Positions 1 to 64,000 are shown, numbered from the stretch's first letter. The stretch is 64,000 nucleotides of DNA from an uncultured Microthrixaceae bacterium (GCA_963703565.1 CAVPEW010000042.1:33327-97326), one strand, 5' to 3'. A program made the numbers and translations. Notes: generated by a model not told the origin, from the sequence alone.

Positions 1-186
1 CAGGACCACGAACTCGCCCGGCCACACCTGCAGGTCGAGATCAGCGAGCGCGTCGGCCGCGGCCGGACCCTCGCCCAAGCGCTTCCCGACCCCGTGCAGC
101 AATACCGCCGCGAAGCCGGACCGGGCGGCAGCGTCGGCTGCTGCTGCGAGGTCCACACTCCGGTAACGGTGGTGCTGGACGCGCAT
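1..186 (-). CDS. ABC transporter ATP-binding protein, N-terminal 62 codons only (gene runs off the left edge)
   Basis: Hand translation of the minus strand from ATG 186-184, with GGAGG 8 nt upstream at 199-195. It gives MRVQHHRYRS...LLHGVGKRLGEGPAAADALADLDLQVWPGEFVVL, the usual ABC ATPase start just before the Walker A loop. It is not in the ORF track because there is no stop inside the window. Confidence 0.5.
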   Translation of the reverse strand, partial: MRVQHHRYRSVDLAAAADAAARSGFAAVLLHGVGKRLGEGPAAADALADLDLQVWPGEFVVL

Positions 187-314
187 CGACGTCACCTCCT
201 CGCCCCCAGTGGACGTCGCCAAGGGCCCGTCAGAACAGAGGCAAACGTCACGGGCGCGGCGACGAACGAACCGTCTCGACGCGCTCGCAATAGGATGACG
301 CCCGGCGTGGTGGA

Positions 315-494
315 GAAGTGATCTCCAGCTCGAAGTGATCGTAGGACGGTCAGTTGGCGAGCCGCTTGCGCTTGGTGGCGGCGGGCACGGCTCGGGTGGC
401 CTGCCGTTGGTGGGCCATGGATGTAGCCGGCGGCGTCATGTGTCGGCGCGATTCCAGCCGGTACACCTTCGGCGCGTCATCGCTCGAAGTGATC
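315..494 (+). repeat. Three direct copies of GAAGTGATC (315-323, 332-340, 486-494). Copies 2 and 3 extend to GCTCGAAGTGATC (328-340, 482-494).
   Basis: Read directly from the sequence. The AT-richer 9-mer stands out in GC-rich non-coding DNA. It lies upstream, in the minus sense, of the ABC ATPase start at 186. Confidence 0.7.
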
Positions 495-751
495 CTCTAC
501 TCGCGTCGGTGTGTGGGGCCCGACCGGTCGAACCGGCATGAACGCGCCGACGAGGACTGAGCACGGCGCGGCACTGCGTGCTTGACGCAAGTGACCGCGA
601 CCTCGAACGCCTCATCCGTGTCGCCGATGTGCAAGCCGAGTCCGCCATCCGCCATCTCGGCGTTGTCGAGGGATGGCGCGCCATCGAATGTGGGTGCGGT
701 CCGGTCGGGAGCCTGGCGGTGCTCTCCGAGCCCGTCGGTCCAAGTGGCCGC

Positions 752-892
752 GTCGTGGCGGCCCTTCGCCCCGGCGATCTCGGTGACCTCAGCGTCGACG
801 AGCTCGCCCATCACGCCCAGACCGATCGCCACTCACGCCGCCAGGAGACCCTGGCGCATCTGCGACGCGAACACCTCACGCTGGTCATTCAC
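752..892 (-). pseudogene. Possible transposase N-terminal remnant (Mutator/IS256-like) with an in-frame TGA
   Basis: The minus strand reads VNDQREVFASQMRQGLLAA, then TGA (835-833), then VAIGLGVMGELVDAEVTEIAGAKGRHDAA. From memory this resembles the conserved GL.VM..L.E.EVT.L.GPKGRH segment of actinobacterial Mutator-type transposases. The similarity ends after about 46 codons. No search was run. Confidence 0.3.
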
Positions 893-1003
893 CTTCCCGG
901 CCAGCCGCTCAGCCAGGGGTCGAACCGCTCAGTGCGGGCTCCCCGCGGCCAAGCGCCAGCGCCCGAACCAACCCGCTCCAGGCAGTTCAGGCGCTGGATC
1001 TGC

Positions 1004-1078
1004 TGGCGCCCCCGGCAGGACTCGAACCTGCGCACACGGCTCCGGAGGCCGATGCTCTATCCGCTGAGCTACGGGGGC
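1004..1078 (-). tRNA. tRNA-Arg, anticodon CCG (encoded CCA end included)
   Basis: The reverse complement is GCCCCCGTAGCTCAGCGGATAGAGCATCGGCCTCCGGAGCCGTGTGCGCAGGTTCGAGTCCTGCCGGGGGCGCCA. It has a 7-bp acceptor stem, a D arm GCTC/GAGC, an anticodon loop CTCCGGA, a T arm with GGTTCGAGTCC, and a 3' CCA. Confidence 0.9.
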
Positions 1079-1152
1079 AGGGCGGGCCACGCTAGTCCCC
1101 CCGAGCCTGTCGTCCCACCCAGGGCTGGCGCGGGCCACGGGTACGCTACGCG

Positions 1153-1524
1153 GTGATGGCCACAGTTCTCGTCGTCGAGGACGACCCGGTGATCCAGCGG
1201 CTGCTGGAGGTGAACTTCGAGCTCGAAGGCTTCGCGGTGCTCGTCGCCGCCGACGGGGTCGAGGCGCTCGAAGTCGTGCGGCGGGACCGGCCCGACGTGG
1301 TGATCAGCGACGTGATGATGCCCAACCTGTCGGGCGTCGAGCTGGTGGGACGGCTTCGTGCTGTCGAGGGTGACACCCGCATCCCGGTCATCTTGCTGTC
1401 GGCCAAGGCGCAGTCGGGCGACGTTGAAGCCGGCCTCGCCGCCGGCGCCGACGACTACCTGACCAAGCCCTTCGAGCCGCTCGAGCTCGTCGATCGCGTC
1501 AACGCCCTGCTCGCCGCGCGGTGA
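1153..1524 (+). CDS. Single-domain response regulator (CheY-like receiver)
   Basis: VLVVEDDP, DVVISDVMMP, LLSAK and YLTKPF are the receiver acidic pocket, phospho-Asp, Ser/Thr and Lys motifs. There is no output domain. The start is GTG 1153 or ATG 1156. Confidence 0.85.
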   Translation: MMATVLVVEDDPVIQRLLEVNFELEGFAVLVAADGVEALEVVRRDRPDVVISDVMMPNLSGVELVGRLRAVEGDTRIPVILLSAKAQSGDVEAGLAAGADDYLTKPFEPLELVDRVNALLAAR

Positions 1525-1531
1525 CCGGCCT

Positions 1532-3133
1532 GTGATCCGCGAGCAGCTCGAGTCGTCCCTGCGCGCCGCGCTCGAGACCCTCGGCGTGGCGGCACCCCCC
1601 TCGATCACCCTCGAACGCCCGGCGCGGCGCGAGCACGGCGACTGGTCCACCAACGTTGCGCTCGTGTCGGCCAAGGCGCTGGGCCGCAAGCCCCGTGAGC
1701 TGGCGGCCGAGCTCGCGGCGGCGCTAAGCGCCCAGGGCGTGCCGCACCTCGCCTCGGTCGATGTGGCCGGGCCCGGCTTCGTGAACCTCCGCCTCGAGGA
1801 CGGCTGGCTCCACGATGTCGCCCGCGCCGTGCTCGCTGGCGGCGTCGACGGCTACGCACGGCCAGACCTCGGCGGGGGCCGGCGCGTCGACGTGGAGTTC
1901 GTGTCGGCCAACCCCACCGGGCCGCTGCATGCGGGGGGCGGGCGCTGGGCCGCCTACGGCGACAGCCTGTGCCTGGTGCTCGAACGGTGCGGGCACGAGG
2001 TCCACCGCGAGTACTACCTCAACGACCGCGGGGTCCAGATGGGCCTGTTCGGCGCCTCGCTGGCGGCGCGCAAGGCCGGTACTGCCCTGCCCGAGGACGG
2101 CTACGCAGGTGACTACGTCAGCGAGTGGGCCGCCGAGATGCCCGACGACGTCGACCCGGTCGAGTGGGGATACGCGAAGGTCCGTGCCGACATCGCGGCG
2201 AGCCTAGAGCGCATAGGGGTGCGCTTCGACACCTGGTTCTCCGAGCGGTCCCTGGTCGAATCGGGCGCCATCGACGCCACCCTCGCCGACCTTGCCGCCC
2301 GCGGCGCGACTTACCGGGCCGAAGGGGCGTTGTGGCTGCGCAGCACCGCCCACGGAGACGACAAGGACAGGGTGCTGGTCAAGTCCGACGGTGAGCCCAC
2401 CTACCTGTTGCCCGACATCGCCTACCACCGCGACAAGTTCGCCCGCGGCTGGGACCTTCTCATCGACGTGTGGGGCGCCGACCACCACGGCTACCAGGCC
2501 CGGCTGCGCGCGGGGGTGGCCGCCCTCGGCCACGACCCCGCCGACCTCGAGATCGTGCTCGGCCAGCTGGTCACCCTGCGCCGTGGCGGCGAGGTGGTCC
2601 GGTTGTCCAAGCGGGCGGGGGACCTGGTCCTGCTCGACGACCTCGTCGACGCCGTCGGCCCCGACGTCACCCGGCTCACCTTCCTGCTCCAGTCCCTCGA
2701 CACCCGCCAGACCATCGACTTGGACGTCGTCACCTCGCAGTCGATGGACAACCCGGTCTTCTACGTGCAGTACGCCAACGCCCGCATCCACTCGATCGCC
2801 CGCCGCGCCGCCGAGGCCGGGGTGCGGCGGGCGCCGCTCGACACCGTCGACCTGTCCCTGCTCACCCACCCCCGCGAGCTCGACCTGCTTCGCAGCCTGT
2901 CCGAGCTGCCCGACGAGCTCGCAGCGGCCTGCGACGAGCGGGCGCCGCACCGGGTGGCGACCTGGGCCCGTGAGCACGCCGGGCGCTTCCACGGCTTCTA
3001 CCACGACTGCTACGTGATCGGAGACGTTCCCGCCGAGCTCACCCAGGCCCGGCTCTGGCTGGTCGAGGCGGCCCGCATCGGACTCGCCATCGGCCTCGCG
3101 ATGCTGGGCGTGACGGCCCCGGAAGCGATGTGA
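1532..3133 (+). CDS. argS: Arginine--tRNA ligase
   Basis: 533 aa. It has SANPTGPLHAGGGR (the HIGH region) and the typical ArgS N-terminal and anticodon-binding ends. It is followed by lysA, as in actinobacterial synteny. Confidence 0.95.
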   Translation: MIREQLESSLRAALETLGVAAPPSITLERPARREHGDWSTNVALVSAKALGRKPRELAAELAAALSAQGVPHLASVDVAGPGFVNLRLEDGWLHDVARAVLAGGVDGYARPDLGGGRRVDVEFVSANPTGPLHAGGGRWAAYGDSLCLVLERCGHEVHREYYLNDRGVQMGLFGASLAARKAGTALPEDGYAGDYVSEWAAEMPDDVDPVEWGYAKVRADIAASLERIGVRFDTWFSERSLVESGAIDATLADLAARGATYRAEGALWLRSTAHGDDKDRVLVKSDGEPTYLLPDIAYHRDKFARGWDLLIDVWGADHHGYQARLRAGVAALGHDPADLEIVLGQLVTLRRGGEVVRLSKRAGDLVLLDDLVDAVGPDVTRLTFLLQSLDTRQTIDLDVVTSQSMDNPVFYVQYANARIHSIARRAAEAGVRRAPLDTVDLSLLTHPRELDLLRSLSELPDELAAACDERAPHRVATWAREHAGRFHGFYHDCYVIGDVPAELTQARLWLVEAARIGLAIGLAMLGVTAPEAM

Positions 3134-4428
3134 GCGCGCCGGACCCCGCCGGCGACGCCGGGCCGGTCGCGTCGCACCTGCTGCCCGACACGGCCTCGGT
3201 CGGCATCGCCGGTGAGCTGCGCATCGGCGGTTGCAGCCTGGTGGAGCTGGCCGCCCAGCACGGCACGCCCCTGTTCGTCTACGACGAGGCCCACCTGCGG
3301 GCCCGCTGCCGCGAGGCGCTGGCCGCCTTCGGCGAGGGCGTCGCCTACGCCGGCAAGGCCTTCCTGTGCCGGGCCATGGCCCGCCTCGTCGACGAGGAGG
3401 GCCTGCACCTCGACGTCGCCACCGCCGGTGAGCTGCACGTCGCGCTCGCCGCCGGCGTCGCCGCCGAGCGCCTGGTCCTGCACGGCAACAACAAGGCCGA
3501 CTCCGAGCTGGCCACCGCCCGCCGGGTCGGCGTCGGGCGCATCGTGGTCGACAGCTTCGACGAGCTCGACCGCCTCGGAGCCCAGCACCGCGCTGACGGC
3601 GTGGTGCCCCGGGTGCTGCTGCGCATCACTCCGGGGGTGGAGGCCCACACCCACGAGTTCGTGCGCACAGGGCAGCTCGACTCCAAGTTCGGCTTCGCTG
3701 TGGCCACCGGCGCTGCCGAGGCCGCCATAGAACGAGCCCGGTCGTCGCCGTCGGTGGAGCTGATGGGCCTGCACCTGCACATCGGGTCGCAGGTCTTCGT
3801 GGCCGACTTCTACCGCCAGGCGGTCGAGGTCATCGCCCCGTGGGTGCGCGCCCACGCCCTGCCCGAGGTGTCGGTGGGCGGCGGGCTCGGCGTCGCGTAC
3901 CTGGGCTCGGAGGAGGCGCCGAGCATCACCGCCTGGGCGGCTTCGCTGCGGCGCGCCTGGACCGAGCACGGCATCGAGGCACGCCTCACCGCCGAGCCCG
4001 GCAGGTCGATCGCCGCGCAGGCTGCGGTGACGCTCTACACGGTGGGCACCATCAAGGAGATCCCCGGCGTTCGCACCTACGTGTCGGTCGACGGCGGCAT
4101 GTCGGACAACCCCCGCCCGGTGCTGTACGGCTCGGGCTACGAGGCCTTCCTGCCCCGAGCGGTGAACGCCCGACGTCCCCGCACCGTCACGGTGGTCGGC
4201 AAGCACTGCGAGTCCGGGGACCTCCTGGTGCGCGACGCGCAGGTGCCTGCCGACCTCTCGGTGGGTGACGTGCTCGCCACGCCGGTCACGGGCGCGTACG
4301 GCCACGCCATGGGCTCGAACTACAACAAGGTGCCGCGCCCAGCGGTGGTCTTCGTCGCCGACGGGAGCGCCCGCACCGTCGTGGAGCGAGAGACCCTCGA
4401 CGACATGTTGCGCCACGACGTCGGCTGA
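3130..4428 (+). CDS. lysA: Diaminopimelate decarboxylase
   Basis: 432 aa with YAGKAF (PLP Lys region), HGNNK, and CESGD near the C-terminus. The GTG start overlaps the argS stop (GTGA at 3130-3133). Confidence 0.95.
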   Translation: MSAPDPAGDAGPVASHLLPDTASVGIAGELRIGGCSLVELAAQHGTPLFVYDEAHLRARCREALAAFGEGVAYAGKAFLCRAMARLVDEEGLHLDVATAGELHVALAAGVAAERLVLHGNNKADSELATARRVGVGRIVVDSFDELDRLGAQHRADGVVPRVLLRITPGVEAHTHEFVRTGQLDSKFGFAVATGAAEAAIERARSSPSVELMGLHLHIGSQVFVADFYRQAVEVIAPWVRAHALPEVSVGGGLGVAYLGSEEAPSITAWAASLRRAWTEHGIEARLTAEPGRSIAAQAAVTLYTVGTIKEIPGVRTYVSVDGGMSDNPRPVLYGSGYEAFLPRAVNARRPRTVTVVGKHCESGDLLVRDAQVPADLSVGDVLATPVTGAYGHAMGSNYNKVPRPAVVFVADGSARTVVERETLDDMLRHDVG

Positions 4429-4446
4429 CACCGGCGGGTCCCGGGC

Positions 4447-5115
4447 TCACAGCACCGGCAGGACCGCCTCGGCGAAGCCTTGCCGGTACAGCGCCCGCAC
4501 CAACGCCGAGTCGCCCGAGCGGATCCGCGCGATGCGCAACGCGACGTCGAGCGCGATCTCCACCGAGCCGTCGGGCAGCGCGACGGGCGGGCAATCCAGG
4601 CTGCGGGCCAGGTCGTCGAGGTGCACCACCTGCTCGACGACGCGAGTGGCCAGGTAGGCGCCCAACGACATCGAGCGGCCCCCGAACACGGTGACCAGGC
4701 GGGCCGGGTCGGCGGCATCGAGCCTGGCGCGCATCGCGGGGAGGCGGTCGGTGACCTCTTCGACCAACGCGGCGTGGCCCGCCGCGGCCACCTGGGCGCC
4801 GCGTGCCCGCACGGCCGCGTCGTCGGCGGGGGTCGACGCCGCCACCAGCACCGAGAAGTACTCCGCCGCGTCGGTGAAGTCGGCCGGTCCGGTCGGCTCG
4901 GGCCCGCGGAGGTAGTCGCCCACGAGCCAGATGGCGCCCCGCGCCAGGTGGCCGGCCAGGGAGCCGACCGGCTGGTCCTCGAGCACGCTGGGGCGGTCCC
5001 AACCCAGGGCCACCTCCGGCGCGCGCAGCGCGGCGAGCACCGCCTCGCAACCGGCCAGGTAGAGCGGGCGCAGGTCGACGTCGGTCGTCACATGCCGATG
5101 TTGGCACCGCTGCAC
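4447..5115 (-). CDS. DinB-like / mycothiol-dependent maleylpyruvate isomerase N-terminal domain family protein
   Basis: The N-terminal DVDLRPLYLAGCEAVLAAL...VGSLAGHLARG pattern resembles the TIGR03083-type metal-binding domain. The start may be GTG at 5091. Confidence 0.6.
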   Translation of the reverse strand: MQRCQHRHVTTDVDLRPLYLAGCEAVLAALRAPEVALGWDRPSVLEDQPVGSLAGHLARGAIWLVGDYLRGPEPTGPADFTDAAEYFSVLVAASTPADDAAVRARGAQVAAAGHAALVEEVTDRLPAMRARLDAADPARLVTVFGGRSMSLGAYLATRVVEQVVHLDDLARSLDCPPVALPDGSVEIALDVALRIARIRSGDSALVRALYRQGFAEAVLPVL

Positions 5116-5165
5116 CCGCGTCCGCGCCCCTGGGTACGAGGCTGCAGCGGTGGATCTCGAGGGTC

Positions 5166-5516
5166 TCAGGCTGTCGCGGCTCGCAGCACCAGCACCACTA
5201 TGGCCACCACGGCCAGTACCGCCGCGGGAGCCATCTCGGAGGTCTGGTCGTGGGCCTGCACGTGGAAGACGACAGCGCCGATGAAGTACAGCGCGAGCCC
5301 CGCCGCGGCAGCCACCCCCAGCGGCTCGATCCCCAGCCCGAGCACCAAGCCGAGCGCCCCGAGGGCCTCGAGCAGCGCCAGGGCGGGTATCAGCCTCCCC
5401 ACCCCGAGGTGGTCGAGCATCGTGACCACCCGCTCCTGGCGGGTCAGCTTGCCGGCAGCCGATCCGGCGGCGACCGCCGCCAGCAGCAGCGACAGGATGA
5501 GTGTGACGACGAACAT
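5166..5516 (-). CDS. DoxX family membrane protein
   Basis: 116 aa with four hydrophobic helices and the DoxX-like LLEALGALGLVLGL / GAVVFH pattern. Confidence 0.7.
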   Translation of the reverse strand: MFVVTLILSLLLAAVAAGSAAGKLTRQERVVTMLDHLGVGRLIPALALLEALGALGLVLGLGIEPLGVAAAAGLALYFIGAVVFHVQAHDQTSEMAPAAVLAVVAIVVLVLRAATA

Positions 5517-5605
5517 GAGCCCTCCTCGAGATCTACGGGCGGAACCAGTATCACCTCGCCGGGGCGTCGGCGGGGGACCCGGGGCCGCCCGCCTACCATG
5601 GCGAA

Positions 5606-6899
5606 GTGTCCGCCACGGTCTCGTCGACGGTCAGGGTCGGGCTGCTCGGGTGCGGCACCGTCGGAGGCGCGCTGGTCGAGCTGATGGCGTCGCGTGGCGA
5701 CGCCATCACCGCCAGGACGGGCCTGCACCTCGAGCTTCTCCCGCGTGGCGGTGCGCGACACGTCCCGCTCCCGGCCGGGCGCGCTCGGTGCCGCGAAGGT
5801 CACCACCGACGCAGGGGCGCTCGTCGAGGACCCCGATGTCGACGTCGTCGTCGAGGCCATCGGCGGTGTCGAGCCGGCCCGAGAGCTGGTGACCCGTGCC
5901 CTGGCTGCTGGCAAGCCCGTGGTGACGGCCAACAAGGAGTTGCTGGCCACGGCGGGGCCCGAGCTGTTCGCGGCTGCCGACCGCGCCGGGGTCGACCTGC
6001 TGTTCGAGGCGGCCGTCGCTGGGGGGATCCCCCTGCTGAGGCCGTTGCGCGAGTCGCTGGTGGGCGAGCGCATCGCCCGGGTGACCGGCATCGTCAACGG
6101 CACGACGAACTTCGTGCTGACCCGGATGAGCGAGCAGGGCAGCACCTACGAGCAGGCCCTGGCGGAGGCCCAGCGTCTCGGTTACGCAGAGGCCGACCCG
6201 ACCGCGGATGTCGAGGGCCACGATGCCGCGGCCAAGGCCGCCATCCTGGCCACGATCGCCTTCGGCGTGCGCGTGGCCTCGGCCGACGTGTTCCGCGAGG
6301 GCATCTCGGGGGTGACCGCCGTCGACATCGCGTTCGCTGGGCGCCTCGGCTACGTCGTGAAGCTGCTGGCGGTTGCCGAGGACGACGGAACTACGACCGC
6401 CGTGCGGGTCCATCCTGCGATGGTGCCGACCACCCACCCGCTGGCCGCGGTCCGAGACAGCTTCAACGCGGTCTTCGTAGAGGGCGACGCCGTGGGAGAG
6501 CTGATGTTCTACGGGCGTGGCGCCGGCGGGTCGCCGACCGCGTCAGCGGTGCTCGGCGACCTCATCGACGCCGCCGCCAACCTCCGCCGGGGCACGCACG
6601 GATCGTTGGGCCAGCTCGGCCCTGCCCGCCTGCGCCCGATCGAGGAGCTGCAGTCCGCCTACTACCTGCGCCTCGAGGTGCGCGACCGCCCGGGTGTGCT
6701 GGCGCTGGTGGCCGGCGTGCTCGGGCGCCACGGGGTCTCGATCCGCTCCATGGAGCAGGAGGGCCTCGGTGACGAGGCGCGCCTGATCTTCATCACCCAC
6801 ACCGCCCGGGAGGCGGCGGTGCAGGCAACCCTGCGCGAGCTCGGCGACCTCGACGAGGTCGACCGCGTGGGGGCGATGGTGCGCGTCCTGGGCCCGTGA
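5606..6899 (+). pseudogene. hom: Homoserine dehydrogenase, frame broken by one extra base at about 5735-5741 (assembly error or pseudogene)
   Basis: The NAD-binding start VRVGLLGCGTVGGALVELM is in the frame of GTG 5606. The remainder (RVAVRD...TANKELLA...IVNGTTNF...ACT-like C-terminus) is in the frame of track ORF 5694..6899. Removing one base of GAGCTTCTCCC joins the two frames. Confidence 0.85.
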
Positions 6900-6930
6900 C
6901 CCCGCGCCCCGAAGCCGCCGCGGCCCGTTC

Positions 6931-8277
6931 GTGATGCGCTACGTGTCGACACGGGGCGCCGCCCCGTCGCTGGACTTCGGCGACGTGCTGCTCGAGGGGC
7001 TGGCGCGCGACGGCGGCCTCTACGTGCCCGAGGCGGTCCCCGCACTGGGTCCGGTCGACGCGGCCGCTTCCTACGCCGCGCTGGCGACCTCGGTGATGGC
7101 GCCCTACGCAACCGGCTTCGCCGGGCTCGCCGCGCACGTCGCCGACGCCTACGCCGGCTTCGACGACCCCGCCGTGTGCCCGATGGTCCGCCTCGCCGAC
7201 GGCCGTTGGGTCCAGGAGCTCTGGCACGGCCCGACCCTGGCGTTCAAGGACCTCGCCCTGCAGATCGTCGGCCGCCTGATGGACGCCGAGCTCGACCGTC
7301 GCGGCGACCGGCGCACCATCGTGGTCGCCACCTCGGGTGACACGGGCAGCGCGGCCATCGCCGCCTGCGTCGGGCGCGCCACCCTGGAAGTGGTCGTGCT
7401 GCACCCCGCCGGGCGGGTCAGCGACGTCCAGCGCCGCCAGATGACCACCGTGGACGCCCCCAACGTGCACAACGTCGCCGTCGAGGGGTCCTTCGACGAC
7501 TGCCAGGACCTGGTCAAGGCCCTCTTCTCCGACGAATCGCGCCGGGAGCGCTGCCGCCTGGGGGCCATGAACTCCATCAACTGGGGCCGGGTCCTCGCCC
7601 AGATCGCCTACTACGTCGACGCCACCCGCCGGGTCGGGGCGTGCGACGTGGTGGTGCCCACCGGCAACTTCGGCAACGTGCTCGCCGGCTGGTACGCCCG
7701 CGCGATGGGCGCGCCGATCGCCCGGCTGGTGATCGCCTCCAACCGCAACGACATCCTGCCCCGCTGGCTGGCCACGGGCACCCTTGCCGCCCAGGCCGTC
7801 CGCGAGACCCTGAGCCCCTCGATGGACATCCAGGTGTCGTCGAACCACGAGCGGCTCCTGTTCGAGCTGCTGGGCCGCGACGGCGCGGCCACCGCCGAGC
7901 TGGTGGATCGGTTCCGCTCGTCGGGCTCGGTCGAGGCGCCCGTGCCGGAGGGCTTCGCCGCCGGGCGCGCCGACGACCACGAGATCCTCGCGGAGATCGC
8001 AGCCGTAGCTCGGACCGGCTACCTCGCCGACCCCCACACCGCCGTCGGCCTGCACGTCGCGCGCACCCTCGGGCTCGGTGCCGAGCGCCCCGTCGTGTGC
8101 CTGTCCACCGCCCATCCCGCCAAGTTCCCCGACGCGGTCACGGCCGCCACCGGGTCGCCGCCCCCGGTGCCCGAACGCCTCGCCGCGCTGGCCGGGCTTC
8201 CCGAGCGCTACGAGGTCCTGCCCGCCTCGCTCGACGCTGTCGCCGCAGTGGTCGAGCGCTCCGCCCGCCCCGCCTGA
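6931..8277 (+). CDS. thrC: Threonine synthase
   Basis: 448 aa with MRYVSTRG...LYVPE at the N-terminus and the PLP-lysine motif LAFKDLALQ. It follows hom. The start is GTG 6931 or ATG 6934. Confidence 0.95.
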   Translation: MMRYVSTRGAAPSLDFGDVLLEGLARDGGLYVPEAVPALGPVDAAASYAALATSVMAPYATGFAGLAAHVADAYAGFDDPAVCPMVRLADGRWVQELWHGPTLAFKDLALQIVGRLMDAELDRRGDRRTIVVATSGDTGSAAIAACVGRATLEVVVLHPAGRVSDVQRRQMTTVDAPNVHNVAVEGSFDDCQDLVKALFSDESRRERCRLGAMNSINWGRVLAQIAYYVDATRRVGACDVVVPTGNFGNVLAGWYARAMGAPIARLVIASNRNDILPRWLATGTLAAQAVRETLSPSMDIQVSSNHERLLFELLGRDGAATAELVDRFRSSGSVEAPVPEGFAAGRADDHEILAEIAAVARTGYLADPHTAVGLHVARTLGLGAERPVVCLSTAHPAKFPDAVTAATGSPPPVPERLAALAGLPERYEVLPASLDAVAAVVERSARPA

Positions 8278-8358
8278 GCGCCCGCCCGGGCACTCGGGCC
8301 GACTCGTGCGGTTTGGGCGATCTAGTCTCAGGGCCGCTGCCAACATGAGGGGGAGATC

Positions 8359-9510
8359 ATGCAGACACGAGCAGCCATCCTTTGGGGGGCCAAGACCGAC
8401 TGGAGCGTCGAGGACATCGAGCTCGACGAGCCCAAGACGGGCGAGGTAAAGGTGAAGCTCGCGGCCTCGGGCCTGTGCCACTCCGACGAGCACCTCGTCA
8501 CCGGAGACATGGCAATGGACCCGGAGACAGCGGCGCTGGTGGACCTCGAGCAGTACCCGATCATCGGGGGTCACGAGGGCGCCGGCGAAGTCGTCGAGGT
8601 CGGTCCGGGCGTGACCAGCGTCAAGGTGGGTGACCACGTGACCCTGGGCTTCATCCCCTCCTGCGGCCGCTGCCCCTCGTGCGCACGAGGCCGCCAGCAG
8701 CTCTGCGACCTGGGGGCGTTCGCCCTCGCCGGTCGCCAGATCAGCGACATGACCGCTCGGCACCACGCCAAGGACGGGCGCGACCTCGGGATCATGGCCG
8801 GTCTGGGCACGTTCTCGCCCTACACCGTGGTGAACGAGGCCAGCGCCATCAAGATCGACGACGACATCCCGCTCGACCGGGCTGCGCTGGTGGGCTGCGG
8901 GGTCACGACCGGGTGGGGTTCGGCCATCTACGCCGCCGACGTGCAACCCGGTGAGATCGTCGTGGTGATCGGCATCGGCGGCATCGGGATGAACGCCGTG
9001 CAGGGCGCCGCCCTCGCCGGCGCCCGCTACGTCGTGGTCGTCGACCCCGTCGACTGGAAGCGCCAGGCCGCGATCGACACCTTCGGCGCCACCCACCAGG
9101 CGGCGTCGATCGAGGAGGCCCAGGCACTGGTGGGCGAGATCTCCTGGGGCACGATGGCCGACAAGGCGATCCTCACGCCAGGCGTGGCCACCGGAGACCT
9201 CGTGCAGCCGATGATGAGCCTGGTCGCCAAGGGCGGTCGCGCCGTGGTCACAGCGGTGGCTCCCATGTCGCAGCACACCATCTCGCTCGACCTGTTCGAG
9301 CTGACGTTGCAGCGCAAGGAGCTCGTGGGCTGCATCTTCGGCAACGCCAACCCGCGCCGCGACATCCCGAGGCTGCTGCGGCTCTACATGGATGGCAAGC
9401 TGAAGCTGGACGAGCTGGTCACGACCACCTACGACCTGGACGGCGTCAACCAGGGCTACCAGGACATGCGTGACGGCAAGAACATCCGCGGCGTGCTCAA
9501 CTACGCCTGA
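8359..9510 (+). CDS. Zn-dependent alcohol dehydrogenase, NDMA-dependent (mycofactocin-associated, Rxyl_3153-like) type
   Basis: 383 aa with GLCHSDEH and GHEGAG (Zn ligands) and GIGGIG (Rossmann fold). It lies immediately upstream of mftA, and GGGGGAG precedes its ATG. Confidence 0.85.
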   Translation: MQTRAAILWGAKTDWSVEDIELDEPKTGEVKVKLAASGLCHSDEHLVTGDMAMDPETAALVDLEQYPIIGGHEGAGEVVEVGPGVTSVKVGDHVTLGFIPSCGRCPSCARGRQQLCDLGAFALAGRQISDMTARHHAKDGRDLGIMAGLGTFSPYTVVNEASAIKIDDDIPLDRAALVGCGVTTGWGSAIYAADVQPGEIVVVIGIGGIGMNAVQGAALAGARYVVVVDPVDWKRQAAIDTFGATHQAASIEEAQALVGEISWGTMADKAILTPGVATGDLVQPMMSLVAKGGRAVVTAVAPMSQHTISLDLFELTLQRKELVGCIFGNANPRRDIPRLLRLYMDGKLKLDELVTTTYDLDGVNQGYQDMRDGKNIRGVLNYA

Positions 9511-9530
9511 CCCACCCGAGGAGACCACCG

Positions 9531-9656
9531 ATGACGATCACCGACCCCGCCGCTCCAGTCGACGAGCCCGTCGCAGTGGAGTCGGCCGAGGAGCTCGAGG
9601 CAGACGAGGTCCTGGTGGAGGAGATCTCCATCGACGGGATGTGCGGGGTCTACTGA
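9531..9656 (+). CDS. mftA: Mycofactocin precursor peptide
   Basis: Hand-translated 41 aa: MTITDPAAPVDEPVAVESAEELEADEVLVEEISIDGMCGVY. It has the diagnostic IDGMCGVY C-terminus. GAGGAG lies 7 nt upstream. It is too short for the ORF track. Confidence 0.9.
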   Translation: MTITDPAAPVDEPVAVESAEELEADEVLVEEISIDGMCGVY

Positions 9657-9660
9657 CCCC

Positions 9661-9915
9661 GTGGGCGCCCTCGAGCTCGACCCGAAGGTCGCCCTGCGGC
9701 CCGAGCCCTTCGGCGCCCTCGCCTACCACTACGGCACCCGCCGCCTCACCTTCCTGCGCTCGCCGGAGTTGGTGAAGCTGGTGGGCGAGCTCGCCGAGCA
9801 TGCCTCGATCGACGACGCGCTGGCCGCGTCGTCGATCGAGGCACGGCGTTGGCCGGCATTTCAAGCGGCCGTGGTCTCTTTGACCGATTCCGGATTCCTG
9901 AGGACCCGCGCATGA
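9661..9915 (+). CDS. mftB: Mycofactocin biosynthesis chaperone (PqqD-like RRE protein)
   Basis: 84 aa with LRPEPFGALAYHYGTRRLTFL, the PqqD/MftB pattern. It lies between mftA and mftC. Confidence 0.9.
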   Translation: MGALELDPKVALRPEPFGALAYHYGTRRLTFLRSPELVKLVGELAEHASIDDALAASSIEARRWPAFQAAVVSLTDSGFLRTRA

Positions 9916-11048
9916 CAACCCCCCTCGTCGATGACATGAAGAAGGGGCTCGACGCGCCCATCTGCTTGACCTGGGAGCTCACCTACGGCTGCAACCTGGC
10001 CTGCGTGCACTGCCTTTCGTCGTCGGGTCGGCGCGACCCCCGGGAGCTCGACACCGCCTCTGTCATGGGCCTGATCGACGAGCTCGCCGCCCTGCAGGTG
10101 TTCTACGTGAACATCGGCGGCGGCGAGCCCACCATCCGGGGCGACTTCTACGACATCGTCGACCACGCCGTGGCCAGCGGCGTGGGTGTGAAGTTCTCGA
10201 CCAACGGCTCCACCATCGACGCCACCCGCGCCCGACGCCTCGCCGGCAGCGACTACGTCGATGTGCAGCTCTCCATCGACGGCGCCACCGCCGCCACCAA
10301 CGACCCGATCCGCGGCGAGGGCTCCTACGCCACGGCCCGGCGGGCCATGGACAACCTCGCCGAAGCCGGCTTCGGCGCGTTCAAGATCAGCGTGGTGGTC
10401 ACGCGCACCAACATCGACGAGCTCGACGATCTCGAGGCTCTCGCGCGCCACTACGGCGCCCAGCTGCGCCTCACGCGCCTTCGTCCCTCGGGGCGTGGGG
10501 CCGGCGTGTGGGACCAGCTGCACCTGCTGTCCGGCCAGCAGGTCGATCTGTACCGGTGGCTGCTGGACCGGCCCGACGTGCTGACCGGCGACTCGTTCTT
10601 CCACCTCAACGCCCTGGGCGACTCCCTGCCCGGGCTGAACCTGTGCGGGGCGGGCCGCGTCGTGTGCCTCATCGACCCGTTGGGCGACGTGTACGCCTGC
10701 CCGTTCGTGCTGCACCCCGAGTTCCGCGCCGGCAGCGTCCTCGACGACGGCGGGTTCACTGCGGTGTGGCGCGACAGCGAGCTGTTCACCGACCTGCGCC
10801 GGCCCACCTCGCCCGGCGCCTGCGCCTCCTGCGGCAGCTACGACGCCTGCCAGGGCGGGTGCATGGCAGCCAAGTTCTTCACGGGCCTGCCCCTCGACGC
10901 GCCCGATCCCGAGTGCGTGCACGGCCACGGCGAGCGGGCCCTGGCCGGGGTCGCCGCCGACCTCGTCGCTCCGAAGGGCCCGGACCACTCCAGCGGCCGG
11001 CGACCCGTGCCTGTCAGTCTCGGGCGCGCCCCCGGCGGACGCTCCTGA
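9912..11048 (+). CDS. mftC: Mycofactocin radical SAM maturase (SPASM domain)
   Basis: CNLACVHC is a CxxxCxxC cluster. The C-terminal Cys-rich SPASM region contains CGAGRVVCLIDPLGDVYACPF and CASCGSYDACQGGC. ATG 9912 overlaps the mftB stop (ATGA). Confidence 0.95.
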   Translation: MTTPLVDDMKKGLDAPICLTWELTYGCNLACVHCLSSSGRRDPRELDTASVMGLIDELAALQVFYVNIGGGEPTIRGDFYDIVDHAVASGVGVKFSTNGSTIDATRARRLAGSDYVDVQLSIDGATAATNDPIRGEGSYATARRAMDNLAEAGFGAFKISVVVTRTNIDELDDLEALARHYGAQLRLTRLRPSGRGAGVWDQLHLLSGQQVDLYRWLLDRPDVLTGDSFFHLNALGDSLPGLNLCGAGRVVCLIDPLGDVYACPFVLHPEFRAGSVLDDGGFTAVWRDSELFTDLRRPTSPGACASCGSYDACQGGCMAAKFFTGLPLDAPDPECVHGHGERALAGVAADLVAPKGPDHSSGRRPVPVSLGRAPGGRS

Positions 11049-11049
11049 A

Positions 11050-11082
11050 GTCGGACGGCGCGGCTCCGCCCCGCCGTCCGAC
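11050..11082 (+). terminator. Perfect 11-bp stem / 11-nt loop hairpin directly after the mftC stop (no U-tract)
   Basis: GTCGGACGGCG (11050-11060) pairs with CGCCGTCCGAC (11072-11082). It may be an attenuator or an RNA-stability element rather than a full terminator. Confidence 0.35.
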
Positions 11083-11148
11083 ATCGATCGCGATGAGACA
11101 ACTCAGGATTCTGTCTCGACGTTCCCGGCCTGCGAGAATCGCCCAGGC

Positions 11149-13111
11149 ATGACCCAGATGCGCCTGCTCGACCCGATCCAGTGGGGACCGCTACCGGCGC
11201 GCAACCGGGTCGTGTTCGGGCCACACGAGACGAACCTGGGCCGGGGTCGTGCCCTGTCCGATCGTCACGTCGCCTACTACGAGCGCCGAGCCGCCGGCGG
11301 GGCGGGCGTGGTCGTGGTCGAGGAGGCCTCCGTCCACGCCAGCGACTGGCCCTACGAGCGCGCCCCGCTCGCCGCCGAGGCCGCAGCGGGTTGGGCCGCC
11401 ATCGCCCGCGCCGTCCGTGCCCACGGAGCCCTGGCACTGGCCGCGCTGGGCCACTCCGGCGGGCAGGGGTCGAGCGCGTACAGCCAGGCACCGCTGTGGG
11501 CGCCGTCGAGGGTGCCGGAGGTCAACAGCCGCGAGGTCCCCAAGTGGATGGAGCGCGCCGACATCGGCGAGGTCGTCGACGGCTTCGCAGCCGCGGCGCG
11601 CGCCGCGGTGCGTGCCGGCTGCGACGGCGTGGAGGTCAACGCCGGCCAGCACAGCCTGATCCGTCAGTACCTGTCGGGGCTGACCAACCACCGCGCCGAC
11701 GACTACGCCGACCGGGTCCGCTTCGCACGTGAGGTGCTCAGCGCGGTGCGCGACGCCGTGGGCTCCGACGCGGTGGTCGGCCTGCGGCTCTCGTGCGACG
11801 AGCTGGCCCCCTGGGCCGGGCTGACGCCCGAGATGGCCGTGGAGGTGGCCCGCGAGCTTCGCCCCCCTCGTCCACCACATCACCGTGGTGCGCGGCTCGA
11901 TCTACTCGACCGGCGCCACCCGGCCCGACGGCCACACGCCCCCCGGTTTCAACATCGAGCTGGCCCGCGAGGTGCGCGCGGCGCTGGCCCCGGAGGTCAT
12001 CGTGGTCCTGCAGGGGTCGATCGTCGATCCGGCCATGGCCGACGACGCAGTGGCAAGTGGTGCGGCCGACGCGGTGGAGATGACCCGGGCCCTGCTCGCA
12101 GACGCGGAGCTGGTCACGAAGGTCCGAGCCGGGGAGGCCGAGCGGGTCCGCCCCTGCCTGTTGTGCAACCAGACCTGCCAGGTGCGCGACGCTCGCAACC
12201 CGATCGTGACCTGCGTGGTGGACCCCCGTACCGGCCACGAGCTCGACGACGACGACGCGGACCACCCGCCGAGCGCCACCCGGCCCGGCGACGTGCTGGT
12301 CGTGGGGGCCGGTCCGGCCGGGCTCGAGGCGGCCCGGGTCGCCGCGTTGCGAGGCCACCGTGTGCGGGTGGCCGAGCGCCTCGACCGCGCCGGCGGCGCC
12401 GTGCCCGTCGCGGCCCGCGGCGCGGGCCGCTCCCGCCTGGGAGCGCTCACCGACTGGTTGTCGGCGGAGTGCGCGCGGCTGGGGGTCAAGGTGGAGACCG
12501 GCCACGAGGTGACCGCCGACGACGTCGCCGCACACGACGGCCCGGTCGTGCTCGCCACCGGTTCGCGCGCGGGCGAGCGGACCTATTCCGTCGAAGACGA
12601 CGCCCGGCTGCGCACCGCGGCTCAGGTGCTGGACCCCGAAGGTCCCGATGCCGGTGACGCTCCGCCGTCGCCGGTGCTGGTTTGGGACCCCATCGGCGGC
12701 CCGATAGCGGTGTCGGTGGCCGAGACGCTGCGCGCACGCGGGGCCGAGGTGGCCATCGCCACCCCCGACCTGATCGTGGGCAACGAGCTGTCCCGCTCGG
12801 GCGACCTGGCCCCTGCCAACGCCCGGCTTCAGTCCGCGGGGGTCAGGATCGAACGTCGCTGCCTGCTGCGCCAGGTCGGCCCCGAGGGCGCCGTGCTCGA
12901 GGACCGCTTCACCGGGCAGCGCCGGACGGTGCCGGCGGCCACCGTGGTCGACGCCGGGCACCGGTTGCCCGAAGACGCCCTCTGGCTCGAGCTCGCCCCA
13001 CCCGAAGGCCCCTCGGCGGGCACGGTTCCCGCAGCCGGCGACGCCGTGGCGCCACGCACCATCCTCGAAGCGGTTCTCGAGGGTCGCCGGGTCGGGTTGG
13101 GTCTGGGCTGA
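11149..13111 (+). pseudogene. Mycofactocin-system FadH/OYE family oxidoreductase (paralog 1), frame broken by one extra base at about 11858-11867
   Basis: The OYE-like FMN domain (VVFGPHETN, HSGGQGSS, NAGQHSLIRQYLS) is in the frame of ATG 11149. The continuation HITVVRGSIYS...CLLCNQTC...VLVVGAGPAGLEAA is in the frame of track ORF 11885..13111. The join is at GAGCTTCGCCCCCCTC. Confidence 0.85.
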
Positions 13112-15072
13112 TGCGCTCCACCCGCTACCGGCACCTGTTCACCCCCCTACGGGTCGGCCCGGTCGTGGTGCCCAACCGGATCGTGTTCTCCGCGCACCTC
13201 ACCAACTACGCGGCCGAGGGTCTGCCCACCGACCAGCACGCCGCCTACTACGCGGCGCGCGCCGCGGGCGGTGCCGGGCTCATCATCACCGAGGAGCACT
13301 CCACCCACCCCACCGATTGGCCCTACGAGAAGCTGATCCACGGCTTCCACCCCGAGGTGGTGCCCGGGTACCGGCGCATCACCGATGCCGTGCACCGTCA
13401 CGGCACGCCGATCTTCGCCCAGATCAACCACAACGGCGGGCAGGCCAGCTCCATGTTCTCCCGCCTCCCGGTGTGGGCGGCGTCGGCGGTGGCCGACCCC
13501 CTCTTTCGCGAGGTGGCCCACGCCGTCGACCAGCGCGAGATCGCCGAGATCGTTGCCGGCTACGCCCTCGTGGCAGAGCACTGCCGCGCCGGTGGCTTCG
13601 ACGGGATCGAGCTGCAGTGCTCGCACAGCTCCATCGTGCGCGGGTTCCTCTCGCCCGCGGTGAACCGTCGCACCGACCGCTACGGCGGCCCGCTGGCCGA
13701 TCGGGCCCGCATCCTGCTCGAGATCGTCGCCGCGGTGCGCGAAGCGATCGGGCGCGACCTGGCTCTGGGGGTGCGTCTGTGCGGGGACGAGCTGATCGAG
13801 GGTGGCACGACCATCGACGACGCCGTCGAGGTCGCCCGCATGGTGCAGACCCAGGGTCTGACCGACTACGTCAACACCTCGATCGGAGTGGCCACCGCGT
13901 CGCTGTTCATGATCGAGGCGTCGATGCAGGTCCCGCCCGGCTACGCGATGTTCATCCCCTCGGCTCTGCGCAAGGCGATCGACCTGCCCGTCATCGGCGT
14001 GGGCCGGTTCAAGGACCCGGTGCAGGCCGACCGGGCGCTCGAGGAGGGCCACTGCGACCTGGTGGGCGTGGTCCGGGGCCAGATCGCCGATGCCGACTTC
14101 GCCGCCAAGGCCCACGCTGGGCGCACCGAGGACATCCGGCTGTGCCTGTCGTGCAACCAGGAGTGCGTCGGGCGCATGGGGCTGAACCGCTGGCTGGGAT
14201 GCATCGAGAACCCGCGCACCGGTCGCGAGGCCACCGCCCCTGCGGTCGTGCGGCGCGAGCGTCCTCGCCGGGTGGTGGTGGTCGGAGCCGGCCCGGCCGG
14301 CCTGCAGGCGGCGCTGGCGGCCGCCGAGGCCGGCCACCGGGTGACGGTGCTCGAGCGCCGCGCCGAGGCCGGCGGGCAGGTCCGTCTGGCGGCGAGCGTG
14401 CCCAGCCGGGCCGAGCTCGGTGACCTGGTCCGCAACCAGGTGCACGCCTGCGCCCGCCTCGGCGTCGAGATCCGCTACGGGGTCGATGCCGACGCGGCGG
14501 CGGTCACCGCGCTGGCGCCGGAGGTGGTCGTGGTCGCCACCGGCGCCGAACCCGCCCGACCGTGGTGGGCGCCAGCCGATGCCGAGCGCGTCGTCGACGT
14601 GGTCGAGGTGCTCGAGGGCCGGGTCCAGCCCTCCGGGCGGGTCCTCGTGGTCGACGAGCTGGGCTTCCACCACGCCACCTCGGTGGCCGAGCTGCTCGCC
14701 GACCGGGGCGCGCAGGTGACCGTGGCGGCTCCCGGGATGGTCGTGGGACAGGACCTGGGCATAACCCTCGACATGGAGCACTGGCAGATCAAGGCGGCAG
14801 CGAAGGGCATCGAGCAGCTCGTGGAGCTCGTGCCGATGGCCTTCGACCCCGCTGCCGGACGCCTCACGGTGCAGCACCACCCCACCGGCACAGAACGCCA
14901 CCTCGACGCGGACTGGATCGTGCTGGCGGTCCCCGCGTCACCGCTCGAGGCGCTCTACCACGAGCTGGCGGGCCTCCCCGGCCTCGAGGTGCACCGCGCC
15001 GGCGATTGCGTCGCGCCGAGGCGGGCTCACGCCGCGGTGGTCGAGGGTCAGCGGGTCGGGGCGGCGTTGTGA
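13111..15072 (+). CDS. Mycofactocin-system FadH/OYE family oxidoreductase (paralog 2)
   Basis: 653 aa from ATG 13111. It has an OYE/FMN barrel (IVFSAHLTN, NHNGGQASS, QCSHSSIVRGFLSP), the CLSCNQEC Fe-S motif, and the FAD/NAD fold VVVVGAGPAGLQAA. The first 143 codons of the track ORF are out-of-frame overlap with the upstream gene. Confidence 0.9.
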   Translation: MRSTRYRHLFTPLRVGPVVVPNRIVFSAHLTNYAAEGLPTDQHAAYYAARAAGGAGLIITEEHSTHPTDWPYEKLIHGFHPEVVPGYRRITDAVHRHGTPIFAQINHNGGQASSMFSRLPVWAASAVADPLFREVAHAVDQREIAEIVAGYALVAEHCRAGGFDGIELQCSHSSIVRGFLSPAVNRRTDRYGGPLADRARILLEIVAAVREAIGRDLALGVRLCGDELIEGGTTIDDAVEVARMVQTQGLTDYVNTSIGVATASLFMIEASMQVPPGYAMFIPSALRKAIDLPVIGVGRFKDPVQADRALEEGHCDLVGVVRGQIADADFAAKAHAGRTEDIRLCLSCNQECVGRMGLNRWLGCIENPRTGREATAPAVVRRERPRRVVVVGAGPAGLQAALAAAEAGHRVTVLERRAEAGGQVRLAASVPSRAELGDLVRNQVHACARLGVEIRYGVDADAAAVTALAPEVVVVATGAEPARPWWAPADAERVVDVVEVLEGRVQPSGRVLVVDELGFHHATSVAELLADRGAQVTVAAPGMVVGQDLGITLDMEHWQIKAAAKGIEQLVELVPMAFDPAAGRLTVQHHPTGTERHLDADWIVLAVPASPLEALYHELAGLPGLEVHRAGDCVAPRRAHAAVVEGQRVGAAL

Positions 15073-16019
15073 CGCCCTCCGGCACGAGCGCATGGGGTGA
15101 CGGGCCGGCGACGGCGGTCGTGGTCGCGCGTGACGGTGAGCTCCCTCTCGGCGCAGACGAGGCCGTCGCGACCGCAGCCGGGTCGGCGCTGGTCGTCGGC
15201 TCGGGGACCGCGGTGGCCGCCAAGGCCCTCCAGACGGCCCGCCGTGCCCGGACCGTCGAGCTGGGCGACTACGCGCCGGGTGCCTGGTCCCGGACCCTGG
15301 CGCCGGTGCTCGCCGGGGTCGACCTGGTGGTACTGCCCGCCAGCCCCGACGGGCGCGACCTGGCCCCCCGCCTGGCCCACGAGCTCGACCGTGGCCTGCT
15401 CGCGGGCGCGGTCCAGGTCACCGACGACCACGTCACCCTCGTGCGCCGAGGTGGGCTCGTGGCCGAGACCCACCGGCGCGCCGGTCCGGTGGTGGTCACC
15501 CTGGTGCCCGGCTCGCTCGGCGTCGAGCCCCTCGGCGACGAGCCCGTGATCGAGGTCCTGGACCCGGCGCAGGGCACCGGCGGAGGGTTCGACGCCACCG
15601 TGGTCGAGCTCGTGGCCCCCGACCCCGCCACCGTCGATCTGGCCGACGCCCGGCGCATCGTGGCGGGTGGCGCCGGTCTGGGGGGACCGGAGCCGTTCGC
15701 AACCCTCGAACGGGTCGCCGTCGCGTTGGGGGCAGCCTTCGGCGCCACCCGGGTGGCCTCCGACGTGGGCTGGGCCCCCCACGACCGCTACATCGGCACC
15801 ACCGGGGTGGCCGTCGACCCCGACCTGTACGTGGCGTTGGCCGTGTCGGGCGCGGTTCAACACGTGACCGGGTTGGGCCAACCCGACCACATAGTTGCCG
15901 TGAACGTCGATCCCAGCGCTCCCATGATGGCCATGGCAGACCTGGCGCTGGTGACCGATGCCCGCGCCCTTCTCGACGAGCTGGCCCGACGCCTGGAGGT
16001 CGACACCGATGGCCGCTGA
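15069..16019 (+). CDS. Electron transfer flavoprotein alpha subunit-like (mycofactocin-associated)
   Basis: It has the C-terminal ETF-alpha FAD domain (RIVAGGAGLG...ATRVASDVGW...IGTTGVAVDPDLYVALAVSGAVQH). The GTG start overlaps the upstream stop (GTGA at 15069-15072). Confidence 0.85.
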   Translation: MTPSGTSAWGDGPATAVVVARDGELPLGADEAVATAAGSALVVGSGTAVAAKALQTARRARTVELGDYAPGAWSRTLAPVLAGVDLVVLPASPDGRDLAPRLAHELDRGLLAGAVQVTDDHVTLVRRGGLVAETHRRAGPVVVTLVPGSLGVEPLGDEPVIEVLDPAQGTGGGFDATVVELVAPDPATVDLADARRIVAGGAGLGGPEPFATLERVAVALGAAFGATRVASDVGWAPHDRYIGTTGVAVDPDLYVALAVSGAVQHVTGLGQPDHIVAVNVDPSAPMMAMADLALVTDARALLDELARRLEVDTDGR

Positions 16020-17322
16020 GGTGCGCACCGAGTTCGACGCCGTGGTCGTGGGTGCTGGCCCGGCCGGCTCCGCGGCGGCGTTGACCCTGGCCCGTGCCGG
16101 CAAGCGCGTCGCGCTGGTCGAGCGCGGGCCGTACCCGGGGTCGAAGAACATGTACGGCGGCGTCGTGTACGGGCGCATCCTCGACACCCTCGTGCCCCGC
16201 TGGTGGGAGCAGGTCCCCGTTCAGCGCTGGATCACCCGGCGCCAGACGATGATGCTCACCGAGCACCAGGCGTTGACCGTCGACTTCCGTACCGAGGCGT
16301 GGGGTGATGCGCCCTACAACGGCTGCACCACCTTCCGCCCGGACTTCGACTCCTGGCTGGCCGGCGTCGCCACCGACGAGGGCGCCACGCTGGTCACCTC
16401 GACCACCGTCGTCGGGCTGTTGCGGGGCGCCGGTGGGAACGTGGTCGGCGTTCGCACCGACCGCGGCGAGCTGCGGGCCCCCCTCGTCGTGGCCTGCGAC
16501 GGGGTCAACTCGTTCCTGGCCAAGGAGGCCGGGCTCCACCCCCACGGCGACGAACCGGACCACTTCACCCTCGGGGTCAAAGAGGTCCTCGGCCTGCCCC
16601 GGGAGGTGATCGAGGCCCGATTCGGGGTGCGTGGCGACCATGGGGTCGACATCGAGGTGGTGGGGGCGACCGGCGACGTGGCCGGTGGCGGGTTCGTCTA
16701 CACCAACGCCGACTCGGTGGCGATCGGCGTCGTGCTGTCCCTGCCCGACCTGGCCCGCAGCGGCACCCGGCCCGAGACGTTCCTGGCCCGCCTCAAGGCC
16801 CACCCCGCCATCGCCCCCCTCATCGAGGGCGGCGACGTGAAGGAGTACTCCGCCCACCTGATCCCCGAGGGCGGCTACGACCACCTGCCGGGCCTGCACA
16901 CCGACGGCCTGCTCGTGGCGGGCGACGCCGCCGGGCTGTGCCTCGCCGCGGGCATCTGGCTCGAGGGCGTCAACTTCGCCATCGGCTCGGGGGCGGTGGC
17001 CGGCGAGGTGGCCGCCGAGGCCCTCGTGCGCGGCGACACGAGCGCAGCCGGGCTGGCCGACTACCGGCGCCGCCTCGAGGCGAGCTTCGTGCTCGCCGAC
17101 CACCGCAAGCTGCGTGGCGCTCCCGATCTGATCCTGTCGCCGAGGATGCAGCAGCGGTACCCCGGCGTGATCTGCGACCTGGTGGAGGCCATGTTCACCG
17201 TCGACAACCCGACCCCCAAGCCGGGAGCGCTGGCTGCGGCCCGCGCCGCCGCCAAGCGCCACGACGTGAAGCTGCGGCACCTGGCGCGCGACACCGTCCG
17301 AGCCCTGAGGGCCTACGGGTGA
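16009..17322 (+). CDS. FixC/ETF-quinone-oxidoreductase-like FAD-dependent oxidoreductase
   Basis: DAVVVGAGPAGSAAA dinucleotide fold, ACDGVNS, and GDAAG. ATG 16009 overlaps the ETF-alpha end by 11 nt. Confidence 0.85.
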   Translation: MAAEVRTEFDAVVVGAGPAGSAAALTLARAGKRVALVERGPYPGSKNMYGGVVYGRILDTLVPRWWEQVPVQRWITRRQTMMLTEHQALTVDFRTEAWGDAPYNGCTTFRPDFDSWLAGVATDEGATLVTSTTVVGLLRGAGGNVVGVRTDRGELRAPLVVACDGVNSFLAKEAGLHPHGDEPDHFTLGVKEVLGLPREVIEARFGVRGDHGVDIEVVGATGDVAGGGFVYTNADSVAIGVVLSLPDLARSGTRPETFLARLKAHPAIAPLIEGGDVKEYSAHLIPEGGYDHLPGLHTDGLLVAGDAAGLCLAAGIWLEGVNFAIGSGAVAGEVAAEALVRGDTSAAGLADYRRRLEASFVLADHRKLRGAPDLILSPRMQQRYPGVICDLVEAMFTVDNPTPKPGALAAARAAAKRHDVKLRHLARDTVRALRAYG

Positions 17323-17432
17323 GCGCCCCCGCCCGGGCCGGGCGCGCCCCGCTGCTCGACCGCTTCCGTCGCCTGCGGGCCGGGCGCGTCGCGCTGCCCA
17401 CCGACGCCGACGACGTCGGCTCGGGAGGTGCC

Positions 17433-17738
17433 GTGCGGCCCGATGCGCCCGACGCCGGAGGCATCGACTTCCAGGACCGGATGGGCACGGTGGACTTCCG
17501 CGTCGGCGAACGTGCCCACATCACCGTCGACGGTGACACCTGCCGGGGCTGCACGACCCGCGAGTGCGTCACCGGCTGCCCGGCGAACCTGTTCGTTCCC
17601 ACCTCCGACGGAGGGATCCTGTTCAACTACGAGCAGTGCTTCGAGTGCGGCACGTGCTACTTGGTCTGCAACCGGCAGGGCGCCATCACGTGGACCTATC
17701 CCGACGGTGGCCACGGCGTCGCATACCGCCGCTCATGA
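17433..17738 (+). CDS. FixX-like ferredoxin-like protein
   Basis: Cys motifs CRGCTTRECVTGCP and CFECGTCYLVC. GTG 17433 is preceded by GGGAGG and gives about 101 aa, the typical FixX size. An alternative start at GTG 17319 would overlap the fixC stop. Confidence 0.75.
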   Translation: MRPDAPDAGGIDFQDRMGTVDFRVGERAHITVDGDTCRGCTTRECVTGCPANLFVPTSDGGILFNYEQCFECGTCYLVCNRQGAITWTYPDGGHGVAYRRS

Positions 17739-18592
17739 CCGTCGCCGTTTGCGTCAAGCTCGTGGACTCCCGGCCCGAGGTCGACCCGCTCACCGGCGAG
17801 GTGACCGTCGACGCCCGTGCCGCCGGCATCAGCGAGGCCGACCAGGCCGCTCTGGAGTGGGGCCTGCGCCTCGGCGAGACGTGGGGAACCCCGGTGCTGG
17901 CGGTCAGCGCCGGACCTCCGCCGGCAGAGGTCGTGCTGCGCGACGCCCTGGCCGCGGGTGCTGCCCGAGCCGTACGGGTCGACCTGGAACCCGATGCGCC
18001 CAGCGCGTACGTCGCCTCGGCGCTGGCGTCGGTGGTCGCCGGCTCGGACGTCGTGCTGTGCGGCGACTGGTCCATCGACCGCGGCAGCGGCTCGGTGCCC
18101 GCCTTCGTGGCAGCGCACCTCGACGCTGCCCAGGCGCTGGGCCTGGTCGAGCTGACGGCGGGCCCGCCCGGCCGCTTGGCCGCGCTCCGCCGCCTCGACG
18201 CTGGGCGCCGCGAGCGCCTCGACATCTCGGCGCCCGCGGTCTGCTCGGTCGAGGGTCGGATCCGGCTGCGCCGGGCGAGCCTCGAGGGTGTCCTCGCGGC
18301 CGGTGACGCCGTGGTGGAGGTCCGCCAACCGCCGGGCGGCGAGCTGGGTGCAGCGCCCTGCGAGGCGGTCCGCACCGGTCCGTACCGGCCTCCGGCGAGA
18401 GTCCTGCGCCCGCCCGAGGGCGACGATGCCCGCACCCGCATCCTGGCCCTGACCGGGGCGCTGGTCGACCGCACGCCCCCCGAGCGCCTCGTGCTCGAAC
18501 CGCCCGACGCCGCGGAGCGGCTGTTGGCCCAGCTGGTCTCGTGGGGGTACCTCGACGAGGTTCCCGCCCCCCCGGCGCCGGCGGGCTCCTGA
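17735..18592 (+). CDS. Electron transfer flavoprotein beta subunit-like (mycofactocin-associated)
   Basis: MTVAVCVKLV...PEVDPLTG is an ETF-beta-type N-terminus, and CGDWSIDRGSGSVPAFVA is also ETF-beta-like. ATG 17735 overlaps the fixX stop (ATGA). Confidence 0.85.
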   Translation: MTVAVCVKLVDSRPEVDPLTGEVTVDARAAGISEADQAALEWGLRLGETWGTPVLAVSAGPPPAEVVLRDALAAGAARAVRVDLEPDAPSAYVASALASVVAGSDVVLCGDWSIDRGSGSVPAFVAAHLDAAQALGLVELTAGPPGRLAALRRLDAGRRERLDISAPAVCSVEGRIRLRRASLEGVLAAGDAVVEVRQPPGGELGAAPCEAVRTGPYRPPARVLRPPEGDDARTRILALTGALVDRTPPERLVLEPPDAAERLLAQLVSWGYLDEVPAPPAPAGS

Positions 18593-18633
18593 GCAGCCGG
18601 GCGTCACGTCCCCCCGGCTGGCACACTGCGATC

Positions 18634-19419
18634 ATGACCGACACGAAGCCCGGTGGGGGAGCCGGGTCCGCGGGTCACCCGGGCGGACGCCCGGTGTCGA
18701 CGCGCAGGAGCCGGCTCCCAGGTGAACCCCCCACCGCCCCACCCGAGGGGCGCCTCGAGACGCTGTGCTGGCCCGACGTCGACGACCGGGCGGGATCGCT
18801 GCTGCTCGTGGTGCCCCTCGGCGCGACCGAGCAGCACGGGCCGCACCTGCCCTTCGCCCTGGACTCGCTGGTGGCAACCACCTTGGCGTGGGGCCTCGCG
18901 GCAGCACGCGACGACGTGGTCGTGGCACCGACCCTGCCCTTCGGCTCCAGCGGCGAGCACGCCGGCTTCGCCGGGACCCTCTCGATCGGACAGGCCGCCC
19001 TGGAGCTGGTGGTGACCGAGCTGGTCCGCTCGGCCGACGCCTTCGCCGGGGTAGTGCTGGTCAACGGCCACGGCGGCAATGCCGAGCCCCTGGCGGCAGC
19101 CCAGCGGACCCTGGCCGAGGAGGGCCGCAGGGTCCTGGTGTGGTCTCCGAGAGCAGACGGTGACATCCACGCGGGCCGAACCGAGACCTCCCTCGCCCTG
19201 GCCCTCGACGCCGACGGCGTGAGGCTCGATCGCGCCGAGGCCGGCGATGTGCACACGCTGTCTGCGTTGATCGAGCGCCTGCGCAGTGAGGGGGTCCGGG
19301 CAGTGTCGCCCAACGGCGTGCTCGGCGACCCCAAGGGCTCGTCGGCAACCGAGGGGCGCATCCTCGTGGACGCTCTGGTGGCCGACCTCGTGCGCAAGGT
19401 CCGCACCTGGGCTCGTTGA
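18634..19419 (+). CDS. mftE: Mycofactocin precursor peptide peptidase (creatininase family)
   Basis: LVVPLGATEQHGPHLP, GSSGEHAGFAGT, NGHGGN and HAGRTETS are creatininase-fold motifs. The start is uncertain: ATG 18634 or an in-frame GTG about 60 nt downstream. Confidence 0.85.
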   Translation: MTDTKPGGGAGSAGHPGGRPVSTRRSRLPGEPPTAPPEGRLETLCWPDVDDRAGSLLLVVPLGATEQHGPHLPFALDSLVATTLAWGLAAARDDVVVAPTLPFGSSGEHAGFAGTLSIGQAALELVVTELVRSADAFAGVVLVNGHGGNAEPLAAAQRTLAEEGRRVLVWSPRADGDIHAGRTETSLALALDADGVRLDRAEAGDVHTLSALIERLRSEGVRAVSPNGVLGDPKGSSATEGRILVDALVADLVRKVRTWAR

Positions 19420-20217
19420 CACCCCCGGCGCCGGTCGCGGTGCTGACCGGCGCGGCACGGGGCATCGGTGCTGCGACCGCGCGGGGCCTGGCCGCGGACG
19501 GGTGGAGCCTGGTCCTCGTCGACCGCTGCGCCGACGACCCGGCCCTCGGCTACCCCTTGGCCACCCGGGCCGAGCTCGACGCTGTGGCGGCCGAGTGCGG
19601 TGGGCCGAAGCGGGCGGTCCCGGTGGTCGCCGACGTGCGTGACCAGCGGGCCATCGACGGGGCCGTCGCCCTGGCCGTGGAGCGCTTCGGCGGCCTCGAC
19701 GCCGCCGTGGCCGCCGCCGGGGCGCTCGTGGGCGGCCCGGTCGCCTGGGACACCGACGACGCCGCCTGGGCGACGATGGTGGGGGTGAACCTGGAAGGGC
19801 CGTGGCGCCTGGCGCGGGCGGCGGTCCCCGCGCTGCTGTCGCGCCCGGCTCCCAGGCAGGGTCGGGTCGTGGTGATCGCGTCGTCGGGCGGCCTGGTCGG
19901 GCTTCCCCGCATGGCGGCCTACAGCGCCGCCAAGCACGGCGCGATCGGGCTGGTGCGCAGCCTGGCGGCCGAGCCTCGGCGAGGAGGGGGTGACGGTGAA
20001 CGCGGTCGCGCCCGGGTCGACGGGCACCGCCATGCTCGACGCGAGCGCCGCCGTCTACGACCTGGCCTCGCCCGACGAGTTCGCGGTGCACCACCTGCTC
20101 GGCCGGCTGCTGGGCCCCGACGAGGTGGCCGCCGCCGTGCGCTGGCTGTGCAGCCCGGCGGCCAGCGGGGTGACCGGTGCGGTGGTGCCCGTCGACGCCG
20201 GCATGACCGCGCGGTGA
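19416..20217 (+). pseudogene. Mycofactocin-coupled SDR family oxidoreductase, frame broken by one extra base at about 19974
   Basis: TGAARGIG, the insert DRCADDPALGYPLATRAELDAV, and YSAAKHG are in the frame of 19416. The C-terminal part VTVNAVAPGSTGTAM...VPVDAGM is in the frame of track ORF 19990..20217. The join is at GAGCCTC. Confidence 0.8.
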
Positions 20218-21704
20218 GGGCAGGCGCGCTCGGCAGGCCGCCCCGTCCGGCTCGGGACCCGCCGGGAGTGCCTCGGCCCTCGGACCCGCCGCCACCGTTG
20301 CCGGCGCGCTGGCGCGTCGTGCTCGACCACCGAACCAGGCGCGACCGCACCGGCACGGTGGTCTCGGGGGGCCACCCCTGGCGCATCCTGCGCCTCACCC
20401 CCTCCGGCGCCCGACTGCTCGCTCGCCTCGCCGCCGGTGAAGCGGTGTCCACCGATGCGAGCGGTGCGCTGGCGCGGCGCCTGGTCGAGGGCGGCCTGGC
20501 CCACCCGCGCCCACCCGCCGCCGGGCCCTTCGTGGCGCGGGAGCGACCGAGCGTGGTGGTGCCGGTGCGTGGCGAGCCCGCTGAGCTGGACACCACGCTG
20601 GACTCGCTCGGCGCGGTGCGCGAGGTCGTGGTCGTCGACGACGCTTCGCTCGACGCCGGAGGCATCGCCGCCGTGGCGCGCCGCCACGGGGCGACGCTGG
20701 TGCGCCACGAGGTCACCGGCGGCCCGGCCGCCGCACGCGAGGCGGGCTGGCGGCGCTGCGAGGGACCGGTCGTGGCCTTCGTCGACGCCGGGGTCGAGCT
20801 GCCCGCACGCTGGTACGAGCCTCTCGGCGACCACCTCGGCGACCGCAGCGTGGTGGCGGTGGCGCCCCGGGTTCGGCCCACGGCGCGCCCGGGCACGCCA
20901 CGTTGGCTGGCGCGGTACGAGGCCCGCCGTTCGCCCCTCGACCTGGGTGGCCGCCCGGCCGAGGTGCGCCCGGCGTCGCCGGTGGCGTACGTGCCCACCG
21001 CGACCCTGGTGGTGCGTCGCAGCGCCTTGGAGGAGGTGGGTGGGTTCGACCCGGCACTGCGCTACGGGGAGGATGTCGACCTGGTCTGGCGCCTGGTCGG
21101 TGCCGGGGGCCGGGTCCGCTACGAGCCAAGGGTGGTGGTGCGTCACCCGGTGCGCACCTCCCTGCGGGCACTGGTCCTGCAGCGGGCCGGCTACGGCTCG
21201 GCGGCGGGGCCGCTGGCCAGGCGCCACGGCTCGGCTGTGGCGCCGGCACGGATCTCACCCGGCGCCGGCGCCGGCTGGTGGCTGGTCGCCTCGGGCGCCC
21301 CGCGGGCAGCGGGGGTCGTGATCGGGGTGTCCAACGCCCCTCTGGTACGGCGCCTGGCCTCGCTGCCCCACCCGGTGCGCACCGCCGCCCGCCTCGGGCT
21401 GGCCGGCCAGATGTCGGCCGGTCGACAGCTCGTCGAGGCGGCCCGCAGGGTCTGGGCTCCCGGCCTGGCAGTGGCCGCCGCGCTCGGTGGCCGCCGCACC
21501 CGCGGGGTCGTCGCCTCGGTGTGGGTGTTGCCACCGCTGTGCGAGGCGCTCGCCCGTCGCCCCGAGCTGGGGCTGGCCCGGTGGATCGCCCTGCGTGCCG
21601 TGGACGACATCGCCTACTGCGCGGGCGTCTGGCGAGGCTCGTGGGCGGCGCGCACCACGGTCGCGCTGCGTCCGGTTCGGCCCCGCCCGAACCCGGCGCA
21701 GTGA
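20214..21704 (+). CDS. mftF: Mycofactocin system glycosyltransferase
   Basis: The MftF-type N-terminus is WRVVLDHRTRR..GTVVSGGHPWRILRLTPSGARLL. The GT2 core contains VVVPVRGE, VVVVDDAS and GEDVDLVWR. The GTG start overlaps the SDR stop (GTGA). This gene is the last two thirds of the chimeric track ORF 19416..21704. Confidence 0.85.
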   Translation: MRAGALGRPPRPARDPPGVPRPSDPPPPLPARWRVVLDHRTRRDRTGTVVSGGHPWRILRLTPSGARLLARLAAGEAVSTDASGALARRLVEGGLAHPRPPAAGPFVARERPSVVVPVRGEPAELDTTLDSLGAVREVVVVDDASLDAGGIAAVARRHGATLVRHEVTGGPAAAREAGWRRCEGPVVAFVDAGVELPARWYEPLGDHLGDRSVVAVAPRVRPTARPGTPRWLARYEARRSPLDLGGRPAEVRPASPVAYVPTATLVVRRSALEEVGGFDPALRYGEDVDLVWRLVGAGGRVRYEPRVVVRHPVRTSLRALVLQRAGYGSAAGPLARRHGSAVAPARISPGAGAGWWLVASGAPRAAGVVIGVSNAPLVRRLASLPHPVRTAARLGLAGQMSAGRQLVEAARRVWAPGLAVAAALGGRRTRGVVASVWVLPPLCEALARRPELGLARWIALRAVDDIAYCAGVWRGSWAARTTVALRPVRPRPNPAQ

Positions 21705-21768
21705 TCACCGCGCCGTGCCGGCGTGACGCCGGGGGGTCCGGCGGGCACGAGCCGATACGGTCGGCGTC

Positions 21769-22524
21769 ATGGAGCTCGGGTTGCGGGGACGGCGGGCTGC
21801 GGTGGCGGCGGGCAGCGCCGGGCTGGGGTTCGGCGCGGCCCGGGCCCTTGCCGACGAGGGCGCGCGAGTCGTGCTGTGCGGTCGCCGGGCCGAACGCGTA
21901 GAGGCGGCCGAGCGGACCCTGCGAGACGCCGGAGGCGACGCGACCGGCGTGGTCGCCGACCTGTCCACGCCCGACGGAGCGGCCGGGTTCGTGGCCGCTG
22001 CAACCGAGGTGCTCGGTGGGCTCGACGTGCTCGTGGCAAACGGGGGCGGGCCCCCGCCCGGAACCGTGGCGTCCACCCCGTTCGAGGCCTACGGGCCCGC
22101 GCTCGAGTCCAACCTGCTGGCGGCGGTGGCGATGTGTCGGGCGGTCGTAGGCCCGATGGTCGACGCCGGCTGGGGGCGCATCGTGGCGGTCACGTCGACC
22201 ACGGTGCGCGAGCCCTCCCCCACGTTGCTGCTGTCCAACATCGCTCGTACCGGGCTGACCGCGTTCTGCAAGACGCTGGCCGGTGAGATCGCCGGGTCGG
22301 GCGTGACCGTCAACACGATCCAGCCGGGAGGTCACGCCACGGAGCGGTTCATGAGCCTGCACGGCGGCGACATGGCCGCGGCGCTGCGCGAGGCACCGGC
22401 GGGCTCGCTGGGTGACCCCGACGACTTCGGCGCGCTCGTGGCGATGCTGTGCTCCGAACAGGCCCGATTCGTCACCGGGACCTCCCTGGCAGTCGACGGC
22501 GGGGTCGTGCGCGCCCTGCAGTAG
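21769..22524 (+). CDS. SDR family oxidoreductase
   Basis: 251 aa with the GSAGLG glycine motif, NGGG and a Rossmann layout. It closes the locus. Confidence 0.8.
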   Translation: MELGLRGRRAAVAAGSAGLGFGAARALADEGARVVLCGRRAERVEAAERTLRDAGGDATGVVADLSTPDGAAGFVAAATEVLGGLDVLVANGGGPPPGTVASTPFEAYGPALESNLLAAVAMCRAVVGPMVDAGWGRIVAVTSTTVREPSPTLLLSNIARTGLTAFCKTLAGEIAGSGVTVNTIQPGGHATERFMSLHGGDMAAALREAPAGSLGDPDDFGALVAMLCSEQARFVTGTSLAVDGGVVRALQ

Positions 22525-22538
22525 CTCGGATCCGGTTC

Positions 22539-23318
22539 TCAGCGCTGGCGGGCCGTCGCCCGGGGTGGGTCGCCTTCGTGAGGATCGGCTGTTGTGGCCA
22601 GCACCACCCGCACTGGCCGGTGGTCCGAGCCCAGGTCGCCGAGGACCACCGCTTCGCGCACCTCGAGCCCCCCGGCGACGAGCACGTGGTCGATCTGGCT
22701 GTGGGGCCGGTGAGCGGGGAACGTCCGTCCCCGCACCGTCGGGCGCCACCGACGCGGGCACATCCAGCGGATGCACCAGCGCCACATGTTCATGTCCCCC
22801 GCGAGCACGGCCCGACCCTGCTCGGGCAGCGTGGCGCGAAAGGCGCGGCGTTGCAGCAGGGCCCCGAACTCGAGGTGAGGCAGGTGGGTGCCCACGACGG
22901 TTACCTCGGTGCCGCCCACGTCGAGCGCCACGCGGTGCACGACCCGGTTCACCGGATCGGGCCACAGGTGTCCCATCGCGACGGTCGAGGCCCCGAGCAC
23001 CGGTCGGCGCGACAGCACCGCAACCTGCCAGGTCCCCTCGCCGCGGGTGCCGGAGCGCCCCGCCATGCGCGGATTCGGTTCGAGCGTGCTGCGCGCCAGG
23101 GGCGCAGTGGCGGCGATCACGTAGCCGTGCGCGGCGGCGACGGTGTCGAGCTGGCCCGGGCCCTCGTCGGGCATCCAGGCCTCCTGGAGCACCACCACGT
23201 CCGCGTCGAGAGCCCCGACGGCGTCCACGACGTCGAAGGCAGGGAAGCCGTGGGCCCGCGCCCCGCGACCCCAGTGGAGGTTGAACGAGGCCACGCTCAG
23301 CTCGCCCGGCTCGCTCAA
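22539..23318 (-). CDS. Endonuclease/exonuclease/phosphatase (EEP) family protein
   Basis: SFNLHWG, DVVVLQE, GDMN and SDHRPV motifs. The TTG start overlaps the upstream stop. Confidence 0.8.
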   Translation of the reverse strand: MSEPGELSVASFNLHWGRGARAHGFPAFDVVDAVGALDADVVVLQEAWMPDEGPGQLDTVAAAHGYVIAATAPLARSTLEPNPRMAGRSGTRGEGTWQVAVLSRRPVLGASTVAMGHLWPDPVNRVVHRVALDVGGTEVTVVGTHLPHLEFGALLQRRAFRATLPEQGRAVLAGDMNMWRWCIRWMCPRRWRPTVRGRTFPAHRPHSQIDHVLVAGGLEVREAVVLGDLGSDHRPVRVVLATTADPHEGDPPRATARQR

Positions 23319-24046
23319 GGCGCGAGCCCCATCGCCTCGATCAGCGGCGGCAGCTCAGCGAGCGACGCGAGGACCTCGAAGCCGGCGACGTCGGCGTCGG
23401 CATCGGCGTGGTCGAGTGGCCAGATCAGCTCGTGGGGAACGTGCACGGCGCGCGCGCCCACCGCCAGCACGGGCAGCACGTCGCTGGCCACCGAGTTGCC
23501 GACCATCACGAAACCCTCCGGCCGCGCCCCGACCCGGGCCAGCACCGTGCGGTAGGTCGCCTCGTCCTTCTCCGACACGATCTGGAGGGAGTCGAAGGCG
23601 TCGATGAGGCCTGACCGGGCCGCCTTGAGCTCCTGGTGCAGCAGGTCACCCTTGGTCACCAGCACGAGCCGGGCCCTGCCGGCCAGCGCCTCGACGGCCT
23701 CGGCAGCCCCGTCGAGCAACTCCAACGGAGCGCGCAGCAGCTCCTTGCCGATCTCGAGGACCTCGGCCAGGTCCCGCGCGCTGATGGCGCCCTGGGTCAC
23801 CTCCACCGCGGTCTCCACCAGCGACAGGGTGAACGCCTTCACCCCGTAGCCGAACAGGGAGAGGTTGGCCCGCTCCACCTCGAGCAGGCGCCCGTCGAGC
23901 TCGTCGGGGTCGATGGCCGCGGAGCGGGCCACGATGGCGCGGTAGGCGAGCTGGGCCGACTGGAAGTGCCGCTCGCTGTGCCAGAGGGTGTCGTCGCCGT
24001 CGAGGCCCACGACCGTGATCGGCCCGTGCGAGCCCTCGCCGATCAC
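23315..24046 (-). CDS. HAD family hydrolase
   Basis: VGLDGDDTLW is the DxDxT motif; LVTKGD and MVGNSVASD are also present. GTG 24046 overlaps the ABC1 kinase stop (GTGA). Upstream codons of the track ORF look non-coding. Confidence 0.75.
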   Translation of the reverse strand: MIGEGSHGPITVVGLDGDDTLWHSERHFQSAQLAYRAIVARSAAIDPDELDGRLLEVERANLSLFGYGVKAFTLSLVETAVEVTQGAISARDLAEVLEIGKELLRAPLELLDGAAEAVEALAGRARLVLVTKGDLLHQELKAARSGLIDAFDSLQIVSEKDEATYRTVLARVGARPEGFVMVGNSVASDVLPVLAVGARAVHVPHELIWPLDHADADADVAGFEVLASLAELPPLIEAMGLAP

Positions 24047-25635
24047 AGCGGGTCTCGGGCCGCCGGGGCTGCGGCGGCCAGACGGTCGGCGTGGCGAGCG
24101 AGCCACTTGGCCTCCTGGTGCCCCAGCACGGTGGCGGGAGCGGCGTCGACGAAGGGCCACAGCTCGCGCGCCACCGCCTGCCACGGCGCGGTGGCGCGCA
24201 GCTCGGCGAGGATCGCGTACATGCCCAGGTTGATGCGTTGGCTGATCACGAAGGGGGCCGGGACGTTGGCGACCTTGAGGATCTCGCCGTGGGGTCCGTT
24301 GGGGTCGAACATCCGCCGCAGGGTCTCCGAGGCGTAGTCCGGTTCGACGGTGGTGGGGCCCTCGCGCAGGACCAGCTCGAAGAAGTGGCGGAAGTAGTCC
24401 CACACCTCGTCGTCGCGAAACGCCGTGCCGTCGGCCAGGAACCCGATGCGTTCCAGCGCGGCGCGGAACCCGGCGATGTCGTCGACCAGCAGGGGTTCGA
24501 TCAGCGCGCCCAGATCGGACACCTCGGTGGCGCTGAAGCGCTTGACCAGGCCGAAGTCCAAGAAGGTCACCCGGCCACCCGGACGGAACAGGTAGTTGCC
24601 GGGGTGGGGGTCCCCGTTGAACGCGCCGAGCCGGTAGATGCTACCGAACACGAACCGGTAGATGGCCTCGCCGGCGAGGTCACGCTCGTGGGGGTCCCAT
24701 CCGACCACCTCGTCGAAGCGGGCCCCGCTGGCCAGCTCGGTGGTCAGCACCCTGGCGGTGGACAGCTCGTCGAGCACGGCGGGCACCGAGATGAACGGGT
24801 GGTCGGCGTAGAAGTCGGCGAAGAGCCGCTGGTTGTCGGCCTCGTGGCGGTAGTCGAGCTCCTCGCCCAGGCGGGCACGCAGCTCGGCCACGAACGGCTC
24901 CCGCTCGAGGCCGGGCAGAGCGAAGCCCAGCGCGCCCAGCACCAGCCCGGCGTTGGCCAGGTCGGCCTCCATCGCCTCGGCGATGCCGGGGTACTGGACC
25001 TTGACCGCCACCTCCCGCCCGTCGTGGGTGCGGGCGCGGTGCACCTGGCCGATCGACGCCGCCGCGAGCGGTCGCCGACCCCAGCTCGCGAACACGTCGT
25101 CGGGGTCGCCCCCCAACTCGGCTCGGACCACCTCGGCGACCAGGTCCGGGTGCATGGGTGGGGCGTCGCTCTGCAGGTCGGCGAGCGCCGCCCGCACCGG
25201 CTCGGGCATGCCGTGGTCGAGGTAGCTCGCCATCTGGCCGATCTTCATCAGCGCGCCCTTCATGGACCCGAGTCGCTCCGCGACGTCGGCCGCGGTGCGC
25301 AGCTCGAAGGCCCGGTCGAGCCCGGGGCGCTGCTCGGCCCGGGCGAGGCGCCGCCGGACCCGGTGCGCCACCCAGGCGCCGCCGGCCCTGCCGACCACCC
25401 CCGCCGCCTGGGCGGTGCGGGCCGCGCGCGAGCGCGGCGCACCCGCGCCGAGCCTGTCGTGGGCCGGCGTGTCGCCGAGACGGCGCCGTCCCAGCGCGGC
25501 TCCGGTGACCACCACCAGGGCGGTCAACGCCAGGCGCCAACCGGCCCGTCGCAGCCTGGCGCGAGCCCGGCGGGGGTTTCGCCGGGGGAGGAGTCGCTGG
25601 GGGAGGCGTCGCCTCACCAGGCGAGAGCGGGGCAC
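24043..25635 (-). CDS. ABC1/AarF/UbiB family atypical kinase (copy 1)
   Basis: [32 protein letters not shown], and [11 protein letters not shown]...FLDFG. The start is uncertain; GTG 25635 is chosen so that the single N-terminal TM helix is included. Confidence 0.8.
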
Positions 25636-25720
25636 CGCGTCGATGGTAGGTCGCCCCCGCGGTCGCCCCGGCCGGGCTCTCACGGGCACCGCTGGGGGCG
25701 CCGTCGTAGGGTCGCACGCC

Positions 25721-26251
25721 GTGAGCGACCTCGACTCGATGAACCTGGCTCTGTTCGTGCTGCGTGCGGCGACGGGCGCGGTAATGCTCGCCCACGGCGT
25801 GAACCACATCTACGGCGGTGGCCGCATCGAGGGCACCGGCCGTTGGTTCGAGAGCCTGGGGATGCGGCCCGGCCTGGTGCACGCCTGGCTGGCAAGCCTG
25901 GCCGAGGTGGCCGGCGGCGTGAGCCTCGTCCTGGGCCTGCTGACCCCCTTGGGGGGAGCGGCGGTGGTCGGCGTCATGGCCGTGGCCGGCATCACCAACC
26001 ACCGGGGCAACGGCTTCTTCATCTTCCGCCCGGGCGAAGGTTGGGAGTACGTGATGACCCTCGGGGTCCTCGGCTTCGCCCTGGCGGTCGTCGGCCCGGG
26101 TGAGTGGTCGCTCGACCACGCTCTCGACCTCGCCGACGACCTGTCGGGTACGACGGGTCTCGTGGTGGCCCTGCTCGCCGGGGCGGGCGGCGCGGCGGCG
26201 CTGTTGGCAGCCGCATGGCGCCCACCGTCGTCGGCCGGCGACGGGGGATGA
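25721..26251 (+). CDS. DoxX family membrane protein (copy 2)
   Basis: LALFVLRAATGAVMLAHGVNH...SLAEVAGGVSLVLGLLTPLG. The start is GTG 25721 or ATG 25739. Confidence 0.75.
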   Translation: MSDLDSMNLALFVLRAATGAVMLAHGVNHIYGGGRIEGTGRWFESLGMRPGLVHAWLASLAEVAGGVSLVLGLLTPLGGAAVVGVMAVAGITNHRGNGFFIFRPGEGWEYVMTLGVLGFALAVVGPGEWSLDHALDLADDLSGTTGLVVALLAGAGGAAALLAAAWRPPSSAGDGG

Positions 26252-27327
26252 GGGCACCGGCGTACCCCGCAGTCGTGCCCCGGCGCTGTCCCGGCCTGCA
26301 GTGGCGGCCGCCGCGGCGGCGCGACGACGCCGAGTGGATCGCGCTGCTGTCCGACCTCGACGCCGCCGACGGGCGGGGGGAGACCTTCGGACCCGACGAG
26401 ATCGACGAGGAGTGGGCAGCCGCCACCATCGACCCTCACCGGGAGGGCACTCTCGGCTGGATCGCCGGCGAGCTCGTGGCGTTCGGCTGGGTGCGGGTCG
26501 TGGCGGGCGTCGGCGGGACTCGCCTCGAGCTGTGGGGCGGGGTGCATCCCCGGGTCCGCGGCCTGGGGATCGGGGCCGAACTGCTCGATCGCCAACTGGC
26601 GGCTGCCGCCCGTGCCCGGGATCGACTCGCCGGGGCGGGGCCGGCTCGGGTTGTCCTGCACTGCTTGGGCTCCCAGCCCGAGCTGGCTCACCTTGCCCGG
26701 GCGCGGGGCCTGGTCCAGCGGCGCACCTTCGTCGACCTCGCCCTGGCAACCCCGGCTCCGCCGCCACCGTGCGACGCGCCGGCGGGTGTGCGACTGGTGC
26801 GGTGGGATCCCTCACTGGACGAGGCCGTGCGCATCGCCCACAACGAGGCCTTCGCCGACCACTGGGGCAGCGAGCCCGCCGACCGTGCTCGCTGGCGGGC
26901 GGAGTCCACCGGGCACCGCTCGTTCCGGCCCGACCTGTCATCGATCGCGCTGGTCGCCGAGCCGCCAGCAGGGCAACCGCAGGACAGGGGAGCGCCGGGA
27001 GAGCGCCAGGCTCCCTTGGTCGCGGGGTACCTGCTGGCCGGCGCCTTCCCGGCCGACTGGCCGACGGCGGGTCGGCCCCAGGCGTGGGTCCAGACCCTGG
27101 GCGTGCGCCCGGCGTGGCGCCGGCGCGGGGTCGGCGCCGCCCTGCTCACGGCTGCCCTGGCGGCCATGGCCGGCGCCGGGGACGGCTTCGCGGAGGCGCT
27201 TGTCGGCGTCGACGAGGCCAATCCCACCGGGGCGCTGCGTCTCTACCGGCGACACGGCTTCGCGCCCGTACGTCGGGTGGGGCTCTTCGAGGGTCCGGTG
27301 CCGGCGACGTCTCGGGGCCGGCGTTGA
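26248..27327 (+). CDS. Two-domain GNAT N-acetyltransferase (mycothiol synthase MshD-like)
   Basis: Two acetyl-CoA motifs are present: VHPRVRGLGIGAELL and VRPAWRRRGVGAALL. ATG 26248 overlaps the DoxX stop (ATGA). Confidence 0.65.
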   Translation: MRAPAYPAVVPRRCPGLQWRPPRRRDDAEWIALLSDLDAADGRGETFGPDEIDEEWAAATIDPHREGTLGWIAGELVAFGWVRVVAGVGGTRLELWGGVHPRVRGLGIGAELLDRQLAAAARARDRLAGAGPARVVLHCLGSQPELAHLARARGLVQRRTFVDLALATPAPPPPCDAPAGVRLVRWDPSLDEAVRIAHNEAFADHWGSEPADRARWRAESTGHRSFRPDLSSIALVAEPPAGQPQDRGAPGERQAPLVAGYLLAGAFPADWPTAGRPQAWVQTLGVRPAWRRRGVGAALLTAALAAMAGAGDGFAEALVGVDEANPTGALRLYRRHGFAPVRRVGLFEGPVPATSRGRR

Positions 27328-27980
27328 CCGCCGAGAAGCCTGACCTGGTCGAGGGGGCCGACGGGCTCCGGCGCTGCTGGTGGTGCGGTGACGACGCGGA
27401 CTACCTCGCATACCACGACCACGAGTGGGGCGTTCCCCTGCGCGACGAGCGCGCCCTGTACGAGCTGTGCTGCCTGGAAGGGTTCCAGGCGGGGTTGTCG
27501 TGGATCACGATCCTGCGCAAGCGCCCCGCCTTCCGCCGCGCCTTCGAGGGGTTCGTGCCCGAGCGGGTGGCCGACTACGGCGAGGCCGACGTCGAGCGGC
27601 TGCTGGGCGACGCCTGCATCGTGCGACACCGCGGCAAGATCACCGCCGCGGTGGCCAACGCCAACGCGGTCCTCGACATGCGCGCCGCGGGCACGTCGCT
27701 GATCGAGGTCGTGTGGTCGCACGCGCCTGCGGTCCCGGGCACCGCTCCGTCGAAGAGGGCCGACGTGCCGGTTGCGACCGCGGCCGCCGAGGCGCTGGCG
27801 TCGGCACTGCGGGGATGGGGCGTGCGCTTCGTGGGCCCGACCACCGCCTATGCGCTCATGCAGTCCGCCGGCCTTGTCGACGACCACCTGGTGGGGTGCT
27901 GGAGGGCCGGCTCACGGGCGGCCGACGACCGGGCCGGCCCTGGTGGCGTCAGCCGACCGTCGCCCGCCACGGGCCGGTGA
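27324..27980 (+). CDS. tag: DNA-3-methyladenine glycosylase I
   Basis: CWWCGDD..YLAYHDHEWGVP, EGFQAGLSW and FVGPTT..ALMQS.GLV.DH. The TTG start overlaps the GNAT stop. Confidence 0.85.
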   Translation: MTAEKPDLVEGADGLRRCWWCGDDADYLAYHDHEWGVPLRDERALYELCCLEGFQAGLSWITILRKRPAFRRAFEGFVPERVADYGEADVERLLGDACIVRHRGKITAAVANANAVLDMRAAGTSLIEVVWSHAPAVPGTAPSKRADVPVATAAAEALASALRGWGVRFVGPTTAYALMQSAGLVDDHLVGCWRAGSRAADDRAGPGGVSRPSPATGR

Positions 27981-28359
27981 TCTCGAGCGGGCACACCAGC
28001 TCCGCCACTTCGCGCAGCCAGCCCAGCACCTCCAGGGCGTCGGTGTCGTAGGTGCGCAGAACGAGGCCGCGCTTGGGGTGGTCCTGGACCACGTACCAGG
28101 CCTGCGGAACGGGATGGCCCACCAGGGCCATCCGGGCGACGAGCCCTGGCCCTGCCCCGTGCTGCAGTCCGATCTCGCCGGGCGTCCACGTGGCCAGGGG
28201 CACCTCCGGGCCACGGGAGCCGAAGAGGTTCGACAGAGGACCCGCGGGGCGGGGGTCGTCGGCGCCCACCCCCGGGACCAGGTTGACGTAGCTCGCTCCG
28301 GCGAGCAGCGGTGCCAGCGGGGCGAGCTCGCCTCCGGGCAGCTCGATCTGGGTGGGCAC
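27949..28359 (-). CDS. Hypothetical protein
   Basis: 136 codons with consistent GC-rich third positions and a non-repetitive composition. The opposite-strand ORFs are Arg/Gly-rich shadows. I recognise no domain. Confidence 0.5.
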   Translation of the reverse strand: MPTQIELPGGELAPLAPLLAGASYVNLVPGVGADDPRPAGPLSNLFGSRGPEVPLATWTPGEIGLQHGAGPGLVARMALVGHPVPQAWYVVQDHPKRGLVLRTYDTDALEVLGWLREVAELVCPLEITGPWRATVG

Positions 28360-28397
28360 CGGCCTCGACGCTAGCCCGGCCGCCCTAGGCTCGGCCG

Positions 28398-28857
28398 GTG
28401 GCTCTCGGCGAGATCGTGCGCGAGGCGCTCGAGCTGCAGGTGCTCGAGGTCGAACCGGAGCGGGCAGCCGAGGCGATCGGACGGGGCGTGACCTCCCACG
28501 GGGCGGTGCCGGTGGCAGAGGCGCTGCTCGACGCCGCGGCGGTCGCCCTGCGGCGGATGGTGTCGGTCACCGACGCCGCGCTCGACCAGGCCGAGCTGCT
28601 GTCGCGCCTGGCCCTGGACGGCGCGGTGCCCGAGCACCGTCTCGAGCTTCCTGGGCACCATGCTCGGCGCGGCTGCGGCCACAGCCGGCGGGGTGCGTCC
28701 ACCCACCGATGCCCTGGGTGCGCGCCTGGGCGATCAGGACCTGCTCTTCGGTGCCTGGCTGGCGCTGCTGACCGCCGTCCGGGTGGCGGCCCTGGGGATG
28801 GAGGACACCGAGGCGGCCGTGGTGGAGGAGGTGGTGGCCGCCATCGAGTCGTTCTGA
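28398..28857 (+). pseudogene. Hypothetical protein (about 153 aa if repaired), frame broken by one extra base at about 28648-28650
   Basis: Frame 28398 reads sensibly up to ...AVPEHRLEL and then turns Arg/Gly-rich. Track ORF frame 28660 continues LGTMLGAAAATAGG...VVEEVVAAIESF and stops before a strong hairpin. The join is at GAGCTTC. Confidence 0.45.
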
Positions 28858-28864
28858 GCCGGGC

Positions 28865-28908
28865 GGCCCGCCGGGTCCCCGTCGCGCCGGACAGGGACCC
28901 GGCGGGCC
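28865..28908. terminator. 15-bp stem hairpin between convergent genes (bidirectional terminator candidate)
   Basis: GGCCCGCCGGGTCCC (28865-28879) pairs with GGGACCCGGCGGGCC (28894-28908), with a 14-nt loop. It lies between the stop at 28857 and the rpf stop at 28925. Confidence 0.4.
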
Positions 28909-28924
28909 CGGGCCACCGGTCGAC

Positions 28925-29545
28925 TCAGCGGTAGCCGAGCTCGGCGGTGCACGCCGGCCAGGCGCCCCAGCCCTGCGCGGCCTGGAGCCGTCTACCGATC
29001 TCGATCTGCACCTCGCGGGAGGCCTCGTCGGGCCGGCCGGTGCCGCCCATGGACTGCCAGGAGCTCAGCGAGAACTGGAGCCCGCCGTAGTACCCGTTGC
29101 CGGTGTTCGCGGCCCAGTCGCCGCCGCTCTCGCAGCGGGCCAGGGCGTCCCAGGTCGCGTCGGAGGCGGGGTCGCCGAGCGCCGGCGCAGGGGGCTGCGG
29201 GGGCGGAGGGGGCGGGGGCGCGGGAGGAGGGGGGGGAGGAGGAGGAGGGGGAGGAGGGGGAGGTGGAGGCGGGGCGGGCGTGAGCTCCGTCGGCACGGCC
29301 GAGAAGGCGGCGAGGGCGGCGACCGGTGAGCTCGGCCGTTGCAGTGCGGGCTGGTCGGCGAGCACTGCCGCAGCGCGGTGGCTGGTACCGACGGTGGCCG
29401 GGGACGGGTCCAGCGCCGGGGCGCCGAGACCGGTCAGGGCCAGCAGGCCACCGGCGGCAGTGGCACCGACGGCCAGAGCCCGACGCCGCCTGAGGGTGGC
29501 GGGCGTCGGGCCGGTGGTACTGGGTGGGTGATCTGCGGGGCGCAT
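28925..29545 (-). CDS. Resuscitation-promoting factor (Rpf transglycosylase-like domain) with signal/TM anchor and poly-proline linker
   Basis: The C-terminal domain reads [32 protein letters not shown]...[11 protein letters not shown] 29545 has GAGGAG upstream, followed by the [19 protein letters not shown] anchor. Confidence 0.85.
29183..29278 (-). repeat. Low-complexity CCN run encoding P-A-P17-A-P7-Q-PP-A-P inside rpf (G-rich on the plus strand)
   Basis: Codons were read directly. The plus strand shows many runs of three or more G, for example GGGGGCGGAGGGGGCGGGGGCGCGGGAGGAGGGGGGGG. Confidence 0.9.
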
Positions 29546-29783
29546 GCGGTGCTCCTCTTCGGCGGATGGGGGCGCGCGACTGCCTGGGGCGTTGTCGGGG
29601 GGTGAGGTGGCTGGCGCCGGGTGCCGGTCGGCGGCGGGCTGACCGAGACGGGTCAACCTAGGCAGGCTCGTAACCAGACCGCAACATTCCATGGGGTGGC
29701 GGACGAGTGCCTTCCAGGTCGGAGCGCACCGGAGCGGGAGTCGGCACCGCGGGCGGGGGTCGGGGGCGCCTACCGTTCACGAC

Positions 29784-30209
29784 GTGCACGTCGAGGTCGG
29801 CCCGGTCCCTGCCCGCAGCGCACGAACGTGGATCCCCTACGCCCGCGAGGTGATCCGGCATCGCCGGGCCCACGATCCCGAGACCCTCCCCGAGGACGTG
29901 CGCGATGGCTTCTTGTTCTTCCTGGACCGGTGGGAGGCCGCTGCAGGTGGCGAGGAGCTGCGCTGGTCGGCCGACGTGGACCCGGGCACCGTCGAATACC
30001 TCGTGCACGGCTTCTATCGGGTGGCGAGCAGGCTGGCCGAGGAAGCGGAGCGCCCTGGCTCGATCCCCCTGCCAGACGGTGGCGAGGTGTTCTACCGCTC
30101 CCTCGTGAACGCCGTGCTCGACGCCATGTCGGCCGAGGGAGGGCCCGTGGCCGAGTTCGCCGACCAGCTCCGGCCCTTCTGGCCGGGACTGGTCTCGCGG
30201 AGGCGCTGA
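29784..30209 (+). CDS. Hypothetical protein
   Basis: Coding-like composition from GTG 29784 (VHVEVGPVPARSARTWIPYAREV...). The upstream part of the track ORF is Arg/Gly-rich and probably non-coding. No domain recognised. Confidence 0.5.
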   Translation: MHVEVGPVPARSARTWIPYAREVIRHRRAHDPETLPEDVRDGFLFFLDRWEAAAGGEELRWSADVDPGTVEYLVHGFYRVASRLAEEAERPGSIPLPDGGEVFYRSLVNAVLDAMSAEGGPVAEFADQLRPFWPGLVSRRR

Positions 30210-30236
30210 GACCTCGACGACCCGGCCCGGCTGCCG

Positions 30237-31208
30237 TCACGGCGCGAGGGCGGCCGGCTCCATGGCCGCGACCGCAGCCGCCAGAGCCGGCGGGTAGCAG
30301 GCGTGGACGGCCTCGGTGAGCTCGCCGACCTCGGGCAACAGGCTGGGCAGCCATCGGCTGAACATGCCGTCGTCGAACCACGCCACCTCCCTGGGGGTCA
30401 GCTGCCGCCCGACGATCGAGGCCAGGATCGGGTGGCGCCGCAGCCCCTGCCAGCCGACGCACGCGGCCATCGGCTCGAGGCTCGCCCTGGCCGCGTGGGG
30501 TTCGACCGCCATCGCCGACTCGCCGGCCCCGGACAACGGAGGCACCACAGCGGTGCGCGCCTCGGGTGCCAGAGCGACCAGTGGGTGCAACTCGGCGAGG
30601 CCACTCCAGTCGCGCGGTCGTGCTGGAGGGTCTCCCGCGACTCGCACCAGAGCATCGAGCCACAGGAGGTGCACGGTGTGAGCGATCCCTTCGCGCGGCG
30701 GCGGTGTCGACAACCCCAGCACCCGCCTGCACGCGTCGACCACGAGGCCCTCCGCCATCGGGGCGCAGCCAGTGTCGCTGACGGCGGCGGCCACCTGGGC
30801 CGGGGGGCCGCACCGGTGGCGGTGTGGAGCCCGCCAGCCGGAGCCGACCGCTGCGTCGACAGTCGCGTGGACCGTGCCGTCGCGCCCCACCGCGAGCACC
30901 GTCTGCAGCACCGCCAGCCCGTCTCTGCCGGGTTCGACCCGCCGCCCGGTGGCGCCCACCCCGACGGCCACCCACTCGTGGGTTCCCTCGACGAAGAGGA
31001 GGTGGTCCAGGGGGTGGCGCGCGGTGGGCACCACGACCACCTCGAGCTGCTCGGCGCGATGTGTCGCGAGGCCGATCAGGGCCCGGTTCGAGCTGGGGTC
31101 GGCCGCTGTGGTGCCTGCCTGCTCGGCGAGCGCGCCGGCCAGCGCTCCGGTGGGTGAGCCGGCACGGCTCCGGCTCCGATTGTCGAGCCCGGGGGTGGTC
31201 GCGTCCAC
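30237..31208 (-). CDS. Hypothetical protein (323 aa)
   Basis: A long ORF with balanced composition, downstream of the exonuclease gene on the same strand. No motif recognised. Confidence 0.5.
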   Translation of the reverse strand: MDATTPGLDNRSRSRAGSPTGALAGALAEQAGTTAADPSSNRALIGLATHRAEQLEVVVVPTARHPLDHLLFVEGTHEWVAVGVGATGRRVEPGRDGLAVLQTVLAVGRDGTVHATVDAAVGSGWRAPHRHRCGPPAQVAAAVSDTGCAPMAEGLVVDACRRVLGLSTPPPREGIAHTVHLLWLDALVRVAGDPPARPRDWSGLAELHPLVALAPEARTAVVPPLSGAGESAMAVEPHAARASLEPMAACVGWQGLRRHPILASIVGRQLTPREVAWFDDGMFSRWLPSLLPEVGELTEAVHACYPPALAAAVAAMEPAALAP

Positions 31209-31328
31209 GGTGGAACCTCGGTGCCGACCGGCGCGGAGCCGGTGCTGGATCGAGGCGGCCGGAAGCGGGACCGCGAGCCGTTGCCCGACAGTCTCCTTGC
31301 CGGGTGTGACGTCGGGCCGCCCGGCGGT

Positions 31329-31967
31329 TCAGGCGGGAACGGGTGCCGCGCCGCCGCTGGTGCTCTCCACGAAGCGGTCCACGAAGCGACTTGCTGTCGA
31401 CCAGCGCCGTTCGGTCAGGACCCGCGCGAGGCGGGCGTCGCTGGCCGCGTAGGCGTGGAGCACCTCGCGGTCGAGCTCGTGGACGCGGGTTCGGTCCACC
31501 TCGACCGCGGCGAGCCCGACCACCCTGGCGATCGCCTTGAGCGAGCACGACAGGCGCAGCGTCGCGCCCACGTCAGCCCGGTACAGCCGGTACGTGTCGA
31601 CGTGGCCGTGGCGGTGCCAGCGGGCTCGGTAGGAGCCCGGGTGCCCCGGCAGCGGGTCGTGGTGCCGCGCCAGGCGCGGGTCGAGGTGCAGCCGCAGACC
31701 CAGGCGGACGCCGTGGCGGGCCGCGCGGTCCGCGATGAAGGGCAGATCGAACGAGGCGCCGTTCCAGGTCGCGACCACGCCGGGCTCGAGCTCGGCCAGG
31801 CGGGCGTCGAGCGACGTGAGCAGCTCTGGCTCCGCGCCGGTGAAGACCTCCTCGCCCCAGGGCCCCGACAACGCCGCGGTCACCACGCCGGACACTGCGG
31901 GATCCAGGCCGTCGATCGTCGTATCGGTCTCGATGTCGACCCCGTACACGGGGAGCGTCTGGCGCAT
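31329..31967 (-). CDS. DEDD-type 3'-5' exonuclease (RNase H-like fold)
   Basis: The Exo I motif is YGVDIETD, the Exo II motif is WNGASFDLPF, and the Exo III-like motif is HVDTYRLY..D. Confidence 0.65.
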   Translation of the reverse strand: MRQTLPVYGVDIETDTTIDGLDPAVSGVVTAALSGPWGEEVFTGAEPELLTSLDARLAELEPGVVATWNGASFDLPFIADRAARHGVRLGLRLHLDPRLARHHDPLPGHPGSYRARWHRHGHVDTYRLYRADVGATLRLSCSLKAIARVVGLAAVEVDRTRVHELDREVLHAYAASDARLARVLTERRWSTASRFVDRFVESTSGGAAPVPA

Positions 31968-32079
31968 GTGGATCCTGCCTCCCCCCGGAGCCCGGCTTCG
32001 TCGGGGTCCGCGGCTCGCGCAACGCTACGAACGCCGCTGCGTCCGGTGGTGGATGCCGCTGTGGTCGGGCTCCCGCGGT

Positions 32080-32709
32080 TCAGCGGGCCCAGCGGGCCAT
32101 GGCTCTGGCCATGCGCACGGCGGTGTGCGGGCCGAGGGCCTCGTCGACCCCGTCGATGCCGAAGGTGACGGCGATCTCGTCGCGTCCGGGCACCACGTCG
32201 CGCAGGCGCGCGCCGCGCGGCAGGGGTGGCAGCGGCAGGTAGCCGCTCAGGACCGCGGGCAGTGGCGAACCCACCCCCGCGACGCGCATCCGCCGGGGGC
32301 GTAGCCGCAGGAAGGGTCCGCTGACCTCGATGTCGGTGAGAACCTCGCCCAGCACGACCCCGGCGACGCCGGTGCGCACGGCGACGCCAAGCTCGGTCAG
32401 CGCCAGGCGCAGAGGCACGCGGGTGGAGCGCAGCCAGCGGTCGAGCCGGGACTGGGTCACCACTACGCGCACCGTGACCGGCCCGGTGCGCAGGCGGGGC
32501 GGGAACCCGGGTGCGACCCGGACGTCGCGGGCGCGCAGCGAGCAGCGCTGCACCGGGACGCGCGCCAGGTCCAGGCGGGGCAGGTCAAGGCCGAGCCGGT
32601 CGACCCGCCCGGCGGTGAGCCCCCTCGCCGAGACACCCAGGCGGGGTCGGGGGGCGGCGCCAGCGACCGCACCGGCGTTCCCGGCCAGCGTGGCTAGCGT
32701 GGCCAGCAC
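32080..32709 (-). CDS. DUF2993 / LmeA-like lipid-binding family protein
   Basis: An N-terminal hydrophobic anchor (VLATLATLAG) is followed by repeated beta-rich segments (VRV.PGFPPRL..G.VTV...) typical of DUF2993. GTG 32709 lies 2 nt after the PhoH2 stop. Confidence 0.55.
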   Translation of the reverse strand: MLATLATLAGNAGAVAGAAPRPRLGVSARGLTAGRVDRLGLDLPRLDLARVPVQRCSLRARDVRVAPGFPPRLRTGPVTVRVVVTQSRLDRWLRSTRVPLRLALTELGVAVRTGVAGVVLGEVLTDIEVSGPFLRLRPRRMRVAGVGSPLPAVLSGYLPLPPLPRGARLRDVVPGRDEIAVTFGIDGVDEALGPHTAVRMARAMARWAR

Positions 32710-32711
32710 CG

Positions 32712-34100
32712 CTACAGGCGCGTCGCGGCGAGCGAGGCCACCTCGGAACGCTCGCAGTGGGCCAGCCGGACGTGGCCGAACAAGCGCTCGCCGGCGAAAG
32801 CGTCGACCAGCGCAGCGACCGCGTTGTTCTGCTCGGACAGGTAGGGCGCGTCTATCTGGCTGGTGTCGCCGGTGAACACGACCTTGGTGCCCTCGCCGAC
32901 GCGGGTGAGGATCGTCTTGAGGGTGGTCGGCTCGAGGTTCTGGGCCTCGTCGACCAGCACGAAGGTGCCCTGCAGGGTGCGGCCACGCAGGTATGTGACC
33001 GCCTCCAGCGAGAGCTTGTCGCGCCCGGTGAGCTCGTCGAGGATGGCCCGGGCGTCGGCATGGCTCCTCCGTTCGGTCAACGCCACCAGGGCGTCGGTGA
33101 TGGCGGTCATCCACGGGTCGAGCTTCTCGTCGAGGGTCCCCGGCAGGAAGCCCAGCTCGGCCTTGCCCACTGGCACGACCGGCCGGTACACCGCGACCTT
33201 GTCGTACAGGCGAGCCTCCATGACCGACTCCAACCCGGCCGCGAGGGCCAGGATCGTCTTGCCCGTCCCGGCCATCCCGTCCAGAGCCACCACGCGTACC
33301 TCGGGATCCAGGAGCAGGTCCAGGGCGAACTGCTGCTCCTTGGAGCGAGGCCGCAGACCCCAGGGCTCGGGCACGCGCACGATCGGCTCCACACGACCGT
33401 CGCGCCGGCGCACGAGCACCGACTGGCTGCCGGCACGCAGGACCGCGTATCGCTGGTCCAGGCCGGCGAGGGCGGTGTCGTCGGGGGCGTCGAGATCAGC
33501 CGGTGAGAGGCCGCTGGGCGCGGAGTAGCAGCGGTCGACGGTGGTGGCGGCCACCTCCACGGTCGTCCAGCCCGCCGGACGCTCCGCCGCGGGGCGACCA
33601 CGGTGGCGCTGGTGCTCGATGGCCTCCAGGCCCAGCTGGGCGGCCTTGATGCGCAGCGCGGCGTCGTTGGAGACCACCACCGTTGGAGCGTGACTTGCCT
33701 GGCCCAGCGCTGCGGCCAGGATCCGGTTGTCGTTGCGCTCCGGATCGAGGCCGTGCTCGCGGATCTCGCCCAGGTGCAGCCCGTTGGTCTCGATGCGCAC
33801 GGTGCCACCGCCGGGCAACCCCACCGGAGTGCGGATGTCGCCGCCGTTGGCTATGCGCAGCTCCTCCACGGCCCGCAGGACCGCCCGGGCAGCCCATCCG
33901 ACGTGGTCGAGTCGGGACTTGTGCTGGTCGAGCTCCTCGACGACCACGAGGGGCACGACGGCGTCGCAGCCCGGGAAGGCGTGCAGGCAGTCAGGGTCGG
34001 AGATCAGCGCCGAGGTGTCGAGCACCATGCGGGTGGTGACCGGCACCGCGGAGCCGCCCGGGTCGTGGGACCTGAGCGCATCGTGGAGGAGATCGGTCAA
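32712..34100 (-). CDS. PhoH2: PIN-domain RNase fused to a PhoH-like ATPase
   Basis: The PIN domain has VLDTSALISDP and VVEELD. The PhoH domain has the Walker A motif DGMAGTGKT and also LVDEAQN. The start is uncertain: TTG 34100 or upstream within the track ORF. Confidence 0.85.
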   Translation of the reverse strand: MTDLLHDALRSHDPGGSAVPVTTRMVLDTSALISDPDCLHAFPGCDAVVPLVVVEELDQHKSRLDHVGWAARAVLRAVEELRIANGGDIRTPVGLPGGGTVRIETNGLHLGEIREHGLDPERNDNRILAAALGQASHAPTVVVSNDAALRIKAAQLGLEAIEHQRHRGRPAAERPAGWTTVEVAATTVDRCYSAPSGLSPADLDAPDDTALAGLDQRYAVLRAGSQSVLVRRRDGRVEPIVRVPEPWGLRPRSKEQQFALDLLLDPEVRVVALDGMAGTGKTILALAAGLESVMEARLYDKVAVYRPVVPVGKAELGFLPGTLDEKLDPWMTAITDALVALTERRSHADARAILDELTGRDKLSLEAVTYLRGRTLQGTFVLVDEAQNLEPTTLKTILTRVGEGTKVVFTGDTSQIDAPYLSEQNNAVAALVDAFAGERLFGHVRLAHCERSEVASLAATRL

Positions 34101-34267
34101 CGTGCCCCCTGCGGGAACGGGAGCGCGGGGCGACCGACGACCCGAGGGTCGCCCGACGCTCGATCGGGTTGGGATGGGCAACGTCGCAGGCCGCGGTCGG
34201 TCACCGATGGCCATTCAACCCGGGGCGCCCCCACCGGGCGCGGATGGGCGCTCCTAGGGTTCCGGGG

Positions 34268-34696
34268 GTGGCCGTCACCTGCGCCTTCTGCGCGATCGTC
34301 GCCGGTACCGCGCCCGCGCATCGGGTGCTCGACGACGACGTGGCGGTCGGCTTCCTGGATCGTCGGCCGCTGTTCTGCGGTCACGTGCTCGTAGTTCCAC
34401 GTCACCACCACGAGACCCTCGTCGACCTGCCTCCCCGGCAGCTCGGGCCGTACTTCGCCCGGGTCCAGGCGGTCGCCGGGGCGATCCCGGAGGTGCTGGG
34501 CGCGACGGGCACCTTCGTCGCCGCCAACAACGGCGTGAGCCAGAGCGTGGCCCACCTGCACGTGCACGTCGTGCCGCGCCGGCCCCGCGACGGGCTGCGC
34601 GGCTTCTTCTGGCCGCGCACCGCCTACGCCGATGACGCCGAGGCCGCCGAGATGGCCGCCCGGCTGGCTCCCGCCGTGGCCGCCCGGTTGGCCTGA
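34268..34696 (+). CDS. HIT (histidine triad) family protein
   Basis: CAFCAIV near the N-terminus and the HLHVHVVP triad. The start is GTG 34268 or ATG 34244. Confidence 0.8.
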   Translation: MAVTCAFCAIVAGTAPAHRVLDDDVAVGFLDRRPLFCGHVLVVPRHHHETLVDLPPRQLGPYFARVQAVAGAIPEVLGATGTFVAANNGVSQSVAHLHVHVVPRRPRDGLRGFFWPRTAYADDAEAAEMAARLAPAVAARLA

Positions 34697-34707
34697 GCCC
34701 GCTCGGG

Positions 34708-35634
34708 TCAGCCCAGAGCCGCCCGCACCGCGTCGGCGGCGACCGTCATCGCCTTGTCGGCCTCGTCGACCTGGTCGAACATCCCGAAGAAGCCGTGGAT
34801 GAGGGTCTGGTATCGCACGGCGTCGACCTTCACCCCCGCCTCACGCAGGCGCTCGGCGTAGGCCTCGCCCTCGTCGCGCAGCGGGTCGTTGCCGGCGGTG
34901 AGCACCATCGCCGGCGGCAGCCCCGACAGGTCCTTGGCCCGCAGGGGGGCCAGGCGCCAGTCGTCGCGGTGGTCGTCGCCCACGTAGTGGGCGAAGAAGT
35001 AGGCCATGTCGGCCCGCGTCAGCAGGTACCCCTCGGCGTTTTCCTCGTAGGACGAGGTGTCCATCGCCGCGTCGGTGACCGGGTACAGCATCAGCTGAAG
35101 GCGCAGGTCCGGTCCGCCGGCATCGCGGGCGAGCAGGGCGCACACCGCGGTGAGGTTGCCCCCGGCGGAGTCGCCGGCCAGCACGACCCGGCCCGGTGTG
35201 GCCCCCAGCGAGCCGGCGTGCTCGGCCAGCCATCCCAACGCCGCGAACGAGTCGTCGACCGCCGCGGGAAAGGGGTGCTCGGGCGCCAGGCGGTAGTCGA
35301 CCGACGCCACGACCGCACCCGAGCGCTTGGCCAGCTCCCGGCACGAGCCGTCGTGGGTGTCGATGCCTCCCAGGACCCAGCCACCGCCGTGCAGGTACAC
35401 CACGAGGCCGGGAGCGGTCTCCTCGACGGGCCGGTAGACCCGCACCGGGATGTCGCCGGCGGGTCCGGGCACGGTGAGGTCCCTGATCTCCGCCATCGGC
35501 GCGCCGGGACCCCGGTCTGCGTTCATGGCCTTCATGGCCTCCCGGGCCTCGGGCGGCGGGAACGCGCTCAGGCCGGGGAACTGCATCTCGACCATCATGT
35601 CGAGCATTGCGCGGACCTGCGGGTCGACGGTCAT
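34708..35634 (-). CDS. Alpha/beta hydrolase, hormone-sensitive-lipase-like esterase
   Basis: HGGGW oxyanion motif, GDSAGG nucleophile elbow, and DPLRDEG...IHGF. The start is ATG 35634 (MTVDPQV). Confidence 0.85.
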   Translation of the reverse strand: MTVDPQVRAMLDMMVEMQFPGLSAFPPPEAREAMKAMNADRGPGAPMAEIRDLTVPGPAGDIPVRVYRPVEETAPGLVVYLHGGGWVLGGIDTHDGSCRELAKRSGAVVASVDYRLAPEHPFPAAVDDSFAALGWLAEHAGSLGATPGRVVLAGDSAGGNLTAVCALLARDAGGPDLRLQLMLYPVTDAAMDTSSYEENAEGYLLTRADMAYFFAHYVGDDHRDDWRLAPLRAKDLSGLPPAMVLTAGNDPLRDEGEAYAERLREAGVKVDAVRYQTLIHGFFGMFDQVDEADKAMTVAADAVRAALG

Positions 35635-35880
35635 GGCGGGCGGTGCTCCCTCGTTGGTTGTGGCGCCGAGGGACGGGGCCCCGAAACGGGCCCGTGGGCC
35701 GCGTCGGCCGTCCTCCCCCTCGTGACGGCGGTCATCTGGATCGCTGTGCAACGTCTAGCGGTCGGCCGGGCGTTCGGCAACCGGCAACGAGGCCGAACCC
35801 GGCCTAGGGTCGCATCCGGGGGCGCCCCCTGGGCGCCGTGCAGCGGCGCCACGTGAGAGGCCTGGACCGGAAGGGGACCG

Positions 35881-37149
35881 GTGAGCACCGACGACGAGAT
35901 CCGCGAGCAGGTGGCCGGCTTCGCGGCCGAGCAGTGGGACCCGACCCTCACCGTGCGCGAGTGGTGGGCGCGGTTGGGTCGTTCCGGCTGGGCCTTCCCG
36001 ACCTGGCCAACCGGGTGGTTCGGGCGCGGCCTGGGCCTCGAGCAGGGTGGAGTGGCCCGCCGCGCCCTCGTTCAGGCCGGCGTGCTGGGCCCCCCCGGTG
36101 GGCTCGGCCAGTCGCTGGCCGCCCCCACGCTGTTGGCCCATGCGACCGAGGAGCAGAAGGGCTGGTGGATCGAGGCGCTGGCCACCGGCGCCGAGGCCTG
36201 GTGCCAGTTCTTCAGCGAGCCCGGTTCGGGGTCCGATCTGGCCAGCCTGGCCACCAGGGCCGTGCGCGACGGCGACGAGTGGATCGTCAACGGGCAGAAG
36301 GTGTGGACCTCGGGCGCCCGACAGGCGGTCAGGGGCATGCTGCTCGCGCGCACCGACCTCGACGCACCCAAGCACCGGGGCATCAGCTACTTCATCATCG
36401 ACCTCGACCAGCCCGGCATCGAGATCCGCCCGCTGAAGCAGATGAACGGCGCCGCCACCTTCAACGAGGTGTTCTTCACCGATGCCCGCGTGCCCCACGC
36501 CAACCTGGTCGGCGAGCTGAACGGCGGGTGGGGCGTGGCGCTCACCACGCTCGCCTACGAGCGCTCCGGGATCGGAGGGCTCGCGTCTGCCGCCGCTCCT
36601 GGGGAGAAGGCCGGTTTCCTGGACCTCGGAGCTGGCGACGTGCTCGCCGGCCGGGCCGGGGGCGGCGCGGCGGAGTCGATGACGAGCTTCTTCGGCCAGG
36701 CCAACCGCCTGACCCGTCAGGCCGCGGAGGCTGCAGGCCGCACCGATGACCCGGTCCTGCGCCAGGGCGTGAGCCGCATCCACGCCATGCACGAGGTCAC
36801 CCGGCTCACCCGCGCCCGTGCCGAGGCCGCGGTCGTGGCCGGCGGGCGGCCGGGCCCGGAGGGATCCACGGGCAAGCTCGCCGCCGCCGTCGACATGCAC
36901 GCGGCGCGCGATGTCGCCCTGTCGGCTCTCGGAGCGCACGGCATGCTCGCGGGCGACGATGCCCCCCTCGGCGGTGCGGTCACCACCATGGCCCTGTCGG
37001 CCCACGGCATCTCGATCGCCGGCGGGACCAACGAGATCCAGCGGAACATCCTGGGTGAACGGGTCCTCGGGCTCCCCAAGGAGCCCTCGGTCGATCGTGA
37101 CGTGCCCTTCCGGGACCTGCGCGTGGGCACCCAGCGACCCGCCGACTGA
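35881..37149 (+). CDS. Acyl-CoA dehydrogenase family protein (copy 1)
   Basis: FSEPGSGSDLASL, NGQKVWTSGA and GGTNEIQRNILGERVLGLP. Confidence 0.9.
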   Translation: MSTDDEIREQVAGFAAEQWDPTLTVREWWARLGRSGWAFPTWPTGWFGRGLGLEQGGVARRALVQAGVLGPPGGLGQSLAAPTLLAHATEEQKGWWIEALATGAEAWCQFFSEPGSGSDLASLATRAVRDGDEWIVNGQKVWTSGARQAVRGMLLARTDLDAPKHRGISYFIIDLDQPGIEIRPLKQMNGAATFNEVFFTDARVPHANLVGELNGGWGVALTTLAYERSGIGGLASAAAPGEKAGFLDLGAGDVLAGRAGGGAAESMTSFFGQANRLTRQAAEAAGRTDDPVLRQGVSRIHAMHEVTRLTRARAEAAVVAGGRPGPEGSTGKLAAAVDMHAARDVALSALGAHGMLAGDDAPLGGAVTTMALSAHGISIAGGTNEIQRNILGERVLGLPKEPSVDRDVPFRDLRVGTQRPAD

Positions 37150-37184
37150 CACACGCCGAGGGCCCGCGGGCCGAGGGAGGAGCG

Positions 37185-38132
37185 ATGGCCATCAGCCTGG
37201 GCGCCCACGTGGGCCAGCAGAACATGACCATGCACGACATGAGAGCCACCTGGGCCCGCCTCGACGAGGCCGGCATGGACTGGATCTCCGCGTGGGACCA
37301 CTTCTACGAGGCGCCCCCGGCGGGGGGCACGGTGGACCACTTCGAGGCCGTCGCCACCCTCGGCGCCCTGGCGGCCGACACCAGCCACGCCCGCATCGGC
37401 TGTCTGGTCTTCTACGTCGGGTACCGGAACCCGGCGATGCTGGCCAAGGTCGCCACCACGCTCGACCACATCTCGGGCGGTCGCTTCGAGCTGGGCCTGG
37501 GGGCCGGATGGCACGAGTGGGAGGCCCGGGCCTACGGCTACGACTTCCCGCCGGTGGGCACCCGGATCGACATGCTCGCCGAGGCGCTGCCGCTGGTGCG
37601 CTCGCTGCTGACCCAGCCGCGCACCACCTTCGAGGGCCGCCACTTCCGCGCCGAGGACGCGTCGTGCCTGCCGGCGCCGGTCCAGGCCCGCCTGCCCATC
37701 TGGGTCGGGGGAACCGGCGAGCGGCGCACCCTGCGCCTGGTGGCGGGCCACGCCGATGGCTGGAACGCCGCCTACGTGTCGGCTGCCGAGTTCGGTCGCC
37801 TCTCGGGGGTCCTCGACCAGTGGTGCGACCGCGAAGGCCGCGACCGTAGCGAGGTCCGCCGCTCGGTGAACCTGATGTTCATGCTCTCCGCCGACGCCGC
37901 CGGCGCGGCTCGCGTCGAGGCGGACCTGCGCGCCCAGTGGGGCGAGGCGGCCGACAGGGTCACCCAGGGGGCGCTGGTGGGCACGCCCGACGACGCGATC
38001 GACGCGGTGTGCGCCTACGCCGAGGCGGGCGCGCAGGAGGTCAACGTGGCCCTGCGGGCTCCGTGGGACAGCGAGGCCCTCGAGGCATACCTGACCCACG
38101 TCGTGCCAGCGGTACGCGCCAGGTTGGACTGA
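37185..38132 (+). CDS. LLM-class (luciferase-like) F420-dependent oxidoreductase
   Basis: 315 aa with LDHISGGRFELGLGAGW and PIWVGGTGERRTL, the TIGR03560-like pattern. Confidence 0.8.
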   Translation: MAISLGAHVGQQNMTMHDMRATWARLDEAGMDWISAWDHFYEAPPAGGTVDHFEAVATLGALAADTSHARIGCLVFYVGYRNPAMLAKVATTLDHISGGRFELGLGAGWHEWEARAYGYDFPPVGTRIDMLAEALPLVRSLLTQPRTTFEGRHFRAEDASCLPAPVQARLPIWVGGTGERRTLRLVAGHADGWNAAYVSAAEFGRLSGVLDQWCDREGRDRSEVRRSVNLMFMLSADAAGAARVEADLRAQWGEAADRVTQGALVGTPDDAIDAVCAYAEAGAQEVNVALRAPWDSEALEAYLTHVVPAVRARLD

Positions 38133-38167
38133 GGGCGCGACGGGCGCGCTGGCCACACTGGAAGGGC

Positions 38168-41100
38168 ATGGCCCCGACCCGATCAGAGCTACGTCACGCC
38201 CTGGCCCAGGCCAGCCTGGCCGACGAGGCGCGCCTGGCCCGTCAGCTGCGCCGGGCCCGCCCCGACGAGCTCGAGGGCCTCGCCGACCGCATCGAGGTGG
38301 CCCGTGCCGCGGCCGCCGCCCGTCGCGCCGCCGTGCCCGAGGTGCGCTACCCGCCCGAGCTGCCGATCTCGCAACGGGTGGCCGAGCTGCGCGCGGCGCT
38401 CGCGGCGCACCAGGTGGTGGTGGTGGCGGGCGAGACGGGGTCGGGGAAGAGCACGCAGCTGCCCAAGATCTGCCTGGACGCCGGGTGCGGGGTGCGGGGC
38501 ATGATCGGCCACACCCAGCCACGCCGCCTGGCGGCACGCGCGGTGGCCGAGCGGGTCGCCGACGAGCTCGGGGTCGAGCTGGGCGGACGGGTCGGCTACG
38601 CCGTGCGCTTCGCCGACCGGGTCGGCGAAGCGACGCTGGTCAAGGTGATGACCGACGGGCTGCTGCTCGCCGAGCTGCGCAGCGACCCCGACCTGCGCCG
38701 CTACGACACGATCATCCTCGACGAGGCCCACGAGCGCAGCCTCAACATCGACTTCCTGCTCGGCTACCTCGCCCGGCTGTTGCCCCGCCGCCCCGACATG
38801 CGCCTGGTGGTGACATCGGCCACGATCGACACGGCGAGGTTCGCCGAGCACTTCGGCGGAGCGCCCGTGATAGAGGTGTCGGGCCGTACCTGGCCCGTCG
38901 AGCTGCGCTACAGGCCCTTCGACGGCGACGGCCGCGACCAGACCGACGCCGTGGTCGACGCGGTGCGCGAGCTGGCCACCGAGGGACCCGGCGACGTGCT
39001 GGTCTTCTGCAGCGGCGAGCGCGACATCCGAGATGCCGCCGTCGCGCTCGAGCGGGCTCGTCTGCCCCACACCGAGGTGCTGGCCCTGTACGCCCGGCTG
39101 CCCACCGCCGAGCAGCACAAGGTGTTCGCCCCCCACACCGGTCGTCGCGTCGTGCTGGCGACCAACGTCGCAGAGACCTCGCTGACCGTGCCCGGCATCC
39201 GCGGCGTCGTCGACCCCGGCACGGCGCGGATATCGCGCTACAACCGCCGCACGAAGGTCCAGCGCCTGCCGATCGAGCCGATCAGCAGGGCCTCGGCCGA
39301 CCAGCGCGCCGGGCGCTGCGGGCGCGTGGGGCCCGGCACCTGCATCCGCCTCTACTCGCCCGAGGACCTCGAGGCCCGCGCCGAGTTCACAGAACCCGAG
39401 ATCCTGCGCACCAACCTGGCCTCGGTCGTGCTGTCGATGGCCGCGCTGGGCCTGGGCGACGTGGAGGACTTCCCCTTCCTGGACCCACCCGAGGCGCGCG
39501 CGGTGGGCGACGCCGTTGCGCTGCTCGTCGAGCTGGGAAGCTCTCGAAGCGGTGTCGGTCCACCACGCTGGCAAGGCCACGGGAGGCCCCCGGTTGACCG
39601 CGCTGGGGCGATCGCTGTCGCGCCTTCCCGTGGATCCCCGCCTCGGGCGGATGATCCTGGCCGCGGAGGCCAACGGATGCGTCGAGGAGGCCATCGTGGT
39701 GGCCGCGGGGCTGACCGTGGCCGATCCCCGCCGGCGCCCCGAGGGCGACGAGGCCAGAGCGGACCAGCTCCACAGCCGGTTCGACGTCGCCGACTCGGAC
39801 CTGTCGTCGATCCTGGCGCTGTGGCGCCACCTGGCGCGCACCCAGCGCGAGCTCGGCTCGAGCGCCCTGCGCCGACGCCTGCGGGACGAGCTGCTGGACC
39901 ACCAGCGGGTGCGCGAGTGGCAGGATCTGGTCCGTCAGCTGCGCGAGGTCGTCCACGAGCTGGGCATCGCTCGTTCCAGCCGCCCCGACGACGCCGACGC
40001 GCTGCACCGCAGCGTGCTGGCCGGCCTGCTGTCGCAGATCGGCATGCGCGACCCCGACGGGCGCGAGTACCGGGGTGCGCGCCAGTCCCGCTTCGTGCTG
40101 GGTCGCTCGTCGGTGCTGCGTGGCCGCGAACCGGCGTGGGTGATGGCCGCCGAGCTGGTCGAGACCGACCGGTTGCGGGCGCACCGTGCGGCGAAGATCG
40201 ATCCCGCCTGGGTCGAACCCCTGGCCGCGCACCTCGTGCGCGTCGCCCACGGCGAGCCCCGCTGGGACGCCCAGCGCGGCACGGCGGTGGTCGACGAGCG
40301 CGTGACCCTTCACGGGTTGCCGGTTGTCACGGCGCGGCCCGTCGCCTACGAGCGGATCGATCCGGCCGGCGCGCACGCCCTGTTCGTGCGCCACGCCGTA
40401 CGCCACGGCGACGGCCTGGCCCGCCGCGCCTTCCACGACGCTCTCGACGAGGCGCTCGACGAGCTGGCCCGCCTCCAGGACCGGCTCCGGCGCGCCGACC
40501 TGGTGCCCGACGACGACGAGCTCGTCGACCTGCTCTCGTCGCGCCTGCCGGTCTCGATCACCTCGCGGACGCGGTTCGAGCGTTGGTGGCGCGGCGCCGC
40601 CGACTCCGAGCGGGCAGCGCTGGCTCCCAGCGTCGGCGAGCTGCTCGGCGGTCGGGTCGAACCGGCGGAGCTGGCCGGGCTCCCCGACCGCCTCGACCTC
40701 GGCGGTGGCGTCACCGCCGAGCTCACCTACCTGTTCGACCCCGGCGAGCCCGCCGACGGCGTGGTGGCGCACGTGTCGCTGGCCGCCCTGGGAGCCCTCG
40801 ACGCCGACCGTGTCGCGTGGGGGGTGCCCGGCCGCCGCCACGAGCTGGTCACAGCCCTGCTGCGCGCGCTGCCCAAGGACCTGCGCAGGCGCCTGGGCCC
40901 CGCCCCCGAGGTTGCCGCCGAGGTGCTGGCGGAGATCGACCCCGGCGACGGCGCCCTGGCAGTCGTGCTCGCAGCGGCGCTTCGCGACCGCTTCGACGTG
41001 CCGGTGGAGGCCGCCCACCTGGACCCGGAAGCTGCGCCCGCCCACCTGCGCCCGATCGTGCAGGTCGAGGACCCCGGCGGGGAACCGCTCGCGTGGGGCC

Positions 41101-42071
41101 GCGACGTCGCCGCGCTGGCCGCCCGGCTCGAGCCCGACCACAGCCGGCTCGTGGCCGCGGTCGGCGGCGGGATCGAGCGCAGCGGCCTCGTCGGGTGGCC
41201 CGACCTCGACCCCCTACCCGAGCAGGTGAGCGGGACCGTCGACGGCTACACCGTGCGCGGGTACCCGGCGCTGGTCGACGAGGGCGAAACGGTCGGAGTG
41301 CGCGTGCTGGCCGACCCGGGCGCCCAGCGCCGGGCCATGACGGCCGGGACGCGTCGCCTGGCGCTGCTGGTGGCGGGCAGCCCGCACGCCACGCTGGTCC
41401 GCGGCCTGGCCGGCCGGGCCGACCTCGTCGGTGTCGCGCTGCCCGGCGCCGGCCTCGAGGAGCTCGTCGCCGACAGCATCGACGCTGCCGTGGACCGGAT
41501 CGTTCGCGCACAGGGGGGACCGGCGTTCGACGGCGCCGGGTTCTCGTCGCTCGCCGCGGCGGTGCGCGGGCGCGTCGAAGCCCTGGCTTCGGCCGTCGCC
41601 GGATCCGCGCTCGACGCGGTGGTGGTCGCCGCCCGCCTCGAGGCGCGCCTGGCCGCGCTCGCCCCGACGGCCCTCGACGATGCCGTGGTGGACATGACGG
41701 ACCAGCTCCACCGCCTGTTCCCCGCCCACTTCGTGGCCCGCACCGGCCTGGATCGCGTGCCGGACCTGGCGCGCTACCTGCGGGGCGTGCAACGACGCAT
41801 CGACACCCTCGTAGAGCGTGCAGACCGCGACGCGCCGGTGGTGGCGCGCATCGTCGCACTCGAGCGCCGCTTCGCCGTGGTGCGCTCCAGGCTCGAGCCG
41901 GCGCGGTGGGCCGATCCCGACGTGGAGGCGGTCCGGTGGTCCCTCGAGGAGCTGCGGATCAGCCTGTTGGCCCAGGTCGTTGGGGCCAAGGGGCGGGTGA
42001 GCGAGGCGCGCGTCGCCGCCGCCATCGAGGACCTCGCCGCTGGCGCCCGCCACCCGAGCCGACCGACGTGA
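38168..42071 (+). pseudogene. hrpA: ATP-dependent RNA helicase HrpA, frame broken by one extra base at about 39537-39539
   Basis: GETGSGKSTQLP, DEAHERS, TSAT and QRAGRCGR are in the frame of ATG 38168. The frame ...LLVELG then switches to the frame of track ORF 39516..42071 (ALEAV...LTALGRSLSRLPVDPRLGRMIL... through to the HrpA C-terminal domains). The repaired protein would be about 1300 aa. Confidence 0.9.
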
Positions 42072-42103
42072 GAGTGGGCGTCGGCGTCGTGCCCGCCGGC
42101 CCG

Positions 42104-42727
42104 ATGGTGGCCAGCGTGCAGGTCGGGCTCCCCGCACCGTTGCGGGGTGGGGAGCGCGTGGTGCGCTCCGCCATCGTGAAGGCGCAGGTGACGGGCTCGG
42201 TCCCGATCGGCGTCGAGGGCCTCGAGGGCGACCGCCAGGCGGACCGCCGCGTGCACGGAGGGCCGGACAAGGCCGTCTACGCCTACGCCGCCGAGGACTA
42301 CCGATGGTGGAGCGCGCAGCTGGATCGGGCCGATCCGCTGCGACCGGGGACCTTCGGCGAGAACCTGACCACGGTCGGGCTCGACCTCGGCTCGTCGGCG
42401 TTGGGCGACCGGTGGCGGGTCGGCTCCGTCGTGCTCGAGGTGGCCCAGCCCCGCTCGCCGTGCGCCAAGCTCGGGATGCGCATGGGCGACCCCTGCTTCC
42501 CGGACCGCTTCACCGCCGCCGCGAGGCCGGGCGCATACCTGCGGGTGCTGGTCCCCGGCTCGCTCGCTGCCGGCGACCCGATCGAGGTCGACCCGGCACC
42601 ACCGCCGACGGTGACCATCTCCGAGGTGTTCGCCGCGCCACGCGACGTCGACCTGGCGCGACGCGTGCTGGCCGACCCGCGAGTGCCGGCGAGCTGGGCG
42701 AGCATGGCGGCGCGCCGGATGCGCTGA
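42104..42727 (+). CDS. MOSC domain-containing protein
   Basis: EGLEGDRQADRRVHGGPDKAVYAY, GENLT, and PRSPCAKL (conserved Cys). This gene is the tail of the chimeric track ORF 37937..42727. Confidence 0.8.
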   Translation: MVASVQVGLPAPLRGGERVVRSAIVKAQVTGSVPIGVEGLEGDRQADRRVHGGPDKAVYAYAAEDYRWWSAQLDRADPLRPGTFGENLTTVGLDLGSSALGDRWRVGSVVLEVAQPRSPCAKLGMRMGDPCFPDRFTAAARPGAYLRVLVPGSLAAGDPIEVDPAPPPTVTISEVFAAPRDVDLARRVLADPRVPASWASMAARRMR

Positions 42728-42749
42728 GCGTGCGGGCCACACTGGGGTC

Positions 42750-43301
42750 GTGTCGCCGACGAACGGCAAGCTCCTCGTCGCCGGGCCCATGCTCGACGAC
42801 CCCAACTTCGATCGGGTGGTCGTGCTCGTGGTCGAGCACAGCGCCGAGGGGGCCCTGGGCCTGGTCCTCAACCAGCCTTCCGAGATCCCCGTGCGCGACG
42901 CACTGCCCGAGTGGGGCGACATGGCCAGCGAACCTCCGGTCGTGCACCGTGGCGGGCCGGTCGAGCCGGCCAGCGGCTGGTGCCTGGGCCGCATCAGGGG
43001 GCCAGTACCCCACGAGGGGTTCGTGCCGCTGCTGGGCGACCTCGGCCTCGTAGACCTCGGTGGCGACCCGCAGCGCTACGTGGGGGTGCTGGCCTCGGCG
43101 CGCTTCTACGCCGGCTACTCGGGTTGGGGTGCCGGCCAACTCGAGGGCGAGCTGGCCCTCGACGCCTGGATCGTCGTGGACGCGGCACCCGGCGACCCCT
43201 TCCACCCCGATCCCGCGGCGCTGTGGCACGACATCCTCGCCCGCCAGCGAGGCCGGCTGTCCGACCTGGCCAACTTCCCGCCCCACCCCAGCGCCAACTG
43301 A
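42750..43301 (+). CDS. YqgE/AlgH family protein (UPF0301)
   Basis: LLVAGPMLDDPNFDRVVVLVVEH..EGALGLVLNQP and GYSGWGAGQLE.E. Confidence 0.85.
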   Translation: MSPTNGKLLVAGPMLDDPNFDRVVVLVVEHSAEGALGLVLNQPSEIPVRDALPEWGDMASEPPVVHRGGPVEPASGWCLGRIRGPVPHEGFVPLLGDLGLVDLGGDPQRYVGVLASARFYAGYSGWGAGQLEGELALDAWIVVDAAPGDPFHPDPAALWHDILARQRGRLSDLANFPPHPSAN

Positions 43302-43396
43302 GATCTCGGTGGCCGCTACCGTGACCCGGTCCGGGTCGGCGATGATGCCCGGATGCCTCCTGTGATGCCGGCTCCCGGCGAGTCGGGCGACTACCG

Positions 43397-44986
43397 GTGA
43401 GCGACGGTCGCGTCGCGGGTCCAGCCGACCTGTCGGTGGGAGCATTCAGCGAGGACGGCCCCTGGAGCATCGATCCCGAGCGGGTCGCGTGGCGCCACGG
43501 GCTGGACGAGGTCCGTCGGTCGGCGCGCGCCGAGGTCCCGGTGCTGATGGCTCACCGCGGCCCGCCGCCGCTGGGCCGCTTCGGGGTGACCGGGGCGCGC
43601 ATCGGCCGGGCGCTGGTGTCGTGGTGGCTCGTCGAACGGCGCCTGGGCGCTCCCGCGTCGGGTGCGGGCCTCTCGCGTCGTCTGCGGGAGGCCTTCGAGT
43701 CCCTGGGCACCACATACATCAAGCTGGGCCAGATCATCTCGTCGGGCCAGGGCCTGTTCCCCGACTACCTGGTCGAGGAGTTCAAGCGCTGCCGGGACCA
43801 GGTGCCCGCCGAGTCGTTCGACTCGGTGTACGCCGTGGTCGAGGCCGAGCTCGGCCGGCCGCTGGGGGACGTCTTCGCCCGCTTCGAGACCGCCCCTGTG
43901 GCGGCGGCGTCGATCGCCCAGGTGCACCGGGCCACGCTGCGCTCGGGCGAGGAGGTGGTCGTCAAGGTGCAGCGCCCCGGGGTCGGCGAGCGGGTGCGGC
44001 GTGACATCCGGGCCATGTCCTGGATCGCCCCCCACCTGATCGGGCGGATCCCGGTCACCGCTCTGGCCAACCCGCCGGCACTGGTCGAGGTCTTCGCCGA
44101 GACCATCCTCGAGGAGCTCGACTTCCGCCTCGAGGCCGAGAACATGCTCGACATCGCTGCCGTGCTGGCCGCGGCCGGCCAGACCGTCATCGTGGTCCCC
44201 CGCCCGCACCCGGTGCTGGTGACCAAGCGGATGCTGGTCATGGAACGCCTCGACGGCTACGCGTTCGACGACGTGGAGGGGGTGGCGGAGGCGGGCATCG
44301 ACGTCACGGCCATGTTGCGCGCCGGGCTCATCGCCTTCCTCGAGGGCGCCCTCTTCCACGGCGTGTTCCACGGCGACCTCCACGGCGGCAACCTGTTCAT
44401 CCGCCCCGACGGCCGCATAGCGCTGCTCGACTACGGGATGACGGGCCGCCTCGGCGACCTGGACCGCCTCGGTTTCGTGCGCCTGCTCGTGGCCGCCGGC
44501 ATCAACGACCAGATGGGCCAGCTCGCCGCCCTGCGGGACCTCGGGGCGTTGCCATCCGACACCGACCTGTCGGCGGTCGTGTCGGACCTGGGCCTCGACC
44601 AGCCCATGGTCGACCCGACGGCGATGTCGGCCGAGGATCTGCTGGGCGAGGTCCGGCGGCTGGTGAAGGCCCTGCTCGGCTACGGCGCCCGGCTCCCCAA
44701 GCCGCTCATGCTCTTCGTCAAGAACATGCTGTTCCTCGACGGGGCCGTCGCGTTGTACGCGCCGCACATGGACCTGTTCGCCGAGATCATGCAGATATCC
44801 GCGTACTTCACCCAGACCCACGGCGAGCGTCTCGCCGCAGAGGTCGGGCTGGACGCCGGCGACCTCGTCGTCGACATCGACAGCATCAAGCGCTCGCTCG
44901 GAATGTCGGGCCAGGAGCTCAGCTACGCCGACCTGCAGGCCCGGCGTGAGCTGATCCGTCGCCGCTTCGACGGCCGCGGGGCCTGA
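43397..44986 (+). CDS. ABC1/AarF/UbiB family atypical kinase (copy 2)
   Basis: YIKLGQIISS, AAASIAQVHRA, EVVVKVQRPG and HGDLHGGNLF...LLDYG. Confidence 0.85.
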   Translation: MSDGRVAGPADLSVGAFSEDGPWSIDPERVAWRHGLDEVRRSARAEVPVLMAHRGPPPLGRFGVTGARIGRALVSWWLVERRLGAPASGAGLSRRLREAFESLGTTYIKLGQIISSGQGLFPDYLVEEFKRCRDQVPAESFDSVYAVVEAELGRPLGDVFARFETAPVAAASIAQVHRATLRSGEEVVVKVQRPGVGERVRRDIRAMSWIAPHLIGRIPVTALANPPALVEVFAETILEELDFRLEAENMLDIAAVLAAAGQTVIVVPRPHPVLVTKRMLVMERLDGYAFDDVEGVAEAGIDVTAMLRAGLIAFLEGALFHGVFHGDLHGGNLFIRPDGRIALLDYGMTGRLGDLDRLGFVRLLVAAGINDQMGQLAALRDLGALPSDTDLSAVVSDLGLDQPMVDPTAMSAEDLLGEVRRLVKALLGYGARLPKPLMLFVKNMLFLDGAVALYAPHMDLFAEIMQISAYFTQTHGERLAAEVGLDAGDLVVDIDSIKRSLGMSGQELSYADLQARRELIRRRFDGRGA

Positions 44987-45015
44987 ACGCGGGACCCTGA
45001 TGGGCTCCAGGCGGC

Positions 45016-45747
45016 TCAGGTGTCGGTGAGGCGGCGGAACGCCTCGGCGGCGGCCAGCGAGTCGGGACGCCCCGCCGCGGCCGCCTCGGCGCGAATGCGG
45101 GCCCGGAACACCTCGAGCTGGGCGGCGGCGGTGGCGTCGTCGGCGCGCTCGTCGACCCCCATCGTCGATCGGAGCTGCGACCGGTGCGCCTCCAGGGCTG
45201 CGATCTTGGCCTCGACGAAGCCCTCCACGTCCTCGAGGTGGTCGGGCTCGTCGGCCTCGAACAACCACAGCTCGTCGGGTCGGTGCGGCGGGTTGGCCTG
45301 CTCGGTGAACACGTGGGGTTCACGCGCCGCCACCAGTGCCTCCACCGTCAGCAGGCCGGCGTGTCGATGGTCGGGGTGCAGGCGGTAGCGCTTCCACGGG
45401 TCGTGCCCCAGCAGCACCTGGGGCCGCAGCGCGCGGATCCAGTGGGCTACCTCCCAACGCTGGCGGATGCCGGACTCGAGCTCCCCGTCGGGCCAGCCGA
45501 GGAACACGACCTGCCCCGTGGCGCCCAGGGCCTGGGCGGCGGCGCGCTGCTCGGCCTGGCGTGTCACGACCAGCTCGGCCGGGCTCGAAGACGGGTCCCA
45601 GGAGCCCTTGGAGCCGTCGGTGCAGACCAGCAGGTGCACCTCGCACCCGGCGGCGGCCCACTTCGCCAGCGTCGCGCCCGCGCCGAACTCGATGTCGTCG
45701 GGGTGTGCCGCCACGGCGAGCGCGGTGGTCGGCACGTCGCCGGTCAC
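45016..45747 (-). CDS. PIG-L/LmbE family deacetylase
   Basis: AHPDDIEFGAG and HPDHRHAG are the zinc-binding motifs. GTG 45747 overlaps the cofC stop (GTGA). Confidence 0.8.
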   Translation of the reverse strand: MTGDVPTTALAVAAHPDDIEFGAGATLAKWAAAGCEVHLLVCTDGSKGSWDPSSSPAELVVTRQAEQRAAAQALGATGQVVFLGWPDGELESGIRQRWEVAHWIRALRPQVLLGHDPWKRYRLHPDHRHAGLLTVEALVAAREPHVFTEQANPPHRPDELWLFEADEPDHLEDVEGFVEAKIAALEAHRSQLRSTMGVDERADDATAAAQLEVFRARIRAEAAAAGRPDSLAAAEAFRRLTDT

Positions 45748-46355
45748 GAGCCGCTCACCGGGCCCGGCAGCTCGAGGTCCGCAGGCACGTCGACGTCCCA
45801 TCCCAGTCGCTCGTCGGGCACCAGGCGGGCTGGCAGCCCCAACCGGGCCGCCTCGACACGGTGCGCAGCGAAGCTGCCCGGCCCGTAGGCGAAGCGGAAG
45901 CCGGCTGCGGTCGGCACGGCGGCCACGTTGGTGCCGTCGAGGCGGCGGTCGGGCACCAGGGTCACGCCGTCGAAGTCCGCCACCCAGGCGAGCTCGGTGG
46001 CCAGGGGCAGGTCGGCGTGCGCGACCACGGCGGTGGCGACTCCCCGCCGGGCCAGCTCGGCCACAGCGGCCTCGACGGCGCCGTTGAGGCCCAGGCCCGG
46101 GGTCCACAGAACCTCGGCGCCGGCGCGGAGCGCCCATGCGCGCACTTCCGGGTCGTCGCAGACCACCGCGGCGGGCAGCGGCTCGGCGGCCGCGAGCACC
46201 GTGGCCGCCATCCGGCGCGCCAGCTCGGCGCGAGCCTCGGGGGCCAGGGCCGGGGCCAGGCGGACCTTGGCCGTCGAGAAGGCCTTCACCGGCACGAGCA
46301 CGGCACTCGGCCCAACCGAGGGAGGAGACCCGGCCGCGACGCGCACCGTGGGCAC
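45744..46355 (-). CDS. cofC: 2-phospho-L-lactate/phosphoenolpyruvate guanylyltransferase (F420 biosynthesis)
   Basis: AVLVPVKAFSTAKVRL, LNGAVEAA, DLP and DRRLDGTN are CofC/FbiD patterns. The start is GTG 46355 (GGGG 4 nt upstream) or GTG 46346. Confidence 0.75.
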   Translation of the reverse strand: MPTVRVAAGSPPSVGPSAVLVPVKAFSTAKVRLAPALAPEARAELARRMAATVLAAAEPLPAAVVCDDPEVRAWALRAGAEVLWTPGLGLNGAVEAAVAELARRGVATAVVAHADLPLATELAWVADFDGVTLVPDRRLDGTNVAAVPTAAGFRFAYGPGSFAAHRVEAARLGLPARLVPDERLGWDVDVPADLELPGPVSGS

Positions 46356-46399
46356 GGTACCCCGTCGTCGCGGCGAACGGCCCGCCCTAAGGTCGTCGG

Positions 46400-47404
46400 G
46401 TGCGCGTCGCGGTGATCGGTGCCGGAGCCTGGGGCACGACGCTGGCCAGCGTGGTCGCATCGCGGCAGGCCGTGGTGCTGTGGGCCCGCCGGCCGGAGGC
46501 GGCGAAGGCCATGCGGGAACGCCGCGAGAACGTGGAGCACCTGCGCGGCCACCGGCTGCCCGACGAGCTCGCCGTGACCGCCTCGTTGGCGGACGCGCTG
46601 GCGGGAGCCGACGTGGTCGCCATGGCCGTTCCGACGGCGGGGATGCGTGCCGTGCTCGGTGCCATGGTCCCTCACCTGGCTCCCCGCGTGCCGGTGGTGA
46701 GCCTCGCCAAGGGCTTCGAGCGCGGCACCGGAGCGCGGATGACCGAGATCGTGGCCGAGGTGCTGCCCCGCAACCCGCCCGCCGTGCTCACCGGGCCGAA
46801 CCTGGCCGGCGAGATCCTCGCCGGGCACGCCGCGGCCAGCGTGCTCGCAGCTCACGACGAGGCGCTCGCCGCCGAGCTGCGACCGGCGTTCGCCACGGCC
46901 TCGCTGCGCGTCTACACCCATTCCGACGTGGTGGGCTGTGAGGTCGCCGGCGCGTTGAAGAACGTCATCGCCATCGCCTCGGGCATGGCCGACGGGCTCG
47001 GCACCGGCGACAACACCCGGGCGACCGTGATCACCCGCGGCCTGGCCGAGCTGTCCCGGCTGGGGACCGCCATGGGGGGCGATGCCACCACCTTCGCCGG
47101 GCTGGCCGGGATGGGCGATCTCATCGCCACCTGCAGCTCGCCTCTGAGCCGCAACCGCGCCGTTGGCGCGGCGCTGGGTCGGGGCGAGCGGCCCGACGTG
47201 ACGGTCGCCGCGGTGGGAGGTGTCGCGGAGGGGGTCGCCACCAGCGCTGTCGCCCTCGCACTGGGGCGCCGCCACGGGGTGGAGCTGCCCATCACCGAGG
47301 AGGTGCACGCCGTGTGCCATCTCGGCCGTCCCGCCCGGGAGGCCTACGAACGACTCCTGGCCCGGCCGGAGCGCTCCGAGGTGCACGGGCACCGCCCCCG
47401 GTAG
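46400..47404 (+). CDS. gpsA: NAD(P)H-dependent glycerol-3-phosphate dehydrogenase
   Basis: VAVIGAGAWGTTLA, GPNLAGEI and GALKNVIAIA.G..DGLG.GDN. Confidence 0.9.
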   Translation: MRVAVIGAGAWGTTLASVVASRQAVVLWARRPEAAKAMRERRENVEHLRGHRLPDELAVTASLADALAGADVVAMAVPTAGMRAVLGAMVPHLAPRVPVVSLAKGFERGTGARMTEIVAEVLPRNPPAVLTGPNLAGEILAGHAAASVLAAHDEALAAELRPAFATASLRVYTHSDVVGCEVAGALKNVIAIASGMADGLGTGDNTRATVITRGLAELSRLGTAMGGDATTFAGLAGMGDLIATCSSPLSRNRAVGAALGRGERPDVTVAAVGGVAEGVATSAVALALGRRHGVELPITEEVHAVCHLGRPAREAYERLLARPERSEVHGHRPR

Positions 47405-47416
47405 TAGCCAACTGCG

Positions 47417-49126
47417 GTGGCCCGACGACGGACCTCGCATCCCGACGGTGGCCGCGCGGACGCGACGGGGCAGTGGCCGGCCGACTGGGTCGGGCCGTAC
47501 CAGGCCGGGTCGCCTGCTCCGGTGGCCACCCGGGTCGGTGTCCTCGACGGAGAGGGACCCGCATGGGTGGATCCCCGCGGCCTGGTCGTCACGTCGGGGG
47601 TGGCCGTCGACTGGTGGGTGGGTTCCGAGCAGCGATGGCACCTGCCCGCCACCGAGGTCGGGGTACGCCAGGCGCTCCTGGGTGGGGCTCCGGTCGTCGA
47701 GACGCGGGTACGGGTCCCTTCGGGTGACGCCGTCGCTCGCACCTACGGGGCCAGGACCCCTTCGGGCGCTGCCGTCGTCGTCGAGATCACCAACGACAGC
47801 GCCGCTCCCCTCGCCGTGGCGCTGGCGGTGCGGCCCCACGACCTGACCGGTCCGGTGTCGATCACCGAGGTGGCCGTCGATGGCGGCGAGGTGCGCGCCG
47901 ACGGCAGGCTGGTGCTCGTCGCCGAGCGGCCGCCCCACCACGGCGTGGTCGGCGATGCGTCGCGCGACGTGGCAGCGGTCGTGACCAGCAACGGGGCCCG
48001 CCCGCTGCCCGGAGGCGCCGCTCGGCAGCGTTGCGGGCTCGGCCGCGCCCAGGCCGCGTTGGTCTTCGCCCTGTCCCACCGCGCCACGCTGAGGGCCCTG
48101 GTCCCCCTGTCGGGGGAGCCGGGACCCGTGCCCGACGCTGCCTCGGTCGCGTCGGGCTGGGCCGCCCAGCGCGCACGAGGAGCGCGCCTGGTCCCCCCAG
48201 CGGGGCGCCTCGCCGACGCGCTGGCCGCCACCAGGTGCCACCTCCTGCTGGGCTCCACCGACCGTGGCGCCCCGGTCTCGGCCGGGCAGGTCGAACCGGT
48301 GGTTGTCGCCCTGGCCGAGTTGGGCTTGGCCGACGAGGCGGCGACGGTGTTGGGGGCGGCCCTTCGGGCCGGCACGGTCGACTGCGCCTGGGTGAGGGCG
48401 ACGGCCCGCCACCTGCGACTCGCCGGGACCCTGCCGGCTCCTGCCGGCGAGGTCGCACCGGCGGTCGCTGCCGCCCTGGAGGCCCGTTTGCGAGCCGTTT
48501 CGCCCACGCTGGGCACGGATGCGGTCGACCTGGCCGAGGCTCTCACCGCCGGTGCACAGATCCTCGACATCGTGGGTGAGGACCGTGCGGCCGCCGACAC
48601 CCGCCGGGCCCTGGACCGGCTGGGCGTGGGGCCCCTCGCCGGGGGTGCCGTTCGCGCCGACGGGGTCGAGCTGCGCGACTCGCTGGCGCAGGCGTCGGCG
48701 ACCTGGGCGTGGCCCGCCGAGGCCGACGCCGGCGGGCGCGCCGATCCCCACGACCTCGCCCGCACGGCGCGGTTCGTGTCGGCGGCGCGCCGGGCCCTGG
48801 TCGCGGAGGTCCCCTCCGGTGCGAACGGCGACGAGCTGGCTCTCGCCCCTCTAGTGCCCGACGACTGGCTGGGCCAGAGCTGGGAGGTGCACGACGCACC
48901 TACGGCGCTCGGTACGGCGAGCTACGCGGTGCGCTGGCACGGTGCGCGCCCGGCTTTGCTGTGGGAGGTCCAGGACCCGCCCGGCGGGGTACCCCCGCTG
49001 GTGCGAGCGCCGGGGCTGGACCCACGATGGTCGAGTCGCGAGGCGCGAGGTGAGGTGCTGCTCGCTGCGCCGAGCGGAGCGGCCGGCGCGCGCGCCGGGA
49101 CGGCGGCGGGGGGGGTGCGGTCGTGA
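47417..49126 (+). CDS. Hypothetical protein (569 aa)
   Basis: A long uninterrupted frame with non-repetitive composition. Its stop overlaps the start of the cyclase gene (GTGA at 49123-49126). No domain recognised. Confidence 0.55.
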   Translation: MARRRTSHPDGGRADATGQWPADWVGPYQAGSPAPVATRVGVLDGEGPAWVDPRGLVVTSGVAVDWWVGSEQRWHLPATEVGVRQALLGGAPVVETRVRVPSGDAVARTYGARTPSGAAVVVEITNDSAAPLAVALAVRPHDLTGPVSITEVAVDGGEVRADGRLVLVAERPPHHGVVGDASRDVAAVVTSNGARPLPGGAARQRCGLGRAQAALVFALSHRATLRALVPLSGEPGPVPDAASVASGWAAQRARGARLVPPAGRLADALAATRCHLLLGSTDRGAPVSAGQVEPVVVALAELGLADEAATVLGAALRAGTVDCAWVRATARHLRLAGTLPAPAGEVAPAVAAALEARLRAVSPTLGTDAVDLAEALTAGAQILDIVGEDRAAADTRRALDRLGVGPLAGGAVRADGVELRDSLAQASATWAWPAEADAGGRADPHDLARTARFVSAARRALVAEVPSGANGDELALAPLVPDDWLGQSWEVHDAPTALGTASYAVRWHGARPALLWEVQDPPGGVPPLVRAPGLDPRWSSREARGEVLLAAPSGAAGARAGTAAGGVRS

Positions 49127-50355
49127 CCGACGAGGACGACGTGGTGGGCGACGACCCCGACCGGCGCGAACCCGGCCGGTCGATGTTCCTGGGCGTGCTG
49201 CGTTCGCTGGGCGTCGGGGAGGAGGCGATCCCCGACACCGACCAGGACGAGGTCCTGATGCTCCAGGCGGTCGAGCACCTCGTCGACATGCCCGAGCCCG
49301 ACGCCGACCTGGACCAGGCGGCGCTTCGCGCGGGGATCAGCGTCGAGCAGGTGCGCCAGATCTGGCGGTCGCTGGGCTTCACCGACCCGGCTCCGGGCGA
49401 GAGGGTCTTCACCGACCAGGACATCGAGAACATGGCCACCGTCGGCCGCCTCGTCGACACGGGCGCCGTGCCCTTCGAGGTGGCCCTGCAGGTCACCCGC
49501 GTGCTGGGCTCGTCGTCGGCGCGCATCGCCGAGTCGCTCATCGACGCGGTCGCGGGACGGAGCCTCGCGGCGTCGACCGGCAAGCCGATGGGCGACGCGG
49601 GCGTCGCCCAGGCGGCGGCGTTCCTGCCCCAGTTCTCCGACATCCTCCTGCACGTGTGGCGCCGGCACCTGCAGACCGCGGCCAGGCGGCGGCTGCTGCG
49701 CGCCGGCGGCGACGAGTCGCGTGCGAGCGTCGTCGGCTTCGCCGATCTGGTGCAGTTCACCGCCTTGTCCCAGCAGCTCTCCAACGACGAGCTCGCCGGT
49801 CTCGTCGGGCTGTTCGAGCAGCTGGCCTACGACGTGATCCTCGCCGGCGGCGGCCGGGTGGTCAAGACGATCGGTGACGAGGTCATGTTCCTCGTCGACG
49901 ACGTCGTCGCCGGCGCTGAGATCGCCCTGGGCCTCGCCGAGGCGTCGCGCGACACGACGCTGTTGCCCGACGTGCGCGTCGGCCTGGCCCTGGGACCGGT
50001 GCTCGAGCGCGACGGCGACGTCTACGGCCCCACGGTGAACCTGGCGAGCCGCATCACCGGTATCGCCCACCCCGGCAGCGTCGTGGTGCCCAAGGAGGTC
50101 CGCGACGAGCTCGAAGGCCACGCCGGCTTCGCGTTGCGCCCCATCCGGGCACGCTCGCTCAAGCACCTCGGCAGGGTCCCCCTGTGGACGCTCGTGCGCC
50201 GCGCCGACGACCGGCCCAACACGATGCGCCAGCTCATCGACGACCAGCGGCGGCTGGTGCTGACCGCAGTGCGGGAGCGTCTGGCCTCGCTCGGCGATCT
50301 GCTGCCGGGGGACGTGAGCCTGCCGGTGGAGCGCGGCGACCGGGAGCACCCCTGA
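49123..50355 (+). CDS. Class III adenylate/guanylate cyclase domain protein
   Basis: The C-terminal catalytic domain has VVGFADLVQFT, KTIGDEVMF and GPTVNLASR. The N-terminal region of about 190 aa has unknown function. Confidence 0.85.
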   Translation: MTDEDDVVGDDPDRREPGRSMFLGVLRSLGVGEEAIPDTDQDEVLMLQAVEHLVDMPEPDADLDQAALRAGISVEQVRQIWRSLGFTDPAPGERVFTDQDIENMATVGRLVDTGAVPFEVALQVTRVLGSSSARIAESLIDAVAGRSLAASTGKPMGDAGVAQAAAFLPQFSDILLHVWRRHLQTAARRRLLRAGGDESRASVVGFADLVQFTALSQQLSNDELAGLVGLFEQLAYDVILAGGGRVVKTIGDEVMFLVDDVVAGAEIALGLAEASRDTTLLPDVRVGLALGPVLERDGDVYGPTVNLASRITGIAHPGSVVVPKEVRDELEGHAGFALRPIRARSLKHLGRVPLWTLVRRADDRPNTMRQLIDDQRRLVLTAVRERLASLGDLLPGDVSLPVERGDREHP

Positions 50356-50417
50356 GGGGACGCCGGCGGCACCTCGCCGTGGCGATCCTCCCGGGCGGCG
50401 CCGGCGGCGAGCGCCGG

Positions 50418-51062
50418 TCAGCCCGCGCGTCGCGCCCACACCGCGAACAGCGGATCGCCGCGGTGGGGAGCGGGGTCGCGACGCTGCGAGGTGGGCGCCT
50501 CGAAGCCGCCGGCGAGGGCGAAGTACCGCTCGACAATGGCCACGTGGCCGGCGTCGTCGGTGGCCAGCCAGCCCCGGATCGCCTTGGTGGGGAAGCAGCG
50601 GTTCGAGAAGGTCGTCACGAACAGCCCGCCGGGGCGAAGCACCCGGGCGACCTCCGCGAAGACCTCCAGGGGCCGCACCAGGTAGTCGACCGACACGCAG
50701 CAGGTGACAGCGTCGAACGACGCGTCCGGGAAGCCGAGCGTGGGGTCGGCGTTGAGGTCGTGGCGCACCGTGGCCGTAGCGGCCGCGTTGGCGGCCAGCT
50801 CGGAGTCGTTCATGCCCAGCACGGTCAGGCTCGCCGGCGGCGTGCGGAAGTGCGAGATCCACGAGCCCATGAGGTCGAGGACGTCGCCGGCCAGGCCCAG
50901 CTCGTCGTAGAGGGCGCCCACCGCGGCGATGGCGTCGTCGTCGATGTGGGTGACCAGTCGCGGGGGAGCGTAGAAGCGGGCGTCGTCGCCGTCGGCCCGC
51001 TCGAAGAAGCCGGGAGGGAATGCCTCGTACGCGCGAGGACCCGGCGCGGGGCGCTCAGCCAC
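50418..51062 (-). CDS. Class I SAM-dependent methyltransferase
   Basis: VLDLMGS is a degenerate motif I. FDAVTCCVSVDYL and LRPGGLFV are Methyltransf_11-like. GTG 51062 overlaps the GH38 stop by 8 nt. An alternative start is ATG 51095. Confidence 0.65.
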   Translation of the reverse strand: MAERPAPGPRAYEAFPPGFFERADGDDARFYAPPRLVTHIDDDAIAAVGALYDELGLAGDVLDLMGSWISHFRTPPASLTVLGMNDSELAANAAATATVRHDLNADPTLGFPDASFDAVTCCVSVDYLVRPLEVFAEVARVLRPGGLFVTTFSNRCFPTKAIRGWLATDDAGHVAIVERYFALAGGFEAPTSQRRDPAPHRGDPLFAVWARRAG

Positions 51063-53742
51063 GCTGCGCTCCGGGCTCCCGTGCCGGCGCCCCATCGGCG
51101 TCCAGCTCGACGGTGGCGACCTTCCAAGGGCCCAACGCAAGAGAACCGGTGAACGCCGAGACCGGCCGGCCCTGCAGGTCGACCACCCGGCCCCGTCGGC
51201 CCTCCAGGGTCACCGTCACCGGCTGCGGGGTCGGGTTGTGGACCCGTACCGTGGGCCCATCGCCGGGGTGGGTCAGTGCGCTGAGCGTTGCGCCGCCCAG
51301 CGAGAGCACCTGGTGCCGGCGGGGGAGGGTCCCACCGCCGGCGAGCACCACCGGTAGCGGGACCAGGGCGTCCTCGGTCACCGCGAAGGGGTCGCGTCCG
51401 GCGGTGTGCAGAGCCAGGCGCAGCCGCACGCGCCGCTGGAGCTGGGGTCCCTCGAGGGCCAGCAGCGGCCCCGCGGGCAGCGGCCGGGTGGCCATGGACC
51501 CCTGCGAGAGCATGCCGGTCGCTCTAACAAGGGTCACCGCCAGCGTGCGGGCCGTCGCGGCCGAGGGGTCGACATCGACCAGCTCGTACTCGCACGGGCC
51601 CTCGTGGACCACGGTGAGCCCGCCGGCTCGCACGAAGCGCCGGGACGGGAAGGTGCCCACGGCGGCCTCGGTCGGCCCGCCCTCGCCCTGCAGGCCCCGG
51701 CGCACCACTGCGAAGGCGCACTCGGCCTCGCTGGCGGTGGCCGGCTGGGGCAGCGGCAGGTGGAGCCGCAGCCGATGGTCCCGCACGCCGTGGTTGTCGA
51801 GCTCGATCGTGACTCCCACCACGTCGGCACCGGCGCGCAGCTCCAGGGTGGTGTCGACCTCGACCGCACGGTCGCCCACCCGGCGGCCGGCTTCGACGCA
51901 GGCCGGCCACCGGTATCGACGCCGAACCCGCATCCGGGCCCGCAGCGGGCCCCGTTCGAGCACTTCGACCTGCACGGCCTCGGGGTCTGCCAGAAGCTCG
52001 TCGTGCGGGGGTGGGCACCAGTTGTAGGTGTCGCCCACGTCGCCGCCGTCGACGAGCAGGCCCATCCCGGCGGTCCCGTCGAGACAGAACGTGCCGGAGG
52101 CGGCGTCGAGGGCGACCTCGACCAGCCCGTTCGACATCGTCGTGTCGGTCACGACCACCGGCTGGATCGGCGGGCCGGGCGCAGGGCCGGCGCTGGGCAG
52201 CGGCGCCCAGCCCAGCCCCGGGACCGGCCCGGTCGCCGCCAGCACGGTCACGGTGGGAGGTCCGGTGACGTGCACCGCCACCGCTTCGCCCCCTCGTGCG
52301 CCTCGCAGGGCCTCGAGGCGAGCTCGCAGCGCGGGGGTGATCAGCGTGGCGTCGGCTGCACGCCTCACCTCGAGGAGCACCTCGCCAGCGCCGGCGCCGG
52401 CCGTCTCGAGACGGAAGCCCTCGATGCCCGCCAGGTACTCCATCTCGGCGACCATGACGCTGGCCGTGGCGAGGTCGGTGGTCGTCAGGAGCCGGTCGGC
52501 CGGCGACCGTCCCAGCTCCTGGCTCAGCGGTGGCGCCTCCTCGCCGGGCACGAGTACCTCCACCACCCCGGCACGGGTGCGGCCGGAGGGGTTGACCACC
52601 ACCGGGCCGTCCCCGGCGATCGAGGTGGCGATCGCCTCCAGCGCCCCCGCGGCAAGTCCCTCGGCGATGCGGGTCGCCTCCGCGTAGCGCACCAGCACCG
52701 CGTCGACCACCTCGTCGTGCGAGCAGGCGCAGATCGAGTCGTGGGCGCTGTTTCGCAGCATCTCGAGCCAGGCGGCGTCGAGCAGTGCAGCGGGCCATGC
52801 CGCTCGGGGCGATGTCGGGCCGAGCGTGGCTCGGGCCATGGTGCACAGCGGTTCGGCCAGCTGCTCGAGCGACCGCTCGGCGACCGCCGCGGCGGCCTTG
52901 ACGTCGACGCGGTTGGACGCGACGCCCGGGAGCAGGTTGGCTCGCGCAGCCGAGCGCAGCTCGCCCTCCACATGTTCGAGCCCGTCGGTCGGGGCCTGGG
53001 CGAGGTGCTGGGCCAGGCTCACGATGCGAACCCGGGTGGCCGGATCGAGCCGGTCCGCCTCGGCCACCACCTCGGCCAGCCACGGCTGGGGCATCTGGTG
53101 GTCCGTGCCGTTCATCCACAACACGGCGCCGATCGTGCGCCCGTCCTGCTCCGTCGCGAACTCCTCGATGCGCGCCAGCAGGTCCTCCGCTCGGCGCGGG
53201 ACTCGGGCCCCGTTCCCGTATCCCTGGGGTAGGTACTCGGCGCGCACGGTCGACCCGTCGGGGGCGTGCCACCAGAACGCGTTGCGGGTCACCGCTGCGG
53301 GGACGCCCCGCCAGACCACCGCGTGGTCGAAGCCCATCTGGGTCAGCAGTTGGGGCATCTGGGCGACGTGGCCGAACATGTCGGGCAGGTACCCCACCGC
53401 CATGGCGCCACCCAGGGCCTCGGCCCGGGCCCAACCGGTCTGCAGGTTGCGCACCAGGGTCTCGCCCGACACGAGGAACTCGTCGGGCAGCGTGTACCAA
53501 GGGCCCATGGCGAGGCGGCCGGCGCCGGCGAGGCGGGCCAGCCTCGACGCCGCGGAGGGTCGGACGGCCAGGTAGTCGTCGATCACCGCCATCTGGCCGT
53601 CGAGCAGGAAGTGGGCGTAGCCCGGGTCGGACTCGAGCGTGTCGAGCAGGTCGTCGAGCAGGCTGACCAGGCGGAGGCGGAAGGTCTGGAACGGGGCGTA
53701 CCACTCGCGGTCCCAATGGGTGTGGGGGACCACGTCGACCAT
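51055..53742 (-). CDS. Glycoside hydrolase family 38 (alpha-mannosidase / mannosylglycerate hydrolase-like)
   Basis: VVPHTHWDREWY, GPWYTLPDEF and LPDMFGH are GH38 N-terminal catalytic motifs. The start is ATG 53742. Confidence 0.85.
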   Translation of the reverse strand: MVDVVPHTHWDREWYAPFQTFRLRLVSLLDDLLDTLESDPGYAHFLLDGQMAVIDDYLAVRPSAASRLARLAGAGRLAMGPWYTLPDEFLVSGETLVRNLQTGWARAEALGGAMAVGYLPDMFGHVAQMPQLLTQMGFDHAVVWRGVPAAVTRNAFWWHAPDGSTVRAEYLPQGYGNGARVPRRAEDLLARIEEFATEQDGRTIGAVLWMNGTDHQMPQPWLAEVVAEADRLDPATRVRIVSLAQHLAQAPTDGLEHVEGELRSAARANLLPGVASNRVDVKAAAAVAERSLEQLAEPLCTMARATLGPTSPRAAWPAALLDAAWLEMLRNSAHDSICACSHDEVVDAVLVRYAEATRIAEGLAAGALEAIATSIAGDGPVVVNPSGRTRAGVVEVLVPGEEAPPLSQELGRSPADRLLTTTDLATASVMVAEMEYLAGIEGFRLETAGAGAGEVLLEVRRAADATLITPALRARLEALRGARGGEAVAVHVTGPPTVTVLAATGPVPGLGWAPLPSAGPAPGPPIQPVVVTDTTMSNGLVEVALDAASGTFCLDGTAGMGLLVDGGDVGDTYNWCPPPHDELLADPEAVQVEVLERGPLRARMRVRRRYRWPACVEAGRRVGDRAVEVDTTLELRAGADVVGVTIELDNHGVRDHRLRLHLPLPQPATASEAECAFAVVRRGLQGEGGPTEAAVGTFPSRRFVRAGGLTVVHEGPCEYELVDVDPSAATARTLAVTLVRATGMLSQGSMATRPLPAGPLLALEGPQLQRRVRLRLALHTAGRDPFAVTEDALVPLPVVLAGGGTLPRRHQVLSLGGATLSALTHPGDGPTVRVHNPTPQPVTVTLEGRRGRVVDLQGRPVSAFTGSLALGPWKVATVELDADGAPAREPGAQRG

Positions 53743-53832
53743 GGTCGTGGTGCCCCGGCCTGCAGACAGCGCTCTATCGCCACCCATCGCTGCTCCCTCG
53801 GTGCTCGGTCGGTCCCACCGACGGTGAGGGCC

Positions 53833-54642
53833 TCACTCCACCGTCAGGCCGTCGAGGCCCTCCGGTTCGGGCCAGGTCATCCCCAGCCCCTCCAGGGTCG
53901 AGACCAGCAGCGAGGCCACGGCCCAGTTGCGGTACCACTTGTGGTCGGCGGGCACGACGTGCCAGGGGGCAGCATCCGTACTCGTCTCGGTGAGGGCCTC
54001 CTCGTAGGCGCGGCGGTACGCCGACCAGGCGCGCCGGGCCACGAGGTCGGCCGGGTCGAACTTCCACCGCTTGGTCGGATCGGCCAGCCGGGCCTGCAAC
54101 CGCGCCCTCTGCTCGTTGCGGGATATGTGCAGCATCACCTTGACCAGGGTGGTCCCCTCGTCGACGAGCATCGACTCGAAGTCGCGGATGTGTGCGAAGC
54201 GCCGCCGCCACCTGGACTCGGGCGCGAGTTGGCGGACCGCGACCGCGAGCACGTCCTCGTAGTGGGAGCGGTCGAACACCACCAGCTCGCCGTCGGCGGG
54301 GACGTGGGCGTGGACCCTCCACAGGTAGTCCCGGGACAGCTCGACATCGTCGGGGGCCCTGAACGACACGACCCTCACCCCCGCCGGGTTGACCCCCGAG
54401 AGGACCTTGCGGATCGTGCCGCCCTTGCCCGAGGTGTCCATGCCCTGTAGCACCACCAGCACCCGGTGCCGGTGCTCCGCGTGCAGCAGCACCTGCAACG
54501 CCACGAGTCGCGCGCGCAGGTCTTCGGTGGCGGCCTCGGTGGCGTCACGGTCTCCCGGCGCCCCCGGGGTGCCGGCGGGGTCGATGGCGTCGAGGTCGAC
54601 CCGGTGCCGCGGGTCGATCCGGTGCCGGGATGGCGTGGTCAC
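53833..54642 (-). CDS. ppk2: Polyphosphate kinase 2 family protein
   Basis: VLQGMDTSGKGG (Walker A), FDRSHYE, and the lid region RWKF...D. Confidence 0.9.
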   Translation of the reverse strand: MTTPSRHRIDPRHRVDLDAIDPAGTPGAPGDRDATEAATEDLRARLVALQVLLHAEHRHRVLVVLQGMDTSGKGGTIRKVLSGVNPAGVRVVSFRAPDDVELSRDYLWRVHAHVPADGELVVFDRSHYEDVLAVAVRQLAPESRWRRRFAHIRDFESMLVDEGTTLVKVMLHISRNEQRARLQARLADPTKRWKFDPADLVARRAWSAYRRAYEEALTETSTDAAPWHVVPADHKWYRNWAVASLLVSTLEGLGMTWPEPEGLDGLTVE

Positions 54643-54700
54643 CGAACCAGCTTGGTCGATGGGGCCGGTCGCGCCGCGACGGCCCAGCTACCGTGGCCCG

Positions 54701-55423
54701 ATGCCCACCCCGGCCCCGGTGCTGCGACGGGCGCTGCGCTCGAGCGCTCCCACCCTCGCCGTGGAGCGCCGCTGGTGGGCCCAGGGTGCCGAGGTGGTGG
54801 TCGGCATGGACGAGGTGGGTCGCGGGGCGTGGGCGGGACCGTTGACCCTGGCCGCAGCGGTCGTGCCCCGCGATCGACGGGTGTACAAGATCCGCGACTC
54901 CAAGCTCCTGCGCGAGGCCGAGCGCGAGGCCCTCTACGAGCGGGTGAGCGACTGGTGCGTCGGCTGGTCGGTGGGCCATGCCAGCCCGGAGGAGTGCGAC
55001 GAGCTGGGCATGTCCGAGGCCCAGCGCCTCGCCGCGCGCCGTGCGCTGGACGACCTGGGCGTGACCCCCGACCGGGTGCTCGTCGACGGAACCTGGGACT
55101 TCGTCGGAGGCGGGGTGACCGAGACGTTGGTCAAGGGCGACCGCACCTGCTTGAGCATCGCGGCGGCCTCGGTGCTGGCCAAGGTGACCCGCGACCGCAT
55201 CATGCGCGAGGAGGCGGACCACCACCCATGGTGGAGCTTCGACACCAACAAGGGCTATCCGTGCCCCCGGCACCGGGCGGCGCTGGCGGCGATGGGGCCA
55301 TCGGCGATCCACCGTCGCAGCTGGGTGTTCATGGACCACACGATCTGGGCCGGCGTGCCCCGGCTGGTCGCCCCGTCGCCGCTGGCGGCCCCGGCCACCC
55401 CCGGCCAGACCAGACTGCTCTGA
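54701..55423 (+). CDS. rnhB: Ribonuclease HII
   Basis: VVGMDEVGRGAWAGPL, DSKLL, ASVLAKV.RD and KGY. The start is ATG 54701; upstream track-ORF codons are shadow sequence. Confidence 0.9.
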   Translation: MPTPAPVLRRALRSSAPTLAVERRWWAQGAEVVVGMDEVGRGAWAGPLTLAAAVVPRDRRVYKIRDSKLLREAEREALYERVSDWCVGWSVGHASPEECDELGMSEAQRLAARRALDDLGVTPDRVLVDGTWDFVGGGVTETLVKGDRTCLSIAAASVLAKVTRDRIMREEADHHPWWSFDTNKGYPCPRHRAALAAMGPSAIHRRSWVFMDHTIWAGVPRLVAPSPLAAPATPGQTRLL

Positions 55424-55429
55424 ACCCCC

Positions 55430-55942
55430 GTGCCCTTGGGACCGGAGATCGTCACCGAGACCCGCCGGACCCTCGACGACCTGACCGGCATCCGCCTCGG
55501 GCCCCAGGGCTGGGCCCGTGTCGAGAGCGACCTCGACGCCTTGGCCGACGCGGTGGCCCGGGCCGACGATCCCGCTGTGCGCGAGGCGCTCGTGCCGTTG
55601 TCGGGAGCGGTCTTCGAGGGCAAGGTGCGCCGTCGGATGGACCGTGCCGGGCGCAGCTCCCCGCTGGTTGCCCCCACGAAGCAGACCAGCGCTCTGCCGG
55701 CGGTCGGCGCGGTGTGCGCAGCGGTGCTGCTGGTGCTCGGCTATGTGATCGGCGGAGGGCTGGTGCTGGCGGTCACCGCGGTGCTGTCGCTGTTCGTGCT
55801 CGGCGTGGCGTTGGCAGGCAGCCGCACGGCCCGCGAGCGCGACGCTGCCCGACGCGCTCGGCTGACTCGCACCGAGCCCGACGCCACGTCCGCGCCCGGG
55901 CCGGTCCGTTCCCGGGCCTCGGCCATCCTCGACGTGTTGTGA
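55430..55942 (+). CDS. Hypothetical membrane protein
   Basis: A soluble N-terminal part is followed by two hydrophobic helices (LPAVGAVCAAVLLVLGYVIGGGLVLAVTAVLSLFVLGVALAG). No family recognised. Confidence 0.5.
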   Translation: MPLGPEIVTETRRTLDDLTGIRLGPQGWARVESDLDALADAVARADDPAVREALVPLSGAVFEGKVRRRMDRAGRSSPLVAPTKQTSALPAVGAVCAAVLLVLGYVIGGGLVLAVTAVLSLFVLGVALAGSRTARERDAARRARLTRTEPDATSAPGPVRSRASAILDVL

Positions 55943-56019
55943 CCTGCCGGCGGCCCAGCGGGCGTGCAGGCCCAGGGCCGGCCGGCGCCCTCAGGTGCGA
56001 GCCGGCGTGGTCAGGACGG

Positions 56020-56319
56020 TCAGGTCCGCTCGACGGCGGCGGGCAACCTGCCCGTTCGCCGTGCCCACATCCCGGCAGCCGCGCGCTCGGCGACCAGTCG
56101 GGCCAGGGCGACCACGACGCCCGAGCCGACCGTCCAGGTGATGGCCTGGCCCCAGGTGGTGCCGGGCGCAGCCGGGTTCGCCGGTGGCTCGGACCCCCGC
56201 CGGGCCCGCCACGCGCCTTCGACGGCCTTGCGGGCGACCAGCCCGGCGCCCAGAGCCGCCGCGGCGGCGAAGGCGCTCCACAGGTCGTCGGCGTCGAGCT
56301 CGTCTCGGGGCAGGTCCAT
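56020..56319 (-). CDS. DUF4235 domain protein (99 aa)
   Basis: MDLPRDELDADDLWSAFAAAAALGAGLVARKAVEGAWRA...PPANPA...WGQAITW resembles DUF4235. It is only the last 99 codons of the 1158-aa track ORF 56020..59496. Confidence 0.6.
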   Translation of the reverse strand: MDLPRDELDADDLWSAFAAAAALGAGLVARKAVEGAWRARRGSEPPANPAAPGTTWGQAITWTVGSGVVVALARLVAERAAAGMWARRTGRLPAAVERT

Positions 56320-56369
56320 GGGCGATGTCGGGGGGCTCGACGCCTGGCGGCGGGGCGCTGGCGCGGTGC

Positions 56370-57626
56370 TCAGTTCTTGAGCATGTCCTTGAACGGGGTC
56401 TTGGAGTCGATGCCGGGGTCCTTTGGCAGCCCCAGCACCCGCTCGCCGATGATGTTGCGCATGATCTCGTCCGACCCGCCGGCGATGCGCATGGCCGGGG
56501 ACCCGAGCAGCATCTGGCCCCAGGCGTAGGTGCCCCACTCGCCGGTGTCGGCGACCAGGCGGGCACCGAGGACGTGGCTGACGAAATCGTTGACCAGGCG
56601 CAGGTTCTGGGCCAGGGAGAGCTTGCCGATCGACATCTCCGGGCCGGGCAGCTGGCCGGACTTGATCTTGTCGCTGGCGCGCTGGCCGGTGAGCTTGGCG
56701 ACCTGGAAGCGCACGTACACGTTCATCAGCTCGTCGCGCAGCACCTCGTCGTCGGCCTTGCCGAAGTGCGACAGCATGGCCGCCAGGCGGGTGATGTCGG
56801 CCACGCCGGTCCCCCCGCTGGACCCGCCGCCGATCGAGGCCCGCTCGTTCATCAGCGTGGTCAGCGCGACGCTCCAGCCCTGGTTGACGTCGCCGAGGCG
56901 GTGGTCGTCGGGGACCCGCACGTCGTTGAAGAACACCTCGTTGAAGGCCGCGCCGCCGGTCATCTGGCGCAGTGGGCGGATGTCGACGCCGGGAGCGGAC
57001 ATGTCCACCACGAACCCGGTGAGGCCCTGGTGCTTGGGGGCGTCGGGGTCGGTGCGGCAGATGATCTCGCCGATGTCGCTGTAGTGCGCCCCGGAGGTCC
57101 ACACCTTCTGGCCGTTGATGATCCACTCCTCGCCGTCGCGCTCGGCCCGGCAGGACAGCCCCGCGAGGTCCGAGCCCGCTCCCGGCTCGCTGAAGAGCTG
57201 GCAGGCGACGAGATCTGCCCTGTAGAGCTTGGGCAGGTACTTGGCCTTCACCTCGGGCTGGGCGTGGTCCTTGATCGTGGGGGCGACCATGCCCAGGCCG
57301 ATGCCGAAGAAGCCCTGGTCCGGCACCTCGTAACGGGCCTCCAGGCTGTTGTAGAGCCGCTCGTAGGAGCTGGGCAGCTCGCGCCCTCCGTACTCGGCGG
57401 CGCCGGTGATGTAGCCCAGGCCTGCGTCGTAGCGCTTGGCTCGCCAGGCCTTGGACCCCACCAGAAGGCGCTTCTCGAGCTCGCGGTCGACGTCTTCGAA
57501 CATGCCCACGTCGTCGGAGCCATCGCCCCACTTGAAAGCGGCCTTCTCGGTCTTGCGGGAGGCGTTGGCGTCGAGGAAGGCGGTGACCTCGTCGGTGAAC
57601 TCGTCGAGGCTGGGCGTGTCGGCCAT
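56370..57626 (-). CDS. Acyl-CoA dehydrogenase family protein (copy 2)
   Basis: FSEPGAGSDLAGL, NGQKVWTSGA and GGSDEIMRNIIGERVLGLP. It is a clear paralog of the gene at 35881..37149. The start is ATG 57626. Confidence 0.9.
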   Translation of the reverse strand: MADTPSLDEFTDEVTAFLDANASRKTEKAAFKWGDGSDDVGMFEDVDRELEKRLLVGSKAWRAKRYDAGLGYITGAAEYGGRELPSSYERLYNSLEARYEVPDQGFFGIGLGMVAPTIKDHAQPEVKAKYLPKLYRADLVACQLFSEPGAGSDLAGLSCRAERDGEEWIINGQKVWTSGAHYSDIGEIICRTDPDAPKHQGLTGFVVDMSAPGVDIRPLRQMTGGAAFNEVFFNDVRVPDDHRLGDVNQGWSVALTTLMNERASIGGGSSGGTGVADITRLAAMLSHFGKADDEVLRDELMNVYVRFQVAKLTGQRASDKIKSGQLPGPEMSIGKLSLAQNLRLVNDFVSHVLGARLVADTGEWGTYAWGQMLLGSPAMRIAGGSDEIMRNIIGERVLGLPKDPGIDSKTPFKDMLKN

Positions 57627-57726
57627 GGCGTTCCCCCAAGTGAGAGCCGAGCGCCGCGCGGGGCGCATGACGGTCGCTCAAGGTAGCCCGTGACCTGACG
57701 GGCCGGCGAAACCGCCGTACGGTCGG

Positions 57727-58101
57727 GTGATGCGCGCCGTGCCTGCCCTCGCCGGGGTCACCGTGGCCATCTGGACGACCCGGATCTCCAACATCGTGAG
57801 GGGCGACGAGGCTGCGGGGGCCAAGGCCGTCTCGGCGGTCCTGGCGGTCGTCTTCACCGCCTTCGCCGTGCTCACCGTGGTGCGCTGGTGGCGCCGCTCG
57901 CCCGCGCTGGCAGCGACCGTCCGGGCCTTCGCCGGCTGGACCGTGGCGGTGTGGGTGGTGCGCCTGGCCGGCATCGCCACCGCCGACCACGGAGCCGCCT
58001 TCGTCGTCGTGCACGCGGTGCTCGCCGCGGTCTCGGTCACCCTCGCCGTCGCCGCAGCGCGCGAGGTGGGGGCCCGGGCGCGCACCTCCGTCCCCGCCTG
58101 A
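57727..58101 (+). CDS. Hypothetical membrane protein (four predicted helices)
   Basis: 124 aa, hydrophobic, with Trp/Arg-flanked helices. No family recognised. Confidence 0.5.
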   Translation: MMRAVPALAGVTVAIWTTRISNIVRGDEAAGAKAVSAVLAVVFTAFAVLTVVRWWRRSPALAATVRAFAGWTVAVWVVRLAGIATADHGAAFVVVHAVLAAVSVTLAVAAAREVGARARTSVPA

Positions 58102-58164
58102 GCGCTGCGCCGGCGCCCGACCGTTTCGGAACGTCGGACCCGGCCTGGTTACGATCGCCCGCCG

Positions 58165-58596
58165 ATGGGTCAGCCGATCAGCGTCGTCGAGAAGCGCTCG
58201 CACGATCCCTCCATCGTGCGGTTCGAGACCAACCGTCCCCTCACCGGCATGGCCCACGAGCGCTACGAGGCCTCTCCCGACCCGCTGGCGGTGCGCCCGG
58301 CCGACGAGTTGGCCCGGCGCCTGTTCGCCCGCGGCGGCGTGGGGGCTGTGCACGTGAACGGCTCGGTGGTCACCGTGCGCCTCGGTCCGGGCTCGACCGG
58401 GGAGGGCCTGGCCGAGGTGGTCGCCAGCCTGTTCAGGCACTACCCCGACGTCGACACCGACGGCTCGACCGGGGCCCCGGCCGCAGCGGCGCCGGTCGAG
58501 ATGGAAGTCGACTCCGACGCCGCGGCGCCCGAGACGGCCGCGGACCCTGCCACCGCCACCACCCGTACCGCTCAGGACGCGCCGGGCTCGGACTGA
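58165..58596 (+). CDS. Nfu/NifU N-terminal-like domain protein with acidic tail
   Basis: IVRFETNRPLTG...LARRLFARGGVGAVHVNGSVVTV...LAEVVASLF resembles the Nfu_N scaffold fold pattern. Confidence 0.5.
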   Translation: MGQPISVVEKRSHDPSIVRFETNRPLTGMAHERYEASPDPLAVRPADELARRLFARGGVGAVHVNGSVVTVRLGPGSTGEGLAEVVASLFRHYPDVDTDGSTGAPAAAAPVEMEVDSDAAAPETAADPATATTRTAQDAPGSD

Positions 58597-58615
58597 CGGC
58601 CGGCGATTGACAGGA

Positions 58616-58631
58616 TCGAACAGGTGTTCGA
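58616..58631. promoter_or_regulatory. LexA (SOS) box TCGAACAGGTGTTCGA upstream of, and overlapping, the imuA' start
   Basis: It matches the actinobacterial consensus TCGAAC-N4-GTTCGA perfectly. It is embedded in a 30-bp palindrome (58609-58638), and TTGACA (58607-58612) lies just upstream. Confidence 0.85.
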
Positions 58632-59370
58632 TCCTGTCGTGGTGCAGGAGGGAGCGACGAACCGGATCGCCGACCGGTCCGGGCTGAGCGCCCTGGCCGA
58701 GCGGGTCCGTCCGGTGGCGTTGGCCCGCGAGCAGCGCCTCGAGGTGATCGAGCCCCTGGCCCCGTTGCTGCCCGGAGGGTTGCGCCGGGGTTCCACCGTG
58801 GCGGTCCGGGCCGGGTCGGGAGTCGGTGGGGCCACCTGCCTGGCGCTGGCGCTGGCGGTGCAGGCCACCGTGGCGGGGTCGTGGGCGGCGACGTTGGGCC
58901 TGGGCTCGGTGGGCCTGGTGGCGGCCGCGGAGGTGGGGGTCGACCTCGGTCGCCTGGTCCTGGTTGCGAGCCCGGGGGTGGCGCAGCGTGCCACGGTTGC
59001 GGCGACGCTGGTCGACGGGTTCGACCTGGTGCTGCTCGACGAGTCGACCAGCGCGTCGCTGCGCCCGGCCGAGAACCGCCGGCTGGTGGCCCGGGCCCGC
59101 GAGCGCGGCGCTGTCGTGGTCCGGGTCGGCGCCCGCGGGTCCGATGGTGCCGACGTGGTACTCGAGGTCTGCGGCGCGAGCTGGGAGGGTCTGGGGGAGG
59201 GGCACGGGCACCTGCGGGCCCGCCGGGCGACGGTGATCGCCTCGGGGCGCGGCGAGGCGGCGCGGGTGCGCCGGGCCGAGCTGTGGTTGCCCGGTCCCGC
59301 CGGTGCCGTCGAGACGGTGCTCGAAGAGCCGGCGACCCTGACCTGTCGGGCCCACCCGGCGGTGTCGTGA
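58624..59370 (+). CDS. imuA: ImuA'-like (RecA-fold) SOS mutagenesis accessory protein
   Basis: GGLRRGSTVAVRAGSGVGGATCLALALA has a degenerate RecA/SulA-like P-loop context. An SOS box lies upstream, and the gene is translationally coupled to imuB. The real start may be GTG 58639 or 58642. Confidence 0.65.
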   Translation: MFDPVVVQEGATNRIADRSGLSALAERVRPVALAREQRLEVIEPLAPLLPGGLRRGSTVAVRAGSGVGGATCLALALAVQATVAGSWAATLGLGSVGLVAAAEVGVDLGRLVLVASPGVAQRATVAATLVDGFDLVLLDESTSASLRPAENRRLVARARERGAVVVRVGARGSDGADVVLEVCGASWEGLGEGHGHLRARRATVIASGRGEAARVRRAELWLPGPAGAVETVLEEPATLTCRAHPAVS

Positions 59371-60950
59371 GCCCCACCCTGGCGCGCACCCTCGTCGTGT
59401 GCTGCGCCGACTGGCCCCTGGTGGCCGCCGGCTGTCACGAGGTACCCGCCGTGGTCGTCCACGGCAACGTGGTGCGGGCCACCTCGGCACCGGCACGCCT
59501 CGACGGCGTCGAGGTGGGGCAACGCCGTCGGGAGGCCCAGCGCCGCTGCCCCGACCTCGTCCTGGTCGAGCAGGACCCGGCCCGCGACGCCCGGGCCCTA
59601 GATGCCGTGGTGGCGGCTCTCGAGGCGCTCACCCCCCGCCTGGAGGTCACGGGCGCCGGCACGGTGTCGTTCAGCACCCGTGGACCGGCTCGCTACTTCG
59701 GCGGGGAGGCAGCGCTGGCGCAGCGAGCCCGGCGCCTGGTCCTGGGGGTCGCCGCTGCCGGCGTCGAGGTGGGCGTGGGCGTGGCGGACGGGGCGTTCGC
59801 CGCGGGGCTGGCCGCCGGTTCCGACGCTGCCGCCGGGCTCGCCGACGGTGTGGTGGTGGTGCCCATGGGCTCGACCGCGAGCTTCCTCGCACCGTTGCCG
59901 TTGTCCGTGCTCGATCGGCCCGTCCTGGCCGGGGTGCTGGGCCGCTTGGGCCTGCACGACCTGGGCGCCCTGGCCCGCCTGCCCCCCGCCGAAGTGCTCG
60001 CTCGCTTCGGAGCCGACGGGCTGGCCGCCTGGCGCCTCGCGGCTGCTCGGGCCGCCCCGCCGCTGGCTCCGGCACCGCCCGCTGTCGCGCTCACCGTCGC
60101 CACGCAGATCGATCCCCCGCTCGAGTCGGTGGAGGCGGTGGCCTTCGTGGCCCGGGGCCTCGCCGACGAGTTGCACCGCGGGCTGCTCGAGCGTGGTTCG
60201 TGGTGCCCGGCGATCCTGGTCGGCGCCGAGTCAGACCACGGCGAGCGCAGCGAGCGTGTCTGGCGCCATGACGGACCCCTCGGCGTGGCCGCCATGGTCG
60301 ATCGCGTCCGCTGGCAGCTCGAGGGGTGGTTGGCCGGCTCCTCGCGCCAGCGGCCCACTGCCGGGCTCAGCCGATTGTGGCTCGAGCCCGTCGAGGTGGT
60401 GCCAGCCGGCGGACGCCAGCTGGGGTTCTGGGGCAGCGACACCGCCACCACCGAGCGTGCAGCGCGGGCGGTCGACCGACTGCAGGGTCTGCTGGGGGCG
60501 GGTGCGGTGGCAGTGCCCGAGTGGCGCGGCGGGCGCGATCCCGCCGAGCGGGTGGCGCTGGTGGGGGCCGAGGCGGTCGAGCTCGACCCGACCCGCCCGG
60601 CGGCCAGGTCCGACTGGGTGGTCGAGCCCTGGCCGGGACGGCTCCCCGCCCCGTCGCCAGCGCTGGTGTTCGAGCCTCCTCGTCCCACCGAGGTCGTCGA
60701 CTCCGAGGGCCGCCCGGTGGGGGTGAGCGGCCGGGGCATGGTCTCGTCGCCGCCTGCGCGGGTGCGCGTGGGGCCGGGGCCATGGCGGTCGGTGGTGGCC
60801 TGGGCCGGGCCGTGGCCGATCGAGGAGCGCTGGTGGGACCGTGCCCGGGCTCGGCGCCGCGCCCGGTTCCAGCTGCTCGACGACGCCGGGGCGGCGCACC
60901 TGAGCGTGCTCGAGGGCGGTCGTTGGGTCACCGCCGCCACCTATGACTGA
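59367..60950 (+). CDS. imuB: ImuB (Y-family polymerase-like, catalytically inactive type)
   Basis: The DinB-like N-terminus is LVVCCADWPL...; FLAPLPLSVL and an extended C-terminal region are also present. The GTG start overlaps the imuA' stop (GTGA). Confidence 0.85.
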   Translation: MSPTLARTLVVCCADWPLVAAGCHEVPAVVVHGNVVRATSAPARLDGVEVGQRRREAQRRCPDLVLVEQDPARDARALDAVVAALEALTPRLEVTGAGTVSFSTRGPARYFGGEAALAQRARRLVLGVAAAGVEVGVGVADGAFAAGLAAGSDAAAGLADGVVVVPMGSTASFLAPLPLSVLDRPVLAGVLGRLGLHDLGALARLPPAEVLARFGADGLAAWRLAAARAAPPLAPAPPAVALTVATQIDPPLESVEAVAFVARGLADELHRGLLERGSWCPAILVGAESDHGERSERVWRHDGPLGVAAMVDRVRWQLEGWLAGSSRQRPTAGLSRLWLEPVEVVPAGGRQLGFWGSDTATTERAARAVDRLQGLLGAGAVAVPEWRGGRDPAERVALVGAEAVELDPTRPAARSDWVVEPWPGRLPAPSPALVFEPPRPTEVVDSEGRPVGVSGRGMVSSPPARVRVGPGPWRSVVAWAGPWPIEERWWDRARARRRARFQLLDDAGAAHLSVLEGGRWVTAATYD

Positions 60951-61106
60951 CGGTGGGATCCGTCTGGCCCAGATCGGCGGCCGTACCCCGGCGGCCCGGC
61001 AAGGTGTCACGAGAGTGCAACGGCGACACAGCCGTGATCGACCGGCCCCCCGGTACCTTGCTGGGCGGGCGGAGGATCAGCCGTGCTGGGAGGTCGCGGT
61101 CCATCC

Positions 61107-62843
61107 ATGCCCGAGCACTCGAAGGCCCCGCGTGCCACCCGCCGCCGCTGGTTCGCTGCCGCGGTCGCCGCCGTGGCCGCGCTGGTCGTGGCCGTGCTGG
61201 CTGCTGCGCTGGTCGCCGGTAGCGAGGACGGGGGAGGTCGGCCCTCCCCGATGCCTGTGGCGAGGGCCTACCTGCGGGCCTGGGAGGCGGGAGACCTCGC
61301 CACCATGGCCGAGCTGGTGCGCGAGCCGCACGACGACCTCGCGACGCGCCACGCAGCGGTGGCCGAGGCGCTCGGGGTGCGCTCGATCCAGCTGGAGCCC
61401 GGCCGCGTGGTCGTCACCGGTGACCGGGCCGAGGTCGCCTTCACCGCCCACCTCGACCTGGCCGGCCTCGGCCCGTGGACCTATGACGGGCGGTTGCCGC
61501 TCGTCTACGGGGTCGTACCGGCTGGAGCGGGCGACGACGGCGGGGGCGGCACCGCCGGCGACCGGGCCACTGGTGGCAGGGGCGAGCGGTCGGCCTGGCG
61601 CATCCGCTGGACCCCGTCGGTCATCCACCCGGCCTTGAGCGAGGGTCGCTCCCTGGCACGCAGCACCGTCGTTCCGGTTCGGGCCCCGATCCTCGGGGCC
61701 CGGGACGCTGTCCTCGACGGCGCTCCCGGGCTCCCCGCGTTGCGCTCGTTGGTCGGCCGGGTCGGCGAGGCCACCGCCGAGCAGCTCGCTGTCGACGACT
61801 CCCTGGTGCCGGGCGCGACCCTCGGGCGTTCGGGTCTCGAGGCCGCCTACCAGGATCGGCTCGCCGGGCGGCCCGCGGGCGTGGTGCGCGTGGTCGATGA
61901 CGCCACCGGCGCCGAGGTGTCGGTGCTGCACCGCTTCGCAGGCGAGGCCCCCCAGCCGCTGCGCACCACCATCGACCTGGAGGTGCAGGCCGACGCCGAG
62001 GCGGCTCTGGCGGGGCTCGAGGCGAACGCCGCCCTGGTGGCGGTGCGGGCCACCGGCGATGTGCTCGCGATTGCAAACACCCCTGCGGGGGGCTTCGACC
62101 GTGCGCTGCTGGGCACGTATCCCCCCGGGTCGACGTTCAAGATCGTCAGCGCTGCCGCGCTGCTCCGCAACGGGCTGACGCCGTCGTCGGAGCTGACGTG
62201 CCCACCGATCCTGTCGGTCGGGGGCCGATCGTTCACCAACTTCGAGGGCGAGTCGGCCGGCACCCTGTCCTTCTCGGAGGCCTTCGCCCGGTCCTGCAAC
62301 ACCGCCTTCCTCGGCGCGGCCGAGGACCTCCCGCCCGAAGCGCTCGTTCAGGCGGCGGCGACGTTCGGGTTCGGCGCCGTGCCCTCGCTGGGCGTACCGG
62401 TGGCGGCGTCGTCGTTCCCCGAACCATCCGGACCGGTGGAACGGGCGGCGGCTGTGATCGGCCAGGGACGGGTGCTGGTCACCCCGTTGCACCTGGCCAC
62501 GATCGCTGCCGCGGTGCGCTCGGGGGCCTGGCACCCTCCGGTGCTGCTGCCCGAGGTGGCCCCGGCCGACCCGGCGGCGGTGCAGCCCATGGAGCCCGAG
62601 GTGGCGGAGGCGCTGAGGTCGCTCATGGCCGGTGTGGTCCAGCGGGGCACGGGCACCGCGGCGGCGCCCGCCGAGATCGGCAAGACCGGCACCGCCGAGT
62701 ACGCCGGCGGGAGCCCTCCGCCGACCCACGCCCTCTTCGTGGGCTGCCGGGGCGACGTGTGCATGTCGGTGGTGGTCGAAGGAGGCGAGTCGGGCGGCCA
62801 CGTGGCGGCCCCGATCGCCGGGCGGTTCTTCGCCGCCCGCTGA
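61107..62843 (+). CDS. Penicillin-binding protein (class B-like transpeptidase with NTF2-like N-terminal domain)
   Basis: A TM anchor is followed by ARAYLRAWEAGD (MecA_N-like). The transpeptidase motifs are STFK, SCN and KTGT. Confidence 0.85.
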   Translation: MPEHSKAPRATRRRWFAAAVAAVAALVVAVLAAALVAGSEDGGGRPSPMPVARAYLRAWEAGDLATMAELVREPHDDLATRHAAVAEALGVRSIQLEPGRVVVTGDRAEVAFTAHLDLAGLGPWTYDGRLPLVYGVVPAGAGDDGGGGTAGDRATGGRGERSAWRIRWTPSVIHPALSEGRSLARSTVVPVRAPILGARDAVLDGAPGLPALRSLVGRVGEATAEQLAVDDSLVPGATLGRSGLEAAYQDRLAGRPAGVVRVVDDATGAEVSVLHRFAGEAPQPLRTTIDLEVQADAEAALAGLEANAALVAVRATGDVLAIANTPAGGFDRALLGTYPPGSTFKIVSAAALLRNGLTPSSELTCPPILSVGGRSFTNFEGESAGTLSFSEAFARSCNTAFLGAAEDLPPEALVQAAATFGFGAVPSLGVPVAASSFPEPSGPVERAAAVIGQGRVLVTPLHLATIAAAVRSGAWHPPVLLPEVAPADPAAVQPMEPEVAEALRSLMAGVVQRGTGTAAAPAEIGKTGTAEYAGGSPPPTHALFVGCRGDVCMSVVVEGGESGGHVAAPIAGRFFAAR

Positions 62844-62879
62844 GAGCCGGTGCTGCTCGCTCCGCCGCCGCGTTGCTCG

Positions 62880-63383
62880 CTACGCGGCCGGCGCGTCCCG
62901 GCGCGCCCGGAGCCCCAAGGCTAGGGCCACCAGCACCGCCGCGACCGAGGGGGCGAGCACCGCGGGATCCTCGCCGGCGTCGCCGGAGGCCAGCACGGCC
63001 AGGGCCAGCAGTGCCAGGTTGCGGGCCAGGGTGCGCCCCGAGACGGCGGTGGCGTCGGCGCCGCCGAAGCAGCGGCACACCGGATGGCGGCCCCTTGACA
63101 CGGCGAGACCCACGGCGATGGTGAACGCGGCGAGCATGGCCCCGGCGAGGGCGGCGCCGGCAACGGCCAGGGGCGGCACCAGCAGGGCGGACGCAGCCAG
63201 GGCCTCGCCCGCTGGCACTGCCACCGCTGCGGCGGGCGCCCACCGGCGGGGCACGCCGAGGGCGATGGCGGAGTCGGTGAGGCCCTCTGGGCGCGCGACC
63301 TTGGCGATCGCCGCCAGGCCGACCACGCCGGCGAGCACCGCCCGGCAGGCCAGGATGAGGGCGGTCACGGCTGCGTCGGCCAC
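62880..63383 (-). CDS. MauE/DoxX-like redox-associated membrane protein
   Basis: 167 aa with multiple helices, the AAIAKV motif, and a conserved Cys pair (HPVCRCFG) as in MauE family proteins. Confidence 0.6.
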   Translation of the reverse strand: MADAAVTALILACRAVLAGVVGLAAIAKVARPEGLTDSAIALGVPRRWAPAAAVAVPAGEALAASALLVPPLAVAGAALAGAMLAAFTIAVGLAVSRGRHPVCRCFGGADATAVSGRTLARNLALLALAVLASGDAGEDPAVLAPSVAAVLVALALGLRARRDAPAA

Positions 63384-63486
63384 AGCGATCCGGCACGACC
63401 CTTCGCGTCCCGCGGGGCCGGACAGCCGGGCACCGGGTCACCGTACCGGTCGGATCGGGGCCACCATGTCGCGTTCCCCTTCCTGA

Positions 63487-63502
63487 TCGAACATCTGTTC
63501 GA
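63487..63502. promoter_or_regulatory. LexA (SOS) box TCGAACATCTGTTCGA upstream of dnaE2
   Basis: It matches the consensus perfectly. It abuts a -10-like TAAGGT (63503-63508), and the dnaE2 GTG lies 6 nt after that hexamer. Confidence 0.85.
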
Positions 63503-63514
63503 TAAGGTGACCGG

Positions 63515-64000
63515 GTGGGTTTCGACAACCGGGGCCGATCGTGGTCCGAGCTGGAGCGAGCCCTGTCGGATCGCCGTCCCGACGGCCGCCCCCGCTCGCG
63601 CCCGCCTGGAGCCACCGGCGGTGACAGCCCCGGGTGGTCGCACCACCGCGAAGCCTACGAGGCGCCGCGGGGCCTCCGGCCGCCGCCTGGCGGGCCGCCC
63701 TACGGCGAGTTGCACGCCCACTCCCACTTCAGCTTCCTCGACGGGGCGAGCCCGCCCGAGGCGCTCGCCGAGGAAGCGGTGCGGCTCGGGTTGTCGGCGT
63801 TGGCGCTGACCGATCACGACGGCCTCTACGGAGTGGTCCGCTTCGCCGAGGCGGCCCGAGTCGTCGGGCTGCCCACCGTGTTCGGGGCGGAGCTGGCCGT
63901 TGGGGCCTGCGGTGCGCGCACGGGCACGCCCGATCCCGCCGGCGAGCACCTGCTGGTGCTGGCACGCGATCCCGCCGGCTACGCCCGGCTCGCATCCGTG
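63515..64000 (+). CDS. dnaE2: Error-prone DNA polymerase III alpha subunit DnaE2, N-terminal part (runs off the right edge)
   Basis: Hand translation gives VGFDNRGRSWSELERALSDRRP...PYGELHAHSHFSFLDGASPPEALAEEAVRLGLSALALTDHDGLYGVVRFAEAA, the PHP domain start typical of DnaE2. It is not in the ORF track because it has no stop in the window. Confidence 0.85.
   Translation, partial: MGFDNRGRSWSELERALSDRRPDGRPRSRPPGATGGDSPGWSHHREAYEAPRGLRPPPGGPPYGELHAHSHFSFLDGASPPEALAEEAVRLGLSALALTDHDGLYGVVRFAEAARVVGLPTVFGAELAVGACGARTGTPDPAGEHLLVLARDPAGYARLASV

Follow-up and report, generated by a model that had tools for sequence, protein, structure and literature searches.

Among the closest described relatives of the locus reported here are four-subunit ETF systems: the EtfABCX and FixABCX complexes are bifurcating ETF-menaquinone/ubiquinone reductases, and that of Thermotoga maritima reduces menaquinone (PMC10734219). 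Another relevant pairing is that of ETF with trimethylamine dehydrogenase, a known ETF donor (PMC12630350) for which co-crystals with ETF are found in the PDB (1O94/1O95). The function of MftG, the mycobacterial GMC-family mycofactocin dehydrogenase, has been shown experimentally, and its replacement in ~25% of mftC genomes was posed as an open question (PMC11778925).

An association of ETF genes with mycofactocin is already catalogued in NCBIfam (NF038209, TIGR04503) and in RefSeq product names. The NCBIfam mycofactocin ETF and OYE families are defined by genomic context only; our literature search found no published function, partner or cofactor content for them, and no open-access paper treating mycofactocin together with ETF.

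An ETF/FixCX module inside a mycofactocin operon

The window, by which we mean the whole 64-kb stretch of DNA analysed, contains four ETF/quinone-reductase genes embedded within a mycofactocin operon of the order ADH-mftA-mftB-mftC-OYE_1-OYE_2-etfA-fixC-fixX-etfB-mftE-SDR-mftF:

8359..9510, + strand: NDMA-dependent (nicotinoprotein) Zn alcohol dehydrogenase (ADH); TIGR03989 587.5 bits, cut-off 440
9531..9656, + strand: mftA precursor peptide, C-terminus ...IDGMCGVY; from translation
9661..9915, + strand: mftB chaperone; TIGR03967 93.4 bits, cut-off 33
9912..11048, + strand: mftC radical SAM maturase; TIGR03962 593.6 bits
11149..13111, + strand: mycofactocin-system FadH/OYE oxidoreductase 1 (OYE_1); TIGR03996, two fragments
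13111..15072, + strand: mycofactocin-system FadH/OYE oxidoreductase 2 (OYE_2); TIGR03997 959.6 bits, cut-off 793
15069..16019, + strand: etfA, mycofactocin-associated ETF alpha (FAD-binding) subunit, 316 aa; NF038209
16009..17322, + strand: fixC/etfC-like FAD-dependent ETF:quinone oxidoreductase subunit, 437 aa; 7KOE_C, PF21162
17319 or 17433..17738, + strand: fixX/etfX-like ferredoxin, 2x[4Fe-4S]; eight Cys, PRK15449
17735..18592, + strand: etfB, mycofactocin-associated ETF beta subunit, 285 aa; TIGR04503 and family alignments
18634..19419, + strand: mftE peptidase; TIGR03964 255.4 bits, cut-off 172
19416..20217, + strand: mycofactocin-coupled SDR (subfamily 2); TIGR04504, two fragments
20214..21704, + strand: mftF glycosyltransferase; TIGR03965 383.6 bits, cut-off 280

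Profile and PDB matches, together with a reading of the sequence, bear out the identities of etfA, fixC, fixX and etfB given in a preliminary description and the stated coordinates, all four lying on the plus strand. EtfA scores 374.5 bits against NF038209 (mft_etfA, cut-off 240) and 93 bits against Pfam ETF_alpha (PF00766), and its SGAVQH FAD motif aligns with that of solved ETFs; EtfB reaches 276.5 bits with TIGR04503 (mft_etfB, cut-off 200). For etfA, fixC, etfB and OYE_2, a 126,620-bp NCBI/ENA contig carries independently called genes with exactly the same proteins, and the exact 41-aa product of mftA is likewise a gene call on record. Two genes are interrupted. OYE_1 has a +1 frame break near 11862-11885, at a C run, and passes the TIGR03996 cut-off of 627.9 only when its N (354 bits) and C (420 bits) parts are summed, while the SDR gene is broken near 19972-19990 (TIGR04504, N part 226.7 and C part 93.4 bits). 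The ADH, whose gene flanks many related loci too, is presumed to be a mycofactocin-reducing enzyme.

The operon is translationally coupled, with overlaps at mftB/mftC (ATGA, the likely mftC start being ATG 9912), OYE_1/OYE_2, OYE_2/etfA, etfA/fixC, fixX/etfB, mftE/SDR and SDR/mftF. The three overlaps noted previously are all present in the sequence: GTGA at 15069-15072 joins the OYE_2 stop to the etfA start, etfA and fixC share 11 nt (16009-16019), and fixX and etfB meet in ATGA at 17735-17738. A candidate fourth, GTGA at 17319-17322 between fixC and fixX, would be added by a fixX start at 17319 (139 aa), the start used by the recorded NCBI/ENA gene call. The alternative start, GTG 17433 (101 aa), has a GGGAGG ribosome-binding site 5 nt upstream; given this site and the FixX length of 85-104 aa in relatives, the junction may instead be a 110-nt spacer.

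A conserved module at loci without mftG and mftD

Relatives of EtfB are encoded in 240 species genomes. We fetched 80 ETF-anchored loci from different species (1.16 Mb in all), and 73 of them contain mft biosynthesis genes, so that the co-occurrence of such ETF genes with mft loci, on which the preliminary description had made its case depend, extends to other genomes. The same description called the order alpha-C-X-beta unusual; it does differ from that of fixABCX, but it is the standard of this family: of 65 informative loci in other species, 60 have etfA-fixC-fixX-etfB side by side on the same strand. FixCX is present in 64 of the 65. The module usually lies between mftC/OYE and mftE: going upstream from etfA, the first recognised gene is OYE_2 in 48/49 loci, and mftE directly follows etfB in 66/73. 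Streptomyces plasmids share this layout, as do Saccharopolyspora and Amycolatopsis; of two plasmids from haloarchaea in which the order is preserved, one carries an SDR gene at the fixX/etfB junction. The mycofactocin linkage of the module hence spans two domains of life, and the mycofactocin-associated ETF forms a separate clade with curated mycofactocin-specific models.

The absence of mftG from the window, also part of the preliminary description, was corroborated: no mftG, mftD or mftR turned up in the 64 kb when MftG, MftR and three reference MftD proteins served as tblastn queries (E<0.01), and the large ORFs of the window gave no match to the NCBIfam models for MftG, MftD and MftR. Neither mftD nor mftG occurs in any of the 80 ETF-anchored loci; conversely, etfA, etfB, fixC and fixX are absent from all 80 mftD-anchored metagenome loci surveyed (0.67 Mb), seven of which carry mftG. 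Profiled by locus, the ETF module excludes mftG and mftD and vice versa (0/80 each way), the lack of mftD in ETF-type loci being an addition of this work. This exclusivity holds at the level of the loci examined; for whole genomes it is putative.

Individual strains follow the same pattern. Streptomyces sp. NBC_00080 has mftR-mftG-mftABCDEF without ETF, while S. yangpuensis and Streptomyces sp. SAT1 have the ETF module without mftD or mftG. These latter two, Haloterrigena turkmenica and Halolamina sp. CBA1230 all carry the ETF module in their mft locus, and a published table, to which they were tied through identical MftC accessions, lists all four as lacking MftG genome-wide (PMC11778925, supplementary file 2). 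The same table gives MftG as absent in every listed Saccharopolyspora, Aquihabitans, Iamia and Ilumatobacter and in 8 of 9 listed Amycolatopsis. Pseudonocardia includes MftG-positive and ETF-positive species, which are different strains. In Thermomicrobium roseum MftG is absent and no ETF lies near the mft genes, so other routes must exist.

A proposed route from mycofactocin to menaquinone

The best explanation assigns the module to a mycofactocin system of a second architecture. We propose, with confidence about evenly balanced, that it carries electrons of reduced mycofactocin via OYE_2, ETF and FixCX to menaquinone and so replaces MftG; in this scheme we infer what the substrate is, that OYE_2 is paired with ETF and that electrons run towards quinone. 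The nicotinoprotein dehydrogenases of the operon (NDMA-dependent ADH and SDR) would reduce mycofactocin, which would be re-oxidised at the FMN site of OYE_2, possibly with OYE_1. Electrons would then pass from the 4Fe-4S cluster of OYE_2 to the FAD of EtfA, and from ETF through the FixX clusters and the FAD of FixC to menaquinone. EtfA and EtfB are probably a dedicated, non-bifurcating ETF, and FixC with the two-cluster ferredoxin FixX probably a split ETF:menaquinone oxidoreductase. Thermodynamics, at -255 mV for PMFT/PMFTH2 and -74 mV for menaquinone (as cited in PMC11778925), count in favour of such a route. The preliminary suggestion that this set takes electrons from reduced mycofactocin or the FadH/OYE enzymes to quinone gains from the mft linkage, the locus-level exclusivity with mftG and the likeness of FixC to a menaquinone reductase, whereas the order is not unusual and the motifs speak against the bifurcating alternative. 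If true, ETF/FixCX would do the mycobacterial job of MftG in many microbes without MftG.

The missing mftD allows another, less probable reading, in which the module acts in biosynthesis: instead of the FMN enzyme MftD, an OYE enzyme that discharges its electrons into ETF/FixCX would carry out the oxidative deamination of AHDP to premycofactocin. Such a module may recycle the cofactor too, as the carbon oxidised is the same in both reactions. Besides the 80 ETF loci, mftD is absent from the window and from the loci of Streptomyces, Saccharopolyspora, Amycolatopsis and haloarchaea, and in actinobacterial loci the module follows mftC, the place of mftD in canonical clusters. Histamine and trimethylamine dehydrogenases, of the OYE superfamily, oxidise amines. 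Moreover, the cofactor is produced in oxidised as well as reduced form by Saccharopolyspora erythraea and Amycolatopsis methanolica (PMC9679996), and Saccharopolyspora clusters without mftD have TIGR03997 (PMC11162802). Yet bona fide OYE_1 (1172 bits) and OYE_2 (1006 bits) adjoin mftD, without ETF, in 3/80 mftD-anchored loci and are therefore not simple substitutes for it, and a four-gene respiratory feeder seems excessive for one biosynthetic step. OYE_1 and OYE_2 members also adjoin mftG without ETF in one locus; from their occurrence beside mftD or mftG it follows that OYE_2 is not dependent on this ETF.

OYE_2 as candidate electron donor

For the proposed route to menaquinone we place OYE_2 as electron donor to ETF, a pairing based on adjacency alone. 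The protein combines an FMN domain, a CxxCxxxC...C 4Fe-4S motif and a FAD/ADP Rossmann domain with a third domain in which GxGxxG is missing. This last domain aligns with histamine dehydrogenase, and we add here that the NAD(P)H domain of OYE_2 is degenerate, as in that enzyme. The third domain of trimethylamine dehydrogenase presumably lacks the dinucleotide motif as well.

Among PDB structures, the relatives of OYE_2 are NCR (6QKG, 272 bits) and FadH (1PS9, 252 bits), and also histamine dehydrogenase (3K30) and trimethylamine dehydrogenase (1DJN). That the two closest are reductases, and that the second-best NCBIfam matches are BaiCD and bilirubin reductase, lends something to the idea that both OYE paralogues act as reductases of the ene, dienoyl or aryl-CoA type, as FadH, NCR and BaiCD do, with ETF feeding them or linking the two and FixCX merely an overflow or entry point. 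There are usually two OYE paralogues per locus, and a canonical ETF moves between two dehydrogenases in Fusobacterium (PMC12630350). We nevertheless regard this as distinctly unlikely: haloarchaeal loci with a single OYE still keep ETF and FixCX, the retention of FixCX in nearly all informative loci argues for quinone as the regular partner, and a low-potential reductase could draw electrons from menaquinol (-74 mV) only by an unfavourable uphill transfer.

ETF type and quinone reductase

By its sequence matches, FixC is closely related to Thermotoga EtfC, a menaquinone reductase subunit of known structure: it scores 250 bits against T. maritima FixC/EtfC (7KOE_C) and 63 bits against ETF-QO (2GMH). 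PRK10015 (333 bits) and FixC PRK10157 (304 bits) both remain under their cut-offs, and ETFQO_UQ-bd (PF21162) is matched with 28.7 bits (cut-off 27.7). FixX, with eight Cys as CxxCx4Cx3CP and CxxCxxCx3C, has FixX PRK15449 as its top family at 48.7 bits, under the cut-off.

The preliminary description allowed for a bifurcating ETF. Since the module has homologues of FixC and FixX, and since the bifurcating T. maritima EtfABCX supplies the closest FixC of known structure, one may ask if a complex of this type splits electrons of NADH or mycofactocinol, sending part to menaquinone and part to a ferredoxin or flavodoxin of low potential. The top PDB match of EtfB is indeed a bifurcating protein, A. 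fermentans EtfB, though only slightly ahead of the canonical W3A1 ETF (58.7 vs 51.1 bits). Bifurcating ETFs need Gly123 (PMC12630350), where EtfB of the window has Arg; this residue, used to call AMP-type and FAD-type EtfB, varies within the family (R, G, E, H), so that some members do have Gly. Of the motifs described in PMC10734219, the group-2 motif RXGV was not found in EtfB in family alignments, GxxSPTxV is not evident by eye in its C-terminal arm in one family alignment, and RPXFGG is shrunk to RRGG in EtfA. EtfA and EtfB stand at equal distance from solved ETFs of either kind, canonical or bifurcating, and no ferredoxin, flavodoxin or nitrogenase genes occur at the locus. The ETF is thus probably not of the bifurcating FixAB type, and we consider electron splitting very improbable. 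In keeping with the proposed route, the recognition-loop Leu of EtfB (L183, in LRRASL) aligns with PRYA(T/S)L of human and W3A1 ETF.

That the ETF is a chance neighbour, an ordinary fatty-acid or amino-acid catabolic ETF serving acyl-CoA dehydrogenases, is close to refuted: two such dehydrogenase genes do lie in the window (35881-37149 and 56370-57668), but both are >17 kb off and not conserved neighbours, while the ETF genes are part of the mft operon, where stops overlap starts, are linked to mft genes in 73/80 species loci across two domains of life, and belong to their own clade with mycofactocin-specific models.

Comparison with known systems

Within the NF038209, TIGR04503, TIGR03996 and TIGR03997 families, the window genes are a further member in the same context without structural difference, and the RefSeq annotation of Streptomyces, Amycolatopsis and Saccharopolyspora shows layouts identical to this one. 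With T. maritima EtfABCX (7KOE) and the FixABCX of Azotobacter and Rhodopseudomonas the module shares four subunits of the same folds, a FixX with two 4Fe-4S motifs and quinone as the likely acceptor. It differs in order (alpha-C-X-beta instead of beta-alpha-C-X), in the Arg at Gly123 and missing RXGV of EtfB and the RRGG of EtfA, in ETF subunits no nearer to group-2 than to canonical ETFs, and in a context without ferredoxin or nitrogenase that gives no reason for an NADH donor.

As in canonical ETF/ETF-QO, ETF is proposed to hand electrons to a quinone reductase; here, ETF-QO is split into FixC and FixX, and the alpha and beta genes are parted by fixCX. In the trimethylamine dehydrogenase-ETF pair of Methylophilus methylotrophus W3A1 (PDB 1O94-1O97), an Fe-S flavoprotein of the FadH/trimethylamine dehydrogenase superfamily likewise adjoins ETF, and the beta-subunit recognition-loop Leu is conserved in EtfB of the window. 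OYE_2 is nearer to NCR and FadH than to the W3A1 enzyme, the 6-S-cysteinyl-FMN Cys of trimethylamine dehydrogenase appears, by eye, to be replaced in it (SAHLTN), and its third domain resembles that of histamine dehydrogenase in having no dinucleotide motif. With MftG, finally, the module would share the role of re-oxidising mycofactocinol and delivering electrons to the respiratory chain, a function experimentally shown for MftG and proposed for its ETF/FixCX counterpart; the two belong to unrelated families, one GMC flavoenzyme on one side and an Fe-S flavoprotein with four ETF/FixCX subunits on the other.

The mycofactocin operon and its reading frames

A single, tightly packed plus-strand operon spans 8.3-21.7 kb of the window, whose G+C content is about 74%. 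It contains mftA, mftB and mftC upstream and mftE and mftF downstream of the ETF module, and no second ETF was found in the 64-kb window. Between mftC and etfA lie the genes of two mycofactocin-system FadH/OYE family oxidoreductases, referred to here as OYE_1 and OYE_2.

Genes of the mycofactocin operon (window coordinates, strand, product)
8359-9510, +, NDMA-dependent alcohol dehydrogenase
9531-9656, +, mftA; C-terminus IDGMCGVY
9661-9915, +, mftB
9912-11048, +, mftC
11149-13111, +, OYE_1; TIGR03996
13111-15072, +, OYE_2; TIGR03997
15069-16019, +, etfA; NF038209, 374.5 bits against a cut-off of 240
16009-17322, +, fixC; 250 bits to 7KOE_C
17319 or 17433 to 17738, +, fixX; 8 Cys
17735-18592, +, etfB; TIGR04503, 276.5 bits against a cut-off of 200
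18634-19419, +, mftE
19416-20217, +, mycofactocin-coupled SDR
20214-21704, +, mftF

The gene overlaps listed in the preliminary description can be read in the sequence as GTGA at 15069-15072, 11 nt at 16009-16019 and ATGA at 17735-17738. If fixX corresponds to the 139-residue call on record (NCBI/ENA), fixC and fixX also overlap, by GTGA at 17319-17322. This junction is uncertain, because the FixX proteins of relatives comprise 85-104 residues and a good ribosome-binding site precedes the alternative start at 17433. The GC3 of the putative N-terminal extension, 0.92 in frame and 0.89 in another frame, favours neither start.

The exact proteins of the window also exist as NCBI/ENA gene calls. 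Two +1 frame breaks interrupt the operon, one in OYE_1 (11861-11885) at a run of C, CGCCCCCCTC, and one in the SDR gene (19965-19990) at GAGCCTCGG, where the frame would be kept by GAGCTCGG. Both look like single-C insertions and are therefore read as either assembly errors or pseudogenes. The gene calls retain the fragments, and a 408-residue C part of OYE_1 is on record.

Immediately 5' of the operon are the housekeeping genes argS, lysA, hom and thrC (1532-8277). Elsewhere the window encodes two UbiB-family kinases (24043-25809, -; 43397-44986, +), an F420-dependent LLM-class oxidoreductase (37185-38132) and two acyl-CoA dehydrogenases (35881-37149, 56370-57668 (-)). None of these genes is a conserved ETF neighbour.

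A named ETF family with a conserved gene order

EtfA and EtfB both score above the curated NCBIfam cut-offs for the 'mycofactocin-associated electron transfer flavoprotein alpha/beta subunit'. These names are found in RefSeq for Streptomyces, Amycolatopsis, Pseudonocardia, Prauserella, Saccharopolyspora and others, so that the link between ETF and mycofactocin is already known at the annotation level; a search of the open-access literature found no paper naming the two together. The locus in the window thus belongs to a family that is already named and functionally uncharacterised. The EtfB sequences nearest to that of the window share 62-65% identity with it and stem from metagenome-assembled genomes of Acidimicrobiales and other Actinomycetota. 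The EtfB family comprises 777 proteins at E<=1e-10 in a word-indexed search and 233 clusters (50% identity, E<=1e-30), with relatives in 240 species-level genomes.

To describe the neighbourhood of the family, the window proteins together with reference MftD, MftG and MftR were mapped onto 80 fetched ETF-anchored loci (1.16 Mb). Genes for mycofactocin biosynthesis are present in 73 of them, so the co-occurrence of the ETF with mft loci extends to other genomes. The genes etfA-fixC-fixX-etfB are contiguous on one strand in 60 of the 65 loci that reach far enough, and the window agrees with this arrangement. The order alpha-C-X-beta, which had been called unusual, is accordingly the norm of the family. 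The exceptions are four loci of one Acidimicrobiaceae clade with an inverted fixC and a single rearranged one. The inversion relative to etfA, fixX and etfB is seen in the comparison loci L075 (6111-9970), L078, L079 and L080; L075 additionally has a QueF-like gene and a gene for a Thr-rich membrane-anchored protein inserted before fixX.

The flanks are similarly regular. Going upstream from etfA, the first recognised gene is OYE_2 in 48/49 loci, as in the window, and mftE comes next after etfB in 66/73. In roughly three out of four of these loci no other gene separates OYE_2 from etfA, and in the others unrelated genes are inserted (a P-type ATPase, purE/purK, DedA, a PIN toxin). When a hidden mftD was sought in these OYE_2-etfA gaps of 0.7-4.5 kb, only such unrelated inserts were found there. 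The DedA-family membrane protein is encoded directly 5' of etfA in some Ilumatobacteraceae-like loci (L059, 6742-7395; L081, 6611-7267).

The module ranges over Acidimicrobiia, many Actinomycetes and haloarchaea. Its layout is common to plasmids of Streptomyces sp. SAT1 and S. yangpuensis, to Saccharopolyspora phatthalungensis and to Amycolatopsis. In the two Streptomyces strains it reads mftABC-OYE_1-OYE_2-etfA-fixC-fixX-etfB-mftF-mftE, with an additional SDR gene after etfB in SAT1. Two haloarchaeal plasmids carry OYE-etfA-fixC-fixX-etfB with a single OYE_2-like gene:

L094, 15486-21184, Haloterrigena turkmenica pHTUR01
L095, 14491-20723, Halolamina sp. CBA1230

In Halolamina sp. CBA1230 an SDR gene stands between fixX and etfB. 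The haloarchaeal proteins match the mycofactocin-specific NCBIfam models best but score below cut-off, as distant members, and therefore bear generic names in RefSeq.

Distribution relative to mftD and mftG

The preliminary description had noted that the window holds no gene for MftG, the GMC mycofactocin dehydrogenase, and this proves correct: tblastn gives no match at E<0.01, and NCBIfam scans of the large ORFs are negative. The same searches of the 64-kb window detect neither mftD nor mftR. The suggested profiling against mftG, carried out at locus level, finds the gene in 0/80 ETF-anchored loci, and mftD is likewise found in none of the 80. Among 80 MftD-anchored metagenome loci (0.67 Mb), mftG is present in seven, and etfA, etfB, fixC and fixX in none. 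Both locus types occur within Streptomyces: strain NBC_00080 has mftR-mftG-mftABCDEF and no ETF genes, in contrast to the ETF-type loci of S. yangpuensis and S. sp. SAT1.

Does this pattern hold for whole genomes? Strains in the supplementary table of PMC11778925 were matched to ETF loci through identical MftC accessions. MftG is scored FALSE genome-wide for S. sp. SAT1, S. yangpuensis, Haloterrigena turkmenica and Halolamina sp. CBA1230. The same table gives FALSE for 5/5 Saccharopolyspora, 8/9 Amycolatopsis and Prauserella marina, and for the Acidimicrobiia isolates Aquihabitans (2), Iamia and Ilumatobacter. The exclusivity is qualified by Pseudonocardia, which includes MftG-positive species as well as, in other strains, ETF-positive ones. 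When MftD was sought in a set of 5.8 billion proteins, the best 120 matches were filled by sequences from Streptomyces and Actinomadura at 82% identity or more; an apparent overlap of strain names (NPDC04706...) was rejected, as the accession range shows different genomes.

A further qualification comes from a plasmid of Thermomicrobium roseum (L088), a third mft configuration. It carries mftD and two NDMA-dependent ADH genes beside mftA, mftB, mftC and mftF, and no mftE, OYE or ETF gene lies within 14 kb; the PMC11778925 table lists the genome as lacking MftG.

OYE_2 as candidate electron donor

Which enzyme would deliver electrons to this ETF? OYE_2 combines an FMN TIM-barrel (PF00724, 194.9 bits), a cluster motif CxxCxxxC...C (CLSCNQEC...C) and a second domain with an intact GxGxxG (VVVVGAGPAG). 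Solved structures related to it are those of 2-naphthoyl-CoA reductase, FadH, histamine dehydrogenase and trimethylamine dehydrogenase (TMADH). The cysteine of the 6-S-cysteinyl FMN of TMADH appears, judging by eye, to be absent from OYE_2 (SAHLTN). The third domain has no dinucleotide motif: opposite its segment VVDELGFHHA, histamine dehydrogenase (3K30) has VYDDDHYYLG, and FadH fails to align there. NAD(P)H is therefore an unlikely partner. Taken with the GTGA coupling to etfA, the missing NAD(P)H site makes OYE_2 the best candidate for feeding the ETF. TMADH itself is a documented ETF donor (PMC12630350), and co-crystals of the two proteins exist as PDB 1O94/1O95.

The pairing is not obligatory and rests on adjacency, since true OYE_1 and OYE_2 also stand beside mftD without an ETF in 3/80 MftD-anchored loci, once beside mftG. 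The latter arrangement is seen in L104 (10001-17000, metagenome contig Ga0208247_10008), a canonical locus with the order mftR-mftB-mftC-mftD-OYE_1-SDR-OYE_2-mftE-mftF-mftG, in which the OYE paralogues score 1172 and 1006 bits. The presence of both OYE genes with mftD and mftG and without ETF means that these enzymes have an ETF-independent role.

A possible electron route

The hypothesis of the preliminary description that the module may serve to re-oxidise mycofactocin is well supported by comparative evidence, and the following route may be drawn. The nicotinoprotein alcohol dehydrogenase and the SDR would oxidise alcohols or other substrates and reduce mycofactocin. The FMN of OYE_2 would then re-oxidise mycofactocinol, and electrons would pass through the 4Fe-4S cluster of OYE_2 to the FAD of EtfA, onward through the FixX clusters to the FAD of FixC, and finally to menaquinone as terminal acceptor. 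With a drop from -255 mV to -74 mV (potentials cited in PMC11778925) such a route would be favourable. The operon would thereby hold a complete path from substrate to respiratory chain without MftG.

For the last steps, FixC is a strong homologue of T. maritima EtfC, and the T. maritima EtfABCX complex reduces menaquinone (PMC10734219). The quinone-binding domain PF21162 passes marginally in FixC (28.7 bits against 27.7), and FixX carries the eight Cys of two 4Fe-4S clusters. The pair is in effect a split ETF-QO.

The alternative that the ETF is bifurcating is disfavoured by residues at the second flavin site and in both subunit motifs. In overall sequence, EtfA and EtfB are roughly as far from the solved canonical ETFs as from the solved bifurcating ones. 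In bifurcating ETFs an invariant Gly123 of EtfB (A. fermentans numbering) leaves room for the second FAD (PMC12630350). The EtfB of the window has Arg at this position (DWSIDRGSGSV vs RQAIDGDTAQV), as do most family members, and S. yangpuensis and Saccharopolyspora have Gly; we tentatively read this variation as a sign that no flavin is packed there. The nucleotide-core residues E41, G60, G110 and D115 are conserved, and the position discriminating AMP from FAD is variable. Group-2 ETFs are marked by RXGV in the small and RPXFGG in the large subunit (PMC10734219). RXGV is absent from the EtfB of the window, where VDARAAG aligns to RDGVTNI/RDGVPSI, and from the EtfB family alignment as a whole. 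RPXFGG is reduced to RRGG in EtfA (VRR---GG-L aligns to TRPTFGGNL of 7KOE_B), with the Arg kept and the loop shortened. By inspection of the family alignment, no GxxSPTxV is evident in the C-terminal arm of EtfB.

Possible maturation without mftD

MftD, the FMN enzyme converting AHDP to premycofactocin, is not universal (Haft 2011), and genome mining found 17 Saccharopolyspora clusters without mftD but with TIGR03997 (PMC11162802, 2024). In the actinobacterial loci the ETF-type module occupies the exact position of mftD in canonical clusters. It is an attractive but weaker idea that an OYE enzyme with the ETF as electron sink would also perform AHDP oxidation; one such enzyme could serve for both keto-amide formation and mycofactocinol re-oxidation because the same carbon is oxidised in both. 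The idea is weakened by the ability of OYE_1 and OYE_2 to coexist with mftD. OYE_1 as an MftD surrogate travelling with mftC is a weak candidate, with MftC directly upstream in only 21/28 loci, and the 3/80 loci in which both true OYE genes accompany mftD speak against it.

The most far-reaching reading would see OYE with ETF/FixCX as a second, widespread mycofactocin architecture, present in at least 240 species, in which this one electron-transfer chain replaces both MftD and MftG and all electrons pass through a dedicated non-bifurcating ETF to menaquinone. Taken as a whole, we regard it as rather unlikely.

Relevance

Alcohol metabolism in mycobacteria and many other Actinomycetota depends on mycofactocin, a redox cofactor derived from a peptide. 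The link of this cofactor to respiration through MftG was shown in 2025 (PMC11778925); about 25% of mftC genomes are without MftG, and complementation by other enzymes is named in the same work as an open question. From the comparative data the ETF module emerges as a specific candidate in a sizeable fraction of these genomes, and the main value of the locus is that it renders the question of MftG replacement directly testable. Saccharopolyspora erythraea and Amycolatopsis methanolica, congeners of which carry the module, are culturable test organisms. Both make oxidised and reduced methylmycofactocins (PMC9679996), which exposes a second gap: ETF-type loci have no mftD, yet S. erythraea, from a genus with such loci, makes the mature cofactor. 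Genome-mining rules that demand mftD (PMC11162802) misclassify ETF-type clusters.

Comparison with known systems

The module shares features with several electron transfer systems. Unlike MftG-type loci, it comes without a GMC-family gene, both in the window (tblastn) and in the 80 related loci. OYE_2 resembles TMADH and histamine dehydrogenase in its domain set and in a third domain without an NAD(P)H site. As in canonical (group-1) ETFs, the alpha subunit has the FAD domain (PF00766, 93.2 bits), in which SGAVQH aligns to SGAIQH of solved ETFs; likewise, L183 in the recognition loop of EtfB (LRRASL) aligns with PRYATL of the human and PRYASL of the W3A1 protein, and this Leu is nearly invariant in the family alignment. 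The FixC and FixX partner subunits are shared with group-2 FixABCX/EtfABCX systems, whereas the order alpha-C-X-beta differs from their beta-alpha-C-X. FixC is also related to ETF-QO (63 bits to porcine 2GMH), but here the 4Fe-4S domain is not fused and forms the separate FixX, for which PF05187 scores 20.5 bits, below the cut-off of 24.
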